In this document: positions 1 through 64,000 of the stretch, piece after piece
How positions within the stretch are numbered: the first letter of the stretch is position 1
How the letters are laid out: each line of letters opens with the position of its first letter
NCBI GenBank assembly: GCA_026014875.1
Contig: JAOZHO010000037.1
Location: forward strand, 359,819-423,818
DNA from: Candidatus Bathyarchaeota archaeon
GTDB lineage: Archaea; Thermoproteota; Bathyarchaeia; TCS64
Reading direction: 5' to 3'
DNA length: 64,000 nt
Program-made: the position numbers and the translations under genes
Notes under the pieces: model-generated
What the model was told of the DNA's origin: nothing
Databases searched by the model: none
The model's input: only the letters and a program-made list of their open reading frames with translations

Positions 1-1055
1 CTGATGAGGTCCCAGACCTCCACCACAGTGCAGGGTATACCCCTGTGAACAGTCATGTACGACGAGAAGCCTCCGCCTGTCCCCCTACGCTTCACGCTGG
101 ATCGGAACGGGTAGCCGGTCTGCTCCACGAAGACAGAGTTGATGATGCCGAAAAGCCTCTGATCCTGGAGGGAGAGCTCCTCGTACTCCGAGTAGGTGAA
201 TAGGACGCCGCCGTGGGTGTGGTAGTTGACCCCCAGGCAGATGTTGGGGTGGCCCAGGATATACTCCGCTATAGCCCTCGTCTCGGGCTCCGAAAGGGGA
301 TATGGACCGCTGCCCCTGCTGGGATTCTCCGTGCCCCAGTTCCCCGGCCAGTTGCCGCCCATGTTGAGCCCCCACCGGGCGGGGGCCATCTCGATCTCCT
401 CCTCGCCCTCGTAGTTCAGTATCATCCCCTCAGGGTACATCCTGTAAAAGTCGCCCTCCTTGTCCTCGGGCCGCCTCCGGACCATGAGCCGCCTATCCTG
501 TTCCATGGTCTTCCACTCCCCTGCAGGGTCCGGCACCCTCATCTTGACGATGAACCCGTCCCCGTCGACGTCCTCGAGGTGGAGGCCGTGCTGGGACGTC
601 AGCCACTCCTCCTCGCTCAGGGGGTACCATCTCCCTCCCCCCGTCTCGATGTCGGCGCTCAGGACGTAGTACGGCGTGGTGAGTACGAACTCCGCCCCGT
701 CGGGGTCCACCCGGGGCAGGACGTAGAACGTCGCGTTGCCTAAAAGCTCCGTGATTCTCTGGTCCTCCCCGTAGCCCGTCAGCAGATGATGGATGGTCTT
801 GAGGCAGACCATGGATCCCGCGGGCTCCCCGGCGTGGGTGTTCCCGTCGATCCAGACCGCGGGCTTGCCCTCCGGGGGCCCGGTCTCGGAGTCGGTTATC
901 TCCATCACCCAGAGATCCCGGTTCTCGACGCTCTTCCCCACCGACGTTAACTTGGCGAGGGAAGGGTATTCCGAGGCCAGCTCTTTCAGGGTCTCCGTGA
1001 GCTCTTCGTGGAGGTAATAATGATCGAATTTCAATTCTTTCAAAGGATATGCCAC
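1..1055 (-). CDS. M14 family zinc carboxypeptidase, C-terminal part runs off the window start (partial)
   Basis: Minus-strand frame with no stop reaching position 1. Translation contains HxxE zinc site (NTHAGE), NPDG-like (RVDPDGA) and a second His region (NYHTHGG) in M14 order. Track ORFs 493..1107(-) and 213..743(+) are low-complexity wrong-frame artifacts over this gene. Start assigned to GTG at 1055; uncertain. Confidence 0.6.
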   Translation of the reverse strand, partial: MAYPLKELKFDHYYLHEELTETLKELASEYPSLAKLTSVGKSVENRDLWVMEITDSETGPPEGKPAVWIDGNTHAGEPAGSMVCLKTIHHLLTGYGEDQRITELLGNATFYVLPRVDPDGAEFVLTTPYYVLSADIETGGGRWYPLSEEEWLTSQHGLHLEDVDGDGFIVKMRVPDPAGEWKTMEQDRRLMVRRRPEDKEGDFYRMYPEGMILNYEGEEEIEMAPARWGLNMGGNWPGNWGTENPSRGSGPYPLSEPETRAIAEYILGHPNICLGVNYHTHGGVLFTYSEYEELSLQDQRLFGIINSVFVEQTGYPFRSSVKRRGTGGGFSSYMTVHRGIPCTVVEVWDLI

Positions 1056-1208
1056 CTTTCTTCGGGTGCCTATCTGATTCAGAGGTAACTTGGATATAAC
1101 TTTTCAACGCCGCAACCCTGAACGGGGACCGAGGAGCCTATCTGATCGAGGCCTTCCCCAACGAGGAGGACCCGCTTCTCGCAAGTTCTATAAAGAAAAG
1201 ATTAACAT

Positions 1209-2432
1209 ATGCAATCACTTGATGGTGGAAAAATGTCAAGTCAAAACACAACTCTATACGCTGGAATAGTAATCGCGCTCATCATAGGAGCCGCAGTAGG
1301 CTACTTCGTCTACCCCTCAATGAACACCGGCCTGGACCCGAACGACTACGTCGAGAAGAGCACATACAACGCACTTCAATCAGACTACGATGACAGCCAA
1401 GAGGCGTTGATTGGTGCCAAGGCGAGCCTGGGAGGCGCCCTGTCCAAGGCGGCCCTCTCCGATATCGTCCTCAGCCAGATCAAAGTGCTGACGACCGGTA
1501 AGAAGATCGGCCTCATCACCGGCACCGGTGGCCTCGGAGACAAGTCGTTCAACGACATCTCCAACGCCGGAGCCCAGAGAGCCGAGGACGAACTCGGTGT
1601 CGAGTTCGACATCGTCCAGCCCACGGCCATAGCCGAATACGAGGGCTACCAAAGAGACTTTGCGATGTCCGGTGAGTACGAGATCATCATATGCGTCGGC
1701 TTCGACCAAGGAGACGCATTGACGATCGTCGCGGCAGAGTACCCCGACCAGAACTTCGCGATAGTTGACATGGTGGTGGTCGCGCCCAACGTTGCCTCCC
1801 TGACTTTCAGGTCCAACGAGGGGAGCTTCCTCCTCGGAGTCGTGGCCGGTCTGACAACGGAGACTGGGACCATCGGCTTCGTAGGCGGTGTAGACATCCC
1901 CCTCATCAGGGACTTCTACGTCGGCTACAAGGCAGGGGCAGAGTGGGCCAACCCCACAGTCACCGTGGGTGAGCCCGTCTTCGTCGGAGGCTGGGGCGAC
2001 CCCGCCAGCGGCAAGGAACTCGCCCTGGGACTCATCGAGCAAGGCTATGACGGGATCTTCGCGGCAGCCGGCGGAAGCGGCTTAGGGGCCCTCGAGGCGG
2101 CCCACGAGCAGGGCATCACCGGCTACGGCGTCGACGCGTGCCAGGACTATCTCCACGATGAGATCATCGCGAGCATGACCAAGAGGGTCGATAACGCGGT
2201 GTTCCAGATGATACTCGCGGCGACTACAGGCACCTTCCAAGGGGGCTTCTACAGCGGAGGCCTCGCAGAGTCATGGACCGGGATGTGCAGGCTACCCGAG
2301 GAGGAAGCTCTCTGGGAGAGCACCTTCGGGTTCGTCCACGATCCCATCGACGAGGATATCCTCGCCAAGGTGATGGACGCCCGGGACGCGATCATCGCCG
2401 GCGATATCGTGGTGCCCAGCGGGTACGACTAG
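1209..2432 (+). CDS. BMP-family (PnrA/Med-like) ABC transporter substrate-binding lipoprotein
   Basis: N-terminal TM/signal segment, then the typical BMP-family fold sequence (GKKIGLITGTGGLGDKSFND ... VGFDQGDA). Followed by its ATPase and two permeases. Alternative start at M9 (1233). Confidence 0.85.
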   Translation: MQSLDGGKMSSQNTTLYAGIVIALIIGAAVGYFVYPSMNTGLDPNDYVEKSTYNALQSDYDDSQEALIGAKASLGGALSKAALSDIVLSQIKVLTTGKKIGLITGTGGLGDKSFNDISNAGAQRAEDELGVEFDIVQPTAIAEYEGYQRDFAMSGEYEIIICVGFDQGDALTIVAAEYPDQNFAIVDMVVVAPNVASLTFRSNEGSFLLGVVAGLTTETGTIGFVGGVDIPLIRDFYVGYKAGAEWANPTVTVGEPVFVGGWGDPASGKELALGLIEQGYDGIFAAAGGSGLGALEAAHEQGITGYGVDACQDYLHDEIIASMTKRVDNAVFQMILAATTGTFQGGFYSGGLAESWTGMCRLPEEEALWESTFGFVHDPIDEDILAKVMDARDAIIAGDIVVPSGYD

Positions 2433-2471
2433 AAAAACATTATACCTTTTCCCCCCCTTTTTTGTCTATCA

Positions 2472-3986
2472 ATGGCCCCAGCCGTCGAGATGCGTAGCAT
2501 AGTCAAGACCTTCCCGGGAGTCACCGCCAACGACGGCGTCGACTTCTCCGTGGAGAAGGGGGAGATCCACGGCCTCCTCGGAGAGAACGGGGCCGGGAAG
2601 ACGGTCCTCATGAGCATTCTCTACGGCCTCTACCGCCCCGACGCCGGGGAGATCTACATCGACGGGGAGAGAGCCGAGATCGAGAGCCCGGCTGCCGCTA
2701 TGAGCCTCGGCATCGGGATGGTCCACCAGCACTTCATGCTCGTTCCCAGCCTCACCGTCGCCGAGAACGTCGTCCTCGGCCGGGAGCCCACTAGGAAGGG
2801 GCTCATCGACGAGGGGGAGATGCTGGAGCGGGTCCGGGCCAGCTGCGCTGAATTCAGGCTCGACGTAGACATCGAGGCCCCCGTCCACACGTTGAGCGTC
2901 GGGGTCCAGCAGAGGGTGGAGATACTCAAGGCCCTCCACAGGGGAGCCGACATCTTGATCCTCGACGAACCCACGGCGGTTCTCACCCCCCAGGAGGTGG
3001 AGGACCTCTTCATGGCCATACGGGCCTTCACGGACCAGGGGAAGACTGTGATATTCATCAGCCACAAGCTCCGGGAGGTCCTCTCCATCTGCGACAGGAT
3101 CACCGTCCTGAAGCGGGGAAAGGTCGTGGGCACCGTGGAGGCCTCCGAGACCGACATGGGGGAGCTCGCCGAGATGATGGTGGGCAGGAGGGTGGTCTAC
3201 AGCTTCGAGAAGGCAAAGGTAGCGCCCGGGGAGGCGATGCTCACGGTGGAGGGGCTCGAGGCCCTCGACGACAGGGGCGTCCCCACCCTCCGGGGGGTGG
3301 ACCTCGAGGTCAGGGGATCAGAGATCCTTGGGCTCGCCGGGGTCGAGGGGAACGGCCAGACGGAGCTCGTGGAGGCCCTCATGGGGCTCCGGGAGGCGAG
3401 GGAGGGGAGGGTCTCCCTGGGCTCCACGGATATCACCGGGGCGTCCCCGGATGAGAGGATCAGGGCTGGTGTCTCCCATATCCCCGAGGACAGGCACAAG
3501 CGGGGGTTCATCCCCGATTTCAGCGTGACCGATAACCTCATCCTGGGGAGCCATCGGGAGGCGAGGTTCACCCGCTGGGGGTTTGTCATCGACTACGAGG
3601 CGGCCGCGGGCCACGCCCAGGCCCTCGTGGAGGATTATTCCATCGTGACCCCCGGGGTCGGGACCCACGCGGGCAACCTCTCCGGGGGGAACCAGCAGAA
3701 GGTCATCGTGGCCCGGGAGTTCGACAGGAACCCCCGCCTCGTCATCGCCGCTCAGCCCACCCGTGGCCTCGACGTGGGGGCCACGGAGTACGTCCGGAAA
3801 AAGCTTCTGGATATGAGGGACGGGGGGAGCGCAGTCCTCCTCGTCTCTGCGGACCTCGACGAGATCTGGGCCCTCAGCGACAGGATCGCCGTGATCTACG
3901 AGGGGAGGATCGTCGCGGTGAGGGACCCCGCCGAGACCGATGAGACGGAGCTGGGGCTCCTCATGACAGGGGGAAGAAGAGGGTGA
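2472..3986 (+). CDS. ABC transporter ATP-binding protein with two tandem nucleotide-binding domains
   Basis: Walker A GENGAGKT in the first half and a second NBD with LSGGNQQK signature, as in BMP/sugar-type importer ATPases. Confidence 0.9.
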   Translation: MAPAVEMRSIVKTFPGVTANDGVDFSVEKGEIHGLLGENGAGKTVLMSILYGLYRPDAGEIYIDGERAEIESPAAAMSLGIGMVHQHFMLVPSLTVAENVVLGREPTRKGLIDEGEMLERVRASCAEFRLDVDIEAPVHTLSVGVQQRVEILKALHRGADILILDEPTAVLTPQEVEDLFMAIRAFTDQGKTVIFISHKLREVLSICDRITVLKRGKVVGTVEASETDMGELAEMMVGRRVVYSFEKAKVAPGEAMLTVEGLEALDDRGVPTLRGVDLEVRGSEILGLAGVEGNGQTELVEALMGLREAREGRVSLGSTDITGASPDERIRAGVSHIPEDRHKRGFIPDFSVTDNLILGSHREARFTRWGFVIDYEAAAGHAQALVEDYSIVTPGVGTHAGNLSGGNQQKVIVAREFDRNPRLVIAAQPTRGLDVGATEYVRKKLLDMRDGGSAVLLVSADLDEIWALSDRIAVIYEGRIVAVRDPAETDETELGLLMTGGRRG

Positions 3987-5047
3987 AGGCGAGGGAGCTC
4001 CTTTCCCGGGTGGTGTCCCCCGAGACGCTCAGGGACATCATCATCCAGATCATTGCCATCCTGATGGCTTTCCTCGTCGGGGCCGGGGTCCTCCTAGTTA
4101 CGGGGTACAACCCCGTTGACGCTTACGCCGCGATGTTCCGTGGTGCCTTCGGGGACGTCTTCCGGGTGGGGCAGACCCTCACCCAGGCGACGCCCATCCT
4201 CTTCACGGCCCTCGCGTTCCTCTTCAGCTTCAAGAGCGGCCTCTTCAACATCGGGGCCGAGGGCCAGTTCCTCGCGGGGGCCTTCGCCTCGGCCCTCGTG
4301 GGTATCTCGTTCCAGAACCTCCCGGCGCCGCTGCACGTCCTCCTGGCCCTCGCCGCCGGGGCGGTGGCGGGGGGGCTCTGGGGGCTCATCCCCGCGGTGC
4401 TGAAGACCCGGTTCGGGGCCCACGAGGTCATCACCACGATGATGCTGAGCTACGTCGCCCTCTACCTCACCAGCTACATGGTGAACTACCCGTTCAAGGC
4501 CCCCGGGTGGGTCTCCCAGACGGTGATGATCGCCGAGTCGGCGAGGCTCCCCCGGCTCCTCCAGGGGGCCCAGCTCTCCGCCTCCATATTCATCGCCCTC
4601 GCCCTCGTCCTCCTCACCCGTTTCATCCTCAACAGGACCATCCTGGGTTACGAGATCAGGGCCACGGGGCTCAACCCCTCCGCTGCGGAGAACGCGGGCA
4701 TCGATGTCAAACGGGGGATGATCCTCGCCCTGGTGGTGAGCGGGGCTATTGCGGGGCTCGGGGGCTCAGGGGAGATCATGGGGGTCCACAGGCGGTTCAT
4801 CGACGGCTTCAGCCCCGGATACGGCTGGGACGGCCTCGCCGTGGCCCTCGTGGGGGGGCTCAGCCCGGTGGGGTCCCTCCTCGCCGCGATCCTCTTCGGG
4901 GCCCTGAGGAGCGGGGGGATGATCATGACCCGGGTCACAGGGGTGCCCCTGGACATCGTCTTCCTCCTCCAAGCCCTCGTTATACTCTTCGTCGCCGCCC
5001 CGTCCCTCATCAGGGCGATACTCAAGAGAGGGGGTCTGAGATGGTAG
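3983..5047 (+). CDS. ABC transporter permease (BMP-family system, first)
   Basis: Polytopic hydrophobic protein; 4-bp overlap with the upstream ATPase gene. Confidence 0.85.
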   Translation: MKARELLSRVVSPETLRDIIIQIIAILMAFLVGAGVLLVTGYNPVDAYAAMFRGAFGDVFRVGQTLTQATPILFTALAFLFSFKSGLFNIGAEGQFLAGAFASALVGISFQNLPAPLHVLLALAAGAVAGGLWGLIPAVLKTRFGAHEVITTMMLSYVALYLTSYMVNYPFKAPGWVSQTVMIAESARLPRLLQGAQLSASIFIALALVLLTRFILNRTILGYEIRATGLNPSAAENAGIDVKRGMILALVVSGAIAGLGGSGEIMGVHRRFIDGFSPGYGWDGLAVALVGGLSPVGSLLAAILFGALRSGGMIMTRVTGVPLDIVFLLQALVILFVAAPSLIRAILKRGGLRW

Positions 5048-5967
5048 GCCTCGTCGATGTCATCAGCGTAGGCCTCTTCGCCGCCGCCCTCAGGATGGCG
5101 ACTCCCATCGTCTACGCTGCCCTGGGGGGCATCTTCTCGGAGCGGGTGGGTATCATCAACATCGGGCTCGAGGGGACGATGCTCGCATCCGCCTTCGCCG
5201 GGGTCACGGCGTCCTACTACACCGGGAACCCGTGGCTCGGGGTCGTGGTGGCGGTCCTGGTGGGGGGGCTCATCGGGTTACTCCACGCCATCCTCACGGT
5301 GAAGTTCGTCGGGAACCAGATCGTGAGCGGCACCGGGATAAACATATTCGCGATGGGCTTCACAGCCTACATGAGCCAGATCATCTGGGGGAGCCGGGGT
5401 GCCAGCGAGGGGGTCCGGGGCCTCGGGACATGGAACATTCCCTTCATCGCGGACCTCCCCGTGGTGGGGCCCATCATCGGCTCCCACTCCCCCCTCGTCT
5501 ATCTGATGCTCGTCGTCACCGTCCTCAGCTACGTGGTCCTATTCAGGACCCCCCTGGGGCTCAGGATCAGGGCCGTGGGGGAGCACCCCACCGCCGCGGA
5601 GACGGCGGGGATCGACGTCCTCCGGGTCAAGTACCTCTGCGTCATTCTGAGCGGGATGCTCGCGGGGCTCGGAGGGGCCTTCCTGAGCCTGGGCCACCTC
5701 AACCTCTTCACCCGGGGGATGACCGGAGGCCGGGGGTTCATCGCGATGGCGGCGATGATCTTCGGGAAGTGGATGCCCTTCGGGGCCTTCGGCGCGAGCC
5801 TCCTGTTCGGCTTGGCGGACGCCCTCCAGATGAGGCTGCAGAGCCTCGGGCTGCTCCCGCCCCAGATCATCCTCACGATACCCTACCTGCTAACGGTGGC
5901 GGTGCTCGCCGGGGTCGTGGGGAAGGCGCGGCCCCCCAGCGACTACAAGCCCTACAAGAGGGAGTGA
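5041..5967 (+). CDS. ABC transporter permease (second)
   Basis: Track ORF 4507..5967 has a Pro/Arg/Gly-rich N-terminal extension that overlaps the first permease. The real start is ATG 5041 (MVGLVDVISVGLFAAAL...), 7-bp overlap with the upstream stop. Confidence 0.8.
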   Translation: MVGLVDVISVGLFAAALRMATPIVYAALGGIFSERVGIINIGLEGTMLASAFAGVTASYYTGNPWLGVVVAVLVGGLIGLLHAILTVKFVGNQIVSGTGINIFAMGFTAYMSQIIWGSRGASEGVRGLGTWNIPFIADLPVVGPIIGSHSPLVYLMLVVTVLSYVVLFRTPLGLRIRAVGEHPTAAETAGIDVLRVKYLCVILSGMLAGLGGAFLSLGHLNLFTRGMTGGRGFIAMAAMIFGKWMPFGAFGASLLFGLADALQMRLQSLGLLPPQIILTIPYLLTVAVLAGVVGKARPPSDYKPYKRE

Positions 5968-6726
5968 CTAGGCGCCTTCGAGGATCTGGCAGGCCCGGAT
6001 GGCTACACGGATCTCGTCGTCTATCGAGCTCTGAACCCTCTCGGCGAGCTCCCCGGTCTTCTCGCCGGGCTCGAACTCCCCCTTCCCGGTGCCCTCGGCG
6101 AGGTTCCCGTCCACCACCATGATGGCCCCGGCTCGCTTCCCCCTGAGGGCGGCGAGGGTGAAGATGGTGCTCGCCTCCATCTCGATGGAGAGGACGTTCG
6201 CGGCCCCGTACTTTTTCAGGGCCTCCTCGTTGCCCCCGTAGTAGGCGTCCGTGGACAACACGATCCCCGGGTGAACCTCGACCCCGAGCTCCCGGGCCGC
6301 ATCTAGAAGAGCCAATGTGACGTCGAGGCTCGCAGCCGCAGGATACTCCACAGGAACATAACTCCTGCTGGTGCCCTCCCCCCGGACCGCGGCGGTGGCC
6401 ACCACGATGTCCCCGCTGTCGAGGCCCGGCTGGAGGCTCCCCGTGGTGCCCACCCGGATGAAGGTCTCGACCCCGATCCTCATGAGCTCCTCGACCACGA
6501 TGGCCGCAGAGGGGCAGCCGATCCCCGTGGAGCAGGAGCTGACGCCGACTCCCCCCGCCTCCCCGGTGTAGGTCACGTAGCCCCTGTAATCCGCGACCTT
6601 CCGGGCCTCGTCAAAGTGGGAGGCGATCCTCTCGACCCTCCGGGGATCCCCCGGGAGGAGGGCGTACCTCGCGACGTCTCCGACGCCGCACATGATGTGG
6701 GGCTGCAGCCGTTTCTCTGGGGCCAT
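5968..6726 (-). CDS. purine/uridine nucleoside phosphorylase (PNP_UDP_1 family)
   Basis: Motifs GDPRRVERIA ... VSSCSTGIGCPSAAIVVEEL ... IRVGTTGSL typical of DeoD/Udp-type phosphorylases. Fits the nucleoside transporter next to it. Confidence 0.8.
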   Translation of the reverse strand: MAPEKRLQPHIMCGVGDVARYALLPGDPRRVERIASHFDEARKVADYRGYVTYTGEAGGVGVSSCSTGIGCPSAAIVVEELMRIGVETFIRVGTTGSLQPGLDSGDIVVATAAVRGEGTSRSYVPVEYPAAASLDVTLALLDAARELGVEVHPGIVLSTDAYYGGNEEALKKYGAANVLSIEMEASTIFTLAALRGKRAGAIMVVDGNLAEGTGKGEFEPGEKTGELAERVQSSIDDEIRVAIRACQILEGA

Positions 6727-6792
6727 GGAGTCTCAAGAAGGAGTTAAGCGAGAAGCCTTTAAGTTTTAAGCAGAGTCCGCCAGGCCACATTT

Positions 6793-7185
6793 TCATTCGG
6801 GGAGGCTCGGCTCCCAGGGGCCCTCCACGAACTCCGACTCGCCGAAGCCCGGCCACCGGGGCATCGTGACGCAGAGGAACCTCAGCGCCCCTGAGCCGGT
6901 GTTTCGGAACTGGAAGCTGGTGTGCACGGGGATCGTGACGGAGACCCCCTGTTCGACTCTGACTGTCTCCTCCTGGTCCTCGAGCCTCCTCCAGAGCTCC
7001 CCCTCTCCCTCGATGAACCACCAGATCTCGGACACGGTCCCGTGCCTGGCGGCCCTGGAGACCCAGGCCTCGGGGAGGGTGCAGTGGGCGATGCCCCCCT
7101 CCTCGTACTCATGGAGGGGCCGGATGAGGGATCCATCGGGGGCCCTCTCGTATGCCTCAGGGAGATCCATGGTTTTGAAGATCAT
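6793..7185 (-). CDS. cupin domain protein
   Basis: Small beta-barrel protein of about 125 aa with a cupin-like G-x-H-x-H...E pattern; function unknown. Confidence 0.55.
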   Translation of the reverse strand: MIFKTMDLPEAYERAPDGSLIRPLHEYEEGGIAHCTLPEAWVSRAARHGTVSEIWWFIEGEGELWRRLEDQEETVRVEQGVSVTIPVHTSFQFRNTGSGALRFLCVTMPRWPGFGESEFVEGPWEPSLPE

Positions 7186-7376
7186 TCTTCACCACGGTGA
7201 GACCGTTGGTATGTGGTCAGATAAAACTACGCTTCAGCACTAGCGATGTCTGCGAAGCTGCCCCGACTCGGCTAATTCAAGGTTTCCATGGGAGAAACGA
7301 GCGTGCCAGCCTAGGGATTACCGTTGACGAAATGTTAAGTATCGGTTCACCCCTAACCTGATCGGGAGGACGGTTT

Positions 7377-7604
7377 TTGGCGACAGCGTTTGTCCTCATC
7401 AACGCCGAGATCGGCGCCGAGGCGGAGGTTCTCAGAGAACTCAAGCCCATCCCCGAGGTCAGGGAAGCCCATCTAGTCTACGGAGTCTACGACATCATCG
7501 CGATCGTCGATACATCGACGCTGCAGGAGCTCAAGGATACCATCGGCTTCAAGATCAGGCGCCTAGACAAGGTCCACAGCACCCTGACGATGATCGTCGT
7601 CTGA
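7377..7604 (+). CDS. stand-alone Lrp/AsnC C-terminal (RAM/ACT-like) domain protein
   Basis: 75 aa; LINAEIG...VYGVYDIIAIVDT matches the ligand-binding RAM domain of Lrp/AsnC regulators with no HTH. TTG start. Confidence 0.65.
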   Translation: MATAFVLINAEIGAEAEVLRELKPIPEVREAHLVYGVYDIIAIVDTSTLQELKDTIGFKIRRLDKVHSTLTMIVV

Positions 7605-7642
7605 TGAGAAGAGCGGTTATTTCCCGCGTGGAACAGCGGGGG

Positions 7643-8380
7643 TCAGTGATGGGGCCCATGGGGATGAGCCTCAACCAGATCCACCTTCACGTCTAGGACC
7701 TCCACGTAGATCTTCGCGGCCATTGCCCGTTCAACGCTCGTGGTCTCCCCTGCAACCTTCACCGCTAGGGGGCCCTCGAAGGGTTCGGCCGCCGTGACCT
7801 CGACCTTGTCTCCCTTGGATATGCCTAGCTCCTTGAGGGGGTCATCCATGTCGATGATGAGGCTCACGACTCCTTTCTCACCCGGCTGGAGGTGGGATAA
7901 TTCGGTGATGAGCTTGGCTTCGCTCCCCTCCCTGACGACGGCGCAATCTTTGCAGTCAGATACGGCAAGGGAGCACCGGGGTATGGGTTTCTCGTCGTCG
8001 GGGCAGGTCTCGGGGTTGTCCAGGGCGTCGCAGAGGGCGTGGGCCGCCTCGTCGGAGAGGCTGTGCTCCATCCTGCAGGCCTCGTCGTGGACTTTACCCA
8101 TGTCCATCCCCAGGTAGTCGTATAGGAACCGCTCCAGGAGCCTGTGTTTCCGGACCACCCTCTGGGCGAGGGCCATGCCCCTCCCTGTGAGGATCGTTCC
8201 CCTGTAGGGTACGTATTGGACGTAGCCCCGGTCCGCGAGCTTCTTCACCATCTGGGTGACGCTGGGGGGCGCCACCTTGAGCCTCTTGGCTAGCTCGGTG
8301 TTCTTGGCTCGCTCTCCCCTCTCGTTGAAGGAGTGGATCGCCTCGAGGTATTCCTCGACGCTGTCGCTGCCCAGAACCAT
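7643..8380 (-). CDS. DtxR/MntR-family metal-dependent transcriptional regulator with C-terminal FeoA (SH3-like) domain
   Basis: wHTH (TELAKRLKVAPPSVTQMVKKL), metal-site residues (HDEACRMEH) and C-terminal FeoA-like region. Unusual Cys-rich linker (CDALDNPETCPDDEKPIPRCSLAVSDCKDC) and His-rich tail (HPHGPHH). Confidence 0.8.
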   Translation of the reverse strand: MVLGSDSVEEYLEAIHSFNERGERAKNTELAKRLKVAPPSVTQMVKKLADRGYVQYVPYRGTILTGRGMALAQRVVRKHRLLERFLYDYLGMDMGKVHDEACRMEHSLSDEAAHALCDALDNPETCPDDEKPIPRCSLAVSDCKDCAVVREGSEAKLITELSHLQPGEKGVVSLIIDMDDPLKELGISKGDKVEVTAAEPFEGPLAVKVAGETTSVERAMAAKIYVEVLDVKVDLVEAHPHGPHH

Positions 8381-8486
8381 CAGAGGTTCAAGGGGTCTAA
8401 AATAGTTAAACCTTGGCGTGAAGACGACCCATTAGGAAACAAAAGAAAATATTGACATAAAGTAAAGGAAAAGAGGCCCCGCCTAT

Positions 8487-9527
8487 CTACGCGAGGCTGT
8501 AGGAGAGCCGAGGCGTCTCGGGGTAGCCCCCCTCGGTCCTCAGGTCGATCTTCTCATTGAGGAAGCCTGCCGCCACCAGCTTGTCCATGAAGCCGAAGTA
8601 CTCGTTCACGTGCCTGAAGCCCTGACGGTACTCCTTCCTGAAGCTCTCCGGGGAGACCCCGAACACTTCAGCCCATCCATCGGGCCTGAGGATGTCGGAT
8701 AGCCTGTTGACGTCGACCTCCACCTCCTTCTTCACGGTCCTGAGAATGACGTCCGCGGCTCTCCCCTCGTCCATCTTCCAGCCGTATAGCCTCCGGCCCG
8801 GGTCCATAGTGGTGATCTCCACCTTCCCCCGGGTCAGCTTCAGTACGCTGTTCCTAGGGGGCTCGAAGATCCGGTCCATCTCGTGGCGTATGTCGTGGAA
8901 GCCAATGGGGGCGCTGCAGAACATCGCCTCGTCATCCCCCACCGCGACGACGCAAGGCTGAAACCAGTTCGCTATCCAGACCGTCTCGGGCTCGTCGGGG
9001 GTGATAGCGGCGAGGAGGAAGCCCCCGGTGAGCTGAGGTGTGACCTCCCTGAAGGCCTCCACCATGGTCCTGCCCTCGGCCAGGGCGTCGCTGATCATGT
9101 GGACGGCGATCTCGCTGTCGGTGATGGCGTCGATCTCCTTCACGTGGGATTTGAAGGGGTGGATCGCCCTGAGCCGTTCCCAGTGCTCCCTGTAGTTGTA
9201 GATGGTGCCGTTGTGCATCAGCGCAAGGCTCCCATCGTCGTTGAAGAAGGGGTGAGCCATCTCCGGGGCGTTGTACTTCGGGTCGTCCCGGGCCCTCGCG
9301 TTGTACCTGCTGTGGGCGATCCCCGCGGTCCCTTCCAGTGATCCTATATCCGTGGCGTGCCTCACCCTCGCGACGGGCCCCGAGTCCTTCACCACCCTCA
9401 GGACGCCCTCGTCGATGACCCCGAGCCCCGTGGCGTGGCCCGCGAAGAGGGGCTCCTGAAGCTCCAGGGACCTGAGCAGGAGGGGGGCGATGGGCCTGTC
9501 CCCCACGTACGCAGCTAGTTGACACAT
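8487..9527 (-). CDS. class II (Ntn-hydrolase) glutamine amidotransferase domain protein with uncharacterised C-terminal extension
   Basis: Begins MCQLAAYVG with the Cys2 nucleophile right after the initiator Met, as in GATase class II. No synthetase partner domain is attached or adjacent. Confidence 0.7.
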   Translation of the reverse strand: MCQLAAYVGDRPIAPLLLRSLELQEPLFAGHATGLGVIDEGVLRVVKDSGPVARVRHATDIGSLEGTAGIAHSRYNARARDDPKYNAPEMAHPFFNDDGSLALMHNGTIYNYREHWERLRAIHPFKSHVKEIDAITDSEIAVHMISDALAEGRTMVEAFREVTPQLTGGFLLAAITPDEPETVWIANWFQPCVVAVGDDEAMFCSAPIGFHDIRHEMDRIFEPPRNSVLKLTRGKVEITTMDPGRRLYGWKMDEGRAADVILRTVKKEVEVDVNRLSDILRPDGWAEVFGVSPESFRKEYRQGFRHVNEYFGFMDKLVAAGFLNEKIDLRTEGGYPETPRLSYSLA

Positions 9528-9663
9528 CTTGATTCACTCTCATTAGATGGTGCTCCTGAAAAAGGTTTCAATTGAGGCCGCTGAGCCCATCCACCGATAG
9601 CGAGGGATGTATCCTCGCCTCGATGAGGGTCTGGCAACGCGCGTATGCAAATCGTAGCGATGC

Positions 9664-10077
9664 CTAAAGAGTCCGCAGCACTATCACCGTGTTGGTCTTG
9701 ACGACCCCATCCAGTTTCCTGATCTCCTCGATGGTCTGGTTGAGCCCCTCGATGTCGCGCTGGGAGACCACGCAGACGATGTCGTACTCCCCCGTCACCT
9801 CGTAGATGCTCTCGATCCCCGAGAGAGCCTCCATCTTCTTGGAGAGGGTGTAGGTAGGAGTGGAAGGGTCCACCGAGATCATGGTCAGGGACCTCACCCT
9901 GATAGAGGGGGCCACCTCGACGGTGAACTTCCTGATCGCGCCCGAGTTGACTAGAGCCTGAACCCTATTCCTCACCGCCCCCTCAGACAACCCCACGATG
10001 CTCCCTATCTCGACGTAGGTATTCCGGGAGTTCTCCATGAGGGTTTTGATGATTTTCTCGTCGATCTCGTCGACCAT
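9664..10077 (-). CDS. Lrp/AsnC family transcriptional regulator (full length: HTH + RAM domain)
   Basis: N-terminal HTH (DEKIIKTLMENSRNTYVEIGSIVGLSEGAVRNRV) and C-terminal RAM domain; lies just downstream of ilvC. Confidence 0.85.
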   Translation of the reverse strand: MVDEIDEKIIKTLMENSRNTYVEIGSIVGLSEGAVRNRVQALVNSGAIRKFTVEVAPSIRVRSLTMISVDPSTPTYTLSKKMEALSGIESIYEVTGEYDIVCVVSQRDIEGLNQTIEEIRKLDGVVKTNTVIVLRTL

Positions 10078-10366
10078 GTTACATTTTATTCGTTTTTTAA
10101 CTTAAAAAAAGGGATGGGTCGGTCCCGAAATCATCATTTTCGTGTCGTCGAATGAAAAACGAGGGTATGTACCCTACTTGAACCCGCGTCCCGCACGCAG
10201 ACCCAGCTCTCAGCAGGCCTCCTTCGTCTTCCTGCAGGTCTTGTAGTCGACGAACTCCCAGAGAAGGCTCCCGATCTGATCCCCCATCGTGGCTCGTCGC
10301 CCCCCACCTCCGAGCCGTAGCCTGCCTTCAGGCTCATTTCACAGGGCTCCGCCACGTCGAGACGGC

Positions 10367-10390
10367 GGCTGCGCGTGTGAAAAGGGGCGT
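10367..10390 (-). terminator. hairpin followed by T-tract just after the ilvC stop
   Basis: AAAGGGG-CGTT-CCCCTTT inverted repeat at 10371..10388; on the minus strand it is followed by TTTT. Terminator-like. Confidence 0.35.
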
Positions 10391-10396
10391 TCCCCT

Positions 10397-11392
10397 TTAT
10401 TTCTCGAGGCCCGACATCTGCCGGACCTTTTTGCCGACCTTCTCGATCTCCAGGCTCTCGCACTCCAGCATCAGCCTGTCGAACTCCTCGAGCCCCGACT
10501 CGGCCTCCTCTATCCACTGCCGGGCGAAGCTCCCGTCCTGGACGGCGTAGAGGGCCTTCCTCATGTTGTCCTCGACGTGGTCGTCTATGATCATGGGGCC
10601 GATGGCCATCCCGCCATACTTGGCGGTGTCCGAGACCGCCCGGTACATGCCGCTGATCCCGGACTTGTAGATGAGGTCCACGATGAGCTTCAGCTCGTTG
10701 AGCACCTCGAAGTAGGCGAGCTCCGGCGGGTACCCGGCCTCGGTGAGGACCTTGAAGCCCCTGCGGATGAGCTGGTCGACCCCCCCGCAGAGCACCGCCT
10801 GCTCCCCGAAGAGGTCGCTCTCGGTCTCATCCTTGAAGGTGGTCTCGATGATCCCCGCCCTACCGGAGCCCAGAGCCTTCGCGACGGCCAAGGCCTTATA
10901 CTTGGCCTGGCCCGTGGCGTCCTGGGCCACGGCGATGAGCGCCGGGACACCGAAGCCCTGCTCGTACTGGCGGCGCATCTCGGAGCCGGGGGCCTTGGGA
11001 GCGACCATGATGATGTCGACCCCCTCCGTGGGCTTGATCTGCCCGAAGTGGATGTTGAAGCCGTGGGCGAACTGCAGCGCCTTCCCCGGCTTCATCGCGA
11101 GGGCGATCTCCTCGGCGTAGACCGTGGGCTGGGCCATGTCGGGGATGAGCATCAGGACGACATCGGCCTCGTTGGCCGCGTCGATGACCGTTTTCACCGT
11201 CATGCCGTCCGCCTCCGCCTTCTCCCATGACTTCCCGGGCCTGAGGCCGACGACGACGTCGACCCCCGACTCCTTCATGTTGAGAGCCTGGGCCCGTCCC
11301 TGGTTGCCGTATCCGATGACGGCGACAGTCTTCCCTTCCAGGATCTTATCGTCTATGTCCTTGTCGTGGTATACATTGACCATTTTATTCAC
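10397..11392 (-). CDS. ilvC: ketol-acid reductoisomerase
   Basis: Full-length match to class I KARI (GYGNQGRAQALN NAD(P)-binding motif; 331 aa). Confidence 0.95.
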   Translation of the reverse strand: MNKMVNVYHDKDIDDKILEGKTVAVIGYGNQGRAQALNMKESGVDVVVGLRPGKSWEKAEADGMTVKTVIDAANEADVVLMLIPDMAQPTVYAEEIALAMKPGKALQFAHGFNIHFGQIKPTEGVDIIMVAPKAPGSEMRRQYEQGFGVPALIAVAQDATGQAKYKALAVAKALGSGRAGIIETTFKDETESDLFGEQAVLCGGVDQLIRRGFKVLTEAGYPPELAYFEVLNELKLIVDLIYKSGISGMYRAVSDTAKYGGMAIGPMIIDDHVEDNMRKALYAVQDGSFARQWIEEAESGLEEFDRLMLECESLEIEKVGKKVRQMSGLEK

Positions 11393-11889
11393 CTTTCCAG
11401 CTTCAGATTTCCCTTCTCGAGGGCGGTGACTCCCGTCCTGGAGATTTCTTCTATCCCTATCGGCCTAGTTTTGGATATGAACTCGTCGATCGCCTCGGGC
11501 TCCCCGGTGACCTCGGCTATGAGGGATTCGGGGTCGATGTGGAGTATCAGCCCGTGGTAGGCGTTCACGTGCCTGAGTGTCTCCTCCCGGGCCATGGGGT
11601 CCACGGTGTCCAGCTTGATGAGGACCATCTCCCGCATGATGCTCCGCATCGGGTCCAGCCGCTTCACCTTGATCACGTCCACCATCTTCTCGAGCTGGAG
11701 GACGATCTGGTTCAGCTCCTTGCTGTCCGCGTAGACGGAGACTGTCATCCGGGCCACCTGAGGGTCCTCGACGGCCCCCACCGAGATGCTCTCGATGTTG
11801 AAGCCGCGGCGCCGGAACATGTTGGAGACGTTGAAGAGGACCCCGGCCTTGTTCTCCACGAGGAACGCTATGGTGTTCAGCGGCAGCAT
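11389..11889 (-). CDS. ilvN: acetolactate synthase small (regulatory) subunit
   Basis: ACT domain (LVENKAGVLFNVSNMFRRRGFNIESI). Real start is ATG 11889 (MLPLNTIAFL), 2 nt after the ilvB stop; the track's longer ORF is an extension overlapping ilvB. Confidence 0.85.
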   Translation of the reverse strand: MLPLNTIAFLVENKAGVLFNVSNMFRRRGFNIESISVGAVEDPQVARMTVSVYADSKELNQIVLQLEKMVDVIKVKRLDPMRSIMREMVLIKLDTVDPMAREETLRHVNAYHGLILHIDPESLIAEVTGEPEAIDEFISKTRPIGIEEISRTGVTALEKGNLKLER

Positions 11890-11891
11890 CT

Positions 11892-13580
11892 CTAGGCCTC
11901 CACCATCAGGTCCCTGAGCCCCTTCCCCGGGGGCACCATGGGAAACACGTTCTCCTCGGGGTCGATGGGCACGTCGATCACGGTGGTCAGGTTGTCGTCC
12001 ATGGCGGTCTGGACCGCCTTCTCGAACTCCCCGATGGTCTCCGGGCGAACCCCCACGGCTCCGTAGGCCTCCGCGAGCTTCACAAAGTCGGGGTACTCCC
12101 CCAGCTTGACGGCCATGTAGCGGCGCCCGTAGAAGAATCTCTGCCACTGGGCCACCATGCCCAGCATCCTGTTGTTGAGGACCACCACGATGACGGGGAG
12201 ATTCTCCTCGACGGCGGTCGCGAGGCTGTTCTCGGTCATCGCAAAGCTTCCGTCTCCCGCGATGTCCACGACGGGCACGTCGGGCCTAGCGGCCTTTGCG
12301 CCGATCGCGGCGGGGAAGCCCCAGCCCATGGTGCCGAGGCCGCCGGAGGTGAAGAATGTCCGGGGGGCGTAGGCGTCGAAGTAGAGGGCGGCCCACATCT
12401 GGTTTTGGCCTACCTCGGTGGTGACGAGGGCGTTCCGGGGGAGCACCTTCCTCAGGGCCTTCATGATGGCGGGGGCCCTCATGTGGGGGTTGTTGGGGCG
12501 CTCGGGGGGAGTGTACTGCTTCTTGAACTTGTTCATCTTCTTGATCCAGTCACCGTTGGCCCGGGGCTCGTAGCTCAATTTAGCTAGGCGCTCGATGATG
12601 CCCTGGAGGGCGAGCTTGGCGTCCCCGATGACCCGGGTCACCGTCTCGACGTTCTTGTCCACCTCGCTCCTGTCGATATCGATGTGGATGACCTTGGCGC
12701 CCCGGCCGAAATCCTCGAGGCGGGCCGTGGTCCGGTCCGAGAAACGGGCCCCCACCACAAGGAGGATGTCCGCGTCGGAGACCAAGAGATTGGCCTCACC
12801 TGTGCCGTGCATCCCGCAGAGCCCCGCGAAGAGAGGGTGGTCGCTGGGGACCGTTCCCTTCCCCATGAGGCTCGTGACCACGGGGGCCATGAGCATGTCC
12901 GCTATCTTGATGACCTCGGCCGAGGCGTTGGAGGAGATGACCCCTCCCCCCGCCATGATGACGGGCCTCCGGGCCTTGGAGAGAAGCGTCGCCGCCCAGT
13001 CCATCTCCCGGGGGTTCGGCTCCAAGTTCACTTTGTAGCCCCTGAAGCTCACCTCGTCTGGGAACTCGATGTCCTCGACGTCGATCTGGCAGTCCTTCGG
13101 GATGTCCACCAAGACGGCTCCCTGCCTCCCCGTGGAGGCGATGTGGAACGCCGATTTGATGGCCAGCGGGATCTCCGAAGGGCTCCTCACCTGGATGTTG
13201 TACTTGGTGGCGGAGGCGCTGATACCGATGATATCCACCTCCTGGAACGCGTCGGTCCCCACCAGGCTCAGCGGCACCTGACCGGTGAAAGCGACCACGG
13301 GAGAGGAGTCGATGTTCGCCGTCGCGATGCCCGTGACGAGGTTCGTCGCCCCGGGGCCCGAGGTCGCGAGACAGACCCCGACCCGTCCAAGGGCCCTAGC
13401 GTAGCCGTCGGCCATGTGGGCCGCGCCCTGCTCGTGACGGGCCATCACGAACCTGAGGTCGCTCCCCCAAAGCTCGTCACAGATTGGGAGCAGCGCACCC
13501 CCGGTGACGCCGAACATTATGTCGACGTTCTCACGTTTGAGGCCCTCGACGAAAGCCTTTGACCCAGACATTTCAACCAT
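11892..13580 (-). CDS. ilvB: acetolactate synthase large subunit (TPP-dependent)
   Basis: TPP-enzyme motifs throughout. Preferred start is ATG 13580 (MVEMSGSK) preceded by GGGAGG at a 7-nt spacing; the track start at 13595 is an upstream TTG. Confidence 0.9.
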   Translation of the reverse strand: MVEMSGSKAFVEGLKRENVDIMFGVTGGALLPICDELWGSDLRFVMARHEQGAAHMADGYARALGRVGVCLATSGPGATNLVTGIATANIDSSPVVAFTGQVPLSLVGTDAFQEVDIIGISASATKYNIQVRSPSEIPLAIKSAFHIASTGRQGAVLVDIPKDCQIDVEDIEFPDEVSFRGYKVNLEPNPREMDWAATLLSKARRPVIMAGGGVISSNASAEVIKIADMLMAPVVTSLMGKGTVPSDHPLFAGLCGMHGTGEANLLVSDADILLVVGARFSDRTTARLEDFGRGAKVIHIDIDRSEVDKNVETVTRVIGDAKLALQGIIERLAKLSYEPRANGDWIKKMNKFKKQYTPPERPNNPHMRAPAIMKALRKVLPRNALVTTEVGQNQMWAALYFDAYAPRTFFTSGGLGTMGWGFPAAIGAKAARPDVPVVDIAGDGSFAMTENSLATAVEENLPVIVVVLNNRMLGMVAQWQRFFYGRRYMAVKLGEYPDFVKLAEAYGAVGVRPETIGEFEKAVQTAMDDNLTTVIDVPIDPEENVFPMVPPGKGLRDLMVEA

Positions 13581-13687
13581 TGTGATTCCTCCCAACTGCG
13601 ACCCTAGAAATGACTGGCGTCCCCGTCTCGTTCTCTAAAAGTTTCACGCACGGCGCCCGAAGACGTTCTGCGTAGGTTCTCTGTGGT

Positions 13688-13767
13688 TTAGCCTTGCGGC
13701 TAAATAAAACGATACCCCATTTACAACTCCCCCAGCGCTGGGGGATGGACAAAGCGATTCCCCATTT
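13688..13767. promoter_or_regulatory. structured ilvB upstream region: perfect 16-bp palindrome flanked by 13-nt direct repeats, plus a second hairpin
   Basis: CCCCCAGCGCTGGGGG at 13729..13744 is flanked by CGATACCCCATTT (13710..13722) and CGATTCCCCATTT (13755..13767). Hairpin TTTAGCC-TTGC-GGCTAAA at 13688..13705. Lies between the upstream gene's end and the ilvB start. Confidence 0.35.
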
Positions 13768-13843
13768 CAATTTCTCCGATAAGCTAGTAGATAGGGGAGA
13801 TGGGCGCTGGGAATAAAAAGCTTACTGAGCCTCCCCGCAGACA

Positions 13844-14101
13844 CTAGCCGAGCCTGTAGACGATGTCCCCCTGCCGGACCCTGTCGTCCACCTTCATCCC
13901 GATGTCGTCCCCGGCCCCCGCCTCCTCGATGTCCGTCCCCTCGATCTGCATCGAGGCGACCTTCATCTCGTAGTTAGTGGTCATCCCCTTGATCGCGATG
14001 CTGTCCCCGACCTTGAGGGGGCCGGAGAGGTCCACCACGGCGACGCCGATTCGGGTGAAGTAGTGGGTGATCTCCCCCACTTTCTCTAAACTTTTCGACA
14101 T
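13844..14101 (-). CDS. small EF-Tu domain-2-like beta-barrel protein
   Basis: 85 aa; VGDSIAIKG ... GDDIGMKV ... GDIV pattern resembles translation-factor domain 2 (GTP_EFTU_D2) without a GTPase domain. Confidence 0.5.
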   Translation of the reverse strand: MSKSLEKVGEITHYFTRIGVAVVDLSGPLKVGDSIAIKGMTTNYEMKVASMQIEGTDIEEAGAGDDIGMKVDDRVRQGDIVYRLG

Positions 14102-14198
14102 GATTAAATCTTACAGCGCAGCCCCTAAAAGACTTTCCAGATCCCCGCCCCATCTCAAGATTTAAGCATCGCCGGCATCATGATAGACAGCGTTCAAA

Positions 14199-15416
14199 AT
14201 GAGCCATTTCACGCATCTGGAATGTTCGAAGTGCGGTCACAAGCATGACGGCGACAAGATTCAGACGGTCTGCACCGAGTGCGGTAAGCCCCTCTTCGCG
14301 AGATACGACCTCGAGTCCGTCAAAGACGCCGTCTCCCCCAAGGATTTCGTGGGGAGGGAGGCGTCGATGTGGAGGTACTGGGAATTCCTCCCGGTGAAGG
14401 ACGAGGCAAACAAGGTCAGCCTCGGCGAGGGCTGGACGCCCCTCATCCAAGTGGAGAGGCTGGGGAAGTCCATCGGGCTCCCGGACCTCTGGATCAAAGA
14501 CGAGGGGATCATCCCCACGGGCACGTTCAAGGCCCGGGGCCTCGCGATGGCGGTCTCCAAGGCCAAGGAGTTGGGCATCGAGAAGCTCGCCCTACCCTCC
14601 GCGGGGAACGCCGCCGGCTCGATGACGGCCTACGGGGCCAGGGCGGGGATGGAGAGCTACGTCTTCATGCCCATGGACGCCCCCGACGTCAACAAGATCG
14701 AGTGCCAAGTCGTGGGGGCCAAGGTATTCCTGGTGAACGGCCTCATCACCGACGCCGGTAAGATGGTGGCCGACGGGGTCCCCGAGATGGGGTGGTTCCC
14801 CCTCTCCACGCTGAAGGAGCCCTACAGGGTCGAGGGGAAGAAGACCATGGGCATCGAGGTGGCTGAGCAGTCCGGCTGGAGCCTCCCCGATGTCATCGTC
14901 TACCCCACGGGCGGGGGCACAGGCATCATCGGCATGTGGAAGGTCTTCGACGAACTCGAGGAGCTGGGCTGGATCGGGAGCGAGCGCCCCCGGATGGTCT
15001 CAGTGCAGGCCTCCGGCTGCGCCCCCATACCCAAGGCCTACGACGAGGGAAAGGAGGAGTCAGAGTTCTGGCAGGGCGCGGAGACCCTGGCAGCCGGTCT
15101 CCGAGTCCCCCACGCCCTGGGCGACTTCCTGGTCCTCAACGCCGCGAGGGAGAGCGGAGGCTCAGCCTTGGCGGTGACCGACGAGGAGATCATGGACTGT
15201 GTGGGACAGATCGCCAGGGAGGAGGGGCTCTTCATCTGCCCCGAGGGAGCCGCTACTTTTGCCGCCCTCAAACACCTGATCGGCGACGGCAAAGTGGACA
15301 AGGACGAGAAAGTGGTGCTCTTCAACACGGGCTCAGGACTCAAGTACACCGCTCTCTTCGAGGTCAAGGCCCCCGTCTTCGAAGTGGGAGAAAAGATTGA
15401 CTACAAGAGCCTCTAG
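14199..15416 (+). CDS. thrC: threonine synthase (archaeal type with N-terminal zinc ribbon)
   Basis: N-terminal CSKCGH...CTECG ribbon and PLP fold with the lysine in TGTFKARG. Confidence 0.9.
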   Translation: MSHFTHLECSKCGHKHDGDKIQTVCTECGKPLFARYDLESVKDAVSPKDFVGREASMWRYWEFLPVKDEANKVSLGEGWTPLIQVERLGKSIGLPDLWIKDEGIIPTGTFKARGLAMAVSKAKELGIEKLALPSAGNAAGSMTAYGARAGMESYVFMPMDAPDVNKIECQVVGAKVFLVNGLITDAGKMVADGVPEMGWFPLSTLKEPYRVEGKKTMGIEVAEQSGWSLPDVIVYPTGGGTGIIGMWKVFDELEELGWIGSERPRMVSVQASGCAPIPKAYDEGKEESEFWQGAETLAAGLRVPHALGDFLVLNAARESGGSALAVTDEEIMDCVGQIAREEGLFICPEGAATFAALKHLIGDGKVDKDEKVVLFNTGSGLKYTALFEVKAPVFEVGEKIDYKSL

Positions 15417-15492
15417 GGGCTCCCCGCTCTTTTTTTATCCCCCGGCCTACCTTTATCTGAACCCTAGCTGAATCCCAGGCGTCCATGGGTCT

Positions 15493-16305
15493 TTGAGGGA
15501 GAAGAGAATGAAGGATGATAATCACGTTTCGAGTCAGCATCCCCGGGCAGAGTCGATCCGGATCAGGGAGAGGCTCACCAAGCATGTCGAGACCAAGGTC
15601 TTGGCCCTTGCAGGCCTCATCGCCCACGGGAGGGGCGAGGCATTCGACTACATCCTCGGGGAGGAGACGACGCCGTCGGCCAAGGAGGCCATCACGGCCG
15701 CCGCGGCTACACTTCTCCTAGCGGAGCGCCCTGTCCTCTCGGTGAACGGGAACGTGGCAGCCCTGTGCGCCGAGGAGTTCGTCGAGCTCTCCAAGGCGAC
15801 GGGGGCCAAGCTGGAGGTGAACCTCTTCCATAGGCTCCCCGGGAGGGAGGGGGCCATCGAGGCGGTGCTCAGGGAGGCCGGGGCGGAGGAGGTCCTGGGC
15901 GTGGATGGGTCGGCCACCGCTAGGATCGACGAGGTCTTCAGCGACAGGCGGACGGTGGACCCCCGGGGAATATTCGTCGCCGACGCGGTGTTCATCCCCC
16001 TGGAGGACGGGGACAGGACCGAGGGGCTGGTCAGGATGGGGAAGAAGGTGGTGACGGTGGACCTGAACCCGATGTCCAGGACCGCCCAGTTCGCAGACGT
16101 GACCATCGTCGACAACGTAGTGAGGGCGATGCCCCTCCTGGTCTCCGAGGCTGAGAAGTTGAAAAATGAGAGCCCCGAGGCTTTGAAGGAGGTCGTGAAT
16201 TCTTACAGCAACAGGGAGGCCCTCTCGGAAGCTATGAAGACCATGCTCGAGAGGCTCGGGGAACTCTCGGAGACGGGAGTATATGTGGAACCGTCCGAGG
16301 GCTGA
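15493..16305 (+). CDS. 4-phosphopantoate--beta-alanine ligase (phosphopantothenate synthetase, archaeal CoA pathway; COG1701/DUF137)
   Basis: Family match (VLALAGLIAHGRGEAFDY ... VNGNVAALCAEEF ... VTVDLNPMSRT). Likely start at second ATG 15508 behind GGGAGAAGAGA. Lies next to panB and pantoate kinase. Confidence 0.7.
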   Translation: MREKRMKDDNHVSSQHPRAESIRIRERLTKHVETKVLALAGLIAHGRGEAFDYILGEETTPSAKEAITAAAATLLLAERPVLSVNGNVAALCAEEFVELSKATGAKLEVNLFHRLPGREGAIEAVLREAGAEEVLGVDGSATARIDEVFSDRRTVDPRGIFVADAVFIPLEDGDRTEGLVRMGKKVVTVDLNPMSRTAQFADVTIVDNVVRAMPLLVSEAEKLKNESPEALKEVVNSYSNREALSEAMKTMLERLGELSETGVYVEPSEG

Positions 16306-16380
16306 GGGGCATGCCGCGCGAAGGTCATTGCGCAGCGTGTTGGCACACCGTTGCGGGTTCATGTTCACGGAGGTAGAGAG

Positions 16381-17148
16381 ATGAATGTTGATGACGTGAG
16401 ACGCCTCAAAGGCGTCAGAAAGATCACCGTCCTGACGGCTTACGACTATCAGACCGCCAAGATAATCGACGCAGCGGGCATCGACATGATCCTGGTGGGA
16501 GACAGCCTCGGCATGGTGGTCCTCGGGTACGAGGACACCAAGCAGGTGACGATGGAGGACATGATCAGGCATACCCAAGCCGTCGCCAGAGGCGTCAGGT
16601 CGGCCATCGTCGTAGGGGACCTGCCCATCCACAGCTACGTCACCGTGGAGGATGCCCTCGCCAACGCTGGACGGCTCAGGGAGGCGGGCGCCCACGCCGT
16701 CAAGCTCGAGGGGAACAAGCCCGACATCGTGAAAGCCCTCATCGAGGGGGGCATCCCCGTGCAGGGGCACCTCGGGCTGCTCCCTCAGACAGCCCAGAGC
16801 ATGAAGGTGAGGGGGAAGAGGAGGAGCGAGGCCGAGCTAATCCTGGCCGACGCGAGGGAGTTGGACGCCCTCGGGGTGTTCTCCCTCGTGCTGGAGTGCA
16901 TCCCCATGGATCTTGCGAGGCGGACCACCGAGGCCGTGGAGACGCCCACCATAGGCATCGGGGCGGGAGTCCACTGCGACGGCCAAGTCCTCGTGGTGAA
17001 TGACATGATCGGGATGGATGATGGCTACTGCCCCAGGCACGCGAATGTCTATCTCAACCTCAACGACCTGATCGGGAAGGCCGTAAAGAGCTATATCGAG
17101 GACGTGAAGGCGGAGAGGTTCCCAGAGGACAGGCACTCGATCCACTGA
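16381..17148 (+). CDS. panB: 3-methyl-2-oxobutanoate hydroxymethyltransferase (ketopantoate hydroxymethyltransferase)
   Basis: VLTAYDYQTAKIIDAAGIDMILVGDSLGMVVLGYEDT matches PanB. Start ATG 16381 preceded by GGAGG; the track start at 16351 is an upstream extension. Confidence 0.9.
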   Translation: MNVDDVRRLKGVRKITVLTAYDYQTAKIIDAAGIDMILVGDSLGMVVLGYEDTKQVTMEDMIRHTQAVARGVRSAIVVGDLPIHSYVTVEDALANAGRLREAGAHAVKLEGNKPDIVKALIEGGIPVQGHLGLLPQTAQSMKVRGKRRSEAELILADARELDALGVFSLVLECIPMDLARRTTEAVETPTIGIGAGVHCDGQVLVVNDMIGMDDGYCPRHANVYLNLNDLIGKAVKSYIEDVKAERFPEDRHSIH

Positions 17149-17197
17149 CGCAGCGCAACCCTTATCACGGAAATCCGGGGGCACATGATCGATCGAG

Positions 17198-18103
17198 TTG
17201 AAGGAAGCCTCAGCCTTCGCCCCCGGACACATCACTGGATTCTTCCAGATCTGCGACGAACCGGAAGACCCCCTACATAAGGGCTCCCGGGGCGCAGGGT
17301 TCTCCATAAGCATAGGAATCCAGACGAAGGTTCGGGTGGAGCCCGCGGAGAGAGACATCATCAGCGTCGTCATGAACGGCAGAGTCACCGGGAAGGCGGT
17401 CGTCTCTGAGAACGTGGTCAGACGGATGCTCGCGATGGCGGAGAAGCCTCAGAGGGTCGAGGTGACCCACGAGATCGAGACCCCGATAGGGGCGGGGTAC
17501 GGCTCCAGCGGGGGCGGCGCTTTGACCATCGCGCTGGCGATGAACGATGCCCTGGGGCTGGGCCTTTCATATGTGGACGCCTCGAAGGTCGCCCATCTCG
17601 CCGAGATAGAGTGCAAGACGGGGCTGGGGACCGTGTTCGCAGCAACGCAAGGGGGATTCGGAGTCCTGTACAAACCCGGGGCTCCGGGGATAGGGGAGGC
17701 CATAAAGTACGACAGGAGCGAAGAGCTGACAGCCTTCTGCGTCCATTTCGGGCCCATCTCCACGAGCGAGGCTCTCTCCGACCCGGATCTCCGTCGTAGG
17801 ATTAATGACCTAGGCGGGAATTTCGTCGATGAGATCAGGGGAAATCTGGGCCCCTCCCGGTTCATGGAGCTCTCCAGGGAGTTCACCGACTACGTGGGCA
17901 TCACGACGCCCCGGCTCAAGGTCGTCCTCGACGCCGCGGATAAAGCGGGGGTGCCATGCTCCATGGCCATGTTCGGCGAGGCCCTCTTCTCACTGGTGGA
18001 GAAAGACGAGGCGGGGAGGGTCGCAGAGTTCTATCGTAGAGCAGTCCCCGGCCAGAATTTCAGAGCTTTGTCTATCGATGAACGCGGTGCCCATCTACTC
18101 TAG
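17198..18103 (+). CDS. pantoate kinase (GHMP-kinase family, archaeal CoA pathway, COG1829)
   Basis: GHMP motif PIGAGYGSSGGGA; size and context (next to PPS and panB) fit archaeal pantoate kinase. Confidence 0.7.
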   Translation: MKEASAFAPGHITGFFQICDEPEDPLHKGSRGAGFSISIGIQTKVRVEPAERDIISVVMNGRVTGKAVVSENVVRRMLAMAEKPQRVEVTHEIETPIGAGYGSSGGGALTIALAMNDALGLGLSYVDASKVAHLAEIECKTGLGTVFAATQGGFGVLYKPGAPGIGEAIKYDRSEELTAFCVHFGPISTSEALSDPDLRRRINDLGGNFVDEIRGNLGPSRFMELSREFTDYVGITTPRLKVVLDAADKAGVPCSMAMFGEALFSLVEKDEAGRVAEFYRRAVPGQNFRALSIDERGAHLL

Positions 18104-18137
18104 AAGCCGGTGTCAGCTCTCAAGCATCGGTGAGGGC

Positions 18138-18422
18138 TCAGATGATCTGGGGGAGGAAAACCTCGGCTATGTTGTGGGGCATCTTCTGGGGTTTCACCAC
18201 ATTCTTTCCCATGGCGAGGAAGTTGCCGTAGGCCTCCGTCTCGAAGATGCCCACGTAGTTCCACTTCTCGTTCATGGAGCCGTAGAGGCCCTTGTACTCG
18301 ACGCCAGTCTTTTCGCAGGCCTCCTTTATCTTGGTCTCCCACTCTTTGAGCTCCTTGGAGTTGCCCACCCAGTCGAAGTAGAGCAGTATCATCATTTCAG
18401 ATACCTTTCCCCATGCCAACAT
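18138..18422 (-). CDS. hypothetical small protein
   Basis: 94-aa ORF with moderately lower GC, no recognisable motif; real start possibly at the internal MM (MMILLYFDW). Confidence 0.4.
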   Translation of the reverse strand: MLAWGKVSEMMILLYFDWVGNSKELKEWETKIKEACEKTGVEYKGLYGSMNEKWNYVGIFETEAYGNFLAMGKNVVKPQKMPHNIAEVFLPQII

Positions 18423-18559
18423 AAGTCAAAGATATAATGCTTTCGATCTTGGGCTAGATTCAGCGTCTCGGGTCGGAATGAAGGGGTTTGAGGACGTGGG
18501 CTCCTATATTCATGCTTAGAAGCAAGGCTACAGAGGAGGTGCCTCCCGGGGTCACCCTT

Positions 18560-18940
18560 TCAGGTTTCCCAGCCGTCGTTGATCAGGTAGAGGGGCTTCT
18601 CACCGTTCACCATACGCGCGAGGTTGTCGGCGATCTGCTCAGTGAACTGGTTCTCTGCGTTCCAAGTTCCGCTGGTGATGTGGGGAGTCAGGATCACGTT
18701 GTCGATGCACTTGAATGTCTGTCTGAGAGCCTCCTGCTCGTCAGGGTTCCGCTGAATGTCTACTCCGGCACCCCACAACTCCCCCCCGTAACGTGTCGGC
18801 GAGGACCCGCTCATCCCCCGGGTCTCCTCGGTGAGTGGCGCGTTGATGCGGATAATCTGCGAGTTCCTAAGGAGGTCTTCAAGGGTCCCGTAATCGACCC
18901 CGAGGGCCGCCTCTCGAGCCTCGAAGAGTGGGATTTGGGA
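18560..18940 (-). pseudogene. remnant of a D-isomer-specific 2-hydroxyacid dehydrogenase (C-terminal portion only)
   Basis: Frame opens right after a TAA and reads ...DYGTLEDLLRNSQIIRINAPLTEETRG...NVILTPHITSGT..., the C-terminal signature of D-2-HADH enzymes. The NAD-binding N-terminal half is absent; upstream space is occupied by the aminotransferase gene. The central region also looks shortened. Confidence 0.55.
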
Positions 18941-19047
18941 GTTTTTTCTTTACCGGTTTCTTGCAGATTCGGGTTCCTGAGCCCGGGGAGTTCTTCCACT
19001 CAAAATAAATAGGGGCCTATAACTATGTCTCACTCAAGGTATCGAAA

Positions 19048-20205
19048 GTGTTCAGCAATCAATTTAACTCGGCGACCATCGAGGGGATGCTAGCGGCCCC
19101 GGGCAGGAAGTGGCACACCCACCCCCCGGACGTCATACCCCTCTGGATAGCCGACCCGGACTTCCCCATCGCGATGGAGATCAAGAAGGCCCTCCTCAAC
19201 TGCATCCACGACGAGGACCTTTTCTACAAATCCGACGAGCCCACCATGGCGGCTATGGCGGAGAAGGTGACCAGGAGGAACGGCCTCGAGGCTAAGGAGG
19301 AGGACATCCTCATCACCCAGGGGGTCATCCCCGCGATGTGGCTCGCAGTGAACCACGCCTGCAAAGCGGGGGACGAGGTGATAGCCACCGACCCCATGTA
19401 CTTCCACTTCTACACGGCACAAGAGGTCACCGGCACAACCCCGATCCGCTGGCCCATCGACATGGAGGAGGGGTACAAGTTCGACGAGGAGACCCTCAAA
19501 GAGCTGGTGACCCCCAAGACGAAGCTCATCTTCGTCTGCAACCCCCACAACCCCGTGGGCAGGGTCATGACCAAGGAGGAGCTCAATGCCATCGCCGACA
19601 TCGCCGTGGACAACGAGATCACGGTGATGAGCGACGAACTCTGGGAGGACATCATCTTCGACGGCCGGGAGCACATCACCCTTGCCTCCCTGAGCCCCGA
19701 GATAGAGAGGCTCACCATGACAACATGGGGATTCTCCAAGACCTTCGGCGTCGCCGGGCTCCGGATGGGCTACACCTGCGCCACCGACAAGGACATGATG
19801 ACGAACCTCAGGAGGCTCTCCGCGGACATCACACGCACCACGAACAACATGGCCAAGGCCGCCGCCCCAGTGATGCTGGACCACCGCCTCGACTGGTGGC
19901 GACGAGACGTCGTGGAGCATCTGGAGATGATCAGGGGCATATGCTACAAGAGGCTGGACGAGCTACCCAACGTCACCTACCCGGAGCTGGAGGGCACATA
20001 CCTGATGTTCCCCAAGTTCGACTACGGCAAGACCAGCGACGAGCTCAACCAATACATGCTGGAAGAGGGGAAGCTCGCCTTCTCGTCGGGCACCGCGTTC
20101 GGCGCCCGGGGAGAGGGGCACCTCAGGTTCTGCATGGCGACCAGCGAGACCCTCATCAACGAGGTCTTCGACAGGCTCGAGAAGGCCCTCGCCAAGCTGA
20201 AGTGA
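19048..20205 (+). CDS. PLP-dependent aminotransferase class I/II fold enzyme (MalY/PatB-like C-S lyase or aminotransferase)
   Basis: 385 aa with the PLP lysine in FSKTFGVAGLRMGY; fold type I. Confidence 0.8.
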   Translation: MFSNQFNSATIEGMLAAPGRKWHTHPPDVIPLWIADPDFPIAMEIKKALLNCIHDEDLFYKSDEPTMAAMAEKVTRRNGLEAKEEDILITQGVIPAMWLAVNHACKAGDEVIATDPMYFHFYTAQEVTGTTPIRWPIDMEEGYKFDEETLKELVTPKTKLIFVCNPHNPVGRVMTKEELNAIADIAVDNEITVMSDELWEDIIFDGREHITLASLSPEIERLTMTTWGFSKTFGVAGLRMGYTCATDKDMMTNLRRLSADITRTTNNMAKAAAPVMLDHRLDWWRRDVVEHLEMIRGICYKRLDELPNVTYPELEGTYLMFPKFDYGKTSDELNQYMLEEGKLAFSSGTAFGARGEGHLRFCMATSETLINEVFDRLEKALAKLK

Positions 20206-20239
20206 CCTTATCCCGGGGGCACAGCCCCCACCAGATTTC

Positions 20240-20689
20240 TCAATATTTTCTTATGTCGTTCAGCAGGGTCCCTGCCTCGGCCCTCTCCCGCTCCTCCTTG
20301 AGATGGCCCTCGAACCCTATCTCCTTGACCCGCTCATAGTACTCCAAGACGAAGGGGTACCGGCCCCGCTGGTACTCTGTCCTGGGGCACTCCGGGAACT
20401 CCTCGCAGAGGAGGCAGCTCCCCTTCTCCACGACCTTCTCGCATTTGAGGACCTCGCACCACGGCTCCTCGATGTTCCGGCATGTGGGGCAGCCGTAGGA
20501 CTCGATGAAGAAGTCGAGACCCCTACGGTACTCCGCCCAGTCGAAGCCGCCGTGGCCCTCCGGGAAGTCATTGAAAAAGTCTGATGTGAGCCTCTTCAGC
20601 TCCTCAGCGAGCTCCACGACCCTCCCGTTTCCGGCGGAGCACATCTCGCAGGAGACTCCGCAACGACCGAATTGATAGTCGCCCTCCAT
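20240..20689 (-). CDS. cysteine-rich DUF3795-like protein
   Basis: Multiple CxxC-type clusters (CGVSCEMC, CPTC, CEVLKCEK, CLLCEEFPEC) resembling DUF3795. Confidence 0.5.
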   Translation of the reverse strand: MEGDYQFGRCGVSCEMCSAGNGRVVELAEELKRLTSDFFNDFPEGHGGFDWAEYRRGLDFFIESYGCPTCRNIEEPWCEVLKCEKVVEKGSCLLCEEFPECPRTEYQRGRYPFVLEYYERVKEIGFEGHLKEERERAEAGTLLNDIRKY

Positions 20690-20981
20690 CCCGTATCCCG
20701 GGTCTTAACGGATTCTTAGAGGTAATAATGGTTGTCGGCGGCGGCTCACCCGGAGAGGAGCCTCCGGTGCTCCACTTTAATGCATCCATCCATGACCACC
20801 GTCGTACCGGCTGCTATGGCCTTCTCCGCTGCCCCCTCCAGCACGATTGAGACATCCTCGGTCATAATGATTCGCCAGTCCCTGCATGAATGAACCGGGC
20901 ACCGTTCATTAAATGGACGCGCCGAGGATGGATAAATCTAGTCCGAAGGATAACCGATTTAAAACGGATGAATCCGGGGGG

Positions 20982-21293
20982 TCAAGTCTTGCCCAGGGCA
21001 CGCATCTTCTTCCCGGAGCTCGTGAGCCCGCGGAAAGCTCTGCCCCTATGGGGCTTCGAGGTCTGCTTCGGCTTGGGGACCCTGAAGCCCTCCTTCCGGG
21101 CCTTCGCGATCCACTCCTTGAGGACCTCCACGTTCTCGGGGTAGCTGGTGCTCCTCCTCTGGTCCACGGGCACACCGAGGTGGCGCGCCTCGCCGACGTT
21201 GACGCCGGCCTCCTTGACCTCGTCGATTGAGAATCCTTTGCCGGTCTTGATCCTGGTGCCCCGCTTCACTATCGGTGAGATCATCCTTACCAT
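20982..21293 (-). CDS. rpl13e: 50S ribosomal protein L13e
   Basis: GKGFSIDEVKEAGV...ARHLGVPVDQRR matches the eukaryote/archaeal L13e core (GRGFSLEEL..AGI...AR.IGI.VD.RR). Confidence 0.8.
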   Translation of the reverse strand: MVRMISPIVKRGTRIKTGKGFSIDEVKEAGVNVGEARHLGVPVDQRRSTSYPENVEVLKEWIAKARKEGFRVPKPKQTSKPHRGRAFRGLTSSGKKMRALGKT

Positions 21294-21299
21294 ACGGGA

Positions 21300-21725
21300 T
21301 CACCTGTAGCTCTTCTGTTTCCTGCGCCGGGCGCCGGGGCCGCCGAACTTTTTAGGCTCCTTCCGCCTTCCGTCCCCTGCGAGCATGGTCCTGTCGTAGG
21401 CGATGTAGGCGGTCCTGAGCCTCTTGCCCCGGGTCCACTTCACGAAGCCATGGGCGATGCCTATCCGGACCGCCTCGGCCTGGCTCATGTAGCCGCCTCC
21501 GTGGACTTTGACCTTGATGTCGACGTTGTCCGCGATCTCACCGGCGACCATGACGGACTCTATGATCTTCTCCCGGGCGATGAGGGGCTGGTAGAAGTGT
21601 ATGGGGGTGTTGTTGATCCTGATGCGTCCCTTCCCCTCGGTTAGGACGACCCGGGCCTTGCTGGTCTTCCTCTTACCGACGGTGAGCTGCGCCTTCTTCC
21701 TCGACGACATGACTATACCTTCCAT
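21300..21725 (-). CDS. rps9: 30S ribosomal protein S9 (uS9)
   Basis: Family match ending in the ...KSYR tail; possible start at the internal M (MSSRKK). Confidence 0.9.
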   Translation of the reverse strand: MEGIVMSSRKKAQLTVGKRKTSKARVVLTEGKGRIRINNTPIHFYQPLIAREKIIESVMVAGEIADNVDIKVKVHGGGYMSQAEAVRIGIAHGFVKWTRGKRLRTAYIAYDRTMLAGDGRRKEPKKFGGPGARRRKQKSYR

Positions 21726-22144
21726 CCTATGTTCTTCGCGATCTCGCCCACGGTGATGTACCGCTCCTTCAGCCTCTCAACGGAGGCTTTGGGGAGGCTC
21801 TCCGTCTCGACGCCATGGAGCTCCCGGGGCACGCCGATGTGCACCTTCAATCTCCCGAATGCCTCCCGCCCCCGGTGCTTCCTGCGGGGAAGCATCCCCC
21901 GGACGGTCCTCCGGATGATGGCGTTGGGCTTACGGTAGTGGAAGGGTCCCTTGGTCGGGCCTCCCACCTCGAGGAATTCCTTCCTCTCTTTGATGACCAT
22001 CTTCCTCTTACCCGAGACCACGGCGCCTTCGGCGTTGACGATCTCGATACGCTCCCCGCTGAGGAGCCTCTTGGCGACGAGACTGGCCATCCTGCCTAGG
22101 ATCAGCCCTTCGGCGTCGATGATCGTCGTTCCCTGTGCGCTCAT
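21713..22144 (-). CDS. rpl13: 50S ribosomal protein L13 (uL13)
   Basis: Family match; overlaps the S9 start, typical operon. Confidence 0.9.
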   Translation of the reverse strand: MSAQGTTIIDAEGLILGRMASLVAKRLLSGERIEIVNAEGAVVSGKRKMVIKERKEFLEVGGPTKGPFHYRKPNAIIRRTVRGMLPRRKHRGREAFGRLKVHIGVPRELHGVETESLPKASVERLKERYITVGEIAKNIGWKV

Positions 22145-22291
22145 TCATCATTCACCTTTTCATTCTCGGGTTTTGGAATGCGTAAGTTGTGAATCCCGGA
22201 GGACGTATAAATGTTTTCCAACTGAGAACTGAGCCTTATAGAACTCGAACTAACTTGACCAGACTCCCGCCCAGGCTTTCGAGAAGGACGG

Positions 22292-22603
22292 TCACCCGAG
22301 GGTGAGGATTCCTTTATCCCTGAGCCAGTGAGCCTGGTTCGCAGTGTACCGGAAGATTATGTCTCCCTTCTGCTCATACATGAAGTCCCACGGCGAGACC
22401 AGAACGATGTCCCCTTCCCGGACCCAGTTACGCTTCTTCATCTTGCCCCGGACCCTGCACATCCTCTGGTGCCCGTCCTGGCAGATGACCCTCATGCGGG
22501 TGTAGCCCAGGTTCTTGTCCACCAAGCCCAGTATATCGTTCCTGTTGGGCATGAGCATTCTCCTCCGGATGTCGCTCTCGCTCTTGACCAGTTTCTTACC
22601 CAT
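22292..22603 (-). CDS. eif1a: translation initiation factor aIF-1A (S1/OB fold)
   Basis: GDIVLVSPWDFMYEQKGDIIFRY and the conserved region upstream match aIF-1A/eIF-1A. Confidence 0.85.
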   Translation of the reverse strand: MGKKLVKSESDIRRRMLMPNRNDILGLVDKNLGYTRMRVICQDGHQRMCRVRGKMKKRNWVREGDIVLVSPWDFMYEQKGDIIFRYTANQAHWLRDKGILTLG

Positions 22604-22687
22604 TGTATCCTATTCCGGGCTACAAATTCGGAGCCGTCCCTTATAAAACACCCCGTTTATGAAGAAAGGAACGCCGAGAAGTATCTA

Positions 22688-22708
22688 CCTAAAAAAGCGG
22701 TAAAAGGA
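22688..22708 (-). terminator. oligo-T tract right after the L10 stop
   Basis: Minus strand reads CTCCTTTTACCGCTTTTTTAGG within 25 nt of the L10 stop. Archaeal terminators are T-tracts. Confidence 0.3.
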
Positions 22709-22711
22709 GAC

Positions 22712-23575
22712 CTAGCCACTGGCCTGGGCCTTCCCCACGGCCTTGGCCAAGGTCACGGCCTGAGCGTTCGCCCTAGCCACGAGCTCCTCCACGGTCTCCG
22801 GGGTCACCCACGCAGACTCTAGGGCCAGCATCCTGACATTCTGGGCAGCCAAGGAGATCAGCGGCATGATGGTCATGGAGGTGACATAGGCCGCGTTGAG
22901 GGCGACCTGGTAGGCTTCGCTGGAGGCCCTGGAGAGACGCTCCGAGTATACATTAACGTCGAGGATGAGCTCCTCCTTGGGGATGACGATGCCGTCCTCG
23001 TAGACTGCCTTGATCTCCAGACCCATCTCCGACGCCCTCACCCCGAGACGGGTGAGGAGGTCCGCTAGGTCGGCGGAGATCTCGTCCCCGGCCTTGGCGA
23101 CCACTGTGTCGCTGACGACCCAGATGTTCCCCGCCTCGATGCGGGTCCTGATGGAGAGGCCCCCGAACTTGCTGATGATGGGGCCCGGGCTGAGCCCCGT
23201 GTTCCCCGCGGGGACCATGAGGTCCTCGAGGGCGATGTCCCCCGCCTTGGCGAAGACCCTCACCTTGTTCTTGTGGAGGGTCATCGCGAGGCTGAAGGGG
23301 TTCCCGTTGCTGAAGATGTAGATGTTCTGCCCCTTGATCTGGGCGAGGAAGCCCTCGGTTCCCTGGAGGCCGATCTTCTCCATGGAGATGCGCATCAGGT
23401 TGTTCTTGATCCCCTTGATGGTGACCTGGCCCCGGAGCTGCTTCCTGAGATCCTGGAGCATCCCGCTCCCCACCTTGGTGAGGTCGGCGGCCCCGATGAG
23501 CTTGTACTCGTCTAGGAGCTTAACCGTGGAGTCGACGATGGCCATCTTCTCGGCTGAGACCTGGGACATCGTCAT
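22712..23575 (-). CDS. rpl10: 50S ribosomal protein L10 (uL10/P0 homologue), apparently lacking the acidic C-terminal tail
   Basis: 287 aa P0/L10 family. Ends ...LAKAVGKAQASG with no Glu-rich tail; the L12/P1 gene is not downstream. Confidence 0.85.
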   Translation of the reverse strand: MTMSQVSAEKMAIVDSTVKLLDEYKLIGAADLTKVGSGMLQDLRKQLRGQVTIKGIKNNLMRISMEKIGLQGTEGFLAQIKGQNIYIFSNGNPFSLAMTLHKNKVRVFAKAGDIALEDLMVPAGNTGLSPGPIISKFGGLSIRTRIEAGNIWVVSDTVVAKAGDEISADLADLLTRLGVRASEMGLEIKAVYEDGIVIPKEELILDVNVYSERLSRASSEAYQVALNAAYVTSMTIMPLISLAAQNVRMLALESAWVTPETVEELVARANAQAVTLAKAVGKAQASG

Positions 23576-24216
23576 ATCACCTTGATCGCGGGGCCCATGG
23601 TGAGCTTAAGGAAGACCGACTTTACGTTGTTCGCCCCCCGGTTCAGGACTCCGGTTAGGTTGCTAAGCAAGTACTCGATGTTATCGGCGAGCTCCTCGTC
23701 GGGCATCGACTCCTTGCCGACCTTGCACTTCACGAACGGCCTGTCCTGACTCCTCAGGATCACCGTCCGCCTCTCCCTCTCAAGGATGGCGTCGATGGGG
23801 GCCTGGGGGGGAACCGGGGTAGGCATCTTTCCCCTGGGGCCCAGGATGGGGCCGGCTACGCGGCCCACGGTGGGCATCAGGGGCGCCTCGGCCACGAATA
23901 TATCGTAGTCCTTGAGCTGCCTCTTCGCCTCCTTCTTATCGGCGCCCAACGCGTTGAGCTCCGTGGGCTCGATGACCCTGTCAGCCCCAGCCCTGCGGGC
24001 TCGCAAGGCCAGGTCTCCCTGGGCGAATATCAATACCTTCTGGCCGCCGACCCCGTGAGGCAGCTGGACCCTGAGGTTGACCCTGTTGTCGGGCTGCCTC
24101 ATATCCAGATCCTTGAGGTTGACGGTCAGGTCTATGGACTGTTCGAAGCCCCTCGGGGGGGCCACCTCCCTAGCCTTCGCGAGGGAGTCCATTATTACGT
24201 CCTTCCGGACCGACAT
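23572..24216 (-). CDS. rpl1: 50S ribosomal protein L1 (uL1)
   Basis: Family match; 4-bp overlap with L10. Confidence 0.9.
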   Translation of the reverse strand: MSVRKDVIMDSLAKAREVAPPRGFEQSIDLTVNLKDLDMRQPDNRVNLRVQLPHGVGGQKVLIFAQGDLALRARRAGADRVIEPTELNALGADKKEAKRQLKDYDIFVAEAPLMPTVGRVAGPILGPRGKMPTPVPPQAPIDAILERERRTVILRSQDRPFVKCKVGKESMPDEELADNIEYLLSNLTGVLNRGANNVKSVFLKLTMGPAIKVI

Positions 24217-24258
24217 TTCAGATTCCTCTTGATTTCACACTGGACCATCTATAAAGCT

Positions 24259-24747
24259 TTACGAGGCCTCCACGAGCCTCGAGTCGAAGTCTCCGGCGGC
24301 GATCTGGTCCTGGATCGCCTTGCCGTGCTGCCCCTCCACGGTGACCCCCATGCTCTGACAGCTCCCCACTATCTCCTTCACGGCGGATTTCAGTGTGGAC
24401 GAGAAGAGGCCGTCCCTCTTCTTCCTGGCGATGTCCACCAGCTGATCGAATGTGAGGTCGCCGACGAAGTCGGTGTTGGGGGTCTGGGAGCCCTTGCTTA
24501 TGCTCAGGGTCTGGGTGATGAGGGCGAATGTGGAGAGCATCCCCACCTTCACGGTGAACTCCTTGGTGTCGGTGTCGATGGTGACATCCACGGGGATGGG
24601 GACCCCCGCGTACTCGGCGGTCTCCTCGTTGATCTTGTTGACTATCGTCATGATGTTGACGCCGAGGGGTCCCAGGGCGGGCCCTATGGGGGGTCCGCCT
24701 GTGGCCTCGCCGCCGTTCACGATGAAGTTGAATGTTTTCTCTACCAT
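24259..24747 (-). CDS. rpl11: 50S ribosomal protein L11 (uL11)
   Basis: GGEATGGPPIGPALGPLGVN motif; real start likely the internal M (MVEKTF) rather than 24780. Confidence 0.9.
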   Translation of the reverse strand: MVEKTFNFIVNGGEATGGPPIGPALGPLGVNIMTIVNKINEETAEYAGVPIPVDVTIDTDTKEFTVKVGMLSTFALITQTLSISKGSQTPNTDFVGDLTFDQLVDIARKKRDGLFSSTLKSAVKEIVGSCQSMGVTVEGQHGKAIQDQIAAGDFDSRLVEAS

Positions 24748-24748
24748 T

Positions 24749-25216
24749 TTATGCAGTTGCTCCTTTGATCTCCCGGACATAGTCTGCGTGGACTGTGATG
24801 GGCAGGGTGAATGCGGCCTCCAGGATCTCCACGGTGACCTCCTCCTTGGAGGAGTCCACCCTGACGATCTTGGCCTCCATCCCCTTGAAGGGGCCCGCGA
24901 TGACCTCCACCAGGATTCCCTCCTCGAGGCCCTCGATGACGGGCTTGCTTACGAGGTAGTGGTCCACCTCTTTGGGGTTCACGAGGCCCTGCACCCTGGA
25001 TCGGGTGTGGCGCATCCCTCTGATGAGCTCGTCTACCGCGTGGGGGGCCAATGACTCGACTATGATGTATCCCTTCAGCTCGATGGGGGAGAGAATTGAA
25101 GCTATGGGGATGCCCTCGACAGTCGACTTGTCGGCGAGCATCGAGGCTACGTTCCTCTCCTGACCCATGGTCACCTTGACCGCGTAAAGCTGTGTTCGGG
25201 GCGTATGTTCGGACAA
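24749..25216 (-). CDS. spt5: transcription elongation factor Spt5 (NusG homologue)
   Basis: NGN domain (YAVKVTMGQERNVA) and KOW domain (GILVEVIAGPFKGMEAKIVRVD). Confidence 0.85.
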   Translation of the reverse strand: MSEHTPRTQLYAVKVTMGQERNVASMLADKSTVEGIPIASILSPIELKGYIIVESLAPHAVDELIRGMRHTRSRVQGLVNPKEVDHYLVSKPVIEGLEEGILVEVIAGPFKGMEAKIVRVDSSKEEVTVEILEAAFTLPITVHADYVREIKGATA

Positions 25217-25554
25217 ACTATCACGTCCGGTGTAACCATTGAAGGAAAAGACTTGGTTATTAATATAACGATTATATTTTCGTGACGGGGTGCCCTAGTC
25301 CCCACATTCTCCAAGTGTTCTGCCTAATTTCCCGCGGACTTCATCAAATAGGGGAGTGAAAGACCGTTCAACTATCGTATTTCAGATGATTCCGAGGCCC
25401 GTGAGGCGGGTCATTGACCAGGGTGACCAGCACGAGAACAACATTCTTGAATGATACCTCTTCGATGCGATTCTAATCTTGATAGTCCACTCAGTGATGT
25501 GAAAACATTTATCAGCCACCCGAGATTCACGGGGAGTAAATCGAGCTGATCAAG

Positions 25555-26748
25555 GTGTTGGAGAGAGACGGCAACCTACCGATGAGCTTCTACATCGTCT
25601 CCTTCTCCTCCTTCCTCTTCGAGCTCTCCCGGCACATCACCCAGCCTATCTTCACCCTTTACATCCTCGATATGGGGGCCTCCCTCGTCCAGGTGGGGCT
25701 CATCCTCTCCGTACAGTCCATACTGATGACTGTGGTGAGGATCCCCCTCGCGATGGTCTCCAACAGGGTGGGCCACAACAGGATGTTCCTCGTCGCCTTC
25801 TTCATCCAGGCCACAGCCCCCATCCTCTACGCGATCGCCCCGGACCCCTCCTGGCTCTACGTCATCCCCTTCTACCAGATCCTCGCCTCTGGCTCCTTCA
25901 ATCAGCTAGCGATGTCCACGGTGTCCAACATGGCCCCGGCGACGAGGCAGGGAGACGCCCTCGGACGCTACATGACATTCATGTCCATGGGGATGTTCGT
26001 GGGCCCCATCATCGCGGGGAGCCTCGTCACTCATATCAGCTACCGCCAGCTCTTCATGGTCACCGCCATATTCCCCGCGATCGGCCTCGGACTCTTCCTC
26101 AAATTCAAGCCCAAGGGATTGCGTGCGCCACCCGTAGAGGAGACATCCCCCGAGGAGGGGCCGGGCACCATGGAAATCCTCAAGGTGATCCTCAGGGACA
26201 GAAACGTCCTGGTCCTCACGTTCATCAGGACCGCATACGCGATGTCCGCCACCGTGCTCACGAGCCTCTTCGCCGTCTTCGCAGTCCGAGACCTCGGGTT
26301 CACCCCTGCCCTCGCAGCGCTGCTCTTCTCGGCGGTTGGCTTCTCCAACGCCTTCATCAAGCTCCCCGCCGGCAGGGTGGCTGACGCCCTGGGACCCAGG
26401 AAGGTCCTCTTCGCCACTTTCTCGACGCTGATCCTCGTATACGTCTCCATGTCCTACGCGAGGGGCGTGGCGCCCATCCTCCTCCTGCTGGTCCTGTTCG
26501 GGGCGTGCTGGGGGACGAGGGCGGTGACCGAGTGGTCCACCCTCACGAACAGCGTCACCCAGGAAACCAAGACCATTGCGATATCCTACCTCGGCAGCAT
26601 CTGGGGGGTGGGGGCGACCCTGGGCAGCTTCATGGTGGGGGCCGTGGGTGAAAGGTTCCCGTTCTCGACCATCTTCCTCATGCTGGCCCTGATAAACATC
26701 CCAACGCTTCCAGCCATCTATCTCATGAGGAAGAACAAGGAAGCCTAG
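25555..26748 (+). CDS. MFS transporter
   Basis: 12-TM major facilitator topology; possible later start at MSFYIVSF. Confidence 0.8.
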   Translation: MLERDGNLPMSFYIVSFSSFLFELSRHITQPIFTLYILDMGASLVQVGLILSVQSILMTVVRIPLAMVSNRVGHNRMFLVAFFIQATAPILYAIAPDPSWLYVIPFYQILASGSFNQLAMSTVSNMAPATRQGDALGRYMTFMSMGMFVGPIIAGSLVTHISYRQLFMVTAIFPAIGLGLFLKFKPKGLRAPPVEETSPEEGPGTMEILKVILRDRNVLVLTFIRTAYAMSATVLTSLFAVFAVRDLGFTPALAALLFSAVGFSNAFIKLPAGRVADALGPRKVLFATFSTLILVYVSMSYARGVAPILLLLVLFGACWGTRAVTEWSTLTNSVTQETKTIAISYLGSIWGVGATLGSFMVGAVGERFPFSTIFLMLALINIPTLPAIYLMRKNKEA

Positions 26749-27314
26749 GGCGCCCCGAACACGGCCTCGAAGATTTCCCTGATCTCCTCGGGCTTCTCGA
26801 ATGTGGTGATCCCATCCATACCGGAGATCTTCCGCACGTTCTCCGCGTCCTCCTTCCGGACCCTCAGCTCCAGCTCCTCTCCATCAGGTAGGACGGTGAC
26901 GACGGTGCCCTCCCTGTAGTCCACGGGCATCACGTACACAGGGACATAGGCCTTAAGGGCCTGGATCGCGCTGTTGGTGAGCATCGTGTCGGAGATGCCG
27001 TGAGCGATCTTAGCGACGGTGTTGCTCGTAGCGGGGGCGAGGAGGAGAAAGTCGAAGCGTCCTAACTGGAGGCGACCTGTGATGAAGGGGGTGTTCGCGT
27101 CCCTCTCCACCTGGACCCGATCGAAGCACTCTCTGAGCTCGCCGCCCAACCTGTAGAATCGGAGGACCTGCTCCCCCGCCTTGGAGAGGTATATCTCGAT
27201 CTTGATGTTCCCCTTGTAGGCCTCCTTGAGCCCTTTCATCACGTTGAGGGTCTCGTTGATGAGGTCCCCCGCCCCCGTGATTCCCCAGGCTATCTTTCTT
27301 ATTTTATCTGCCAT
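26745..27314 (-). CDS. flavoprotein of the AfpA/archaeoflavoprotein (PF02441) family
   Basis: KIAWGITGAGDLINETLNVM ... LLAPATSNTVAKIAHGISDTMLTNS matches the flavoprotein fold. Confidence 0.6.
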   Translation of the reverse strand: MADKIRKIAWGITGAGDLINETLNVMKGLKEAYKGNIKIEIYLSKAGEQVLRFYRLGGELRECFDRVQVERDANTPFITGRLQLGRFDFLLLAPATSNTVAKIAHGISDTMLTNSAIQALKAYVPVYVMPVDYREGTVVTVLPDGEELELRVRKEDAENVRKISGMDGITTFEKPEEIREIFEAVFGAP

Positions 27315-27315
27315 C

Positions 27316-27915
27316 TCAACTGTCCTCCCTCAGCTTCCTCCGCTCCTCGACTTGCTCCGCGAAACGCCTCACGGTCTTCCGGAGGCTCCTAAGGCCCTCA
27401 TCGTCCTCCATGACTCCCTCCAAAGTGTCCTTGGACCAGAAGGTGGCCCCTAGGTTAGCCCCGAAGGCCCCGCCGCTCACGGCGAGGACCCCGTTCAACG
27501 TATAGAATGTTATGATTTGCTGGATCGCGAGCTCCTGCCCTCCAGACCTGTCACCCCCGACCGCAATGGCTATCCCCGTCTTCCCCCTGAGGACAGCGGG
27601 GTTCTTCGCGAGGAGGGCCCGGGTCCTGTCCATCACCGCCTTGACCTGGGCGCTGACGCCGCCGTTGTAGACGGGGGTGGCGATGACGAGTCCCTCCGCC
27701 TCCTCGAGGAGCGGGTAGAGGCCCTGAACGTCGTCCCGCTGGATGCATCCCTCCCCCTTCAGACAGTGGTCGCAGTGAGTGCAGAAGCCGATCCTCTTCC
27801 CCCGGACCCCCCAGTAAACGGTCTCGAAGCCCCTCACCTCCAGCATCCGGAGGGCCTCCCTGAGGGCGTACTCGGTAGCCTTCGCCCTCGGGCTGCCGCA
27901 CAGCCCCAGGATCAT
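27316..27915 (-). CDS. iron-sulfur flavoprotein (Isf-like, NADPH-dependent FMN reductase fold with compact Cys cluster)
   Basis: ILGLCGSPR flavodoxin-like N-terminus plus the CTHCDHCLKGEGC cluster typical of Isf. Confidence 0.7.
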   Translation of the reverse strand: MILGLCGSPRAKATEYALREALRMLEVRGFETVYWGVRGKRIGFCTHCDHCLKGEGCIQRDDVQGLYPLLEEAEGLVIATPVYNGGVSAQVKAVMDRTRALLAKNPAVLRGKTGIAIAVGGDRSGGQELAIQQIITFYTLNGVLAVSGGAFGANLGATFWSKDTLEGVMEDDEGLRSLRKTVRRFAEQVEERRKLREDS

Positions 27916-28277
27916 CGAGACTTCATCTTTTGGGGGGTTGAAAAACCTTTGTCGTACAAGGGTTTCAGTGTCTTGAATTTTTGATGAGATAAAAAACGTG
28001 CCATACGTTTACTCGCTGCCGCGTTCACGGTCGTCATGTGGCGAGATCCCATGCGAGGAGTTCATCGATTACGGCAGTTATTAATTGGCACACCGGGGGA
28101 TATCTTGTTCGAAGGCTCAGAATTGGAACCATCAGTCGCTTTCCTGTAGTTCGAGTTGATATTCAGCATCGGCGTGGCCTTCGTGATCCCTCTCATGATC
28201 ATCTTCTACGTCGTTTATTCTTACGACAAGGATCTGAAGGACATGCCTCTAGATTAACTCAGAACGGTTCCCGTTGG

Positions 28278-28451
28278 CTAGACGCCGCCTTGGATAGTGG
28301 CGGCTATCAGCCGGATCATGAAGCCGATACCCCCCAGGACCGCGACGCCGACGAAGACGATCTTGAAGCTCAGGCTGTAGGTCTTCCAGTCAGGCCTGGA
28401 TATGGTTCTCAGGAGGCGCGCCGCCGACTGGAAAAAGCTGCCTAGACCCAT
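28278..28451 (-). CDS. secE: preprotein translocase subunit SecE/Sec61-gamma
   Basis: 57-aa ORF below the track threshold: MGLGSFFQSAARLLRTISRPDWKTYSLSFKIVFVGVAVLGGIGFMIRLIAATIQGGV. Amphipathic N-terminus plus a single TM, typical of archaeal SecE. Confidence 0.75.
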   Translation of the reverse strand: MGLGSFFQSAARLLRTISRPDWKTYSLSFKIVFVGVAVLGGIGFMIRLIAATIQGGV

Positions 28452-28488
28452 CTTCGCCTGCTATCGAGGGAGGGCGCCCTTAAATCCT

Positions 28489-29400
28489 TTACGAATCCCC
28501 CAGAATCTTCTCGATGAACCATGACGCCTCGAAGGGTTGGAGGTCCCCGTACTCCTGGCCGACCCCGACGTAGATGATGGGCTTCCCGGTGAGGTAGGCG
28601 ACGCTGAGGCTGCTCCCCCCCTTCGCGTCCGCATCCACCTTGGTGAGGATCGCGGCGTCGAAGCCGATGTGCTCGTTGAAGCTCTGGGCCTGATCCACGG
28701 CGTCGTTCCCGATGAGGCTGTCCAGAACCATCACCGTAAAGTCGGGCTGGACCACCCTCTTGATCTTCTGAAGCTCGTCCATGAGGTTCCTGTTGGTCTG
28801 CATCCGACCCGCCGTGTCGATGAGGACGGCGTCGACCCCCTGGGCCCTAGCGTGCTGCACGGCGTCATAGCTCACCGCCGCTGCGTCACTCCCATACCTG
28901 TGCTTGATGACCCTCACCCCGAGGCGCCTCGCGTGCTCCTCGAGCTGCTCGATGGCCCCCGCCCGGTAGGTGTCCCCGGAGGCGAGGACGACTGTGAAAC
29001 CGTTATCCAGGAGTCGACGGGTGACCTTAGCGATTGTGGTGGTCTTCCCCGTCCCGTTTATCCCCACGAACATCGCGACGAAGGGCTCCCCCGAAGATTT
29101 CTTGGCCGAAACGAGGTCGACGATGTCCTTCCGGTCCTCAGAGGCCATTACGGACTCGATGCTCTCCCTGAAGGCTTCCCTGATGGCTTTGGACTTGTCC
29201 CCGAAACGGGGGAGAGACGTGCCGATCAGGCGACTCTGGAACTCCTCGGAGATCTTCGCCGCCACCTCGACGGCGACGTCGTTGCCGATGAGCTGGAGCT
29301 GAAGGTCCCACAGGACAGGCTCTAGGTCCTTCTCGGATAATGCGCTCTGGGAGATCTTGTCGACTACGCCCTTGAGGCCCTCGCGGAGCTTCTCAAACAC
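28489..29400 (-). CDS. ftsY: signal recognition particle receptor FtsY
   Basis: SRP-GTPase NG domain (GINGTGKTTT, DTAGR, KVDA motifs). Confidence 0.9.
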   Translation of the reverse strand: MFEKLREGLKGVVDKISQSALSEKDLEPVLWDLQLQLIGNDVAVEVAAKISEEFQSRLIGTSLPRFGDKSKAIREAFRESIESVMASEDRKDIVDLVSAKKSSGEPFVAMFVGINGTGKTTTIAKVTRRLLDNGFTVVLASGDTYRAGAIEQLEEHARRLGVRVIKHRYGSDAAAVSYDAVQHARAQGVDAVLIDTAGRMQTNRNLMDELQKIKRVVQPDFTVMVLDSLIGNDAVDQAQSFNEHIGFDAAILTKVDADAKGGSSLSVAYLTGKPIIYVGVGQEYGDLQPFEASWFIEKILGDS

Positions 29401-29836
29401 CGGGCTCCACCCCTTGGAGGCTGGCTCTCAGCCTGTTGAGGGCGTCCCTGTGGATCTCCATCTGGCCCAGGATCTGCTGGAGCTGCTCCTGCACGGATTG
29501 GCTCGCCTTATCCACCTCCTCGAGCCTGTTCGAGAGGTCCTGATCCGCCTCGTCGAGCCCCATCTCGATGGAGACGTCGGCCCCGACGTTGACCAGAATG
29601 TTGCTGAGGTCGCCCAGGCGGGCGTTCACGAACGTCCCTCCGCCGGTTGGGACAAGGATGGGGTCTCCCTCCTCGACATCCTTGAGGGATTCGACGGATT
29701 TTTTTGCGACCCCAAGGTCTCCTGCGGCGTTCTGGAGAACCCCGAGCCTCTGCTGCAGCGTCTCGGCGCTGCCCTGCATCATCTGGAGCTCGTAGGCAAA
29801 CTTGCGGAACTGCTCCTCCCGGCTCGGCGCGGCCAA
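29393..29836 (-). CDS. pfdA: prefoldin alpha subunit
   Basis: Coiled-coil/beta-hairpin/coiled-coil architecture and the conserved archaeal position between LX and ftsY. Confidence 0.8.
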   Translation of the reverse strand: MAAPSREEQFRKFAYELQMMQGSAETLQQRLGVLQNAAGDLGVAKKSVESLKDVEEGDPILVPTGGGTFVNARLGDLSNILVNVGADVSIEMGLDEADQDLSNRLEEVDKASQSVQEQLQQILGQMEIHRDALNRLRASLQGVEPGV

Positions 29837-29838
29837 GG

Positions 29839-30048
29839 CTAAGCCCCCTCTTTGGGGACGACTTCCTCGATGGAGTCGATCTTGACCTGGAAACGCTTCG
29901 CCCTGTGGCGGCTTCCCATCTCGGCGTATATCTTCTCGAGGGCGTGGGCCTCCTTGGCGGCGGCTATCTCCTTGTTGAACGTGAAGGGCTCGTATAGGCC
30001 GGGCTTGTCGATGCGACCGGAGACTCGGAAGACCTTGGTCTCGCTCAT
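29839..30048 (-). CDS. rplX: 50S ribosomal protein LX (L18Ae/L20e)
   Basis: MSETKVFRVSGRIDKPG... matches LX. Confidence 0.8.
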   Translation of the reverse strand: MSETKVFRVSGRIDKPGLYEPFTFNKEIAAAKEAHALEKIYAEMGSRHRAKRFQVKIDSIEEVVPKEGA

Positions 30049-30332
30049 TCCTCTTCCTCCTCTTCCGCTTCTGTCTCTGCCTCGGCTAGAGTGACCGTGA
30101 CGGTGCCCTCGTCGTCCTTGGAGAGCCTCACCCGGATCTTCCGGGGAGGCTTCCTGATGCCCCGGGCCCAGATGGCCTCGTTGACGGTGGTGTCGATGAT
30201 GACCGCCTCGGGCTTCATGTGGCGCTGGACGAACTTCCTCAGGATGGTTATCGCCTTCTCTGCCCTCCTGTACTTGGGGACGGCCAAAGCCTTTCCGAGG
30301 GGGACGGTGTAGATTCTCTCCTTAGCTGACAA
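30045..30332 (-). CDS. rpl31e: 50S ribosomal protein L31e
   Basis: Family match with acidic C-terminal tail. Confidence 0.85.
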   Translation of the reverse strand: MSAKERIYTVPLGKALAVPKYRRAEKAITILRKFVQRHMKPEAVIIDTTVNEAIWARGIRKPPRKIRVRLSKDDEGTVTVTLAEAETEAEEEEEE

Positions 30333-30344
30333 ACAGTTTTCCTC

Positions 30345-30503
30345 CTATGCCCTGAGCTTGGTGCGCCGCCAGTTCCGTCTGCTCTTGGGGCTGAAACGGA
30401 CTTTACCCCGAGTCTTGGCTATAATCCACGCTGGCACCGACTTGTTCTGCCTACCTGCCTTGTTGAGGCGGAGCTTGTAGGCCAGCGTTTTGTTTCTCGC
30501 CAT
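30345..30503 (-). CDS. rpl39e: 50S ribosomal protein L39e
   Basis: 51-aa ORF below the track threshold: [52 protein letters not shown]. Confidence 0.85.
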
Positions 30504-30507
30504 TCAT

Positions 30508-30846
30508 CTATCTCCTTGTGATCTTGATATCCCTCTTGCTCTGCTGCGCCTGAAGCTGGGTCAGCAGGCGCTTCAGCGTCTCGTCGTCGATGGGGAGCCT
30601 CGTCCTCCCGCTCTGGGCGACCTGGAGCAGTTGAAGCTCGAGTTGAGCCCCAAAGTCCGGGCGGACCATCCTGACCCGGGCGAGCCTCTGGCGGGCCTCG
30701 GGGGAGAGGATCTGCCGGAGCAGGGCATCCTTCTTGGTCTCGGCCTCCTGCTGAGCCCGCTGGACGTGATCCTGTTGCTGCTGCTGAGCCTGGATCTCCA
30801 GCATTCTCTGCTGCCTGATCCTCTCCAGTTCCTCGTCTGAAGACAC
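30508..30846 (-). CDS. DNA-binding protein of the PDCD5/TFAR19 (dsDNA-binding, PF01984) family
   Basis: Conserved partner of L39e/L31e in archaea; ...ILSPEARQRLARVRMVRPD... motif. Confidence 0.7.
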   Translation of the reverse strand: MSSDEELERIRQQRMLEIQAQQQQQDHVQRAQQEAETKKDALLRQILSPEARQRLARVRMVRPDFGAQLELQLLQVAQSGRTRLPIDDETLKRLLTQLQAQQSKRDIKITRR

Positions 30847-30856
30847 CGGTCTCTCC

Positions 30857-31312
30857 TCAATACTTTTTGAGATCGGGGTTGTCCCTGTCCATCTCCCGCT
30901 TTATCTGGCCGGACATCGCGTCGAGGAGGCTCCTCCCCTTCGCGCTCACGACTCTGCCCTTGATACCGTCTTTCTGGGCGAGGCCTGCGGTCTCCATCTG
31001 CTGGAGGAGGGTCCTGATGATGTTGCCTCCTGCCTTCTTGAAGTGGGCGGGCCTTACGCCGTTGCGTTTCCTGCCGCCGTAGGCCTTCCTGAGATGGGAG
31101 ACGCCTATGGGGCCCTTGGTGTAGAGCTTCCTCAGCATGGAGGCGGCCCTGACGTACCACCAGTCCGGGTCCAGTGGGGCCCGCTCGACGTGGGGACCGG
31201 TCTTAACGTAGGAGGCCCACTCCGGGGGAGTGAACTCCTTGATGTTGTCCTTCATGTAATCGGAGAGCCGAGAGATGAGGGCGTCCGCTGGCACGTCGTA
31301 GGCGGTAGTCAT
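30857..31312 (-). CDS. rps19e: 30S ribosomal protein S19e
   Basis: Family match (VKTGPHVERAP ... GIKGRVVSAKGRSLLD). Confidence 0.85.
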   Translation of the reverse strand: MTTAYDVPADALISRLSDYMKDNIKEFTPPEWASYVKTGPHVERAPLDPDWWYVRAASMLRKLYTKGPIGVSHLRKAYGGRKRNGVRPAHFKKAGGNIIRTLLQQMETAGLAQKDGIKGRVVSAKGRSLLDAMSGQIKREMDRDNPDLKKY

Positions 31313-31350
31313 ATTTCCATCACTTTTCTAACGCATTCAATTGGGTGGGG

Positions 31351-31364
31351 GACCGACATATATA
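31351..31364 (-). promoter_or_regulatory. TATA-like element upstream of the S19e operon
   Basis: Minus strand reads TAGATATATATGTC about 40-50 nt upstream of the S19e ATG. Confidence 0.25.
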
Positions 31365-31476
31365 TCTAGTTGTTTCCCCCGGTTCGACAGTTCTATCCAA
31401 GGAGAGAAGATAAAAAGGTTACGCGATTACCATGAGCCTCCCGTACAAGGGGGCTCCGAGATCAGGGATCTAAGCA

Positions 31477-31635
31477 TTATATCTGCTGGAAGGCGGTCTT
31501 CTCCGCCCCGCACACGGGGCATACCCAGCCGTCCGGGAGCTCCTCGAAAGGCGTCCCCGCCGCGATGCCCCCCTCAGGGTCCCCCTCTTCCGGGTCGTAG
31601 ACGTAACCGCAGACAGTGCACATCCATTTAGCCAT
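31477..31635 (-). CDS. rubredoxin
   Basis: 52-aa ORF below the track threshold: [52 protein letters not shown], with both CxxCG knuckles. Confidence 0.85.
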
Positions 31636-31690
31636 GTTTGACTCATTCTCCATGCTAGTATTTAGTGTTAATCGCTCCAGATGACTAGCG

Positions 31691-32167
31691 TCAAGCCCAG
31701 AGGCCGGGGACGTCCCCGAACGCCGCGTCCCACCAGTCCTCCTCCGTCACGGTCTCCCCCCTGACCAGGAGCTCCTCGACCCGCTTCAGGACCTTGTGGT
31801 GGCGCCTCTCGTCCTCGATGATCGCGTTGAGGATGAACGAGACCTTCTCGTTCTCCACCCCGGGGATCATCTCCTCTAGCCTCGCGATGACCCTCTCCTC
31901 CATAGCGATGTGCCTCGCCACGAGAGCCCTCTGCACATCGAGCTGCCCCTCGTCCAGGGCGGGGCGGGACTCGGAAAGAAGTTCACCGGCGGACCTGTAC
32001 ATCTCGGCGTGCTTCAGGGAATCGTAGCTGATCCCCCTGAGGACGCTTCTCACTGCGAAGTTCTTCAGATCCCCCACCGCCAACTCCACGGACCTGACTA
32101 TCTCCTCCTCTGCATCCACCATGCCCTTGAGGAAGTTCACCAACTCTTCAGACATCTGAGACCACAT
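31691..32167 (-). CDS. ferritin-like superfamily (ExxH-motif) helical protein, function unknown
   Basis: All-helical 158 aa with ExxH-type motif (EDERRHH) and conserved Glu residues; next to rubredoxin. Confidence 0.4.
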
Positions 32168-32291
32168 GAAAGAGACCGCACAATACGTCTTAAACGTTCA
32201 TAAAAAGGGCTGAAAGTAAAGGACTCTCGCTTGCGCGCGCCGGGAGGGGCACTGGAAACCCTTTATTCGGAATGGAACAACTCAGACCGAG

Positions 32292-33053
32292 ATGACGGGC
32301 GACTCCAACATTGAGACAGTGCGCAGAGACTTGGAAGCCGAGGCCTCGATGCACGGGCTGAAATCGGTCCTCGGAGTCGCCCCATTCAGGGAAGTCCATG
32401 ATGGGCTTCTCCCGGTACAGAGGACGAAGCTCAGGGAAATCGCTGGGGAGCGATTCGACTCATTCATGGAGGGGGGCTCCTTCATCAGCATCGCCTTCGC
32501 CTACCCGGAGGAGGCTATCGACGCCATCGCCGTGGAGATTGGAGGGGGATTCGATCTGGATACTTGGAGATTTTATTCTGACTGGTATGACCGCCTCAAC
32601 CAAGCCCTCAACGAAACCTCCTCGGCCATGGCGGAAAGGATAGGGGGGATATCGATCCCCGCCACGGCAGCTGGGATCGCCACCAAGATAGAGCACGTGG
32701 AGGAATATTATCCCCTCGTGGTGTCCCACAGGGTGGCTGCGGAGCTTTCGGGGGTGGGCTGGAGGGGGAAGAACGGACTGATCGTGAACCCGAGATACAG
32801 CTGCGCCATCAGGTTGGCATCCATCATCACGGACATGCCCCTCGAGAGGACGGAGCCGCTCCAAGACGGCTGCGAGGGCTGCACGGCCTGCCTCGATGCC
32901 TGCCCGTTTCTCGCTAACAAGGATAGGCTCGAGAACTACAGGGAGCAGTGCCGCAGGTATATTGTGTCTCTGGGCCTCGAACACGAGGTCTGCGGAAAGT
33001 GCATCAAGGCCTGCTACAGGGAGAGCGCCCACGGGGACGCCTTCAGGCTGTGA
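32292..33053 (+). CDS. QueG-family (epoxyqueuosine reductase-like) 4Fe-4S protein
   Basis: AAELSGVGWRGKNGLIVNPRYSCAIRLASIITDMPLE matches the QueG core (AGLGWIGK..LLI.P..GS...LGEI.TD..L). CEGCTACLDACP and CGKCIKAC ferredoxin motifs follow. Shorter than bacterial QueG. Confidence 0.6.
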   Translation: MTGDSNIETVRRDLEAEASMHGLKSVLGVAPFREVHDGLLPVQRTKLREIAGERFDSFMEGGSFISIAFAYPEEAIDAIAVEIGGGFDLDTWRFYSDWYDRLNQALNETSSAMAERIGGISIPATAAGIATKIEHVEEYYPLVVSHRVAAELSGVGWRGKNGLIVNPRYSCAIRLASIITDMPLERTEPLQDGCEGCTACLDACPFLANKDRLENYREQCRRYIVSLGLEHEVCGKCIKACYRESAHGDAFRL

Positions 33054-33055
33054 GG

Positions 33056-33349
33056 CTAGGGCTTGGCGTATAGCTCGATGAAGTTGCAGAGGCTACACCT
33101 GTAGCCGGCAATCCTCATCTTCTTGACCTCGTCCCTCTTGAAGATGAGCCCCTTCTTCTCCCCTGTCCTCTCCTCCCACATGGGCGCGGTTGTGAAAGTC
33201 TCGATCCCAGGGGGGAGACCCTGATGCATGAACCCTGGGGTCATCGGATCCATAGGGGGAACGTTCATCTTCTCGACGGGTACGGAGATCCATCCTTGCA
33301 CCATGCTTCCGCCGCACTTTGGGCAAACCTTCGGCTGAACTTCGCTCAA
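33056..33349 (-). CDS. zinc-ribbon protein, function unknown
   Basis: N-terminal CPKCGG and C-terminal CSLCN cysteine pairs in a 97-aa protein. Confidence 0.45.
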   Translation of the reverse strand: MSEVQPKVCPKCGGSMVQGWISVPVEKMNVPPMDPMTPGFMHQGLPPGIETFTTAPMWEERTGEKKGLIFKRDEVKKMRIAGYRCSLCNFIELYAKP

Positions 33350-34231
33350 TCATGACACCTCTAGATATCCTTTGGATAGCTTAGCCACCACAGTATATAG
33401 GGGATCCACTATCTGGGCTATTCTCGCTTTGCCTGCGATGCTCAGGAACATGTATGCGTCGTCCCTTTCCCAGCCGTGGTCGGCGACCATCCACTCCACC
33501 ATCTCCCTGAAGGCGTGTCGGGCGGCGTCCTCAAGGGGCCGGGCGCTCCCCACGGTCATTATCTCGTCGGGGGCCTCGATCCGGGGCCAGTTGATGGTCC
33601 ATCCCTTCCTGAGCCCGAACTTGAGGGTGACTAGGGCGTCCACCTCTACGGCCACTCCGCAGACCTCACCGTCCCCCTGGACGGCGTGGACGTCCCCGAG
33701 TTTGAAGAGGGCGCCGGGCCTCGTCACCGGGAGCAAGAGCTTGTTGCCGGGCCGGATGTCGGGGCAGTCCATGTTCCCTCCGTGGCGTCCCGGGGTGAGG
33801 CTCGAGACGGCCTCGACCTCTGGGGCCACCCCTATGGTCCCGATGAAGGGGTCCGCTTCCAGCTCCAGTTTCTTGCCGTCGTCCCTCACGTATGTGATTA
33901 TGCCATTCTCGATCTCGCAGACCTTCCGTCTGGGCTCCATGAGGTTGAGCCATCCCTCCAGGGCCCCGAAGCCCGGGATGATGGCCACGGTCCCTTCACC
34001 GGGGAGCTCTATGTCGATGACCTCCACCACCAAGGTGTCTCCCGGCTCCGCCCCCTCGACGTACAGGGGCCCGGTAGTCGGGTTGGTGATTCTGGCGAGG
34101 GCGCTCCATGTCTCGATCTCCACGGTCTCCCCCGGCTTCACGTTCGCGATGGGGGGAGTGCGGGGATCGAGGACGGAGTCGAGGAGCGCATCGAGTTCCT
34201 CCTCGGGCTTCTTCTTAATCCTCCTCGTCAT
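33350..34231 (-). CDS. acetamidase/formamidase family protein (FmdA_AmdA)
   Basis: Family match over 293 aa. Confidence 0.8.
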   Translation of the reverse strand: MTRRIKKKPEEELDALLDSVLDPRTPPIANVKPGETVEIETWSALARITNPTTGPLYVEGAEPGDTLVVEVIDIELPGEGTVAIIPGFGALEGWLNLMEPRRKVCEIENGIITYVRDDGKKLELEADPFIGTIGVAPEVEAVSSLTPGRHGGNMDCPDIRPGNKLLLPVTRPGALFKLGDVHAVQGDGEVCGVAVEVDALVTLKFGLRKGWTINWPRIEAPDEIMTVGSARPLEDAARHAFREMVEWMVADHGWERDDAYMFLSIAGKARIAQIVDPLYTVVAKLSKGYLEVS

Positions 34232-34373
34232 TAGATTGACCTACTCCTGTTCTAGGGTAAAGACATTAAAACACTTCCCCGAGGAGCGAGCCGAATAGTA
34301 AAGAATAAAAGGCGGTTCCATGCTCAGTTGTTTACGGTCCGTTGGACCAGTGCATAAGGTAAAGGTGAAAGAA

Positions 34374-34673
34374 TTGGAATACATGTACGCTGCGATGCTG
34401 CTTCACAGCGCCGGAAAGAATGTCGAGGAGACATCTATCGGCAACATTCTAAATGCTGCGGGGATCTCACCTGACGCCGTCAGGGTAAAAGCCCTCGTTG
34501 CCGCCCTCGCAGAGGTCGACATCGATGAGGCCCTCAAGGCCCCCGTGCTCACTGCCGCCGCTGCTCCCGCCACTACCGCCCCTGTGCAGGAGGAAGAGGA
34601 GCAGCCCAAGGAGGAGGAGAAGGAAGAGGAAGAAGAGGACCTCCAGGGCCTCAGCGCCCTCTTCGGGGCTTAG
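34374..34673 (+). CDS. rpl12: 50S ribosomal protein L12 (P1 stalk protein)
   Basis: TTG start at 34374 gives MEYMYAAMLLHSAGK..., the archaeal L12 N-terminus. Ends in the stalk tail EEKEEEEEDLQGLSALFGA. The track's ATG 34320 is an upstream extension; GGTGA lies upstream of the TTG. Confidence 0.85.
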   Translation: MEYMYAAMLLHSAGKNVEETSIGNILNAAGISPDAVRVKALVAALAEVDIDEALKAPVLTAAAAPATTAPVQEEEEQPKEEEKEEEEEDLQGLSALFGA

Positions 34674-34814
34674 ACTCTCTCCCAACTTTCTTCTAGATCG
34701 AGCCCTTAAACTAGTTTTAAGGAACCATACCCAGATGCTACCGGATAGTCTACATCTCGTCCATTCACCTAAGCTGCCTTTGACGGGCACACAATCTCGA
34801 CTAAGGTGATTTGA

Positions 34815-36581
34815 TTGATTAGTTCTAACAAGCTGAAAAAATTGTTCTTGGCGTTTTTCCAGAAAAATGGACATAAGTTTATCGTGAATGCGTCTCTTAT
34901 GCCGGAGAACGACTCCACCGCGTTATTCATCTCGGCCGGGATGCATCCGCTTGTACCCTATCTACTGGGTCAGCAGCATCCAAGTGGGAGAAAACTGGTA
35001 AACGTACAGAAATGCCTCAGAACCAGCGACATCGATGAAGTGGGGGACAGTTTCCACCTGAGCTTTTTTGAGATGCTGGGGAACTGGTCTCTCGGAGACT
35101 ATTTCAAGGAAGAATCAATACCGTGGAGCTACGAGTTCCTCACAAGCAAAGAATGGCTAAACATCGATGAAGAAAAGCTGAGCGTCACGGTCTTCGCCGG
35201 GGACGAGAAAATACCCAGGGACGCGGAAAGCGCGAGAATATGGGAAGGACTCGGAATCCCAAAGGATAGAATATTCTATCTGCCTAGAGAGGATAACTGG
35301 TGGGGACCCATAGGCAGCACGGGGCCGTGTGGACCCGACACGGAGATTTTCTATGACACGGGCAAGGAGCCGTGCGGAAGCGAGTGTAAGCCCGGCTGCT
35401 CCTGCGGAAAATACAACGAGATATGGAACAACGTCTTCATGGAGTACAATAGAACCCCGGACGGAGAGTATGAGCTGCTTGAACAGAAGAACGTCGACAC
35501 CGGGATGGGAGTCGAGCGGACGGTCGCAGTCTTACAGGGAAAGGATAACGTCTACGAGATCGAAATATTCGCTCCCCTGGTTAATGGAATAAAAGAACTA
35601 TCTGGCATAGAGGTTATCTCTGAAGATCAGATTAGAAGCGTTAGAATAATTTGTGATCATTCTCGTGCGGCTACTTTCCTTCTGGCCGAGGGAATAGTTC
35701 CCTTGAACGTGGAGCAAGGATACGTTTTAAGGAGGGTCATCAGGGGAGCCATCAGACACGGAAAACTGCTAGGCATAGAAAAAGAGTTCCTGAGCGTACT
35801 GTCTCAGATCATAATAGAGACATATGTTGAAGATTACCCTCACCTAAAGTCGAACGAAGACTTTATCGTAACCGAGTTTGAAAAAGAGTATAAGAAGTTT
35901 AACAACACGCTGGCTAGGGGTCTAAACAGATTCAACAGGATAGCCAGAAACAAGGAGAAAATCGACGGCAAAGACGCCTTCCTCCTCTACCAGAGCTTCG
36001 GCTTCCCAATAGAGATAACAAAGGAACTGGGGAAGGAGAACGATATCTTCGTCGACGTAGACGGCTTTCATGAAGAGTTCGAGAAACATCAGAAAGTGTC
36101 CAGAGCTGGCGCCGACAAAAGGTTCGGCAGCGGCTTAGCCGACAAGTCTGAGGCGACGGTGAAACTGCACACCGCGACACACCTACTCAACGAGGCGTTG
36201 AGACGCGTCCTGGGGAAGGATATCACCCAGAAGGGTTCAAACATAACACAGAAGCGTCTAAGGTTTGACTTCAATTTCGACAGGAAGCTAACTGCTCAAG
36301 AGAAAAAGGATGTAGAGGCGATAGTAAATGGGACGATTAACGAGGCTCTCCCCGTCAAGAGAATCGAGACCACGTTAGACGAAGCAATAAGGATGGGAAG
36401 CCAGGCAGCGTTCGAGCAGAAATACGGGGAGAAGGTCTCCGTATACTCCATCGGCGATTTCTCGACGGAGCTGTGCAGTGGTCCACACGTGGAGAACACC
36501 GGCGAGCTTGGACGATTTAAGATAATAAAGGAAGAAGGGATTTCCGCAGGCGTGCGGAGGATAAGAGCAGTTCTAGAATGA
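34815..36581 (+). CDS. alaS: bacterial-type alanine--tRNA ligase, short form (catalytic + tRNA-recognition + core editing site; no editing beta-barrel, no C-Ala domain)
   Basis: QKCLRTSDIDEVGD..HLSFFEMLGNWSLGDYFK and GPCGPDTEIFYD...EIWNNVFMEYNR match the bacterial AlaRS catalytic core. Editing zinc-site motifs HTATHLL and CSGPHV are present; the protein ends at GVRRIRAVLE. 588 aa against about 870 for a full AlaRS. The gene is about 48% GC in a 62% GC genome. TTG start behind AGGTGA. Confidence 0.75.
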   Translation: MISSNKLKKLFLAFFQKNGHKFIVNASLMPENDSTALFISAGMHPLVPYLLGQQHPSGRKLVNVQKCLRTSDIDEVGDSFHLSFFEMLGNWSLGDYFKEESIPWSYEFLTSKEWLNIDEEKLSVTVFAGDEKIPRDAESARIWEGLGIPKDRIFYLPREDNWWGPIGSTGPCGPDTEIFYDTGKEPCGSECKPGCSCGKYNEIWNNVFMEYNRTPDGEYELLEQKNVDTGMGVERTVAVLQGKDNVYEIEIFAPLVNGIKELSGIEVISEDQIRSVRIICDHSRAATFLLAEGIVPLNVEQGYVLRRVIRGAIRHGKLLGIEKEFLSVLSQIIIETYVEDYPHLKSNEDFIVTEFEKEYKKFNNTLARGLNRFNRIARNKEKIDGKDAFLLYQSFGFPIEITKELGKENDIFVDVDGFHEEFEKHQKVSRAGADKRFGSGLADKSEATVKLHTATHLLNEALRRVLGKDITQKGSNITQKRLRFDFNFDRKLTAQEKKDVEAIVNGTINEALPVKRIETTLDEAIRMGSQAAFEQKYGEKVSVYSIGDFSTELCSGPHVENTGELGRFKIIKEEGISAGVRRIRAVLE

Positions 36582-36740
36582 TCGAGCCCCCACATTCACC
36601 ACATTATTCAAAATAAAAAGGTCATAGAAGCTCTACTGGCTCAGTTCGGCTGAAACGGGTACGCAACTGTTTTTACACATAACCTTTATTCCACTCTCCA
36701 TCGAGGAATAACCGCATAGCCAGCAAGGATAGTTGGAAAC

Positions 36741-39656
36741 ATGGTTGACTGGAAGCAGATCGAGGAGAAATGGAGAGGCAGGTGGGCCGAAGCGCATGTC
36801 TTCGAGTCCGACCCGGACCCTGGGAAGCCCAAGTACTACCTGACGGTGGCCTACCCCTACCCCAACTCGCCCCAGCACATCGGCCACGGCAGGACTTACA
36901 CCCTCACCGATGTTCACGCCCGGTACAGGAGGATGCAGGGCTACAACGTCCTCTTCCCCATGGCGTGGCACTTCACGGGGACCCCCGTCATCGCGATGGT
37001 AGACAGGCTCAAGATGAGAGACCCCGAGCTCCTCGACACCTTCCTCAACATATACAACGTCACCGAGGAGAGCCTCCATGAGCTGGAGACCCCCATCGGG
37101 ATGGCGAGCTATTTCGCCCAGGAGATCAAGGCCGGGATGCAGCTCATGGGGTTCAGCATCGACTGGCGCCGGGAGTTCACCACCGTCGACCCTTACTACG
37201 GCAAGTTCATCGAGTGGCAGTTCGCCAAGCTCCGGCAGAGGGGCTTCGTCATCCAGGGGAGCCACCCCGTGGGCTGGTGCCCCGGCTGCGGCAACCCCGT
37301 GGGGCAGCACGACACCGTGGGCGACGCAGAGCCCGAGATCGAGGAGTTCACCGTCCTCAAATTCAGAAGAGGCGACGTCGTCTACCCCGCTGCCACACTG
37401 AGGCCCGAGACCGTCTTCGGGGTCACCAACATGTGGCTCAACCCCGACACCCTCTACGTCCAGATCAAGGTGGACGGCGAGGACTGGCTCGTGAGCCCCG
37501 AGGCCGCGAACAAGCTAAAGTTCCTGGGGCGGGAGGTCGAGGTCGTCGACGAGATACTGGGAGCCAAGCTCATCGGGGGCACTTTAACGAACCCGATGAC
37601 TGAAGCCGAGATCCCCATACTGCCCGCAAGCTTCGTGGACCCCAAGAACGCCACAGGGGTCGTCATGTCGGTTCCAGCCCACGCCCCCTTCGACTATGTC
37701 GCCCTGGAGCAGCTGAAGAACGGGCCGAAGGAGGTCTTCGACCGCTTCGGACTGAGGCCGACCGAGATGGCCAAGCTCAAGCCCATCAGCCTCATCGAGC
37801 TCCCCGGCTGGGGGGAGAGCCCCGCCGTGGACATCGTCGAGAGGATGGGGATCACAGACCAGAACGATCCCCGGCTCGAGAAGGCGACCAAGGAGGTCTA
37901 CAGCCGGGAGTTCCATAACGGCAGGCTACGGGGGAACACCGGCCAGTATGCGAACCTCCAGGTGGAGAGGGCTAAGGACGCCGTCAAGGAGGACATGGTC
38001 GCTGATGGTAGGGCCACCACGATGTACGAGCTCATAGCGCCCGTGCAGTGCCGCTGCGGGAGCGACGTCCTCGTCAAGATATTCGAGAACCAGTGGTTCA
38101 TCGACTACGGGGACCAGTCCTGGAAAGAGCTGGCCCACGAGAACCTGGCGGGGATGGAGATCATACCCCGGGAGCTCCGCCGAGAGTATGTCAACGTCAT
38201 CGACTGGCTGGACCAGAAAGCCTGCGCCCGGAACGTGGGGATGGGCACCAAACTCCCCTGGGCGAAGGACTGGATCATCGAGAGCCTCAGCGACTCCACC
38301 ATCTACATGGCTTACTACACGGTCATCAAGGACATCAACAGGGTGAAACCCGAGGCGGATGCCCTCACCGAGGAGTTCTGGGACTACGTCTTCCTGGGGA
38401 AGGGCTCGGTAGAGGATGTCTCGGAGGCCACGAGCATCACAGTCGATGACTTGGAGGCCATCAGGGGCCAGTTCCAGTACTTTTACCCCCTGGATGCCCG
38501 GCATTCGGGGAGGGACCTGATCCCCAACCATCTGACGTTCATGGTCTTCAACCACGACGCCATCTTCCCCCGGGAGGACTGGCCTCAAGGCATATTCGTC
38601 AACGGGAGCGTCCTCATGGAGGGGCAGAAGATGAGCAAATCCATGAACAACATCATCCCCCTCGTCAACGCCATCGACAAGTTCAACACCGACCCCTTGA
38701 GGCTAGCGCTGATGATCACCGCGGAGCCCCTCAAGGACGCTGATTTCAGCCCCGATCTAGCGAAGTCGATGCAGAACAACCTTGAGAGGTTCTACTCCAG
38801 CGCGATGAGCATCGTCGGGGAGAAGACGGAGGGTGAGCCCGTGCTGACGGAGATAGACGAGTGGATGCTGAGCCGCCTCCAGTCCTATATCGTCGATGCG
38901 AACGAGGCGATGACCGAGCTAAAGGTGCGCAGGACCATCCACGCCGCCCTCTACAACCTCAACCAAGACCTGGACTGGTACAGCAAGAGGGTGAGCTCGA
39001 AGAGGGACCGCGCAGACAGGAAGAACGCCATCAACCACGTCCTCAAAAAAGTGGTGGACACCCAGGTGCGGCTGCTGACACCCTTCACCCCCCACCTCTG
39101 CGAGGAGATCTGGGAGGCCATGGGAAGAGAGGGATTCGTCGCGTTCGCCCCCTGGCCTACGCCTGAACCCGAGCTCGTCAAGCCCGAGGCCGAGGAGATG
39201 GAGCAGGGGATCAGGGACAGCCTGGAGGACGTCCAGAAGATCGTGAAGGTCACAGGCATCAAGCCCAGCAAGATCAGCTTCTACACCGCCACCTCGTGGA
39301 AATGGAAGGTCTACCTCAGGGCCTTGGAGCTGGCCAGGGAAGAGAAGCTGGACATAGGCACACTGATACGGGACGCCTTCAAGGACGACGAGATGAAGGT
39401 GCGGGCCAAGGAGGTCCCAGCCTTCGCCAGGGTCGTAGTCGAGGACGTCACCAAGACCCCCGCGGCCATCGTGGAGAGGAGGCTGGCGATGGGTCAGATC
39501 AACGAGTCCAACCTCATCGAGGACGCCTCGAGCTTCTTCGGGCAGGAGTTCGGATGCGAGGTCACCGTCGCCAACGAGAGCGACCCCTGGATCGAGGACC
39601 CCGCCAACAGGGCGAAAAGGTCGAAGCCCTACAGGCCTGCGATCTACGTCGAGTGA
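36741..39656 (+). CDS. leuS: leucine--tRNA ligase (archaeal type)
   Basis: 971 aa, class I HIGH (PQHIGHGRTY) and KMSKS motifs; archaeal-type domain order. Confidence 0.95.
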   Translation: MVDWKQIEEKWRGRWAEAHVFESDPDPGKPKYYLTVAYPYPNSPQHIGHGRTYTLTDVHARYRRMQGYNVLFPMAWHFTGTPVIAMVDRLKMRDPELLDTFLNIYNVTEESLHELETPIGMASYFAQEIKAGMQLMGFSIDWRREFTTVDPYYGKFIEWQFAKLRQRGFVIQGSHPVGWCPGCGNPVGQHDTVGDAEPEIEEFTVLKFRRGDVVYPAATLRPETVFGVTNMWLNPDTLYVQIKVDGEDWLVSPEAANKLKFLGREVEVVDEILGAKLIGGTLTNPMTEAEIPILPASFVDPKNATGVVMSVPAHAPFDYVALEQLKNGPKEVFDRFGLRPTEMAKLKPISLIELPGWGESPAVDIVERMGITDQNDPRLEKATKEVYSREFHNGRLRGNTGQYANLQVERAKDAVKEDMVADGRATTMYELIAPVQCRCGSDVLVKIFENQWFIDYGDQSWKELAHENLAGMEIIPRELRREYVNVIDWLDQKACARNVGMGTKLPWAKDWIIESLSDSTIYMAYYTVIKDINRVKPEADALTEEFWDYVFLGKGSVEDVSEATSITVDDLEAIRGQFQYFYPLDARHSGRDLIPNHLTFMVFNHDAIFPREDWPQGIFVNGSVLMEGQKMSKSMNNIIPLVNAIDKFNTDPLRLALMITAEPLKDADFSPDLAKSMQNNLERFYSSAMSIVGEKTEGEPVLTEIDEWMLSRLQSYIVDANEAMTELKVRRTIHAALYNLNQDLDWYSKRVSSKRDRADRKNAINHVLKKVVDTQVRLLTPFTPHLCEEIWEAMGREGFVAFAPWPTPEPELVKPEAEEMEQGIRDSLEDVQKIVKVTGIKPSKISFYTATSWKWKVYLRALELAREEKLDIGTLIRDAFKDDEMKVRAKEVPAFARVVVEDVTKTPAAIVERRLAMGQINESNLIEDASSFFGQEFGCEVTVANESDPWIEDPANRAKRSKPYRPAIYVE

Positions 39657-39702
39657 CCTTCTCCCCCCTTCTTTGTTTAGAAAAGGGGTCAAAGTCCTAG
39701 GT

Positions 39703-40068
39703 CTAATTATCATAGGTCGGGAGCCTGAGCAGGTACCGCGTTACAAGGATAGCGGTTCCGAACATCACCACCCGGACCGGGAGGCTATCCACGTAAAAGA
39801 TCGCCGAGATAGTGATCACGATCCACATGAGGCTGATGGCCCTGATCTTCGTCGCCTTGCGCAGTCCCTGGCCGGCTTGATAGGTCCTTATCGTCTCCCC
39901 GAACCACTTGCTCTCCAGGAGCCGCCCGTGGAGCCTCTCGGATCCCCTCATGTAGCAGGCCGCAGCCAGGAGAACCAGGGGCGTGGTGGGTATAACGGGC
40001 AGGAATAAGCCTAGGAAACCGAGAGCCAGGGCGATGGTTCCCATCACCACGAAGAATCCCTTCTTCAT
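39703..40068 (-). CDS. DUF454 (YbaN-like) small inner-membrane protein
   Basis: GFLGLFLPVIPTTPLVLLAAACY motif; start taken at the internal MKKGFFVV rather than 40128. Confidence 0.6.
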   Translation of the reverse strand: MKKGFFVVMGTIALALGFLGLFLPVIPTTPLVLLAAACYMRGSERLHGRLLESKWFGETIRTYQAGQGLRKATKIRAISLMWIVITISAIFYVDSLPVRVVMFGTAILVTRYLLRLPTYDN

Positions 40069-40364
40069 ACGAAAAGAGAAGCCCCCATCCACGGCATCGG
40101 TTCCCGACATATGTTCTCTACCCGGCATCTAGGTTACGCTACTCGATTCCCGCTTCTCCTTGGCAATAGCCGAGAACGAGGCTCGCCCGTCCTCCTGGAG
40201 AATCTTGAGGAGGCCTAGGTCATTCTCGCTCCGCGCCACCGTGAACTACCCCTGCAGCATGAAGGCATGCGACTGCCCGAATTTAAGATAGTTCAGATTT
40301 TCGCCTAACCAAATGAGACGGTGAAATGAACACCTTCGACACGCAATAGTGTACTGAAGACGGC

Positions 40365-41546
40365 TTAGAGGAGGTAGAGGGTGCGATCGGTCCGGGTGAG
40401 GAGCTCAAACCCATCCGAGGTCACCAGTATCGTGTCCTCCAGCTGGATCCCGCCCCAACCCAACTCCAGCACAGGGATATCGACGTTGACGACCATCCCC
40501 TCGAGGAGCTCATCCTCCCCCGTCTTCGATATCACGGGCCTCTCGTTGCACTCGATCCCGAGGCCGTGCCCCATCGTCGAAGAGTTCCGGCCTACCTCGG
40601 CATTCGCGAGCTCTTTCTCAGCCGCCGCGTATATCTCTGACACCTTCGCCCCGGGCTGTACAGCATCCAAAGCTGCGTCTTGGGCGGCGATGATCGCCTC
40701 CCACCGCCTTTCGGCCTTTGCGAGGGGCCTGCCGATGACTGCGGTCCTGGAGACGTTGGAGTGATAGTGATCCCACGTGCACCCCAGGGTGAGGCGGACC
40801 AGGTCCCGCTTCTTGGCCTCGTACATCGTGGGGAGGGGGTTGGGGTAGGCGCTCCGCTCCCGGAAGCCGATGAGGTTCTGGGTGACCCGCCCCCCATCGT
40901 AGGCCACGGAGTAGCCGTACATCCCGGCGAGGTCGAGCTCGGTGATCCCGTCCCTGGCGATCTCCAGGGCGTCCTCCATCGATTTCTCGGTGATCGCCGT
41001 GGCCCTCTTGATCCTCTCGACCTCCCCCTCGGTCTTGACGAGCCTTATCTCCCTCAGGAGGTTGGCTCCGTCGACGAGCTCCGCCCCCTGGAGCTTAGAC
41101 TTGAGTTGCTCGTATTGGGCCGGGCTCAGGCCCGACGTGTCAAGGGCGATCTTCGCCCCGGCGAGCCCCTTGTCCTCGACGGCCTTGAGGAGGGCGCTGG
41201 CTCCGTCAGCCTCAGGGCTCGCGGAGCTGTACAAACCCATGATGAGCGCCGTCTCCTCCGGGGGGTCCCCGGGTTCCCCCAGGCCGACCCCGGACTCTCC
41301 GTAGAACCGTATATCCCCGATCCAGGTCTGGTTCTCGACGAGGAGGTCCGCCTCGTTCAAGGGCGCGACTATCGCGGGGCTATCCTCGAGGGGGAGAATC
41401 GCGTAGGCCTCGACTCCGCAGCCGAGGCTCTTCCCCAGGCTCCAGTAGTTGGAGATATAGAAGACGTTCTCCGTGGATGTTGCGATGAGGGCGTCTAATC
41501 CCTCTCTCTGCAGGACCTCGAAGGCCCGTTCACCGTTAAGGGGCAT
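40365..41546 (-). CDS. M24 family metallopeptidase (Xaa-Pro aminopeptidase/prolidase/creatinase-like)
   Basis: Creatinase N-terminal domain plus the pita-bread C-terminal domain with metal ligands. Confidence 0.85.
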   Translation of the reverse strand: MPLNGERAFEVLQREGLDALIATSTENVFYISNYWSLGKSLGCGVEAYAILPLEDSPAIVAPLNEADLLVENQTWIGDIRFYGESGVGLGEPGDPPEETALIMGLYSSASPEADGASALLKAVEDKGLAGAKIALDTSGLSPAQYEQLKSKLQGAELVDGANLLREIRLVKTEGEVERIKRATAITEKSMEDALEIARDGITELDLAGMYGYSVAYDGGRVTQNLIGFRERSAYPNPLPTMYEAKKRDLVRLTLGCTWDHYHSNVSRTAVIGRPLAKAERRWEAIIAAQDAALDAVQPGAKVSEIYAAAEKELANAEVGRNSSTMGHGLGIECNERPVISKTGEDELLEGMVVNVDIPVLELGWGGIQLEDTILVTSDGFELLTRTDRTLYLL

Positions 41547-41685
41547 GCTGGACGGGTTATGGTTGTATGATCTGTTTTTAAGATAAATGGATTCGAAAAT
41601 CAGTTGAACCGCTGCGCCTGCCCTGGGGAGGGCGTGGAACGTTTAAACTCCGGGGAGTGCATCACAGGGAGAGGAGGACGCGGGG

Positions 41686-42414
41686 ATGGCGAGGCGGAGA
41701 CGGGGCTACAGGAGAGGCTATCCCGTGGCGGTCCTCATCGGCTTCGACCGGGATCGAGCCGCCCTTTGGAGGGTCTACAGCCAAGTCGTCAAGACGCATT
41801 CCACGATCGAGGCTCCGCGAGGAGGCAAGAGGGAGCTCTACAACTTCCATGAGGCCGTCGTGGACGCCCTGAGGCCCATCCTGAAGGAGGGGGTGGGAAG
41901 CGTCGTCATCGCGGCCCCCGCGAGGACAAGCCACGTGAAGGGGTTCCTCGACCACGTCGCTAAGCACCAGCCATGGATGACGAGGGGCTCCGGGTCCGCC
42001 ACATTCACCGGGATCGTGGGCTCGGCCACCACCCAGGAAGAGGTCTCCGCTCTGGTCAGGACGGGGGAGGTTCAGAGAGCCATCGGGACATCGGCGGCGG
42101 GGGAAGCCGATCGAATAAAGGGCCTACTGGAGAGTCGCCTCGCGCGGGAGGATGCGGGTCCAATCCTGTACTCCCTGTACGAGATCGAGGGATTGATCTT
42201 CGAGCAGAGGGTAAAGGGGAGACCTGAACCCGAGCACCTGATCCTCACGGACAGGTTTCTGGCGGCTCACAGGAGGAGAGCCCAGAGGCTCATGGAGGCC
42301 TCGAGGAGCAGAGGGGTCAGGGCACACGTCGTCGGCGTCAAGACCGCGGCCGGTCAGCGGGTGGAGCAGCTGGGGGGGATGGTCCTCCTCGCCAGGCCCG
42401 GGGTCGATCGCTGA
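41686..42414 (+). CDS. hypothetical protein with Arg-rich N-terminus; possible eRF1/Pelota-superfamily (VLRF1/baeRF1-like) fold
   Basis: MARRRRGYRRGYPVAVLIGFDRD..ALWRVYSQVV is loosely reminiscent of the Pelota/eRF1 N-terminus, and a GQ-containing loop (KTAAGQR) lies near the C-terminus. Weak, motif-level only. Confidence 0.4.
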   Translation: MARRRRGYRRGYPVAVLIGFDRDRAALWRVYSQVVKTHSTIEAPRGGKRELYNFHEAVVDALRPILKEGVGSVVIAAPARTSHVKGFLDHVAKHQPWMTRGSGSATFTGIVGSATTQEEVSALVRTGEVQRAIGTSAAGEADRIKGLLESRLAREDAGPILYSLYEIEGLIFEQRVKGRPEPEHLILTDRFLAAHRRRAQRLMEASRSRGVRAHVVGVKTAAGQRVEQLGGMVLLARPGVDR

Positions 42415-42445
42415 TTTCTTTAGCTGATATGCGCAACGCTAGGAC

Positions 42446-43621
42446 ATGGCAGATTCGCTCAAAGAGAAGGTTTCCAAGGAGATCGACGCCCGCCGGGAGA
42501 GGCTGATCGAGGTCAGCATGGCGATCCACGACGAGCCCGAGCTGGGCCATCAGGAGTTCAAGGCCTCGGCGCTCCTAGCCTCCGAGCTCGAAGGGCTAGG
42601 CTTTGAGGTCGAGAAGGGGACCTCGGGGCTCTCCACCGCATTCAAGGCGGTTCGCAGGGGCAAGGGGGAGGGCCCCACGGTCGCGATCATCGCGGAGTAC
42701 GACGCGCTCCCCGAGCTGGGCCACGCCTGCGGTCACAACATCATAGCGGCGTCCGCTCTGGGCGCAGGTGCGGGAATGAGCGCGGTCATGGACGAACTGG
42801 ATGGGACGGTCATCGTCTTCGGGACCCCCGCGGAGGAGGGTTACGCGGAGAACGCCGGGGGCAAGGTATTGATGATCGATGAGATAACGGCGGCTGACGT
42901 CGCGATCATGATCCACCCGTCATCCAAGTATGGGGTGGGCGCTACATCCCTGGCCCGGGAGTCATTCATGATCTCTTTCAAGGGGAAGGCCGCTCATGCA
43001 GGGGCCATCCCCGAGAGGGGCATCAACGCTCTTGAGGGTGTCCTCCTGACGTACCAGGGGATCAACGCCCTCCGGCAGCATCTCATGAGGGACATAAGGA
43101 TCCACGGGGTGATCAGGGATGGTGGAGCGGCCCCCAACATCGTGCCCGAGACGGCCTCCGCCCACTTCTATGTCAGGGCACCGACCCTGGAGCTCCTCAA
43201 GGAGATCCTGGAGAAGGTGAAGAACTGCGCCCGGGGCGCGGCCCTCGCCACAGGGGCGGAGGTGAGCTTCAGGCAGGTCGCGAACACCTACGCCAATAAA
43301 GTCCCCAACATGAGCCTCGGGGAGGCGTTCAAGGCTAACCTCGAGGCGCTCGGAGCCGTGTTTCCTGAGGCGGCTTCCGAGAGGCCTGGGGCCTCCACCG
43401 ACTTTGGTACGGTGAGCCAAGCTATGCCCGCCGCTACCGCCTCCGTCTTCATCGGGGAGAATGTAGCCCTACACTCATACGAGGCCACGGAGGTCACCGC
43501 GTCTGAGACAGCTCATGAGGCGGTGATGATCAGTGCGAAGGGTCTAGCCCATACCGCCATAGACGTTCTCACCGACGCAGATCTCCTCCGGAGGATCAAG
43601 GAAGAGCATTCGAGCCGCTGA
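42446..43621 (+). CDS. M20 family amidohydrolase (aminoacylase/hippuricase-like, M20D)
   Basis: Family match including the metal-binding His/Asp/Glu positions. Confidence 0.85.
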   Translation: MADSLKEKVSKEIDARRERLIEVSMAIHDEPELGHQEFKASALLASELEGLGFEVEKGTSGLSTAFKAVRRGKGEGPTVAIIAEYDALPELGHACGHNIIAASALGAGAGMSAVMDELDGTVIVFGTPAEEGYAENAGGKVLMIDEITAADVAIMIHPSSKYGVGATSLARESFMISFKGKAAHAGAIPERGINALEGVLLTYQGINALRQHLMRDIRIHGVIRDGGAAPNIVPETASAHFYVRAPTLELLKEILEKVKNCARGAALATGAEVSFRQVANTYANKVPNMSLGEAFKANLEALGAVFPEAASERPGASTDFGTVSQAMPAATASVFIGENVALHSYEATEVTASETAHEAVMISAKGLAHTAIDVLTDADLLRRIKEEHSSR

Positions 43622-43646
43622 GACCAGGTGGGAGGGAGATTCCTCC

Positions 43647-44120
43647 CTATTCTTTAGGCTGGGTAACGACAAAAAGGCAGTGGGGATCGTCGGTCGTGAG
43701 GATCTCCGGCAGCTGCACGTCGAGGTCCGGCCTGTACTCCTGCCAGAAGGCGTGGTGGAAGTACTGGCAGTACCTCTTCCCCACGTCGACGCAGCCTCGC
43801 TCCCTCCACTGCTCCTGGAAGGGGCACCGGTAGGTGTAGGAGACGAGCTTGTCGTCCTCGAAGACCGTCCTCGTCTTCTCGGTCCCCGAGTGCCCGGGGA
43901 GGTCATAGTGCTCGAAGAGGGATCTCAGGTTGACGGGGAGGCCCTGCTCTTGATGCCTCTTCCTCAACCGCTCGCCCCTGGCTCTCCCGTACTCCTTGAC
44001 GGCCCGAATGAGGGCCTCTTCCCCCTTCTCGCCGAAGCTGTCCACCATCTCCCGGGCGAAGACGCAGTACATGAGGGCCCAGAGGTCCCCGAACTCGTCG
44101 ATGTCCTCCTGAGTGACCAT
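43647..44120 (-). CDS. L-2-amino-thiazoline-4-carboxylic acid hydrolase-like (ATC_hydrolase, PF14196) protein
   Basis: Recalled family resemblance over the C-terminal 160 aa; start taken at the internal MVTQEDIDEF. Confidence 0.4.
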   Translation of the reverse strand: MVTQEDIDEFGDLWALMYCVFAREMVDSFGEKGEEALIRAVKEYGRARGERLRKRHQEQGLPVNLRSLFEHYDLPGHSGTEKTRTVFEDDKLVSYTYRCPFQEQWRERGCVDVGKRYCQYFHHAFWQEYRPDLDVQLPEILTTDDPHCLFVVTQPKE

Positions 44121-44435
44121 GGAAACCACGAAACAACTGAGGCCCCACCACGTTAAAACATCTGCTTGAGGGGCCCGTTGTGCGCGCGATGGTGGACGTC
44201 CACGCAATGGTCGATGCTGGAGACCTAGGCATATCACTTTCGACACGGAGGGGAACGGCGTCTATGCCTCGACTGGCCAAGAACCACACTACAACCACAT
44301 GAACATGAAGGGCGAGGAGAAGGCGCTTAGGAGGATATGGGTCAAGCCTTAGACCCTAGCTGCAACAGTCATCCGACTCGTGATTCGCTGAAATGCTTAA
44401 AGGCTTGGAGCCAGATACCGGGCGGGAGTGATGGG

Positions 44436-45671
44436 ATGACTTCTTCGGAGGAGCTCGAGAAGAAGGGGCTGGTTTACAGAATCTCAGCCATCTCGGCCCT
44501 CAGGGGCGCCGTCTTCAACGCCTGGAGAGTCGTCTGGCAGCCCTTCGTCTTGAGCCTCGGGGTCTCCATGAGCTGGCTAGGTGGCCTCGAGAGCTTCCTA
44601 GACCTCACGAGAATCGCGGTGATGCCCCTCTTCGGCAAAGCCGCTGACGCACACGGGAGGCGGAGATTCATCGTCGCCCGGGAGATACTCACCCTGGCAG
44701 CGGCGGTTCTCTACGTCTACGCCGGGTCCTGGCGGTTCATCTTCCTGGGGGTAATGCTCACGGGCCTCTCATTGGCCATCTATCCCATCTGGAACACCGT
44801 GATCGCCGAGTCGTCGGAAGGGAGAGAACTCGGATACACATACAGCATCGTGGGCACCATAACTCTGGGGCTCAGCCTCGTCGCCACCCTCGCGGCCGGG
44901 TACGTCGCCAGCGCCTACGGCTTCAGAACAGTATTCACGGGGGCGGCGGTGCTTGCTCTGCTCGCGTTCCTCTTGGTGGTGATGAGGCTGCCCGAGACCC
45001 TGCCCCCGGAAAAGAAGGGCTCCGTTAACTGGAGAGAGCTCACCGGGTCTTTCGTAGAGACATTAAGGCCCCCTCGCTACCTCTGGGGCTTCTACATCGC
45101 GATGTCCGTGGACCTCTTCGCATTCAACCTCGGCTACAGGCTCCTCAACGGGATGCTCGCTAGTGAATATGGGTACACCCCCGCCATGCTGGGGCTGATA
45201 TCCGCAGCGACCATCGGGGCAACGGCGATCGCCCAGATCCCCTTGGGGAGGCTCGTGGACAGGATCGGCTACGTCAAGTTTCTGATCATCTCCCAGCTCA
45301 TCGCGTGCGTTGTCCTCGCCACATTTGTCGTCTCGAAGAGCTTCCTAGCAGTCGTCGCCGCCCAGATCGCCCTGGGTGTGTCGGCCGCCTTCTGGACCCC
45401 CGCGGAACAGGCATGGATCGCCGTAAACGTTGACCCTGAGAGGAGGGCTCAGGCAATCGGGGGGTTCTCGACCTTCAGGGGGCTCATCGCCTTCCCCGCG
45501 CCCTTCATTGGGGGGCTCCTCTTCGACGCTTACGGCTTCGATGTCCCCATCCTCATCAACTTGGGCATCGCATTGATCGACGTTATCCTCATCTACGTGC
45601 TCGTGAAGGAAAGAGTCCGGCCGGACGCGGCAGCGGGAGCACCGGAAACACAAGGTGAATCCATCCTCTAG
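44436..45671 (+). CDS. MFS transporter
   Basis: 12-TM MFS topology; start ATG 44436 behind GGGAG (the track's 44337 start is an extension). Confidence 0.75.
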   Translation: MTSSEELEKKGLVYRISAISALRGAVFNAWRVVWQPFVLSLGVSMSWLGGLESFLDLTRIAVMPLFGKAADAHGRRRFIVAREILTLAAAVLYVYAGSWRFIFLGVMLTGLSLAIYPIWNTVIAESSEGRELGYTYSIVGTITLGLSLVATLAAGYVASAYGFRTVFTGAAVLALLAFLLVVMRLPETLPPEKKGSVNWRELTGSFVETLRPPRYLWGFYIAMSVDLFAFNLGYRLLNGMLASEYGYTPAMLGLISAATIGATAIAQIPLGRLVDRIGYVKFLIISQLIACVVLATFVVSKSFLAVVAAQIALGVSAAFWTPAEQAWIAVNVDPERRAQAIGGFSTFRGLIAFPAPFIGGLLFDAYGFDVPILINLGIALIDVILIYVLVKERVRPDAAAGAPETQGESIL

Positions 45672-45714
45672 CCTAAATATCACCTGAGACAGGGTCAGGC
45701 TGAGAGGATTCAGT

Positions 45715-47199
45715 ATGAGGATAGCGGTCGTGAGCTACTCCCACGAGACCTGCACCTTCTGCCCAGAGATCGGCACCCTGGAGCTCTGGGAGAAAGGCGG
45801 CATCAAGTACGGCGACGAGAGCATCGTCACGGAGGGAGAGGGAAAGGGCTACATCACGGGCTACAAGGAGGTGGCCGAGACAGAGGAGGACGTGGAGCTC
45901 GTAGGCATCATCAGGACGAGCTGGCCCGCTACCACCGGCTACGGGAGCTGGAACACCACGGAGTCCTTCGACGTCATCTCCGGGAGGATCGTGGACCGCC
46001 TCGCGGACGCCGGGGAGCTCGACGGGGTCCTCCTAGCGCTCCACGGGGCCATGGCGGTCACGGGTATCCCCCGACCCGAAGCCGAGCTGGCCCGGAGGGT
46101 GAGGAAGGTCGTGGGGGATATCCCCATCATGGTCACCCTGGATCTCCACGCCAACGAGGACATCGAGCTCGCCAACGCAGTCGACGGGGTCTTCATACTC
46201 AAGACCTATCCCCACCTTGATGCCCATGAGACCGGCGTGATAGCTGCACGGTGCATGGTGGAGACAGTCAGGGGCGGGTTCAACCCCACGATGGCCCACA
46301 GGAGGCCCGGCATCGTCTGCGCCAGCGTCTTCCAGGCCTCGGAGTACCACCCCATGAAGGCGGTCTACGACCGCTGCAGGGAGTGGGAGGCGAAGGGGGT
46401 CTACTGCGCCTCCGTGGCCCCCGGCTACGCCTACTCCGATGTCCCCGACGTGGGGGTCTCGGTGTTCGTCGTCGCCGACGGAAACCGGGCCCTGGCGGAG
46501 GAGGCCGCCCAGGACCTCTCCGATCTCGTCTGGAGCTTCAGGGAGGATCTCACCCGGGGCCTGCCCAAGGCTGAGGAGGGGGTCGCGGCTGTCATCGAGA
46601 TGGTGGGGAAGGGTGAGAAGCCCGTGGTCATCGCCTATCATGATGACCGCCTCGGGGATGGCACCCACATACTCAAGGAGCTCATCAACCAGGGCGCCAA
46701 GAACTGGTGCTCCACCGGGATCGCGGATCCCAAGACCCTGGAGAGGCTCAAAAAGAAGAACAGGGTGGGGGAAATGGTGAAGGTGACCATCGGGGGATGG
46801 CTCCACGAGATCTCCGGGGAGCCCGCGACCATCATAGGCAGGATCGAGCACCTGGGCCCGGCGGAATGGGTCGAAACCGGTCCCATGAGGAGGGGGGCCC
46901 AGCAGAAGATCGACTTCATCGCGAGCCTCGACATCGGGGAGAACAGGCACGTCATCATCACTGAGCGGCTCTATGCCCCCATGAGCGCCGATCCCCTCAA
47001 GGCCATAGGCATCGACGTGAACAGCCTCGATATCGTCGAGCTCAAGAGCCGGGTCCATCACAAGGCCTACTGGGACACGTGGTCGGCGGTCGACTATCCG
47101 ATTGATCCTCCCGGATTGGGCCCTGCGGATCTGAGCACCTTGGACTACGAGAACTTGCCCTGGGGCATCTACCCCGTCGGGGAGAAGTGGGAAAAGTAG
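45715..47199 (+). CDS. M81 family metallopeptidase (MlrC/microcystinase C-like, DUF1485+MlrC_C)
   Basis: Family match across about 490 aa (MRIAVVSYSHETCTF...). Confidence 0.8.
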   Translation: MRIAVVSYSHETCTFCPEIGTLELWEKGGIKYGDESIVTEGEGKGYITGYKEVAETEEDVELVGIIRTSWPATTGYGSWNTTESFDVISGRIVDRLADAGELDGVLLALHGAMAVTGIPRPEAELARRVRKVVGDIPIMVTLDLHANEDIELANAVDGVFILKTYPHLDAHETGVIAARCMVETVRGGFNPTMAHRRPGIVCASVFQASEYHPMKAVYDRCREWEAKGVYCASVAPGYAYSDVPDVGVSVFVVADGNRALAEEAAQDLSDLVWSFREDLTRGLPKAEEGVAAVIEMVGKGEKPVVIAYHDDRLGDGTHILKELINQGAKNWCSTGIADPKTLERLKKKNRVGEMVKVTIGGWLHEISGEPATIIGRIEHLGPAEWVETGPMRRGAQQKIDFIASLDIGENRHVIITERLYAPMSADPLKAIGIDVNSLDIVELKSRVHHKAYWDTWSAVDYPIDPPGLGPADLSTLDYENLPWGIYPVGEKWEK

Positions 47200-47285
47200 A
47201 TCCAGTTTCCTCCACCTTTTTTTCGGAGGATACAACCTGTGAATAGTCGTCTGCCTATCCAAAGATGCCAAGAGACGCTTCGGGC

Positions 47286-47942
47286 TCAGACGAAAACGAT
47301 CTCCCATAAACCCTTGATCTCATCGATGATATAGTCAGGTTTCGAGTCAGCGAGAACCCCTGCATCATAGAATCCCGTGGCAACAGCCACGGTGAATACG
47401 CCGGCCCCTTTACCCGCTGCAAGGCCCGTCGGCGAGTCCTCCACTAGGACCGCCTCATGGGGCTCCACTCCCAGGGCGTCGAGGGCGAGGAGAATCATCT
47501 CGGGGCTCGGCTTGGGGCTCGAGACGTCGTCGTATCCGACGATGAGGTCGAAGTATCCGTCTATCCCGAGGTGGGCGAGGATCTTCTCCGCCTCCGGCGT
47601 CGACTTGTTGGTAGCCAGGCACTGCTGGAGGCCCTCGTCCTCGAAGTGGGTGAGGGTCGCCTCCACGCCGTCGAGGATGCGGGCATGATCCAGGGAGACA
47701 TCCATGAAGACCTCCCGATACCTCTTGAAGCATCCCTCGATTATGCCCCATCTCTCCGGGGAGAGAACCCTCCGATACATCTCGTCGAGGGGGACCCCGA
47801 CCATGGACCGGATCTCCTCGTCGCTGCGCGGCGCCTCACCGGCGTCCCTGAGGGCGGCGTTGAACGAGAGGCAGATGGCGTCGCTGGTGTCGACGAGGAC
47901 CCCGTCCAGATCGTAGATGATGAGGCGGATACCGGCGAGCAT
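47286..47942 (-). CDS. HAD-superfamily hydrolase (phosphoglycolate phosphatase-like, subfamily IA)
   Basis: Motif I DxDGVL(V)D at the N-terminus; cap and core domains. Confidence 0.85.
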   Translation of the reverse strand: MLAGIRLIIYDLDGVLVDTSDAICLSFNAALRDAGEAPRSDEEIRSMVGVPLDEMYRRVLSPERWGIIEGCFKRYREVFMDVSLDHARILDGVEATLTHFEDEGLQQCLATNKSTPEAEKILAHLGIDGYFDLIVGYDDVSSPKPSPEMILLALDALGVEPHEAVLVEDSPTGLAAGKGAGVFTVAVATGFYDAGVLADSKPDYIIDEIKGLWEIVFV

Positions 47943-48010
47943 ACTCCATCTGAGATTCCCCGGGATTTAACATCTGAGCCCCGTGGATAATATTTTAACC
48001 CGGGGGAGGA

Positions 48011-48415
48011 GTGAGGATGAGAATCAGGATGAACGCCCCCACATTCGACCACGTATTAATCGTCGCCCGCGACCTCGAGCGCTCGATCGAGTTCTACACT
48101 CTCATCGGTTTCGAGCACCTGGAGACCATTGAGAGGCCCAACGACAGGGTCGCCGTGATGCGCCTCGGCGGCGTCAAGATCGAGCTCATGAACCTCCCCG
48201 AGGGTAAGGAGACCCTGAGGAAACCCAGGAGGCTCACGGACCTCGGGTTCAGACACATCGGATTCAAGGTCGACGACCTCACCGCGGTCTACGAGAGGTT
48301 GAAGGACAAGATCGGCTTCGACTCTCCGCCGAGGAAGATAGCGGGCAGGGGGAACCGGATGACGGTCTTCTTCAAGGACCCCGACGGGGTCGAGATGCAC
48401 TTCGTCCAGGAATGA
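48011..48415 (+). CDS. VOC family (glyoxalase/bleomycin-resistance/dioxygenase fold) protein
   Basis: Paired beta-alpha-beta-beta-beta modules (FDHVLIVARDLERS ... GFRHIGFKVDD); probable start at the internal MNAPTF. Confidence 0.75.
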   Translation: MRMRIRMNAPTFDHVLIVARDLERSIEFYTLIGFEHLETIERPNDRVAVMRLGGVKIELMNLPEGKETLRKPRRLTDLGFRHIGFKVDDLTAVYERLKDKIGFDSPPRKIAGRGNRMTVFFKDPDGVEMHFVQE

Positions 48416-48473
48416 TCCCGGGCCTCATCCCTAAAGGTTAAGCGCCCCTCCCGCAATTCTATTTCCGGTTAAG

Positions 48474-50246
48474 ATGCCGGAAGATTATGATATCCTGATC
48501 AAGAATGCCTCGATAGTGGACGGGACGGGAGCCCCTGCCTATAGAGGCGCCCTGGCGGTCAAGGGGGATCGCGTTGCGGCCCTGGGGAAGGTGGAGGGGG
48601 ACCTAAAGGCGGACGCCGAGACCATCATCGACGGGGAGGGGCTCGTGGCCAGCCCCGGGTTCATCGACGTCCACAACCACGGGGACCTGAGCATTCTCTA
48701 CTACCCCGAGGCCGAGGGCTTCCTCCGCCAGGGGATAACCACATTCGTGGGGGGCCAGTGCGGGGACAGCCCCGGCCCCTTCGGGGAGTACATCGGGCTC
48801 CCCTGGGTCCTCAGCGACCTCTACTATGACCTCGCCCCCACGATGTATGACAGGGAGTGGCTAATCCCCCGGGAGCTCCTCAACCCGAGGCACAGGGAGC
48901 TCTTCGGCTGGGAGATCGACTGGAACACCATGGGCGAGTTCTTCAAGAGGGTCGAGGCGAAGGGCTTGAGCCCCAACTTCGCCCCGCTTGTGGGCCAGGG
49001 GGATGTCAGGGGCCTAGTGATGGGCCCCGACTTCGAGCGGGAGGCCACACGGGACGAGATCAGCGAGATGGTGGTCCACGTCGAGAGAGCCATGGAGGAC
49101 GGTTGCATCGGGATCAGCGTCGGCCGGGACTACGATCCCGGGATCTGGGCAAGTTTCGACGAGCTCCTCGCCTGCGCCGAGGCCGCCGCCAAGCACGGGG
49201 GCGTCTATGCGAGCCACTGCCTCCGCACGGGCCACAGGAAGTCCCGGAGGCCCGGTGAGTTCCCCCCGGTAAAGACCGAGGGGCTCTTGGAGGCCATCGA
49301 CATCGGGAGGAAGGCGGGGATGTCTGTCCAGGTCTCCCACCTCGGCGTTCTTTACGACGTCAGGCCCGGCGGGTGCGACTTCATGACCGAGGCGGCCGTG
49401 AAGGCCACCCTCAAGATTATCGATGACGCTCGGGAGGAGGGGATCGATGTCAGTTTCGATGAGATACCCAACCATACCGCCGGGGGGATTGGGACCACCC
49501 CATGGCTTGTGAGCTATCTCACGCCGTGGCTAAGAGTGGCGGGTGGCCTCGGGCAGCTCGTGGAGGCTTTAAGGATGGAGGATTTCCGGGAGGAGATCAA
49601 GGAGGTCATCTGGGCCGGGATGCACTATGGGCTCAACCCCAACATCAACGAGGGCTGGGCGAAGCAGCGCACCATCGTGGAATGCAAGGAAGAGAGCTTC
49701 GTGGACAAGACCCTGGCGGAGATAGCGGAGGAACTCGGCATGGACGAGCTCGATGCCCTATTCATAGTCGTCTCGACGGACCCGGAGGCGAAGGCCGTTA
49801 GGAAGGGGGGCAACGAATGGGTGAAGTTCATGTTCTACCAGCACCCCCAGGCAATGATCGGCATCGACACCTTCGCAGTTGACGACAAGCGGATCAGCAG
49901 GCACCCCCCCTGGGGACTGCCCAACGAGAACAGCTACGGGGGCTTCCCCCGGTACCTCCGGCAGGCCTACAGGGAGTCGGGGACCCTCAGCCTCGAGGAG
50001 GCCATCAGGAAGGTGACGAGCCTCCCCGCGAAAAAGTTCAATCTCCGGGGCAGGGGAGTATTGAAGGAGGGAGCCTACGCCGACATCGTGGTCTTCAACC
50101 CCGAGACTGTCACCGATAAAGGGGACCAGCTGAATCCTCGGCAGTACCCGGAAGGGATTGAGCATGTCATCGTGAACGGCGTCCAAGTCGTGAAGGGCTC
50201 GGCGCACACGGGGGCCAAGCCCGGGAAGATCCTGTATCGGGAGTAG
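48474..50246 (+). CDS. N-acyl-D-amino-acid deacylase (D-aminoacylase) family amidohydrolase
   Basis: IKNASIVDGTG ... PGFIDVHNHGD metal-dependent amidohydrolase signature and D-aminoacylase length. Confidence 0.8.
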   Translation: MPEDYDILIKNASIVDGTGAPAYRGALAVKGDRVAALGKVEGDLKADAETIIDGEGLVASPGFIDVHNHGDLSILYYPEAEGFLRQGITTFVGGQCGDSPGPFGEYIGLPWVLSDLYYDLAPTMYDREWLIPRELLNPRHRELFGWEIDWNTMGEFFKRVEAKGLSPNFAPLVGQGDVRGLVMGPDFEREATRDEISEMVVHVERAMEDGCIGISVGRDYDPGIWASFDELLACAEAAAKHGGVYASHCLRTGHRKSRRPGEFPPVKTEGLLEAIDIGRKAGMSVQVSHLGVLYDVRPGGCDFMTEAAVKATLKIIDDAREEGIDVSFDEIPNHTAGGIGTTPWLVSYLTPWLRVAGGLGQLVEALRMEDFREEIKEVIWAGMHYGLNPNINEGWAKQRTIVECKEESFVDKTLAEIAEELGMDELDALFIVVSTDPEAKAVRKGGNEWVKFMFYQHPQAMIGIDTFAVDDKRISRHPPWGLPNENSYGGFPRYLRQAYRESGTLSLEEAIRKVTSLPAKKFNLRGRGVLKEGAYADIVVFNPETVTDKGDQLNPRQYPEGIEHVIVNGVQVVKGSAHTGAKPGKILYRE

Positions 50247-50304
50247 AATCTACTCCTTTTTTTCAACCTTATCATTTTTTATCGTCACACGGAACCTTTC
50301 CATT

Positions 50305-52839
50305 GTGAGTGAAATGTCCAAATTAACCTCTCCCGAGGAGTTCTTCGGCTTCCAGATGGGGAGCGACCGGAAGATTGCGCGCTGGGAAAAAGTCGTCGAG
50401 TACTTTTACCTGCTCCAAGACCAGAGCGGAAAGATAAGGGTCACCGACATGGGCCCCAGCACCGAGGGGGAACCCTTCCTAGAGGTGGTCATCACATCCC
50501 CCGAGAACCTGGCGAATCTGGAGAATCTGAGGGAGATCAACCTCAAGATCAGCGACCCCCGAGGCCTAACCGAGGAGGAGGTCAAAGATCTCCTGTCCAA
50601 GGCGAAGGCCGTGGTCTGCCAGTCCATGAGCCTCCACGCCTCGGAGATCGGGGGCACCCAGATGGCCCCGGAGCTCGCCTACGACCTCCTCAGCCGGGAG
50701 GACGAGGAGACAGCGAGGATACTCGAGAACGTCATCTTCGTGATGGTGCCCTGCTTCAACCCCGACGGCCTGAACATGACCGCCGACTGGTACAACGGCA
50801 CGCTGAGCACCGAGTACGAGGGCGTCATGATGCCCTGGCTCTACCACAAGTACGCGGGCCACGACAATAACCGGGACGCCTTCCAGACCAACCTCCAGGA
50901 GTCCAAGTACGTCGCCGAGATCCTGTTCACGAAATGGATCCCCCAGGCCTACGTCGACCACCACCACATGGGGAGCTACGGCGCAAGGTTCTACATCCCG
51001 CCCTACTGCGAGCCCTTCCGGCCTACCGCCGACCCCCTGGTCTACAGGGAGCACGCGTGGTACGGGGCTCACCAGGCGTACATGCTTGAGGAGGCGGGCA
51101 AGACGGGGATCATCGGGGGGGCGATGCCCTTCCCGGCCTGGGGCCACTTCGGATGGCACAGGATCACCAACCACCACAACATCTCGGGGATGCTCACCGA
51201 GTCTGCGAGCGCCAAGCTTGCGACGCCACTTTACATTCACCCCGACCAGCTGGTGGGGGGCCATTACAGTTTCCCCGACTATGAGGCTCAGGTCAACTTC
51301 CCCAACCCGTGGGAGGGGGGCTGGTGGACCCTCAGGGAGATCGTGGAGCAGCAGAAGATCTGCTCCTGGGCAACGCTGGACATCGCCGCCCGGTACAAGG
51401 ATATGGTGCTCAGGAACGCTTACCTCAAGGCGAAGAGGCAGATTGAACGGGGAGCGGCCTCCAAGACGAAGGCCTACGTCATGCCCAGTTCACAGCACGA
51501 CCCCGTCACGGCGGGGAGGCTCATAGAGAAGCTCCTCGTCCAGGGCATCGAGATCCATATCGCAAACAAGGACTTCTCAGCGGGCGCCGTCATGTATCCG
51601 TCGGGCTCCTATGTCATCAAGCTCGACCAGCCCAAGTACGGCGTCATAAAGTCGCTTCTAGGCAGGACTTTCTATCCTGATAACGCCTGGACCCGGGATC
51701 AGGACGGGACCCCGAGGAGGCCCAAGGACAAGGGGGCCGACGTGATGAGCGAGTTCATGGGGGTCAGAGTCGACCCTGTGAAGTGTGCTTTCGAGGCCGA
51801 CTTGCCCAAGATAGCGGCACCCGCATGGCCGGTAGGCGGTGTGGAGGGTGAATCGGAGATCGGCTATGCTCTGGATCCCCGCCTCAACGACAGCTTCGTG
51901 GCAGTGAACAAGCTGCTCTCTGATGGAGCGCGGGTCTGGCGTTCAGCGGATCCGTTGGACGGCGGAGACGTGTGCCTCCCCCCGGGGGCTTTCGTCATAA
52001 AGGGTGTCGGGAGAGACAAACTCGAACAGGTCGCCGCGGACACGCATGTTGCGTTCCTTCCTTTATCCGAGGAAACAACTTCTACCACTCAAGTCAGCGC
52101 ACCGCGGATCGGCCTATTCCAGCGCTACTACGGAGGTAACGCCGATGAAGGATGGACGAGACTTGTGCTTGAGCAGTTCGGCTTCCCATACACCAAGGTG
52201 ATGGACGAGGACATCAAGGGAGGCGGGCTCGCAGACAAATACGATGTCATAATCATACCCAACGATTCCGAGGCCATGATCACGGGCGAGGGACTCGAGG
52301 AATACGCGAAGGCCAGGGGACGCCCCCTACCCGACTTCCCCCCGGAATACAGGAGCGGGCTGGGAACGGAGGGCGTCGAATCCCTTCGAGAGTTCGTGAG
52401 ATCGGGGGGTAGGCTCGTGTGCCTGAACGCCTCAAGCGAGTTCGCGATTGACGCCTTCAACCTGAAAATCAGGAACGTCCTGAAGGGCCTCGATCGGAAG
52501 GAGTTCTTCTGCCCGGGATCTACACTCCACGCAGACATCGACACAGGCCACTCATTGGGATACGGCATGCCAGCGGAGGGCCTCGTCTTCCACTGGGACA
52601 GCCTCGCCTTCGAGGTCCTCCCCTCCGGGGAGAACGACCGCTACGATGTCGTCGTGAGCTACGGGGAGAGGGCCCTCTTGGAGAGCGGCTGGCTGATCGG
52701 AGAGAAGCATCTGAGGAGGAGGCCCGCGATGGTAGTCGCCCGGGTGGGCGAGGGAGAAGTGGTGCTCTTCGGCTTCAGGCCCCAGCACAGGGCTCAGACC
52801 CATGGGACCTATAAGCTGTTCTTCAACAGCCTCCTCTGA
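50305..52839 (+). CDS. large M14 family zinc carboxypeptidase with C-terminal class-I-glutamine-amidotransferase-like domain
   Basis: HASEIGG (HxxE) zinc site, NPDG motif and a later His. The C-terminal about 250 aa resemble a GATase1/ThuA-like domain (DVIIIPNDSEAM...SGGRLVCLNASSEFAI). Confidence 0.75.
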   Translation: MSEMSKLTSPEEFFGFQMGSDRKIARWEKVVEYFYLLQDQSGKIRVTDMGPSTEGEPFLEVVITSPENLANLENLREINLKISDPRGLTEEEVKDLLSKAKAVVCQSMSLHASEIGGTQMAPELAYDLLSREDEETARILENVIFVMVPCFNPDGLNMTADWYNGTLSTEYEGVMMPWLYHKYAGHDNNRDAFQTNLQESKYVAEILFTKWIPQAYVDHHHMGSYGARFYIPPYCEPFRPTADPLVYREHAWYGAHQAYMLEEAGKTGIIGGAMPFPAWGHFGWHRITNHHNISGMLTESASAKLATPLYIHPDQLVGGHYSFPDYEAQVNFPNPWEGGWWTLREIVEQQKICSWATLDIAARYKDMVLRNAYLKAKRQIERGAASKTKAYVMPSSQHDPVTAGRLIEKLLVQGIEIHIANKDFSAGAVMYPSGSYVIKLDQPKYGVIKSLLGRTFYPDNAWTRDQDGTPRRPKDKGADVMSEFMGVRVDPVKCAFEADLPKIAAPAWPVGGVEGESEIGYALDPRLNDSFVAVNKLLSDGARVWRSADPLDGGDVCLPPGAFVIKGVGRDKLEQVAADTHVAFLPLSEETTSTTQVSAPRIGLFQRYYGGNADEGWTRLVLEQFGFPYTKVMDEDIKGGGLADKYDVIIIPNDSEAMITGEGLEEYAKARGRPLPDFPPEYRSGLGTEGVESLREFVRSGGRLVCLNASSEFAIDAFNLKIRNVLKGLDRKEFFCPGSTLHADIDTGHSLGYGMPAEGLVFHWDSLAFEVLPSGENDRYDVVVSYGERALLESGWLIGEKHLRRRPAMVVARVGEGEVVLFGFRPQHRAQTHGTYKLFFNSLL

Positions 52840-52925
52840 CCCCCCCCTTTCTGTTGATACGATTCCTTTTTTGGGAATCTGAAATTTTTTATCATCCGGC
52901 AACCTATCTCCATCCGGTGTTCTGA

Positions 52926-53189
52926 ATGGCATGGAAGGAGCCGGTGTTCGTCGCTAAGGTGGAGTCCATCAAAAAGAACTGCAGCGCAGGCCACGAGGTG
53001 GGCGACACATTCCAGATCAACACCCACGAGACAGGCGGCCTCTGCGGATGGTGCTACCACGACCTCTTCCCGACGCTGATGACCCTAGCGATGGACGGGA
53101 AGATACCCTGGCAGGACTCCGACGAGTGGACCTACGAATGCCCCGACCGCTACAACCTGGTCACATTCAACATCAAGAGGAAAAAGTAG
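52926..53189 (+). CDS. TIGR04076-family small protein
   Basis: 87 aa with conserved C..GH.VGD.F and CPD motifs; intact. Confidence 0.6.
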   Translation: MAWKEPVFVAKVESIKKNCSAGHEVGDTFQINTHETGGLCGWCYHDLFPTLMTLAMDGKIPWQDSDEWTYECPDRYNLVTFNIKRKK

Positions 53190-53210
53190 GCCTCACACAC
53201 GGTCGCGTGC
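52965..53210 (+). repeat. direct repeat copy A (3' two-thirds of the TIGR04076 gene plus about 25 bp downstream)
   Basis: About 85% identical to 56078..56324, e.g. ggccacgaggtgggcgacacattccagatcaacacccacgag vs ggccacaaggcgggcgacacatcccaaatcaacacccacgag. Confidence 0.7.
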
Positions 53211-53385
53211 AAGCGGATCAATTAAGGTAGAAGTGCAAAGGACAGGAATTCACTGCTCCCTTCATCCTATCACAAGAGGAGGGAGTACGGATCTCCCATA
53301 AACTCAATGAATTTGTTAATCTGCCGGCGCGTAAAGATTGCACGGAAGATGGCTCTATCTGTGTTGGAGAGCGCACGCGAGAAGA

Positions 53386-53459
53386 GTGCCATATAGACTA
53401 GTTTGTAATACAAACCTATTTATATGGCACACGCACATTAGCGTCCGATGAATATGGCA
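53386..53459. promoter_or_regulatory. nested palindromic operator overlapping a TATA-like box just upstream of the island's first gene
   Basis: GTGCCATATA (53386..53395) ... TATATGGCAC (53421..53430) encloses the inner palindrome GTTTGTA-A-TACAAAC (53401..53415). A third ATATGGCAC copy lies at 53451..53459 across the ATG; TTTATAT sits about 25 nt upstream of the ATG. Confidence 0.45.
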
Positions 53460-54092
53460 CCATCGTTCGACGGGAAGGAACTGGAGCGCGAAGTGTTCTT
53501 AGACTCCACCAAGGATGGCTTAGGGGAGCTCTTACTTGGCGTCAGCATGATCGGCGTCGCAGCGGCCTCAGCCTCCCTCTTCTTTTTACCCCTCTTCATA
53601 ATACCCCTAGTCTTTGGGGGACGCATCGCGGAGGCGGTGAGGAAGCGCCTCACCTACCCTAGGATCGGCTATGTGAAGTTGAGGGGGGAGCAGACAGGCA
53701 AAGCTCTTGGAGGCGTGCTCCTCTACGAGTTCCTCGTTCTCCTGGTTTTTGCAATTGCCCTGTACATACTTTTCGGGGATATCATGGAATTCAGCCTCTG
53801 GGCCAGATGGTCGCCTCTGATAACCGCGCTGCTAATTCTCGGCCTCTTCCTCAATTTACATGATAAATCTGGTAACAAACGTTACCTGGCCCTCGCAGTC
53901 CTGTCTGTGTTTGTAGGACTCGTTTTATCATTTGTCAGCTTCGATATCTCTTTCCCGTATCTATTCGGCTATTTCGACTCCGGGGTGGTTTTCTACTTCT
54001 TCCTGATGGGGAGCGTCATGCTATCCAGTGGCTTAATTCAGTTCGTCTATTTCCTCAACCGGAATCCAGTCTCCCCGGAGGATCGAGACTAG
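53448..54092 (+). CDS. polytopic membrane protein of unknown function
   Basis: 5-6 predicted TM segments, no motif; lower GC (about 53%). Confidence 0.6.
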   Translation: MNMAPSFDGKELEREVFLDSTKDGLGELLLGVSMIGVAAASASLFFLPLFIIPLVFGGRIAEAVRKRLTYPRIGYVKLRGEQTGKALGGVLLYEFLVLLVFAIALYILFGDIMEFSLWARWSPLITALLILGLFLNLHDKSGNKRYLALAVLSVFVGLVLSFVSFDISFPYLFGYFDSGVVFYFFLMGSVMLSSGLIQFVYFLNRNPVSPEDRD

Positions 54093-54415
54093 TGTCAGAG
54101 CCAGAGACCAACGACATCAGCAGTCCCATAATGGGGATTGACAGGCTTATCCATGAACCGGCGAGGTTCAGCATCATGGCTAATCTCTATGTCGTAGAGG
54201 AGGCTGACTTCCTATTCCTGTCTCGTCGCATAGGTCTAACGCGGGGCAACCTGTCGGCTCACATGAGGAAACTGGAAGAGGGAGGCTATATCGAGGTGCG
54301 GAAAGGGTTCATGGGTCGTAGGCCCCACACTGTGCTTGCCATCACCGAAAAAGGCCAAGAAGCTTTCAAGAATTATGTATCCGATATAAAAAACGCCCTT
54401 CAAGGGTTTGAATAA
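54092..54415 (+). CDS. winged-helix transcriptional regulator
   Basis: GLTRGNLSAHMRKLEEGGYIEVRKGF is a classic wHTH recognition helix/wing. GTG start overlapping the upstream stop by 1 nt. Confidence 0.65.
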   Translation: MSEPETNDISSPIMGIDRLIHEPARFSIMANLYVVEEADFLFLSRRIGLTRGNLSAHMRKLEEGGYIEVRKGFMGRRPHTVLAITEKGQEAFKNYVSDIKNALQGFE

Positions 54416-54432
54416 GCGGATGTGATGAAAGG

Positions 54433-55896
54433 ATGATTAAAACGATTTTTGAAAGAAAAGGTCTCGCGGAATATTCATTGCTCGCAGTGTTTCTGGTAAT
54501 TAGCTTACTCTCTTCTTTCCCATCTGCTTCGGCTCTGAATCAAGAGACAATCTCACGCAGAGACCTAGTGATAGACCTTGGAGACGGATTGACTACGGAT
54601 GCTCAGTTGACTTTCCCCGCTGTTGGGGATGGTCCTTTCCCAGGTGTTCTCCTCATACACGGCTCCGGCAATACGGATATGGATGAATATCTTCCTTCCC
54701 TGGTTACCGGTACAGGGGAGCCCTCAAGGCCCTTTCTCCAGATAGCGGATTATCTATCGGAGAGAGGTTTCGCGGTATTACGATATAATAAAAGAGGCGT
54801 CGGTCTGAAAGGCGTTATTTTAGATGTAAACATTGTTGTGAATACTACATTCGAATATCTCCTGCAAGATGCTGAGAAGGCTCTTGAAACCCTCATGCAG
54901 CAACCGGAAGTAGACGCAACTGACGTTTCAATACTTGGCCACAGTGAGGGAACATGGATTGCTCCTAGAATCGCAATCAAAGACACCAGGATTAAGAAGA
55001 TTGTCCTCATGAGTGCAGGGGCTCATAACCTCTACGATATTCTTCATTTCCAGATTGTGGAGCAACGCATTAGTGAATTCGAAGAAATTGACGGAAATAA
55101 CGATGGATTGTGGTCCATACAAGAAGTATCTGTTTTACCCCTGATACAGAGAGACGCTTTTATTGAGAACAGCACCGGAGACTGGATGTGGAGACCTGGA
55201 GTCGATCCGAATGGAGACGGTTACATCAGCCTCGTTGAGGAAATGTTACCTCTTTGGAACCAGATTTTTGAATATCTCACTACAGCAGAGTATCCAGGCT
55301 CAAAATGGTACCAATCACACTTTGCTCTTGAAAATAACCTGGAAATCATAGGCAATGTTTCTGAGGGTATACTGATTCTCCAAGGAGAAGAAGATACTCA
55401 GACACCCGTTTTTGAAGCCCATTTTCTAGACCAGAGGCTGATGGAGGTCGGGCATCATGATCATACTTTGATCACCTATCCTGGCCTTGGGCACTCCTTC
55501 TACCCCAAGGAAGGCCTGTTGCAATGGTTGGGCCCAATACAGGATCATGTTCTATCCGATCTCGCCACCTGGCTGAAAGACCCTGAGAGGGACCGATTCC
55601 TCTTAGTTGAACAGCTTCAAACCGCATCAAACACGATAAATGAACTGCAAGGCCAACTGACTGACTTAAATTCCGAGTTCAATCAGCAAACCAGCGAGCT
55701 AGAGAACCAAGTCTCCGAACTGCAGTCAGAATCAACGGATATGCATAATACCGTCACCGAGCTAGAACGCCAAACTATGGCATTACAGTCAGCCCTGGAT
55801 TCAGCTGAGAACATGACCAACATCGCCCTTGGAGTTGCATTGATAGCCATCATATCTGGAGCCGTAATCATATTTCAGAACCGGAACAGAAATTGA
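54433..55896 (+). CDS. secreted/surface-anchored alpha/beta-hydrolase-fold serine hydrolase with coiled-coil stalk and C-terminal TM anchor
   Basis: N-terminal signal/TM, HGSGNTDMDE, nucleophile elbow LGHSEGTW (GxSxG). C-terminal heptad-rich stretch (NELQGQLTDLNSEFNQQTSELENQVSELQSE...) then hydrophobic anchor IALGVALIAIISGAVIIF. About 45% GC. Confidence 0.65.
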   Translation: MIKTIFERKGLAEYSLLAVFLVISLLSSFPSASALNQETISRRDLVIDLGDGLTTDAQLTFPAVGDGPFPGVLLIHGSGNTDMDEYLPSLVTGTGEPSRPFLQIADYLSERGFAVLRYNKRGVGLKGVILDVNIVVNTTFEYLLQDAEKALETLMQQPEVDATDVSILGHSEGTWIAPRIAIKDTRIKKIVLMSAGAHNLYDILHFQIVEQRISEFEEIDGNNDGLWSIQEVSVLPLIQRDAFIENSTGDWMWRPGVDPNGDGYISLVEEMLPLWNQIFEYLTTAEYPGSKWYQSHFALENNLEIIGNVSEGILILQGEEDTQTPVFEAHFLDQRLMEVGHHDHTLITYPGLGHSFYPKEGLLQWLGPIQDHVLSDLATWLKDPERDRFLLVEQLQTASNTINELQGQLTDLNSEFNQQTSELENQVSELQSESTDMHNTVTELERQTMALQSALDSAENMTNIALGVALIAIISGAVIIFQNRNRN

Positions 55897-55902
55897 AGGC
55901 AT

Positions 55903-56085
55903 ATGAAAATCATGGTCAAAACGGATGACCTGTCCAAATATTACGGCAAAGGAGGCGAGACCAAGGCCGTGGATGGTAATCGTCCCCGTGCCGGGTGGGC
56001 TTCTACTGGGCCAATCAATGCTGGCGGTGAGTGCAGGATTGCTATCCTCTACCTCGGGGCGAGAAAGCTCAGAAACATCGAATAA
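55903..56085 (+). pseudogene. N-terminal fragment of an ABC-transporter ATPase gene
   Basis: MKIMVKTDDLSKYYGKGGETKAVDG matches ABC NBD N-termini (..V.NLSK.YG......ALD.); the Walker A region is scrambled across frames. Confidence 0.5.
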
Positions 56086-56324
56086 AAAACGAGGGCGCAC
56101 TCAGGCCACAAGGCGGGCGACACATCCCAAATCAACACCCACGAGACCGGAGGCCTCTGTGGATGGTGCTACCACGACCTCTTCCCCACCCTCATGACCC
56201 TGACGATGGACGGCAAGATCCCCCGGCAGGACCCCGCAGAATGAACCTTCGAGCGCCCCGACCACATCAACCGAGCAACCTTCGCCATCAAGAGGAAAAA
56301 GCAGGCCTCACACACAGTCACGCG
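56078..56324 (+). repeat. direct repeat copy B (decayed duplicate of the TIGR04076 3' segment)
   Basis: Matches 52965..53210; repeats A and B bracket the low-GC island. Confidence 0.7.
56088..56300 (+). pseudogene. TIGR04076-family gene fragment with in-frame stop
   Basis: Reads GHKAGDTSQINTHETGGLCGWCYHDLFPTLMTLTMDGKIPRQDPAE* where the intact copy has ...QDSDEW (tgg to tga). Lacks the first 16 codons or so. Confidence 0.65.
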
Positions 56325-56329
56325 AACAA

Positions 56330-56520
56330 ACCCCCCGAGCAAACCAGTAGCTATTCAGTAGCAAAACAGTTGCAAACAACACCCGAAAGCAGACAGAAAA
56401 CAACCCCAAAACCAAAATAAACCCCTAAAAACAAGCCAAAAACCACACTCCATAACAAAATATTTTTTCCAGTGCATAAGCCCTCACACTAGACCAGGGT
56501 TTAATACGCCCTACCCCCAG
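56330..56520. other. A/C-rich, strand-biased low-complexity tract without coding potential
   Basis: About 80% A+C on the plus strand (e.g. aaccccaaaaccaaaataaacccctaaaaacaagccaaaaaccacac); only spurious ORFs. Confidence 0.5.
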
Positions 56521-56631
56521 GTGCCAACGACGGCCGAATCAGAGCAGCACCACACCTACACGAAGGAATCCAGAGGCTGCAATAGATGCACCCTCGACGG
56601 GAACCCCAACCGCAAGTTCAAGAAGATGCCG

Positions 56632-57015
56632 TCAAGCATCCGTTGCCCAATGGCCGTGGAGGTTGCAGAACTCCCTGGCCCCAAGGACCTTCTCGCCCGT
56701 GGTGAAGGCTGCCACCGGCTTCTCCCCCGGGTTCAGGAACCTGCGCAGGACGCCGTCCTCGGTGTCCAAGGCGATCCACTCGATCCAGTGACCCTCCATC
56801 ATGGGGTGATCAACGCTCCCCACATTCACCGAGTAAGTGTCGCCACTCCTCTCGATGACGGGAAGATGCTTCTCATAGCCCCCCTCCTCGGTGCGCTTAG
56901 CCACGAGGAGAATCATAGGCTGGTTGCAACAGACCAGCTGCCCCACGCCAGTGTGGAGGACCTCCACTATGTTGCCGCAGACCTCACACTTCCAGACCTG
57001 ACTTCTCTCAGTCAT
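56632..57015 (-). CDS. dfx: desulfoferrodoxin (2Fe superoxide reductase)
   Basis: N-terminal desulforedoxin-like CEVCGN...GQLVCC plus the C-terminal neelaredoxin His/Cys site (HWIEW ... CNLHGHW). Confidence 0.85.
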   Translation of the reverse strand: MTERSQVWKCEVCGNIVEVLHTGVGQLVCCNQPMILLVAKRTEEGGYEKHLPVIERSGDTYSVNVGSVDHPMMEGHWIEWIALDTEDGVLRRFLNPGEKPVAAFTTGEKVLGAREFCNLHGHWATDA

Positions 57016-57143
57016 ATCAACCAGTGGAGGAAAGCCAACCGCGTTATATAATTGTTAACAGTTAAGAGAGTAAGATCAAACCTAGCTAGACGATACGGTA
57101 TCGATGCGAATCACGCATCTTCTCGGTTATAACCAAAAAGCCA

Positions 57144-57320
57144 TCATTTGCTGCTATCAACATAGGGGCTGATGCTGATGCCACCACTCGCAAAGACCAG
57201 CTTCCGATTGCACTTGGGGCAGCGCCCATCAAATTTCTTGATGATGTCTTGAGGGGACTTCAGTATGTCTCCCTCGTAGAGAAGATGGTTGCACTCGGCG
57301 CAGGTCACTTTCTGTGGCAT
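57144..57320 (-). CDS. small C4 zinc-ribbon protein
   Basis: 58-aa ORF below the track threshold: MPQKVTCAECNHLLYEGDILKSPQDIIKKFDGRCPKCNRKLVFASGGISISPYVDSSK; two CxxC pairs. Confidence 0.4.
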   Translation of the reverse strand: MPQKVTCAECNHLLYEGDILKSPQDIIKKFDGRCPKCNRKLVFASGGISISPYVDSSK

Positions 57321-57486
57321 TTATACGTCCCGGATATCAAGCGAGAGACCTACATTAAAGGGTTCTTAACACAAGGTCTGGAATAAGGATACTTGAAAAA
57401 CCCATATATCTTGGAGGTTACATGTTAACATCCTTGAAAGGAGGCAGCGAGCGATCCCATCCATCGGTGAACGGCTTAACAGATTC

Positions 57487-57870
57487 TTGGACGGCTTCAG
57501 CAAGGGAAAACGAGGGTTACCGAGGATCTCCCCCACGGTCGTGTCAATCCTCATGATCCTGTTCACAGCCTTCATCGCCGGCGGCGGCATCTACGACCTC
57601 CTAGACAACCCCCCCTCCTTATACCCCGTGGGCACCAGGTGGGTGGCAGTCCACCCCTACCAAGGGGAGCAGACAATAAACGAGAGCATCGTGAGCATGA
57701 CCCTCACCCTCTTCATGGTGGGAGGGCTCATAGTCTCATACAAAAGCGCCAAGGTATCAAACGACTCCAAGAGAGCCAACACGATGCTCATCATCGGCAT
57801 CTCCCTGATCCTCATGGGCCTCGCGGGAAGCCACTACCTCCTCATACTCAAGAGGACTATCGGGCGCTAG
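57487..57870 (+). CDS. small membrane protein (3 TM) of unknown function
   Basis: Hydrophobic segments; no motif recognised. Confidence 0.5.
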   Translation: MDGFSKGKRGLPRISPTVVSILMILFTAFIAGGGIYDLLDNPPSLYPVGTRWVAVHPYQGEQTINESIVSMTLTLFMVGGLIVSYKSAKVSNDSKRANTMLIIGISLILMGLAGSHYLLILKRTIGR

Positions 57871-57918
57871 GCAAAAAGGTTTAACGACTGGAACCGGAAT
57901 TATTCCCCGGTGTAACCT

Positions 57919-58803
57919 TTGAAAAAGATTGGATTCATAGGGCTGGGTCTCATGGGCCGAGGGATGTCCATGAACCTGGTGAAGGCCGGATTCCCCGTCA
58001 CGGTCTGGAACAGGACCGCCTCAAAGATGGACCCCCTGGTCGAGGCCGGGGCGAAAGCCGCAGCCTCCCCCAAGGAGGTCGCCGCAGCTTCCGATATCAT
58101 AGTGAGCATCGTGACCGACTCCAGCGACGTAGAGGCGGTGATACTAGGCTCCGAAGGCGCGATCCACGGGACGAGCCCAGGAGACATCGTGATAGACATG
58201 AGCACCATCTCCCCGGCAGTGACAAAGAGCATCAACGATAAGCTCGGGGCAAAGGGAGTGAAGATGCTCGACGCCCCGGTGAGCGGCGGCTCCATCGGGG
58301 CCCGGGACGGGACCCTCAGCATCATGGTGGGGGGCGACGACGAGACATTCAAAGAGTGCCTCCCCATATTCGAGGCCATGGGGAAGACCATAACCCACGT
58401 CGGCGGAAACGGGATGGGCCAGACGGTCAAGCTCGTCAACCAGATCCTCGTGGGAACCTCAATGCTCGGGGTCGCAGAGGCTTTGATGTTCGCTAAAAAG
58501 TGTGGAGTGGACCTCGAGAAGTGCCACGCCGCTGTTTCCGGAGGGGCCGCAGGGAGCTGGCAGCTCACCAATAACGGGGCGAGGCTGCTGAAGGGTGATA
58601 TGGAGCCCGGGTTCAAGATCAAGGACTATCTGAAGGATCTGAGGCTCATCATGGAGGCCGCCGCTGACGTGAAGATGCCCCTAGTGGAGACCTCAGTGGT
58701 TCAGCAGATGTACAAGAGCCTTGAGGCGGAGGGCCTCACCCAGAAGGGCACCCAGGCCGTCATCAAGGCGGTCGAGAAGCTCGCAGGGGAGACCCTCGTC
58801 TAA
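57919..58803 (+). CDS. NAD(P)-dependent beta-hydroxyacid dehydrogenase (3-hydroxyisobutyrate/2-hydroxy-3-oxopropionate reductase family)
   Basis: GFIGLGLMG Rossmann motif and family match. TTG start at 57919 is required to include the dinucleotide fold. Confidence 0.85.
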   Translation: MKKIGFIGLGLMGRGMSMNLVKAGFPVTVWNRTASKMDPLVEAGAKAAASPKEVAAASDIIVSIVTDSSDVEAVILGSEGAIHGTSPGDIVIDMSTISPAVTKSINDKLGAKGVKMLDAPVSGGSIGARDGTLSIMVGGDDETFKECLPIFEAMGKTITHVGGNGMGQTVKLVNQILVGTSMLGVAEALMFAKKCGVDLEKCHAAVSGGAAGSWQLTNNGARLLKGDMEPGFKIKDYLKDLRLIMEAAADVKMPLVETSVVQQMYKSLEAEGLTQKGTQAVIKAVEKLAGETLV

Positions 58804-58830
58804 CCCCCCTTTTCTCAGTGGAGCGGAAGG

Positions 58831-59586
58831 ATGGAACCCACCAAAGCTTTGGTCCGGGAACCGGGCGACACCTATACCAGTTGCATCTCGTCCCACCCAC
58901 AACACCACACCGTGGACCTGAACAAGGCAAGAGCACAGCACGCCAGATACTGTGACGTACTTGCAGACCTCGGGCTAGAAGTGATACGCGTCCCCCGGGA
59001 CGACCAACACCCGGACGCCTGCTTCGTCGAGGACAACGCCGTGGTACTCGGAGACAAGGCTCTCATCTGCAGAATGGCCAAGGAAAGCAGGCGAGGCGAG
59101 CAGCCTGGAGTGGCCGCAGTCCTCGAGGAATACGTAAAGATCAAGTGGGCTGAGGCCCCCGCTACCATCGAGGGGGGCGACGTGGTTCATCTGGGGGATC
59201 GCCTCATCAGCGGAGTCACGGAAAGAACGAACCTCGAAGGCGTGTCCCAGCTGAGGGACTGGCTGGGGGTCAGGGTAGACACCATCGACGACCCGGGTAT
59301 AATGCATCTAAAGAGCTACGTCACCAGCCTCGGAGGAGGCAGGGTGATCGCGACCAAGACATACGCGAGGCATCCAGCCCTCGAGGGGCTGGAGGTTCTA
59401 GTGATCCCAGAGGAGGAGGAGTACGCGGCGGACACCCTGACTGTAGGAGACACGGTACTGATGCCAGCAGGATACCCCCGCTCCCACGAGATGGTGAGAG
59501 CAGCGGGTTACGAGGTCATCCCCATGGACGTGGGAGAGATCGAAAAGTGTGACGGGGCGCTGACCTGCCTCTCCATCCTTTTTTAG
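58831..59586 (+). CDS. dimethylarginine dimethylaminohydrolase (DDAH)-like amidinotransferase-superfamily enzyme
   Basis: Pentein fold with the C-terminal catalytic Cys in ...CDGALTCLSILF. Confidence 0.75.
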   Translation: MEPTKALVREPGDTYTSCISSHPQHHTVDLNKARAQHARYCDVLADLGLEVIRVPRDDQHPDACFVEDNAVVLGDKALICRMAKESRRGEQPGVAAVLEEYVKIKWAEAPATIEGGDVVHLGDRLISGVTERTNLEGVSQLRDWLGVRVDTIDDPGIMHLKSYVTSLGGGRVIATKTYARHPALEGLEVLVIPEEEEYAADTLTVGDTVLMPAGYPRSHEMVRAAGYEVIPMDVGEIEKCDGALTCLSILF

Positions 59587-60092
59587 ATATCCGCTGCGCG
59601 CGCAGGAGCAGACGGGGGCTCCGGCACCTTCGCCTCTTTCCGGGCCTCTAGATAAGCGAACACCGCCTCGACCATCCTAAGAGCGACGGTGAGAGCGGTC
59701 AGCTGCACCAAGAACCTGAAGTCGAGGGTGATAGCGTTGACGCTCCCCTGGACCTCCACCGTCATCGAGGTCAGCCCCAGATTCCCCAGCTCCTCGAGCT
59801 TCCCGAAACTCAGCGTGACTACCGTGAAGGCGAATGTAAGTCCGCTTGAGGCGAGAGCGGCGAGGAGATAGATGGGCGAGGAGGGGGCAACGAAACCCTT
59901 CACGAGGGTCAGCGCGGCGACGGCCACGCCCATGATAGCGAGCTGGTTGACGAAGGACGGGACATCGATCCCCGTCCGGGCCAACGTCTCTATGTATGAG
60001 GGGGGCAGATATTGTGGAGCCATTAATGGTATAACGGTGAAGAGGAGGAGCGTGATCGCAGCGGAGACCAGTGCGCCCGTCCTATTACTCAT
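59583..60092 (-). CDS. polytopic membrane protein of unknown function
   Basis: 4 TM; 4-bp overlap with the upstream gene. Confidence 0.5.
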   Translation of the reverse strand: MSNRTGALVSAAITLLLFTVIPLMAPQYLPPSYIETLARTGIDVPSFVNQLAIMGVAVAALTLVKGFVAPSSPIYLLAALASSGLTFAFTVVTLSFGKLEELGNLGLTSMTVEVQGSVNAITLDFRFLVQLTALTVALRMVEAVFAYLEARKEAKVPEPPSAPARAADI

Positions 60093-60547
60093 CCTTGAAC
60101 CCCCTGAGGAATGGTGATGGTGTCAGAAATTCCAACGAGGTCGAACAAAGTTCTGAGACCCAAGAACAGCTCAATGGAGCTCTCGCCCCCAAGCGCTATC
60201 CTCTCATAATCTTCCCGAGAGACCTCCAAGACCAGAGAGATAGTCTCGTAGCTCCCCGGGGCAAGTGCCGCTGAGGAGGAATCGCTCGCAACTGCCACGC
60301 CGTCACCGTCCAGTAGTTTGAGCCCTAGTGTGATGTCAGCGTCGAGATAACCTGTGTTCTGGGGAGTCACCTCGAGTCGGAGGGAACCTACGCCTGTTGT
60401 TTCGTCAAAGTCCATCTCAAAACCGAGGCCTCCACTGAATGTGGACGAGAGGACGCCGTAGATGCTGTATATGGAGAGCCCGAACGCCGCTAGGGAGACG
60501 ATCTGAGTGATCATTATCAGTAGAGCGATTATTTTAGTGGTTTTCAA
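60089..60547 (-). CDS. N-terminally membrane-anchored protein with beta-rich extracytoplasmic domain, function unknown
   Basis: Single N-terminal TM followed by a Gly/Ser/Thr/Asp-rich domain. Confidence 0.5.
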   Translation of the reverse strand: MKTTKIIALLIMITQIVSLAAFGLSIYSIYGVLSSTFSGGLGFEMDFDETTGVGSLRLEVTPQNTGYLDADITLGLKLLDGDGVAVASDSSSAALAPGSYETISLVLEVSREDYERIALGGESSIELFLGLRTLFDLVGISDTITIPQGVQG

Positions 60548-60696
60548 ATAAATCCCTTGAATTGACCCTGACCTCGCCGGATTAAAGCATGATGGTCGGG
60601 GCTCTTCCGCTCCGAACTCTCAATGAGCATGGAACATGGATTCCCATGATAGCTGCCGCTATGTTGAAAGAAGGAAAAAAGTATTCGCCCTCCGAC

Positions 60697-60915
60697 TTAC
60701 TCAGTCGGGGCGTAGTAGCATCTCTTGGGGGAGTGGATCTTCCCTTCTTTCTTGAGGACCTTGATGGCCTTGGAGACCTCTTTGCTCTCGATCCCCAGAG
60801 CCTTGGCGACCTCGCCGGGGCGCACGGGCTTCCCGGCGTCCTTCATGGCCTGAAGAACCGCTTCAACTTGCTCACTCATCGAATCACCTTGATTATGTGC
60901 AAAAGGTAAGGTCAA
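60697..60915 (-). CDS. small winged-helix DNA-binding protein
   Basis: PVRPGEVAKALGIESKEVSKAIKVLKKEGKI is a typical wHTH; probable start at the internal MSEQ (60879). Confidence 0.5.
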   Translation of the reverse strand: MTLPFAHNQGDSMSEQVEAVLQAMKDAGKPVRPGEVAKALGIESKEVSKAIKVLKKEGKIHSPKRCYYAPTE

Positions 60916-60975
60916 ATGAGTTATTAATAAACTTCCAGTCAGGCGATCGGTTATCTACTGAAAAAGAAAAGGGGG

Positions 60976-62751
60976 TTAGGGGGTCCTTCTGAGGACCCGG
61001 CCAGGGGTTGCTCCTGTGTGCTTGCCTTTCTCGACCACTACTTCGCCGTTCACGAACACGTAATCGATGCCCTCGGGATGTCTCCGGGTCTCGATCTCGT
61101 CGCTGAGGATCTTCAGTTTCGGGAGGTCCATCAGGACGATGTCCGCGTATCCGCCCTCTTTGAGAACCCCTCGGCCCTCGAGGTTATGGACCCTCGCTGG
61201 AAGCGTCGAGGTCTTCTGCACAGCCTCCTCCAGGGTGAAGAGGCTGCCGTCCCTGACGTATTTGATGTAGAACATCGGGTAGGCGCTGAAGGTGTTGATG
61301 CCGGGGATGCTGTAGGGAGGATTCTTGGACTGCCACTCGGTGTCAAAGACGCCTGTGTCGAGGCCCACCATGCCCTTGGGGTGAGTCCAATAGTGGAGGT
61401 AGGGGGTTCTCGGCCCCATCGAGCCTGTGGCTCCCCGTGTGAAGGGGTCCTCGCCGATGATATCGAAGTAGGTGTCCCAAGGATCAGCATCCCGCTCCCC
61501 TGCGATCTCGGCTATGGTCTTACCGTCAATGTCAGGCACCTCGCTCTTCAAGACCATGATGTTCTCCGCCCATCGGGGAGCGGTGTTTGGGTTGTAGGCG
61601 ACCCTGATGAACCACTTCCCGGTCCGGATGGCTTCCTTCACCTCCTCCCGGAAATCCTTCACCTTGAGCCATTTCCCGAGGCCCTCGAGGCCACCGAGCT
61701 CCCTGAGCCAGGGAGCGTAAAGGGATGCGAGATAGGGCATCGTGGCGAATCCGCTCCTCGTCAGCTGGGGTATCGCGTCCCAGGTGATGTCGAGCTCGGA
61801 CTTGGAGTCGGCGGTGATCATGTTGAGGGTAGTCTTAACGTTGGCCTCCTCGAGCTCATCGGGCGCCGAGGGGTGGATCTGCCATCCCGTCGATATGTGG
61901 GCGTAGTGGAGGCGGACCCCGGTCTTCTGGTGAACATCGACGCACTCCATGAGGGCGGTGATCTTCTCGTTGGGGACGTGGCCAGCGGAGACGCCCCTCC
62001 TCCGGCCCGTGCGCCTCCAATGGGGGCAGTAGACTCCCTCGTAGTCCTTGAGCACAGTGACCCCGTCGATGATCTCCTCGTGCGCTGCGTATACGTCGGG
62101 GTCGTAGTCGAGACCTGTGCTCATCCCGAGGCAGCCCTGCTTCATCGCCTCGTGGATGAGATCCCTCATCTCGGCCCATTCCTCCTTCGTGCTGTGGCGC
62201 TTGTAGTCGAGGCCCATCACTTTGGTCCTGACGGTGCCGTGGCCCACGAGGGGGGCGTAGTTCATCGAGACGCCGACCGCCTCAACCTTCTTGAAGTATC
62301 CCGCCATGTCTTCCCAGTCCAGGGTCCAGCCGTAGATCTCTGCCATCCATTCGTTTGCCTGCTCCAGTGGGTAGTAGGGCTGCTTCGGGTAGAACTTGAA
62401 AGGATCGAGGTCGGGGAGGCGATCCATTAGAGGCCAGGGCAGCCTGATGTGCTCACCGAGGGGTGCGGGCGACCCCCCGCATTGCCCACCCACGAAGGTG
62501 GTGACCCCCTGCATGATGTAACTCTCAGCCTTGGGGAACCAGAGAAGGGTCCAGTCAGCGTGGCTGTGAGCGTCAATGAAGCCAGGCGTAGCGGTGAGAC
62601 CCTTCGCATCTACCATCCTTTTAGCGTCGCCCTTGACATCGCCCAAGGCGACTACCTTGTCTCCCTGGACTCCAACGGAGCCTTCGTATGCCTTCTTTCC
62701 CGTTCCATCCACTATGTTTGCATTTTTGATGAGAACGTCGTATTCTACCAT
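60976..62751 (-). CDS. N-acyl-D-amino-acid deacylase (D-aminoacylase) family amidohydrolase, second paralogue
   Basis: Paralogue of 48474..50246 (IKNANIVDGTG ... PGFIDAHSHAD). Confidence 0.8.
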   Translation of the reverse strand: MVEYDVLIKNANIVDGTGKKAYEGSVGVQGDKVVALGDVKGDAKRMVDAKGLTATPGFIDAHSHADWTLLWFPKAESYIMQGVTTFVGGQCGGSPAPLGEHIRLPWPLMDRLPDLDPFKFYPKQPYYPLEQANEWMAEIYGWTLDWEDMAGYFKKVEAVGVSMNYAPLVGHGTVRTKVMGLDYKRHSTKEEWAEMRDLIHEAMKQGCLGMSTGLDYDPDVYAAHEEIIDGVTVLKDYEGVYCPHWRRTGRRRGVSAGHVPNEKITALMECVDVHQKTGVRLHYAHISTGWQIHPSAPDELEEANVKTTLNMITADSKSELDITWDAIPQLTRSGFATMPYLASLYAPWLRELGGLEGLGKWLKVKDFREEVKEAIRTGKWFIRVAYNPNTAPRWAENIMVLKSEVPDIDGKTIAEIAGERDADPWDTYFDIIGEDPFTRGATGSMGPRTPYLHYWTHPKGMVGLDTGVFDTEWQSKNPPYSIPGINTFSAYPMFYIKYVRDGSLFTLEEAVQKTSTLPARVHNLEGRGVLKEGGYADIVLMDLPKLKILSDEIETRRHPEGIDYVFVNGEVVVEKGKHTGATPGRVLRRTP

Positions 62752-62870
62752 TTGATCTCAATTAGGAGATTCCCCTTTAGACGATTTAACAATGTTTCTT
62801 GACAATTGGGGTCAAAGGGCTAGAGGAACTATCAGAAGCGTGCAGCAGGATCCGTGTGTCAGTGAGCTTT

Positions 62871-63251
62871 TCAGAAGCCGTTCCTTTCCTTGAGCTCTTC
62901 ACGATAGATCTTTTTGTAGACAGCTTCCCACTTATCGTCCTGAAGCTTCTCCGATATCTCCCTCATGATGTCTCTGAACGCCTTTTTCTGGGCCTCGTCC
63001 TCGTATTTGTAGTATATCCTGGAGAGGTCAGCCCACACCTCCTCCTTGACCTCGTCTGGGTCTACCTCGGAGGAGGGGAGGATCTTTGAGATCATCTCCC
63101 GGATCGCCCCTTTCAGGGCGTCCAAGGGTTCTGATGTGGTCATTGTCTTACCTTTTCGGGTCTCGGGGCTTCGATTTAAGGGTTTATCATTATCGTTGAG
63201 GATATTATGTAGCGATTTCAGTTTTCTTTGTCCCATCTGGGAAAGTATCAT
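62871..63251 (-). CDS. hypothetical helical protein
   Basis: Charged, helical, lower GC (about 48%); start possibly at the internal MTTSEPLD. Confidence 0.4.
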   Translation of the reverse strand: MILSQMGQRKLKSLHNILNDNDKPLNRSPETRKGKTMTTSEPLDALKGAIREMISKILPSSEVDPDEVKEEVWADLSRIYYKYEDEAQKKAFRDIMREISEKLQDDKWEAVYKKIYREELKERNGF

Positions 63252-63374
63252 CTATTTTACGGCATCTTGATTTTATTTTAATGCTCTTTGTTCCGTCTAG
63301 TGTTCAAATCAAGCCCCGAGGAGCAGAAAGAAGCTTTTAACCTCACTGTCCGTATGCATCTGGGATCGCCGCTA

Positions 63375-64000
63375 TGAAGGTTAAGGGGAGGACGATCATC
63401 GCCCTGCTGGAGGAGGAATACCCTGAGACGACGGGGACCTCCCTCAACTGGCGGACCCCCCTCGAACTCCTCGTGGCCACCATCCTCTCCGCCCAGAGCA
63501 CCGATGAGCAGATCAACAAGGTCACCTCCAGCATCTTCGAGAAATACAGGTCCGCAGCTGACTATGCTTACGCATCGCGAGAGCAACTCGAGAACGATGT
63601 CAGGTCATCGGGATTCTTCAGGAGGAAAGCGGACGCCATCCAGGAGACTTGCAGGGTCATCGCGGAGGAGCACGGGGGCGAGGTTCCATCCACGATGGAT
63701 GAGCTCACGAATCTGAAGGGTGTGGCGAGGAAGACCGCAAACGTTGTGCTCGGGCACGCGTTCGGCATCATAGAGGGCATCGCGGTGGACACCCACGTCT
63801 GGCGCCTCAGCCACAGGCTCGGGCTCAGCGATGAGAAGAACCGGGACAAGATCGAGAGGACCCTCATGGAGGTCTTCCCCCGGGAGAAATGGCTCGCCGT
63901 GAACTATCTCCTCATCGAGCACGGCAGAAGGGTCTGTGTCGCCAAGAAGCCGGACTGTGGGGCATGCGTCTTCGTCGAGCTATGTCCCTCGGCGTTCACC
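63375..64000 (+). CDS. nth: endonuclease III (Nth), C-terminus runs off the window end (partial)
   Basis: HhH-GPD motif (LKGVARKTANVVL) and the start of the C-terminal 4Fe-4S loop (CVAKKPDCGAC). No stop within the window. Confidence 0.85.

Follow-up and report, generated by a model that had tools for sequence, protein, structure and literature searches.

What does a short, GC-poor, bacterial-type alanyl-tRNA synthetase (AlaRS) gene do next to the archaeal-type leucyl-tRNA synthetase of a Candidatus Bathyarchaeota genome, and how did it come to be there? Recent papers and reviews portray AlaRS as retaining a single four-domain "prototype" throughout the tree of life, with only a few odd exceptions. 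A preliminary description of the locus saw in the gene a horizontally acquired islet, and considered that it may encode a second, bacterial AlaRS, possibly one for trans-editing or minimal aminoacylation. Here, we examine the gene (alaS), its product and its neighbours in a 64-kb stretch of DNA, referred to below as the window, and in related loci.

Identity of the gene and its family

The features discussed below are the following.

34320..34673, forward strand: archaeal ribosomal stalk protein P1 (TIGR03685, 105 bits against a cutoff of 100; Pfam Ribosomal_60s)
34674..34814, forward strand: upstream spacer, with a palindrome at 34703-34722 and a Shine-Dalgarno-like GGTGA at 34805-34809 (GC 0.454)
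34696..34705, forward strand: left copy of the 10-nt direct repeat GATCGAGCCC (repeat scan)
34815..36581, forward strand: alaS, compact bacterial-lineage alanyl-tRNA synthetase, 588 aa, TTG start, TGA stop (ORF, profile and Pfam matches)
34815..36113, forward strand: aminoacylation domain (catalytic and tRNA-recognition), residues 1-433 (alignment to 1riq and 3hxu; Foldseek)
36114..36149, forward strand: short linker, residues 434-445, in place of a beta-barrel of about 110 residues (pLDDT; alignment to long forms)
36150..36578, forward strand: AlaX-S-like editing core, residues 446-588 (Foldseek; AlaXM profile; zinc motifs HTATH, with H452 and H456, and CSGPH, with C554 and H558)
36580..36589, forward strand: right copy of GATCGAGCCC, overlapping the alaS stop codon (repeat scan)
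36741..39656, forward strand: archaeal-type leucyl-tRNA synthetase (leuS), 971 aa (TIGR00395 leuS_arch, 1038 bits; NF008957, 1230 bits)

The open reading frame at 34815..36581 is a real, intact gene, and all six motifs quoted for it in the preliminary description are present in its translation. The product is identical to NCBI MCW3990433.1, from a Candidatus Bathyarchaeota MAG, where it is named alanine--tRNA ligase. It belongs to an already catalogued family; the gene is already correctly named and its annotation is unchanged. Against the NF002436 profile (PRK01584, an "alanine--tRNA ligase" equivalog) it scores 888.8 bits (cutoff 529), with residues 3-588 matching positions 2-593 of 595. The bacterial type first proposed for the enzyme is borne out by a score above the cutoff for the canonical bacterial AlaRS (TIGR00344, 609.1 bits vs 457, the best stretch covering only positions 2-431 of 847) and below it for the archaeal one (TIGR03683, 236.8 bits vs 744.7, split in four fragments), and by best PDB matches to the Aquifex and E. 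coli enzymes. Pfam places tRNA-synt_2c at residues 7-456 and tRNA_SAD at 541-583. The AlaXM profile (NF040865) is matched below its cutoff (71 bits vs 300), and the editing module is fused to a full synthetase instead of standing alone.

The short length is not a frameshift artefact: in at least 120 clusters (90% identity) that are 87-100% identical, the proteins nearly all have 586-592 aa (a few have 568-583), and the curated profile matched by the alaS product is itself 595 positions long. A frameshifted fragment of a longer gene is ruled out, the frame ending at the usual C-terminus of the family, 'GVRRIRAVLE'.

Domain architecture

The aminoacylation domain aligns to residues 3-426 of the Aquifex enzyme (1riq) and to residues 5-436 of the E. 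coli enzyme (3hxu; 302 bits), and the alaS model compares with AlaRS catalytic fragments at target-normalised Foldseek TM scores of 0.79-0.89. In the AlphaFold (AF2) model, which has an overall pLDDT of 89.3, linker residues 434-442 fall below 50. The editing core resembles AlaX-S (1v7o and 1v4p, target-normalised TM 0.84-0.87) and matches positions 91-233 of the AlaXM profile; AlaX-M itself reaches only 0.51-0.53, corresponding to its core half.

Set against 12 full-length bacterial AlaRS, the protein is missing 52-70 plus 45-52 residues in the stretch from 438/439 to 446/447, as well as a C-terminal tail of 161-188 residues. The segment missing at 438-447 is the 'TPFYAExGGQ' beta-barrel. Alignment to the long forms, the AlphaFold model and Foldseek thus agree with the earlier statement that the protein has neither beta-barrel nor C-Ala and stops at the end of the editing core. 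With about 110 plus 160-190 residues absent, it departs from the four-domain prototype, which has a complete editing domain and C-Ala. A 4-residue deletion in the motif 2 loop ('RT--SDIDEVG' vs 'RAGGKHNDLENVG' in E. coli and Aquifex) was considered as a signature of the short forms and rejected, because many full-length bacterial AlaRS also have it.

Catalytic, editing and tRNA-reading residues

Residue conservation was counted over 108 aligned AlaRS (83 short and 25 long). The equivalents of E. coli R69, E209, N212, V214, D235 and G237 are invariant; these invariant positions comprise the motif 2 Arg69 and the alanine-pocket residues, which in the alaS product are V207, D228, G230, N205 and E202, and motif 3 is invariant as well. 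Equally invariant are the editing residues H452, H456, Q472, C554, H558 and R582, which include the HxxxH/CxxxH zinc ligands. A role restricted to trans-editing, as once considered for this protein, is unlikely given that all the catalytic residues checked are intact.

The residues that read the G3:U70 pair are only partly those of E. coli. The N303 equivalent is retained as Asn298 and the flanking Tyr392 and Gly396 are kept, but the position of D400 is occupied by Gln393. Asp is absent at this position in 35 of the 83 short forms (42%), small-genome bacteria included, and Gln is common to the whole subclade of DPANN and Bathyarchaeia and partly to CPR bacteria. Near alaS in other archaeal hosts of the NF002436 family, tRNA-Ala genes have the canonical G3:U70. 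The N-terminal fragments 461N of E. coli AlaRS and N453 of the Aquifex enzyme charge G3:U70 substrates.

In E. coli, Asn303 and Asp400 form the G3:U70-reading pair, which is said to be more than 95% conserved; the Asp reads the 2-amino group of G3, and D400N and D400A lower kcat/Km about 25-fold (PMC6055181). Given this effect and the Gln393 found here, full activity of the compact enzyme is something we infer. Deletion of C-Ala from the E. coli or A. fulgidus enzyme sharply reduces activity (PMC8887476), and a Tupanvirus AlaRS without C-Ala sustains yeast growth (PMC10036535).

Phylogeny and distribution

A neighbour-joining (distance) tree of short and long AlaRS with 100 bootstraps unites all short forms in one clade (support 100), which is nested within long bacterial forms (support 94). 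The bathyarchaeal sequences form a clade with a support of 100 and are joined to those of DPANN at only 43. Both groups have in common the signatures 'FLL[YF]QS[FY]GFP' and 'LAE-GI', and the bathyarchaeal copies appear to group, weakly, with DPANN. Outside Bathyarchaeia, the best GTDB matches come from Woesearchaeota (59-61% identity), and bacterial ones do not exceed 57%. The same architecture over residues 1-588 is carried by Borreliella, Treponema, Clostridia and CPR bacteria. Overall, the short family is frequent among Spirochaetes, Clostridia and CPR bacteria, and at least four archaeal groups have acquired it.

Our literature search found no description of a bacterial-type or short AlaRS in archaea, DPANN, CPR bacteria or spirochaetes, and no biochemical paper on any NF002436/PRK01584 member. 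The remark that such proteins are "essentially uncharacterised" therefore holds for biochemistry, but the family is curated (NF002436) and the protein is annotated at NCBI.

Neighbourhood and inheritance in Bathyarchaeia

Related loci, which we number with the prefix L, were assigned taxonomically from their gene neighbourhoods and a GTDB scan, and a metagenome scan added at least two further Bathyarchaeia loci. In all Bathyarchaeia loci examined, alaS is preceded by P1, which in the window probably starts at the ATG at 34383. L001-L006 and L092 have the order P1-alaS-leuS, L011 and L091 the order P1-alaS. On a Woesearchaeota contig (L012), about 1.7 kb separate alaS from the L1/P0 stalk operon; we regard this proximity as coincidence because it is not direct adjacency and is absent in L013.

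The gene is under the same purifying selection as leuS (dN/dS 0.05-0.10 for alaS and 0.06-0.11 for leuS). Between the window and L001, dS is 0.50 in alaS and 0.45-0.72 in the flanking genes compared, and therefore alaS was co-inherited with its neighbours. Nucleotide identity between the two is no lower within alaS (0.81-0.94) than in the flanks, and sliding-window identity gave no clear breakpoint of a mosaic (intragenic recombination) structure in alaS. In L004, dS is doubled in alaS only. Between the window and L092, alaS is 83% identical, LeuRS 69% and P1 67%, values that do not fit simple vertical descent.

From these observations, alaS was inherited from bathyarchaeal ancestors after an old cross-domain transfer and is not a recent islet. 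Of the earlier claim of horizontal acquisition, the ultimate lateral origin stands, as indicated by the position of the clade within bacterial AlaRS and by the GTDB distribution, whereas a fresh acquisition is contradicted by synteny and by the leuS-like dN/dS.

Base composition, spacers and repeats

The compositional contrast on which that claim was partly built is real. The GC content of alaS is 0.490 and its GC3 is 0.606, against 0.60-0.66 and 0.78-0.90 in the neighbouring genes with family support (0.615 and 0.895 in leuS); the window as a whole has a GC content of 0.597, and alaS lies 2.7 sd below the mean of windows of equal length. The AT-rich flanks, by comparison, add nothing as evidence of transfer. 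At GC 0.454 and 0.440 they are ordinary spacers, because several other intergenic regions of the window lie at 0.41-0.47 (mean 0.518 +/- 0.059).

Among alaS orthologues, GC3 is 0.50 in L011 (genome about 0.49 GC), 0.61 in the window, 0.66 in L001, 0.74 in L091, 0.76 in L092 and 0.82 in L004, whereas that of leuS is 0.87-0.92 throughout the compared loci. A gene fixed for so long should have ameliorated, and its lasting low GC3 across high-GC lineages is only partly explained.

The GGTGA motif lies 6-10 nt upstream of the TTG start, and both motif and start are conserved in five other Bathyarchaeia loci (L001, L004, L091, L092 and L011). The direct repeat GATCGAGCCC has only two exact copies in the 64 kb, and degraded right-hand copies occur in L001, L004 and L091; its significance is uncertain and doubtful. 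Other exact repeats of 10-12 nt arise by chance within the same 2.2 kb. An Rfam scan of 33000-38000 returned only a sub-threshold chance match to a vertebrate lncRNA, and the promoter and terminator scan stayed at chance level.

Discussion

We consider it likely that alaS encodes the working AlaRS of this Bathyarchaeia lineage, probably its only one, in the form of a compact NF002436/PRK01584 enzyme. Judging from the intact residues and from known AlaRS, the N-terminal 433 residues would activate alanine and transfer it to tRNA-Ala. Recognition would be confined to the acceptor stem with its G3:U70 pair, in the absence of C-Ala, by which full-length enzymes hold the elbow of the tRNA. A flexible linker some 10 residues long would join the aminoacylation domain to the AlaX-S-like zinc editing core, which may hydrolyse Ser-tRNA-Ala, and possibly Gly-tRNA-Ala, in cis. 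Because the helical linker and C-Ala are absent, we presume that this compact enzyme is a monomer and independent of the tRNA elbow.

The short form probably arose inside bacterial AlaRS and entered archaea several times, a history that is in part documented here, and the bathyarchaeal copy appears closest to DPANN and CPR-type sequences. It would have been fixed directly downstream of P1 before the sampled Bathyarchaeia lineages split, and inherited there since. The low GC content of alaS in a genus of about 60% GC may be the residue of a lower-GC source, with amelioration still ongoing; this source may have been the original donor, or a lower-GC bathyarchaeal relative that contributed a later allele replacement. 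More tentatively, we entertain the possibility that the lineage, like several DPANN, lost the archaeal AlaRS and lives on a portable, minimal AlaRS of bacterial lineage (without C-Ala, and with Gln393 for Asp) that still passes from one archaeal lineage to another through allele replacement at a fixed locus. Such replacement would explain the identity of 83% in alaS against 67-70% in LeuRS and P1, as well as a GC-poor alaS in every high-GC host.

A different role for the gene would be that of a second, auxiliary AlaRS beside a canonical archaeal alaS of about 900 aa, either condition-specific or mainly an additional editing capacity. We regard this as rather unlikely, although it is the alternative that survives best. 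Archaea normally carry an archaeal-type AlaRS, the TTG start is weak and could, like the non-host codon usage (GC3 0.61), indicate low expression, and the 64-kb window is part of a 445,722-bp contig. However, dN/dS of alaS equals that of leuS, the residues of the synthetic site are all intact, and the place among translation genes is conserved across lineages with a LeuRS identity of 69%. Neither the window nor 1.5 Mb of related loci, a very partial sample, contains another AlaRS-like sequence. To our knowledge, small bacterial genomes such as that of Borrelia have no AlaRS other than a member of the NF002436 family, which also counts against an auxiliary role.

It is very improbable that alaS was put between P1 and leuS by a mobile element in this genome alone. 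Its low GC and GC3 and the 10-nt direct repeat that brackets it would suit such an insertion, but the same gene occupies the same place in relatives at 73-89% identity and is syntenic in all relatives found. Moreover, its identity to L001 is as high as that of the flanks, no integrase, transposase or tRNA gene lies nearby, and exact repeats of this length are matched by chance ones in the same region. We give equally little credence to a catalytically dead synthetase kept only for trans-editing of tRNA-Ala or for a non-translational role. The Gln in place of the G3-reading Asp and the loss of C-Ala and beta-barrel might be taken as signs of decay, but the motif 2 Arg69, the alanine pocket and motif 3 are invariant, the NF002436 score is above the equivalog cutoff, and the Gln belongs to the DPANN, Bathyarchaeia and partly CPR subclade in a family where Asp is often missing. 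Nothing but the compositional contrast speaks for a chimera of assembly or binning, or for a frameshifted piece of a longer gene. Both are refuted, as independent JGI, ENA, NCBI and Logan assemblies contain the same 586-592-aa gene with the same neighbours and the reading frame stops at the normal C-terminus of the family.

With the working AlaRS as the preferred reading, the locus is of interest because a family without two modules of the prototype, the beta-barrel and C-Ala, is nevertheless widespread in bacteria and in archaeal groups. If alaS is the only AlaRS in Bathyarchaeia, it would be a clean natural case of an essential translation enzyme displaced across domains, which is possible because the G3:U70 identity is universal, and a convenient minimal enzyme for studying tRNA-Ala recognition without elbow binding. 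We see it as a modest evolutionary curiosity and not as a new kind of system.

Comparison with known systems

The closest counterparts are the other short AlaRS of NF002436/PRK01584 (about 595 aa; Borreliella, Treponema, Sphaerochaeta, many Clostridia and CPR bacteria), which have the same architecture and length and fall in one clade with the bathyarchaeal protein; named bacterial members are 50-57% identical to it over residues 1-588. It differs from them in its archaeal host and in belonging to a subclade, with DPANN and some CPR bacteria, that has Gln for the G3-reading Asp. In addition, alaS is a GC outlier in its own genome, whereas the copies in the other hosts checked are not. The canonical bacterial AlaRS (E. 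coli, 875 aa) shares the whole aminoacylation domain, the alanine-pocket residues and the HxxxH/CxxxH zinc site, but has the beta-barrel half of about 110 residues and the helical linker and C-Ala of about 160-190 residues that are absent here. The archaeal AlaRS (A. fulgidus 3WQY, P. horikoshii 2ZZE), which would be the expected resident of an archaeon, catalyses the same reaction and has the same domain order in the shared parts; however, the bathyarchaeal protein reaches only 134-161 bits to the solved enzymes and 19-23% identity in structural alignment.

AlaX-S (P. horikoshii PH0574; 1V4P, 1V7O and 1WNU) superposes over its entire length on the C-terminal 143 residues of the bathyarchaeal protein, with an rmsd of 2.0-2.9 and the same zinc motifs, but in the latter this part is joined in cis to a complete synthetase, and sequence identity is about 25%. 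The mini-AlaRS of Tupanvirus likewise lacks C-Ala and the conserved Asp, and shows that acceptor-stem-only charging can support growth (PMC10036535). The viral enzyme derives from eukaryotes and is devoid of an editing domain, whereas that of Bathyarchaeia is of bacterial lineage and has kept its editing core.

Gene and protein architecture

The alaS gene encodes a compact, 588-aa alanyl-tRNA synthetase (AlaRS) and lies between the genes for the archaeal ribosomal stalk protein P1 and leucyl-tRNA synthetase (LeuRS, leuS).

34320-34673: P1 ORF as listed, from an ATG 21 codons upstream of the match to the P1 family model
34815..36581, + strand: alaS, 588 codons, TTG start, TGA stop

We regard the TTG start of alaS as real because its layout with a Shine-Dalgarno-like GGTGA 6-10 nt upstream is kept in five other Bathyarchaeia loci. 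The true P1 start is probably the ATG at 34383, given that P1 of relatives is called at 94-97 aa. The same protein sequence is on record as MCW3990433.1 (alanine--tRNA ligase, Candidatus Bathyarchaeota archaeon), encoded on a 445,722-bp contig. The window is archaeal and carries archaeal P1 and an archaeal-type LeuRS together with S19e, L31e, L39e, SecE, prefoldin and FtsY (these six identified by comparison with annotated relatives).

The protein matches Pfam tRNA-synt_2c at residues 7-456 (profile 2-453 of 552) and tRNA_SAD at residues 541-583, and all six motifs quoted in the preliminary description are present in the translation. The bacterial affinity proposed there is borne out: the bacterial model TIGR00344 is passed (609 vs cutoff 457), with the best stretch covering only its first 431 positions, whereas the archaeal model TIGR03683 is not (237 vs 745). 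Likewise, the best solved-structure matches are catalytic fragments from Aquifex (325 bits) and E. coli (302 bits), with solved archaeal AlaRS at 134-161 bits. The AlaX-M model (a free-standing editing protein) is matched through its core half only. NCBIfam NF002436 (PRK01584), a 595-position equivalog named alanine--tRNA ligase, is matched end to end (888.8 bits vs cutoff 529). The protein belongs to a curated family of wide distribution, and its annotation is already correct.

Alignment to twelve full-length bacterial AlaRS located what the short form lacks. The long forms have 52-70 plus 45-52 additional residues between alaS positions 438/439 and 446/447, and a further 161-188 beyond its C-terminus; as read from this alignment, the missing internal segment is the 'TPFYAExGGQ' beta-barrel. 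Modelled with AlphaFold2 from 44 diverse short forms, the protein has a mean pLDDT of 89.3, with residues 434-442 as the sole disordered stretch. In Foldseek, residues 1 to ~433 fall on AlaRS catalytic fragments (target-normalised TM, TMt, 0.79-0.89), and the last ~145 residues cover whole AlaX-S (TMt 0.84-0.87) and just half of AlaX-M (0.51-0.53). Based on the alignment gaps, the model and Foldseek, the architecture is as first described: an aminoacylation domain, a short linker and an editing core, and no more. A frameshift artefact is excluded as the cause of the short length, because at least 120 clusters (90% identity) at 87-100% identity to the protein are nearly all 586-592 aa long.

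Conservation and composition of the locus

The gene had been described as a low-GC islet, likely acquired horizontally. The low GC is real: alaS has GC 0.490 and GC3 0.606, the whole window GC 0.597 and the adjoining leuS GC 0.615 and GC3 0.895; set against windows of equal length, alaS falls 2.7 sd under their mean GC. Other family-supported window genes have GC3 0.78-0.90. The two spacers flanking alaS are AT-rich as claimed (GC 0.454 and 0.440), but they are not independent evidence of transfer, because several of the 26 window spacers (mean 0.518 +/- 0.059) also reach 0.41-0.47.

A genome-specific islet, on the other hand, is contradicted by synteny. The order FmdA, P1, alaS, leuS, DUF454 ... 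M24 is common to the window and six JGI contigs (L001-L006); P1-alaS-leuS is retained in L092 (Ga0214473_10032142), a more distant metagenomic locus, and P1-alaS in the GTDB genome DYS_8 (L011), whose alaS is 73% identical to that of the window. Compared with L001 and L004, the alaS product of the window has an amino-acid identity of 0.88-0.89 and the products of neighbouring genes 0.87-0.93, and nucleotide identity to L001 within alaS (0.81-0.94) is no lower than in the flanks. In the same comparisons alaS has a dN/dS of 0.05-0.10 and leuS one of 0.06-0.11. Given this shared synteny, the identity matching that of the neighbours and the leuS-like dN/dS, alaS is a fixed, selected, vertically transmitted member of the lineage's translation-gene neighbourhood.

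The composition of alaS is graded across Bathyarchaeia orthologues, with GC3 of 0.50 in L011 (flanks GC 0.49), 0.61 in the window, 0.66 in L001, 0.74 in L091, 0.76 in L092 and 0.82 in L004; leuS is steady at 0.87-0.92 where present. In L004, alaS dS is ~1.0-1.16 vs 0.36-0.69 for neighbours, consistent with amelioration through directional synonymous change. The alaS products of the window and L092 share 83% identity, against 69% for LeuRS and 67% for P1, a pattern that suggests exchange of alaS alleles between Bathyarchaeia lineages; within the genus the rate order is the opposite, with alaS evolving somewhat faster than LeuRS. In the most economical reading, lower-GC Bathyarchaeia relatives may have supplied replacement alaS alleles at this conserved locus once the host lineages had split. 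A sliding-window identity comparison resolved no recombination breakpoints in alaS. We found no report of this composition and identity pattern in the literature searched.

The gene is bracketed by a direct repeat.

34696-34705 and 36580-36589: 10-nt direct repeat GATCGAGCCC

No further exact copy occurs in the 64 kb window. TTCTAGA precedes both, directly at the left copy and with a 2-nt gap at the right, and degraded versions occur in L001, L004 and L091. By a rough estimate, two ~150-nt spacers would share a repeat of this kind by chance with a probability of 0.02-0.03, and exact repeats of like length also lie elsewhere near alaS. The pair may be a scar left by insertion or recombination, or a chance occurrence.

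Elsewhere, the lowest-GC region of the window is a second stretch at 53448-57051 (GC 0.46-0.52, GC3 0.46-0.66).

53448-54092: ORF, no family match
54092-54415: winged-helix HTH_34 regulator
54433-55896: 487-aa alpha/beta-hydrolase with a coiled-coil C-terminal part

Peptide/amide hydrolase genes are densely packed at 40365-52839 and 60976-62751, along with an MFS transporter. Their products are an M24 peptidase, an M20 amidohydrolase, two amidohydrolase-family proteins of ~590 aa, an MlrC-like protein and a protein of 844 aa that contains an M14 carboxypeptidase domain. Relative to L001 (15340-16593) and L004 (15261-16523), the window is missing ~1 kb at ~40129-40364; in these relatives the segment separates the DUF454 gene from the M24 peptidase and holds an ORF of 222-233 aa and an AsnC-family regulator.

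Origin and distribution of the short family

A profile-free search of 1.84 billion representatives returned many ~570-650-aa proteins at 43-55% identity, with ~875-aa bacterial AlaRS ranking behind them (39-47%). The three nearest representatives with inspected contigs sit in bacterial contexts (Lon, sigma-54 activators, two-component systems, GGDEF, SLH).

Short-form carriers in the GTDB scan, with identity
Bathyarchaeota: 73%
Woesearchaeota: 51-61%
Micrarchaeia: 55-57%
Promethearchaeota: 55%
Nanoarchaeota: 54%
Methanomethylophilaceae: 52-53%
Many bacteria (Treponema, Sphaerochaeta, Borreliella, Clostridia, Lentisphaeria, Chloroflexi, numerous CPR phyla): 48-57%

A Woesearchaeota contig that was checked is archaeal, with L1 and P0 close by. 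In contrast to the window, all other hosts checked have a short alaS whose GC matches its own flanks. We found no description of the short family in Bathyarchaeia and other archaea in the literature searched. On the Woesearchaeota contig L013, a 587-aa ORF (3024-4787) scores 569 bits against the anti-phage NCBIfam NF053872, just below the cutoff of 630. On the Micrarchaeia contig L019, an IS605 OrfB/TnpB-type gene (8474-9598) lies directly upstream of short alaS.

In a neighbour-joining tree (100 bootstraps), all short forms make one clade (bootstrap 100) nested within the long bacterial forms (94), and Bathyarchaeia form a clade of their own (100). Promethearchaeota group with Chloroflexi (59) and Methanomethylophilaceae copies fall among gut Clostridia; the tree thus indicates that short AlaRS passed from bacteria to archaea several times independently. 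The putative link between Bathyarchaeia and DPANN is weak in the tree (43) and is backed by two shared sequence signatures.

Role of the short AlaRS

We think it fairly probable that alaS is the sole AlaRS copy of its genome. A principal role is favoured by its conserved position, its leuS-like selection, its intact active sites and its place in an equivalog family. A search of the window and of 1.5 Mb of other loci, a small part of any genome, turned up no second AlaRS-like sequence; coexistence with an archaeal alaS seems rather unlikely. To our knowledge, the NF002436 family supplies the only AlaRS in small genomes such as Borrelia.

Among 83 short and 25 long AlaRS aligned, equivalents of E. 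coli R69, E209, N212, V214, D235 and G237 are invariant, as are the editing ligands H452, H456, C554 and H558, and Q472 and R582. Asn298, the equivalent of E. coli N303, is retained. Gln393 (window 35991-35993), in the conserved context 'FLLYQSFGFP', replaces E. coli Asp400, which hydrogen-bonds the 2-amino group of G3; the Asn/Asp pair that reads G3:U70 is given as over 95% conserved (PMC6055181). By contrast, 35 of the 83 short forms (42%) lack Asp at this position (D 48, Q 16, E 10, S 5, T 4), and we found no report of this frequent loss in the literature searched. Q is the residue in every Bathyarchaeia and DPANN sequence and in a few from CPR/Lentisphaeria. Canonical G3:U70 tRNA-Ala genes lie 3-8 kb from short alaS in two archaeal hosts.

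L013 19157-19401: tRNA-Ala, G3:U70, Woesearchaeota contig
L049 6964-7041: tRNA-Ala, G3:U70, Methanomethylophilaceae contig

We expect alanyl-adenylate to be made in the conserved class II pocket and alanine to be passed to tRNA-Ala recognised via the acceptor stem only, while the tethered AlaX-S-like core would clear Ser/Gly-tRNA-Ala at its zinc site. Activity without the Asp has a counter-precedent in the E. coli mutants D400A and D400N, in which kcat/Km is ~25-fold down (PMC6055181), and deletion of the C-terminal domain (C-Ala) sharply lowers the activity of E. coli and A. fulgidus AlaRS (PMC8887476). The short family probably makes up for this with an altered acceptor-stem contact. Precedents for C-Ala-independent activity come from N-terminal fragments of the E. 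coli and Aquifex enzymes and from the mini-AlaRS of Tupanvirus (PMC10036535 for both).

Follow-up and report, generated by a model that had tools for sequence, protein, structure and literature searches.

Integrase-borne genomic islands of bacteria and archaea insert at the 3' ends of target genes, classically tRNA genes, and a direct repeat of that end marks each border. Here we describe a locus from the chromosome of an uncultured sediment archaeon of the Bathyarchaeia. (We analysed a stretch of 64 kb, which we will call the window; coordinates are positions in it.) The locus resembles integrase-borne islands in its foreign composition, its intact target, its displaced distal repeat, and the existence of empty alleles. 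Unlike them, this islet has no integrase, is ~3.1 kb long, and has a small protein-coding gene as its target. Its repeat also differs from a short att core: it spans 221 bp, and what it matches is the gene of the local clade itself. Its cargo occurs in other contexts without an att-like copy.

Integron cassettes are similar in that they show promoter-proximal insertion by a fixed gene, alternative cargo, and short motifs just past stop codons. But the islet has neither an IntI-type integrase nor a structured site of the attC kind; its recurring motif is just a (GC)3-4 tract; and the cassette, unlike those of integrons, has its own promoter and regulator. A third comparison is with Campbell-type integration, which is known mainly from laboratory constructs and from plasmid integration. 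It predicts the product that we see: cargo between two homologous copies, one of which completes the gene while the other is truncated. The sole novel joint is the closure of the circle, which here corresponds to the junction between a 205-bp segment and the second repeat copy (copy B).

The best explanation for the region as a whole, and probably the correct one, is that it is a small horizontally acquired islet whose target was duplicated on insertion. The site is polymorphic (filled or empty), the cassette is found in unrelated low-GC contexts, its composition is foreign, and copy B is displaced. The features are:

52926..53189, + strand: intact TIGR04076-family gene, the insertion target (NCBIfam TIGR04076)
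52987..53207, unstranded: direct repeat copy A (blastn E 7.7e-65 against copy B)
53208..53330, unstranded: non-coding spacer of 123 bp (blastn to contigs L084 and L001)
53331..55900, + strand: three-gene cassette, 47.9% GC (identity to contigs L171/L172 and L173; composition)
53386..53460, unstranded: putative promoter and operator (palindrome, kept in L171)
53448..54092, + strand: membrane protein, 214 aa (six predicted helices)
54092..54415, + strand: HTH_34 winged-helix regulator, 107 aa (PF13601)
54433..55896, + strand: predicted secreted serine hydrolase, 487 aa (Hydrolase_4)
55897..56101, + strand: 205-bp segment, the N-terminal part of a chimeric ORF (present in the window, L130, and L163)
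56102..56322, + strand: direct repeat copy B, a TIGR04076 pseudogene (stop and Cys changes)
56323..56623, + strand: ancestral DNA downstream of TIGR04076 (L085 alignment)
56624..56631, unstranded: deletion scar (L163 versus the window, L163 versus L130)
56632..57015, - strand: desulfoferrodoxin gene (dfx), the native right flank (TIGR00320, E 5.7e-51)

The initial annotation reported an island of ~2.9 kb. The island is real, and we refine the cargo unit to 53331-55900 (2.57 kb), which was inserted along with the 123-bp spacer on its left and the 205-bp segment on its right.

The target gene encodes 87 amino acids and matches positions 7-89 of the 91 in the NCBIfam model (E 1.5e-14; 54.3 bits against a cut-off of 33). 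Contigs L001 and L002 encode a protein identical to it (100%). As the initial annotation had recognized, copy A belongs to this intact gene: it covers the 3' two-thirds (codons ~21-87) and ~20 nt past the stop. It terminates in GGTCGCGTG, and the corresponding site in the relative L083 is GGTCGCGCGCGC. The repeat is 221 nt long and ungapped (52987-53207 versus 56102-56322), with 83.7% identity (blastn E 7.7e-65), and no comparable second repeat pair is present anywhere in the 64-kb window. The repeat had been described as about 245 bp with ~85% identity. This length is slightly generous, because the extra ~22 nt at the left (from 52965 and 56078) align weakly and require a 6-nt gap.

Copy B does carry the reported premature stop, a TGA at 56242-56244 in the TIGR04076 frame. 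Its natural stop has changed from TAG to CAG, the conserved Cys is gone, and there is a TAA upstream at 56083. Copy B is the decaying copy: it runs straight on into DNA whose homologue follows TIGR04076 in empty-site contigs. It is the 3' end of TIGR04076 that was displaced, and in this genome it is a pseudogene. Copy-B sequences fall inside the clade of functional TIGR04076 genes (81-93% identity, versus 67.5-81.5% for outgroups), so the duplication came from the local gene or a closely related one.

The empty site is found in contigs L085, L086, and L087, which lack the island and whose flanks are 88-92% identical. The order in these contigs is M14, TIGR04076, and a Cys-rich membrane protein gene, followed in L085 (the longest contig) by dfx, whose product is 91% identical to that of the window's dfx. 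The filled site is shared by L084 (left junction) and by L130 and L163 (right junction). In two more contigs this spot holds other cargo; they part from the window at 53331 (L001) and at about 53210 (L083). We also considered that the region might be an assembly chimera of two organisms that were joined at a repeated sequence, since the GC content changes abruptly and there are repeats at the borders. This is refuted, and we give it practically no credence: both junctions recur in independent assemblies from different samples (L084 for the left; L130 and L163 for the right).

The spacer is common to L084, which has the same cargo, and L001, which has different cargo, and it ends in GGCGCG. By blastn, 53190-53330 is 93.7% identical to L084 and 87.9% to L001. 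On the other side, the 205-bp segment was seen in the window, L130, and L163 only. It is fused to copy B as a chimeric ORF, which is intact in L163 (133 aa), and it ends in GGGCGCAC (GCGCGC in L130 and L163). A homologue search with the ORF of this segment (55903-56085) returned a single 57-aa orphan. The possibility that 55903-56085 is a fragment of an ABC-transporter ATPase was rejected, as neither the window nor the L163 version has a Pfam match at E ≤ 10.

Downstream of copy B, positions 1955-2430 of L085 align to 56104-56622 of the window (77%). The stretch 56323..56623 holds a 5' remnant (about 56527-56623, with ATG changed to ACG) of the Cys-rich membrane protein gene, which is intact in L085, L086, L087, and L163. 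TIGR04076 does not lie directly beside dfx in the relatives: this membrane gene, of 225 aa in L163, lies between them. A stretch of 683 bp in L163 (2734-3416) is absent from the window and from L130; the neighbouring membrane gene was removed by this later and separate deletion.

The cassette itself (53331-55900) is found at 88-99% nucleotide identity in contigs of 44-46% GC with unrelated flanks. L171/L172 (44-46% GC) are 90-92% identical to it across 53331-55849, and their cassette lies between a SnoaL-like gene (left) and a DUF7347 gene (right). L173 (44% GC) is 90-92% identical up to 55900, with a methyltransferase on the right, and between L163 and L173 identity locally reaches 98.5-99%. 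These low-GC contigs are short (3.1-3.7 kb) and may themselves be islands in other genomes.

The cassette has 47.9% GC, versus 59.7% for the window. (The initial annotation had noted this contrast, against a background that it put at 62% GC.) The three cargo genes have GC3 of 46-66%, versus 80-86% in most flanking genes, a sign of little amelioration. In the proposed tetranucleotide analysis, the island ranks first in distance among 123 stretches of 2.57 kb from the window (z 3.8).

Could the region instead be an ancestral part of the native chromosome whose function keeps its GC low, so that the "empty" relatives are simple deletions between the repeats? Recombination of copy A with copy B would give the exact empty-site structure, and the filled and empty alleles are similar in flank divergence (88-93%). 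But this reading is hard to reconcile with the GC3 contrast, with the cassette's presence at 88-99% identity beside unrelated neighbours in contigs of 44-46% GC, and with the two other strains that have different cargo at the same point. We consider it very unlikely. As a separate matter, presence or absence alone cannot polarise the event, as recombination between copies A and B could also yield empty sites.

The initial annotation explained the locus by recombination or duplication at TIGR04076, followed by decay of one repeat. This account is supported: the two repeats are highly significantly similar, and the gene order is not common to all relatives. On this account, DNA entered the 3' part of TIGR04076 in a recombination event that doubled the target's final ~221 bp. 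TIGR04076 is kept whole by the upstream copy, and the downstream copy, still attached to the ancestral downstream DNA, is decaying. As the most likely route of integration we infer a Campbell-type single crossover with a circular intermediate. The chromosomal TIGR04076 gene would cross over with a 3' fragment of TIGR04076 on circularised DNA. This circle would derive from a related strain that already carried the cargo immediately after TIGR04076, and it would close by microhomology at short GC tracts. Neither a circular intermediate nor a precursor allele (cargo without copy B) was present among the contigs compared.

The layout of the locus resembles attL and attR, with a restored target and a displaced 3' end beyond the cargo, and there are other deletions and remnants at the locus. 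So we also considered that the islet is what remains of an integrase-mediated element that inserted at the 3' end of TIGR04076, brought a replacement 3' end, and later lost its integrase. This seems improbable. None of the four filled alleles or the three copies of the cassette elsewhere has an integrase, and in those other contexts the cassette lacks a TIGR04076-like att segment. Furthermore, a TIGR04076 query found no second TIGR04076 fragment in the other metagenome contigs that it recovered, and the element has no relatives in viral or plasmid collections.

More broadly, the island has no integrase or transposase by Pfam and NCBIfam, in agreement with the initial annotation. None was found in the flanking ORFs that were scanned with Pfam (45715-50246 and 56632-63251), so that the Pfam and NCBIfam scans took in most long ORFs between 45.7 and 63.3 kb, and no recombinase was called in L163, L171, L172, or L173. 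The 64-kb window has no tRNA, and no inverted repeat links the ends of the cassette or of the island. With no transposase, no terminal inverted repeats, and a duplication of 221 bp, the islet does not qualify as an IS element or transposon. Nor does it qualify as an integron cassette, with no match to Rfam or to structured elements in 52700-57200, or as a provirus or plasmid, with no relatives in IMG/VR, PLSDB, or INPHARED. In PHROGs the sole matches were to a generic esterase/lipase family and, weakly, to coiled-coil or wHTH entries. Of the hallmarks of an integrative element, the flanking repeats at the target's 3' end and the empty site are present and the recombinase is absent. The hallmarks of an islet in the generic sense, atypical composition and the same DNA in unrelated contexts, are both present.

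The cargo genes are as first described: a membrane protein, a winged-helix regulator, and an anchored alpha/beta hydrolase. In our reading they make up a self-contained operon. Upstream of them is a 22-nt imperfect palindrome (53386-53407 / 53409-53430), which includes a TATA-like TTTATAT and is kept in L171. A third ATATGGCAC half-site (53452-53460) lies just past the start codon at 53448. We infer that 53386-53460 is a putative promoter and operator.

The membrane protein has six helices in its AF2 model (pLDDT 80) and an invariant loop motif, T-x-P-R-I-G-Y. It has no match in Pfam, NCBIfam, PADLOC, or PHROGs and no fold match in the PDB. It has 23 close clusters, of which the three with names are from Bathyarchaeota or marine sediment, and a profile search expanded the family to 2085 representatives. 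The regulator belongs to HTH_34 (PF13601, E 2.4e-27; 95.4 bits against a gathering score of 27). It is like other small archaeal HTH_34 winged-helix regulators, and the nearest solved structure is PH1061 (1UB9, E 8e-11). The overlap behind the proposed translational coupling is confirmed: the GTG start of the regulator shares one base with the TAG before it (TAGTG).

SdpR and SdpI are a pair of a regulator and its membrane partner. By analogy with SdpR/SdpI-type pairs, the cassette's regulator has ~100 aa, directly follows and overlaps a gene for a polytopic membrane protein, and has a palindrome upstream. A difference is that the cassette's membrane protein shows no detectable relationship with SdpI or with any solved fold. 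The pairing of this HTH_34 regulator with the membrane protein is seen in this cassette only; more distant homologues of the hydrolase (L164-L168) lack the pair.

The hydrolase matches Hydrolase_4 (E 5.5e-13; 49.2 bits against 27 in Pfam). Its AF2 model (pLDDT 82) has a signal peptide, an alpha/beta-hydrolase domain, two EF-hand-like loops, and a long C-terminal helix with a transmembrane anchor. Among 23 homologues, Ser171 (GHS171EG) and His354 are invariant and Asp321 is nearly so. The best fold match in the PDB is PET46 (8B4U; Foldseek E 7e-16; TM 0.76 normalised to PET46), followed by feruloyl esterases and lipases. With PET46, bacterial feruloyl/cinnamoyl esterases, and TTL lipase it shares the lidded alpha/beta domain and the Ser-Asp-His triad (phmmer E 4e-6). 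But the identity is just 15-19%, and the protein has in addition the signal peptide, the EF-hand-like loops (both near the lid), a stalk of ~80 helical residues, and the C-terminal anchor. (Residues 385-486 include the stalk and end in the anchor.) The homologues number at least 2527, and wherever a source is named it is Bathyarchaeota, another group of Thermoproteota, or Asgard archaea. The cargo had been described as having no obvious known function, but the hydrolase offers clues: it comes from a large archaeal family and has a catalytic domain like that of feruloyl esterases and PET46.

The hydrolase is predicted to be a surface serine esterase of the feruloyl-esterase/PET46 type, held on a coiled-coil stalk with a C-terminal membrane anchor, and gene order suggests that the three proteins are functionally linked. 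The regulator would repress the operon at the palindrome and would itself be modulated by the membrane protein with which it is co-translated. At the cell surface, the esterase would cleave substrates with ester linkages (feruloyl-ester-like or lipid-like).

We also considered that the junctions might be specific sites, with short (GC)3-4 tracts as the borders of exchangeable cassettes that would move by site-specific or GC-tract-directed recombination; the duplicated fragment of TIGR04076 would itself be a captured "cassette" between two tracts. Most of the junctions do lie on such tracts. The breakpoints of L001, L083, and L173 fall exactly on them, as does copy B's left edge in L130 and L163, and there are also tracts where both repeat copies end and next to the cassette's left end. 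They are mostly intergenic. The 8-mer GCGCGCGC is commoner in these contigs than their base composition predicts: the excess is ~5- to 150-fold in the short ones (L001, L083, and L171-L173), about 9-fold in L164, and about 16-fold in L168. Within 12 nt of a (GC)≥3 tract we found 27 of 551 clusters of alignment ends, versus 3.05 expected, although homologous contigs have breakpoints in common, which are therefore not independent. When intergenic location was crudely controlled for, 12 clusters remained versus 2.9 expected. However, the pattern was found post hoc, the control's gene calls are crude, the junction between the hydrolase's stop and the 205-bp segment has no tract, and the window itself shows no enrichment of the motif (2 copies, with 0.87 expected). 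A similar picture could come from microhomology at any short GC-rich repeat, and we know of no candidate enzyme. We think it unlikely that the junctions of this islet arose in this way. The broader proposal, that GC tracts are cassette boundaries across the Bathyarchaeia, with site-directed or Z-DNA/microhomology-driven exchange between lineages of very different GC content, seems just as doubtful. If it were true, the TIGR04076 locus would be one such hotspot, and its alleles would number at least four: one without cargo, one with this cassette, and two with different cargo. As a horizontally acquired islet, which is the reading that we favor, the locus is a clear yet ordinary case of horizontal gene transfer, of a kind that is already known.

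The direct repeat that the initial annotation had described around the 3' end of the TIGR04076 gene is real: blastn gives an ungapped 221-nt alignment of 52987–53207 (copy A) with 56102–56322 (copy B), at 83.7% identity (E = 7.7e-65). There is no third similar segment elsewhere in the 64-kb window.

Features of the locus
52926–53189 (+): intact TIGR04076 gene (score 54.3 bits, above the cut-off of 33)
52987–53207: copy A of the repeat
53208–53330: 123-bp spacer between copy A and the cassette, common to the window and the related contigs L084 and L001
53331–55900: low-GC cassette
53448–54092 (+): membrane protein of 214 aa, no match in Pfam or NCBIfam scans
54092–54415 (+): winged-helix regulator
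54433–55896 (+): alpha/beta hydrolase of 487 aa, the third cargo gene
55897–56101: 205-bp segment between the cassette and copy B, in filled alleles only
56102–56322: copy B of the repeat
56527–56623: remnant of a Cys-rich membrane protein gene
56632–57015 (−): desulfoferrodoxin (dfx) gene

Copy A covers two-thirds of the intact TIGR04076 gene, at its 3' end, and about 20 nt past the stop codon. In copy B, the premature stop that had been reported is a TGA at 56242–56244 in the TIGR04076 frame; also, the natural stop codon has become CAG, and a conserved cysteine is gone. Across the length of the repeat, the three recovered copy-B sequences share 81–93% identity with functional TIGR04076 genes from the same clade, versus 67.5–81.5% with outgroup genes. 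Therefore, the duplicated segment came from this TIGR04076 gene or a close relative's, not from a low-GC donor. The pattern of variable sites between the two copies is too eroded for placing a crossover point. We also considered that TIGR04076 might be targeted repeatedly as an att site in the group as a whole, but dropped the idea because none of the other metagenome contigs recovered with the TIGR04076 query has a second fragment of the gene.

Scanning metagenomes for the TIGR04076 protein, together with exact-protein look-ups, gave us other states of the locus. (Of the proteins looked up, only TIGR04076 was on record; the hydrolase, the M14-like peptidase, and dfx were not found.) Three contigs, L085 (8 kb), L086, and L087, have an empty site and are 88–92% identical to the window's flanks. 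In all three, the gene order is the 844-aa M14-like peptidase (M14), TIGR04076, and the Cys-rich membrane protein, and in L085, the longest, this order runs on through dfx and four more genes, as in the window. The DNA 3' of TIGR04076 in L085 aligns with copy B and with 56323–56622 of the window (77% identity), so copy B and the DNA beyond it represent the 3' end that the gene originally had, with what lay downstream. This supports and sharpens the original proposal of acquisition at the TIGR04076 locus followed by decay of one repeat. Recombination between copies A and B could have emptied some of these sites secondarily, but this would not affect the foreign origin of the cassette.

The filled site is not an assembly chimera, because independent assemblies reproduce its left junction (L084) and its right junction (L130 and L163). 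Two contigs have other cargo: L001 tracks the window to 53330, after which it has a gene on the minus strand whose product ends in a coiled coil and a transmembrane anchor; L083 departs from the window at about 53210, where copy A ends. Within the alternative low-GC cargo of L083, downstream of TIGR04076, there is a 28-nt direct repeat (1385–1412 and 1564–1591, 93% identical) whose first copy begins directly after a GC tract. The Cys-rich membrane protein gene, which sits between TIGR04076 and dfx and has no Pfam match, is intact in L163 (225 aa). Measured against L163 and the contigs with an empty site, a 683-bp deletion has removed most of it in the window (interval 56527–56631) and in L130; the window's remnant has about 32 codons and its start is mutated from ATG to ACG. 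In L163, the displaced 3' end of TIGR04076 forms an intact 133-aa chimeric ORF (2029–2430), in which TIGR04076 residues ~22–87 follow an orphan N-terminus of 62 aa and the start codon overlaps the hydrolase's stop. The window has a disrupted version of this ORF, and L130 has one with a frameshift.

The low-GC island is evident in its composition. No stretch of the window is more atypical than the DNA between the repeat copies, which ranks first of 123 stretches by tetranucleotide distance (z = 3.8); the cassette region has 47.9% GC versus 59.7% for the window, and GC3 is 46–66% in the three cargo genes versus 80–86% in most flanking genes. As the initial annotation had stated for integrases and transposases, neither occurs in the island or among the neighboring ORFs that were scanned, and there is no tRNA gene there either. 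Dedicated tRNA gene searches found none, an Rfam search gave no match, PADLOC defence models gave only generic winged-helix and coiled-coil noise, and the viral contigs, plasmids, and phages in the records we searched included no relatives of the insertion. The insertion duplicates 221 bp of its target and carries no recombinase. We are fairly confident that the islet was horizontally acquired by insertion with duplication of its target. It is possible that an integrase-mediated element inserted here and later lost its integrase, but nothing we found speaks positively for this.

The cassette itself is found elsewhere. In L171 and L172 (44–46% GC), similarity to the window is confined to 53331–55849 (91.5% identity), and in L173 (44% GC), it reaches 55900 (89.8% identity). 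The flanks of these three contigs are unrelated to the window: there is a SnoaL-like gene to the left in L171, a DUF7347 gene to the right in L172, and a methyltransferase gene to the right in L173. So the 2.57-kb cassette (53331–55900) occurs in at least three genomic contexts. Furthermore, the copies are mosaics. Across about 350 bp (55017–55366), L163, from a high-GC context, is 98.5–99% identical to L173, from a low-GC context, while the window and L163 are 90–92.5% identical. Judging from these alignments, the mosaicism and the near-identity of L163 and L173 indicate recent and repeated exchange of the cassette.

For the insertion with target duplication, we tentatively propose a single homologous crossover between the chromosomal TIGR04076 and a circular DNA molecule, which would be the simplest route to the exact product. 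The circle would have contained the 3' part of TIGR04076, the spacer, the cassette, and the 205-bp segment, and it would derive from a strain with the cargo already directly 3' of TIGR04076 (compare the alternative cargo in L001 and L083). The only new joint required would be between the 205-bp segment and copy B. We rejected an ABC ATPase N-terminus as the identity of the 205-bp segment, which has no Pfam match and found one orphan only in a database search.

Most of the junctions lie on short alternating GC tracts.

GC tracts at junctions
End of copy A: GGTCGCGTG (GGTCGCGCGCGC in L083)
End of the spacer: GGCGCG (TGCGCGCGC in L001)
End of the cassette in L173: TGCGCGCGC
Junction of the 205-bp segment and copy B: GCGCGC in L130 and L163
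About 24 nt left of the cassette in L171 and L172: TGCGCGCGC

Positions of GCGCGC(GC) tracts
L001: 2457
L083: 1379, 1740
L173: 1786, 2589, 3033
L171: 994
L164: 9.8–14.8 kb
Window: 32233, 59596

Such tracts are over-represented in several Bathyarchaeia contigs, are mostly intergenic (as in L164 and L168), and coincide with breaks in similarity. Given the base composition, GCGCGCGC occurs about 5 to 150 times as often as expected in L001, L083, and L171–L173, all of them short contigs, and about 9 and 16 times as often in L164 and L168; in the window, this 8-mer is not enriched (2 found versus 0.87 expected). In a post hoc analysis of events that are not independent, 27 of 551 clusters of alignment ends between related archaeal contigs had a (GC)≥3 tract no more than 12 nt away, versus 3.05 expected, and a crude control for intergenic position gave 12 observed versus 2.9 expected. 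We view this pattern as a lead: microhomology or hotspots prone to Z-DNA are more likely explanations than a dedicated cassette system. The islet is otherwise ordinary, and the regularity of the GC tracts is the one element that could be new.

The three cargo genes are as first described. The membrane protein is modeled with six helices (pLDDT 80), has an invariant TxPRIGY loop, and resembles no solved structure. Its close relatives number only 23, of which three carry a source name (Bathyarchaeota or marine sediment); at the profile level, there are 2085 representatives. The regulator is an HTH_34 winged-helix protein (E = 2e-27) whose nearest solved structure is PH1061 (1UB9), and its GTG start does overlap the upstream stop codon (TAG), by one base. 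From gene order alone, we infer a link between these two proteins. Upstream of the first cargo gene is a 22-nt imperfect palindrome, conserved in L171, which includes a TATA-like TTTATAT, and the start codon at 53448 is closely followed by a third ATATGGCAC half-site. Plausibly, this is an autoregulatory operator on a near-leaderless transcript.

The hydrolase has a signal peptide and two EF-hand-like loops. In an alignment of homologues, Ser171 and His354 of the catalytic triad are invariant and Asp321 is nearly so. Its catalytic domain is closest to PET46 from Bathyarchaeota, followed by feruloyl esterases and TTL lipase, and in the structural model, residues 385–486 form one continuous helix with a transmembrane segment at the end. 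It is likely to function as a regulated carboxyl-esterase on the cell surface. Where a source is named, the family members come from Bathyarchaeota, other Thermoproteota, or Asgard archaea, and the more distant members stand alone, without the paired regulator.

Peptidases and amidohydrolases are encoded in the neighborhood. Among species-representative genomes, the best matches to M14 were from Bathyarchaeia (59–83% amino-acid identity), and a Bathyarchaeota genome (CP070640.1) matches the ribosomal L1/L11 region of the window at 82% nucleotide identity. None of the Bathyarchaeia matches to M14 retains TIGR04076 or dfx downstream, so this search yields taxonomy and not synteny. Upstream of M14, the window has a single D-aminoacylase-like amidohydrolase (48474–50246); L088 (1900–5517), L090, and L119 have two tandem paralogues. 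In L088 (9992–11269) and L090, which come from Bathyarchaeia less closely related to the window, the gene after TIGR04076 is convergent and encodes an Fe/Mn superoxide dismutase, not desulfoferrodoxin. That this small Cys-rich protein adjoins a superoxide-detoxifying enzyme in both clades hints at a functional link. In L020, which has a relative of M14 (73% identity), a terminase large-subunit gene downstream (10984–12396, Terminase_6N/6C) suggests a provirus beside the M14 locus of that genome. Bathy-6 genomes are reported to have large GC-atypical regions, one with a provirus (PMC11697101). Literature searches on TIGR04076, archaeal GCGCGC motifs, and Bathyarchaeota genomic islands turned up nothing about this locus. 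At 34815–36581, the window has its second GC dip (~51% GC, tetranucleotide z = 2.4), which corresponds to a gene for an alanyl-tRNA synthetase of 588 aa (tRNA-synt_2c, E = 3e-134); the atypical composition of this housekeeping gene might reflect a second transfer event.

To our knowledge, there is no genetic system for Bathyarchaeia. This locus documents recent gene flow among their uncultured populations at nucleotide resolution: an operon for a regulator and a surface esterase moved between genomic backgrounds of 44% and 60% GC, and empty, filled, and alternatively filled alleles are found side by side in sediment metagenomes. It is also a natural archaeal example of insertion with target duplication but without an element-encoded recombinase. 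Finally, it marks a widespread and uncharacterised family of cell-anchored esterases (at least 2527 homologues, with a PET46-like catalytic domain) as an accessory, transferable function, which bears on how these archaea attack ester-linked organic matter.
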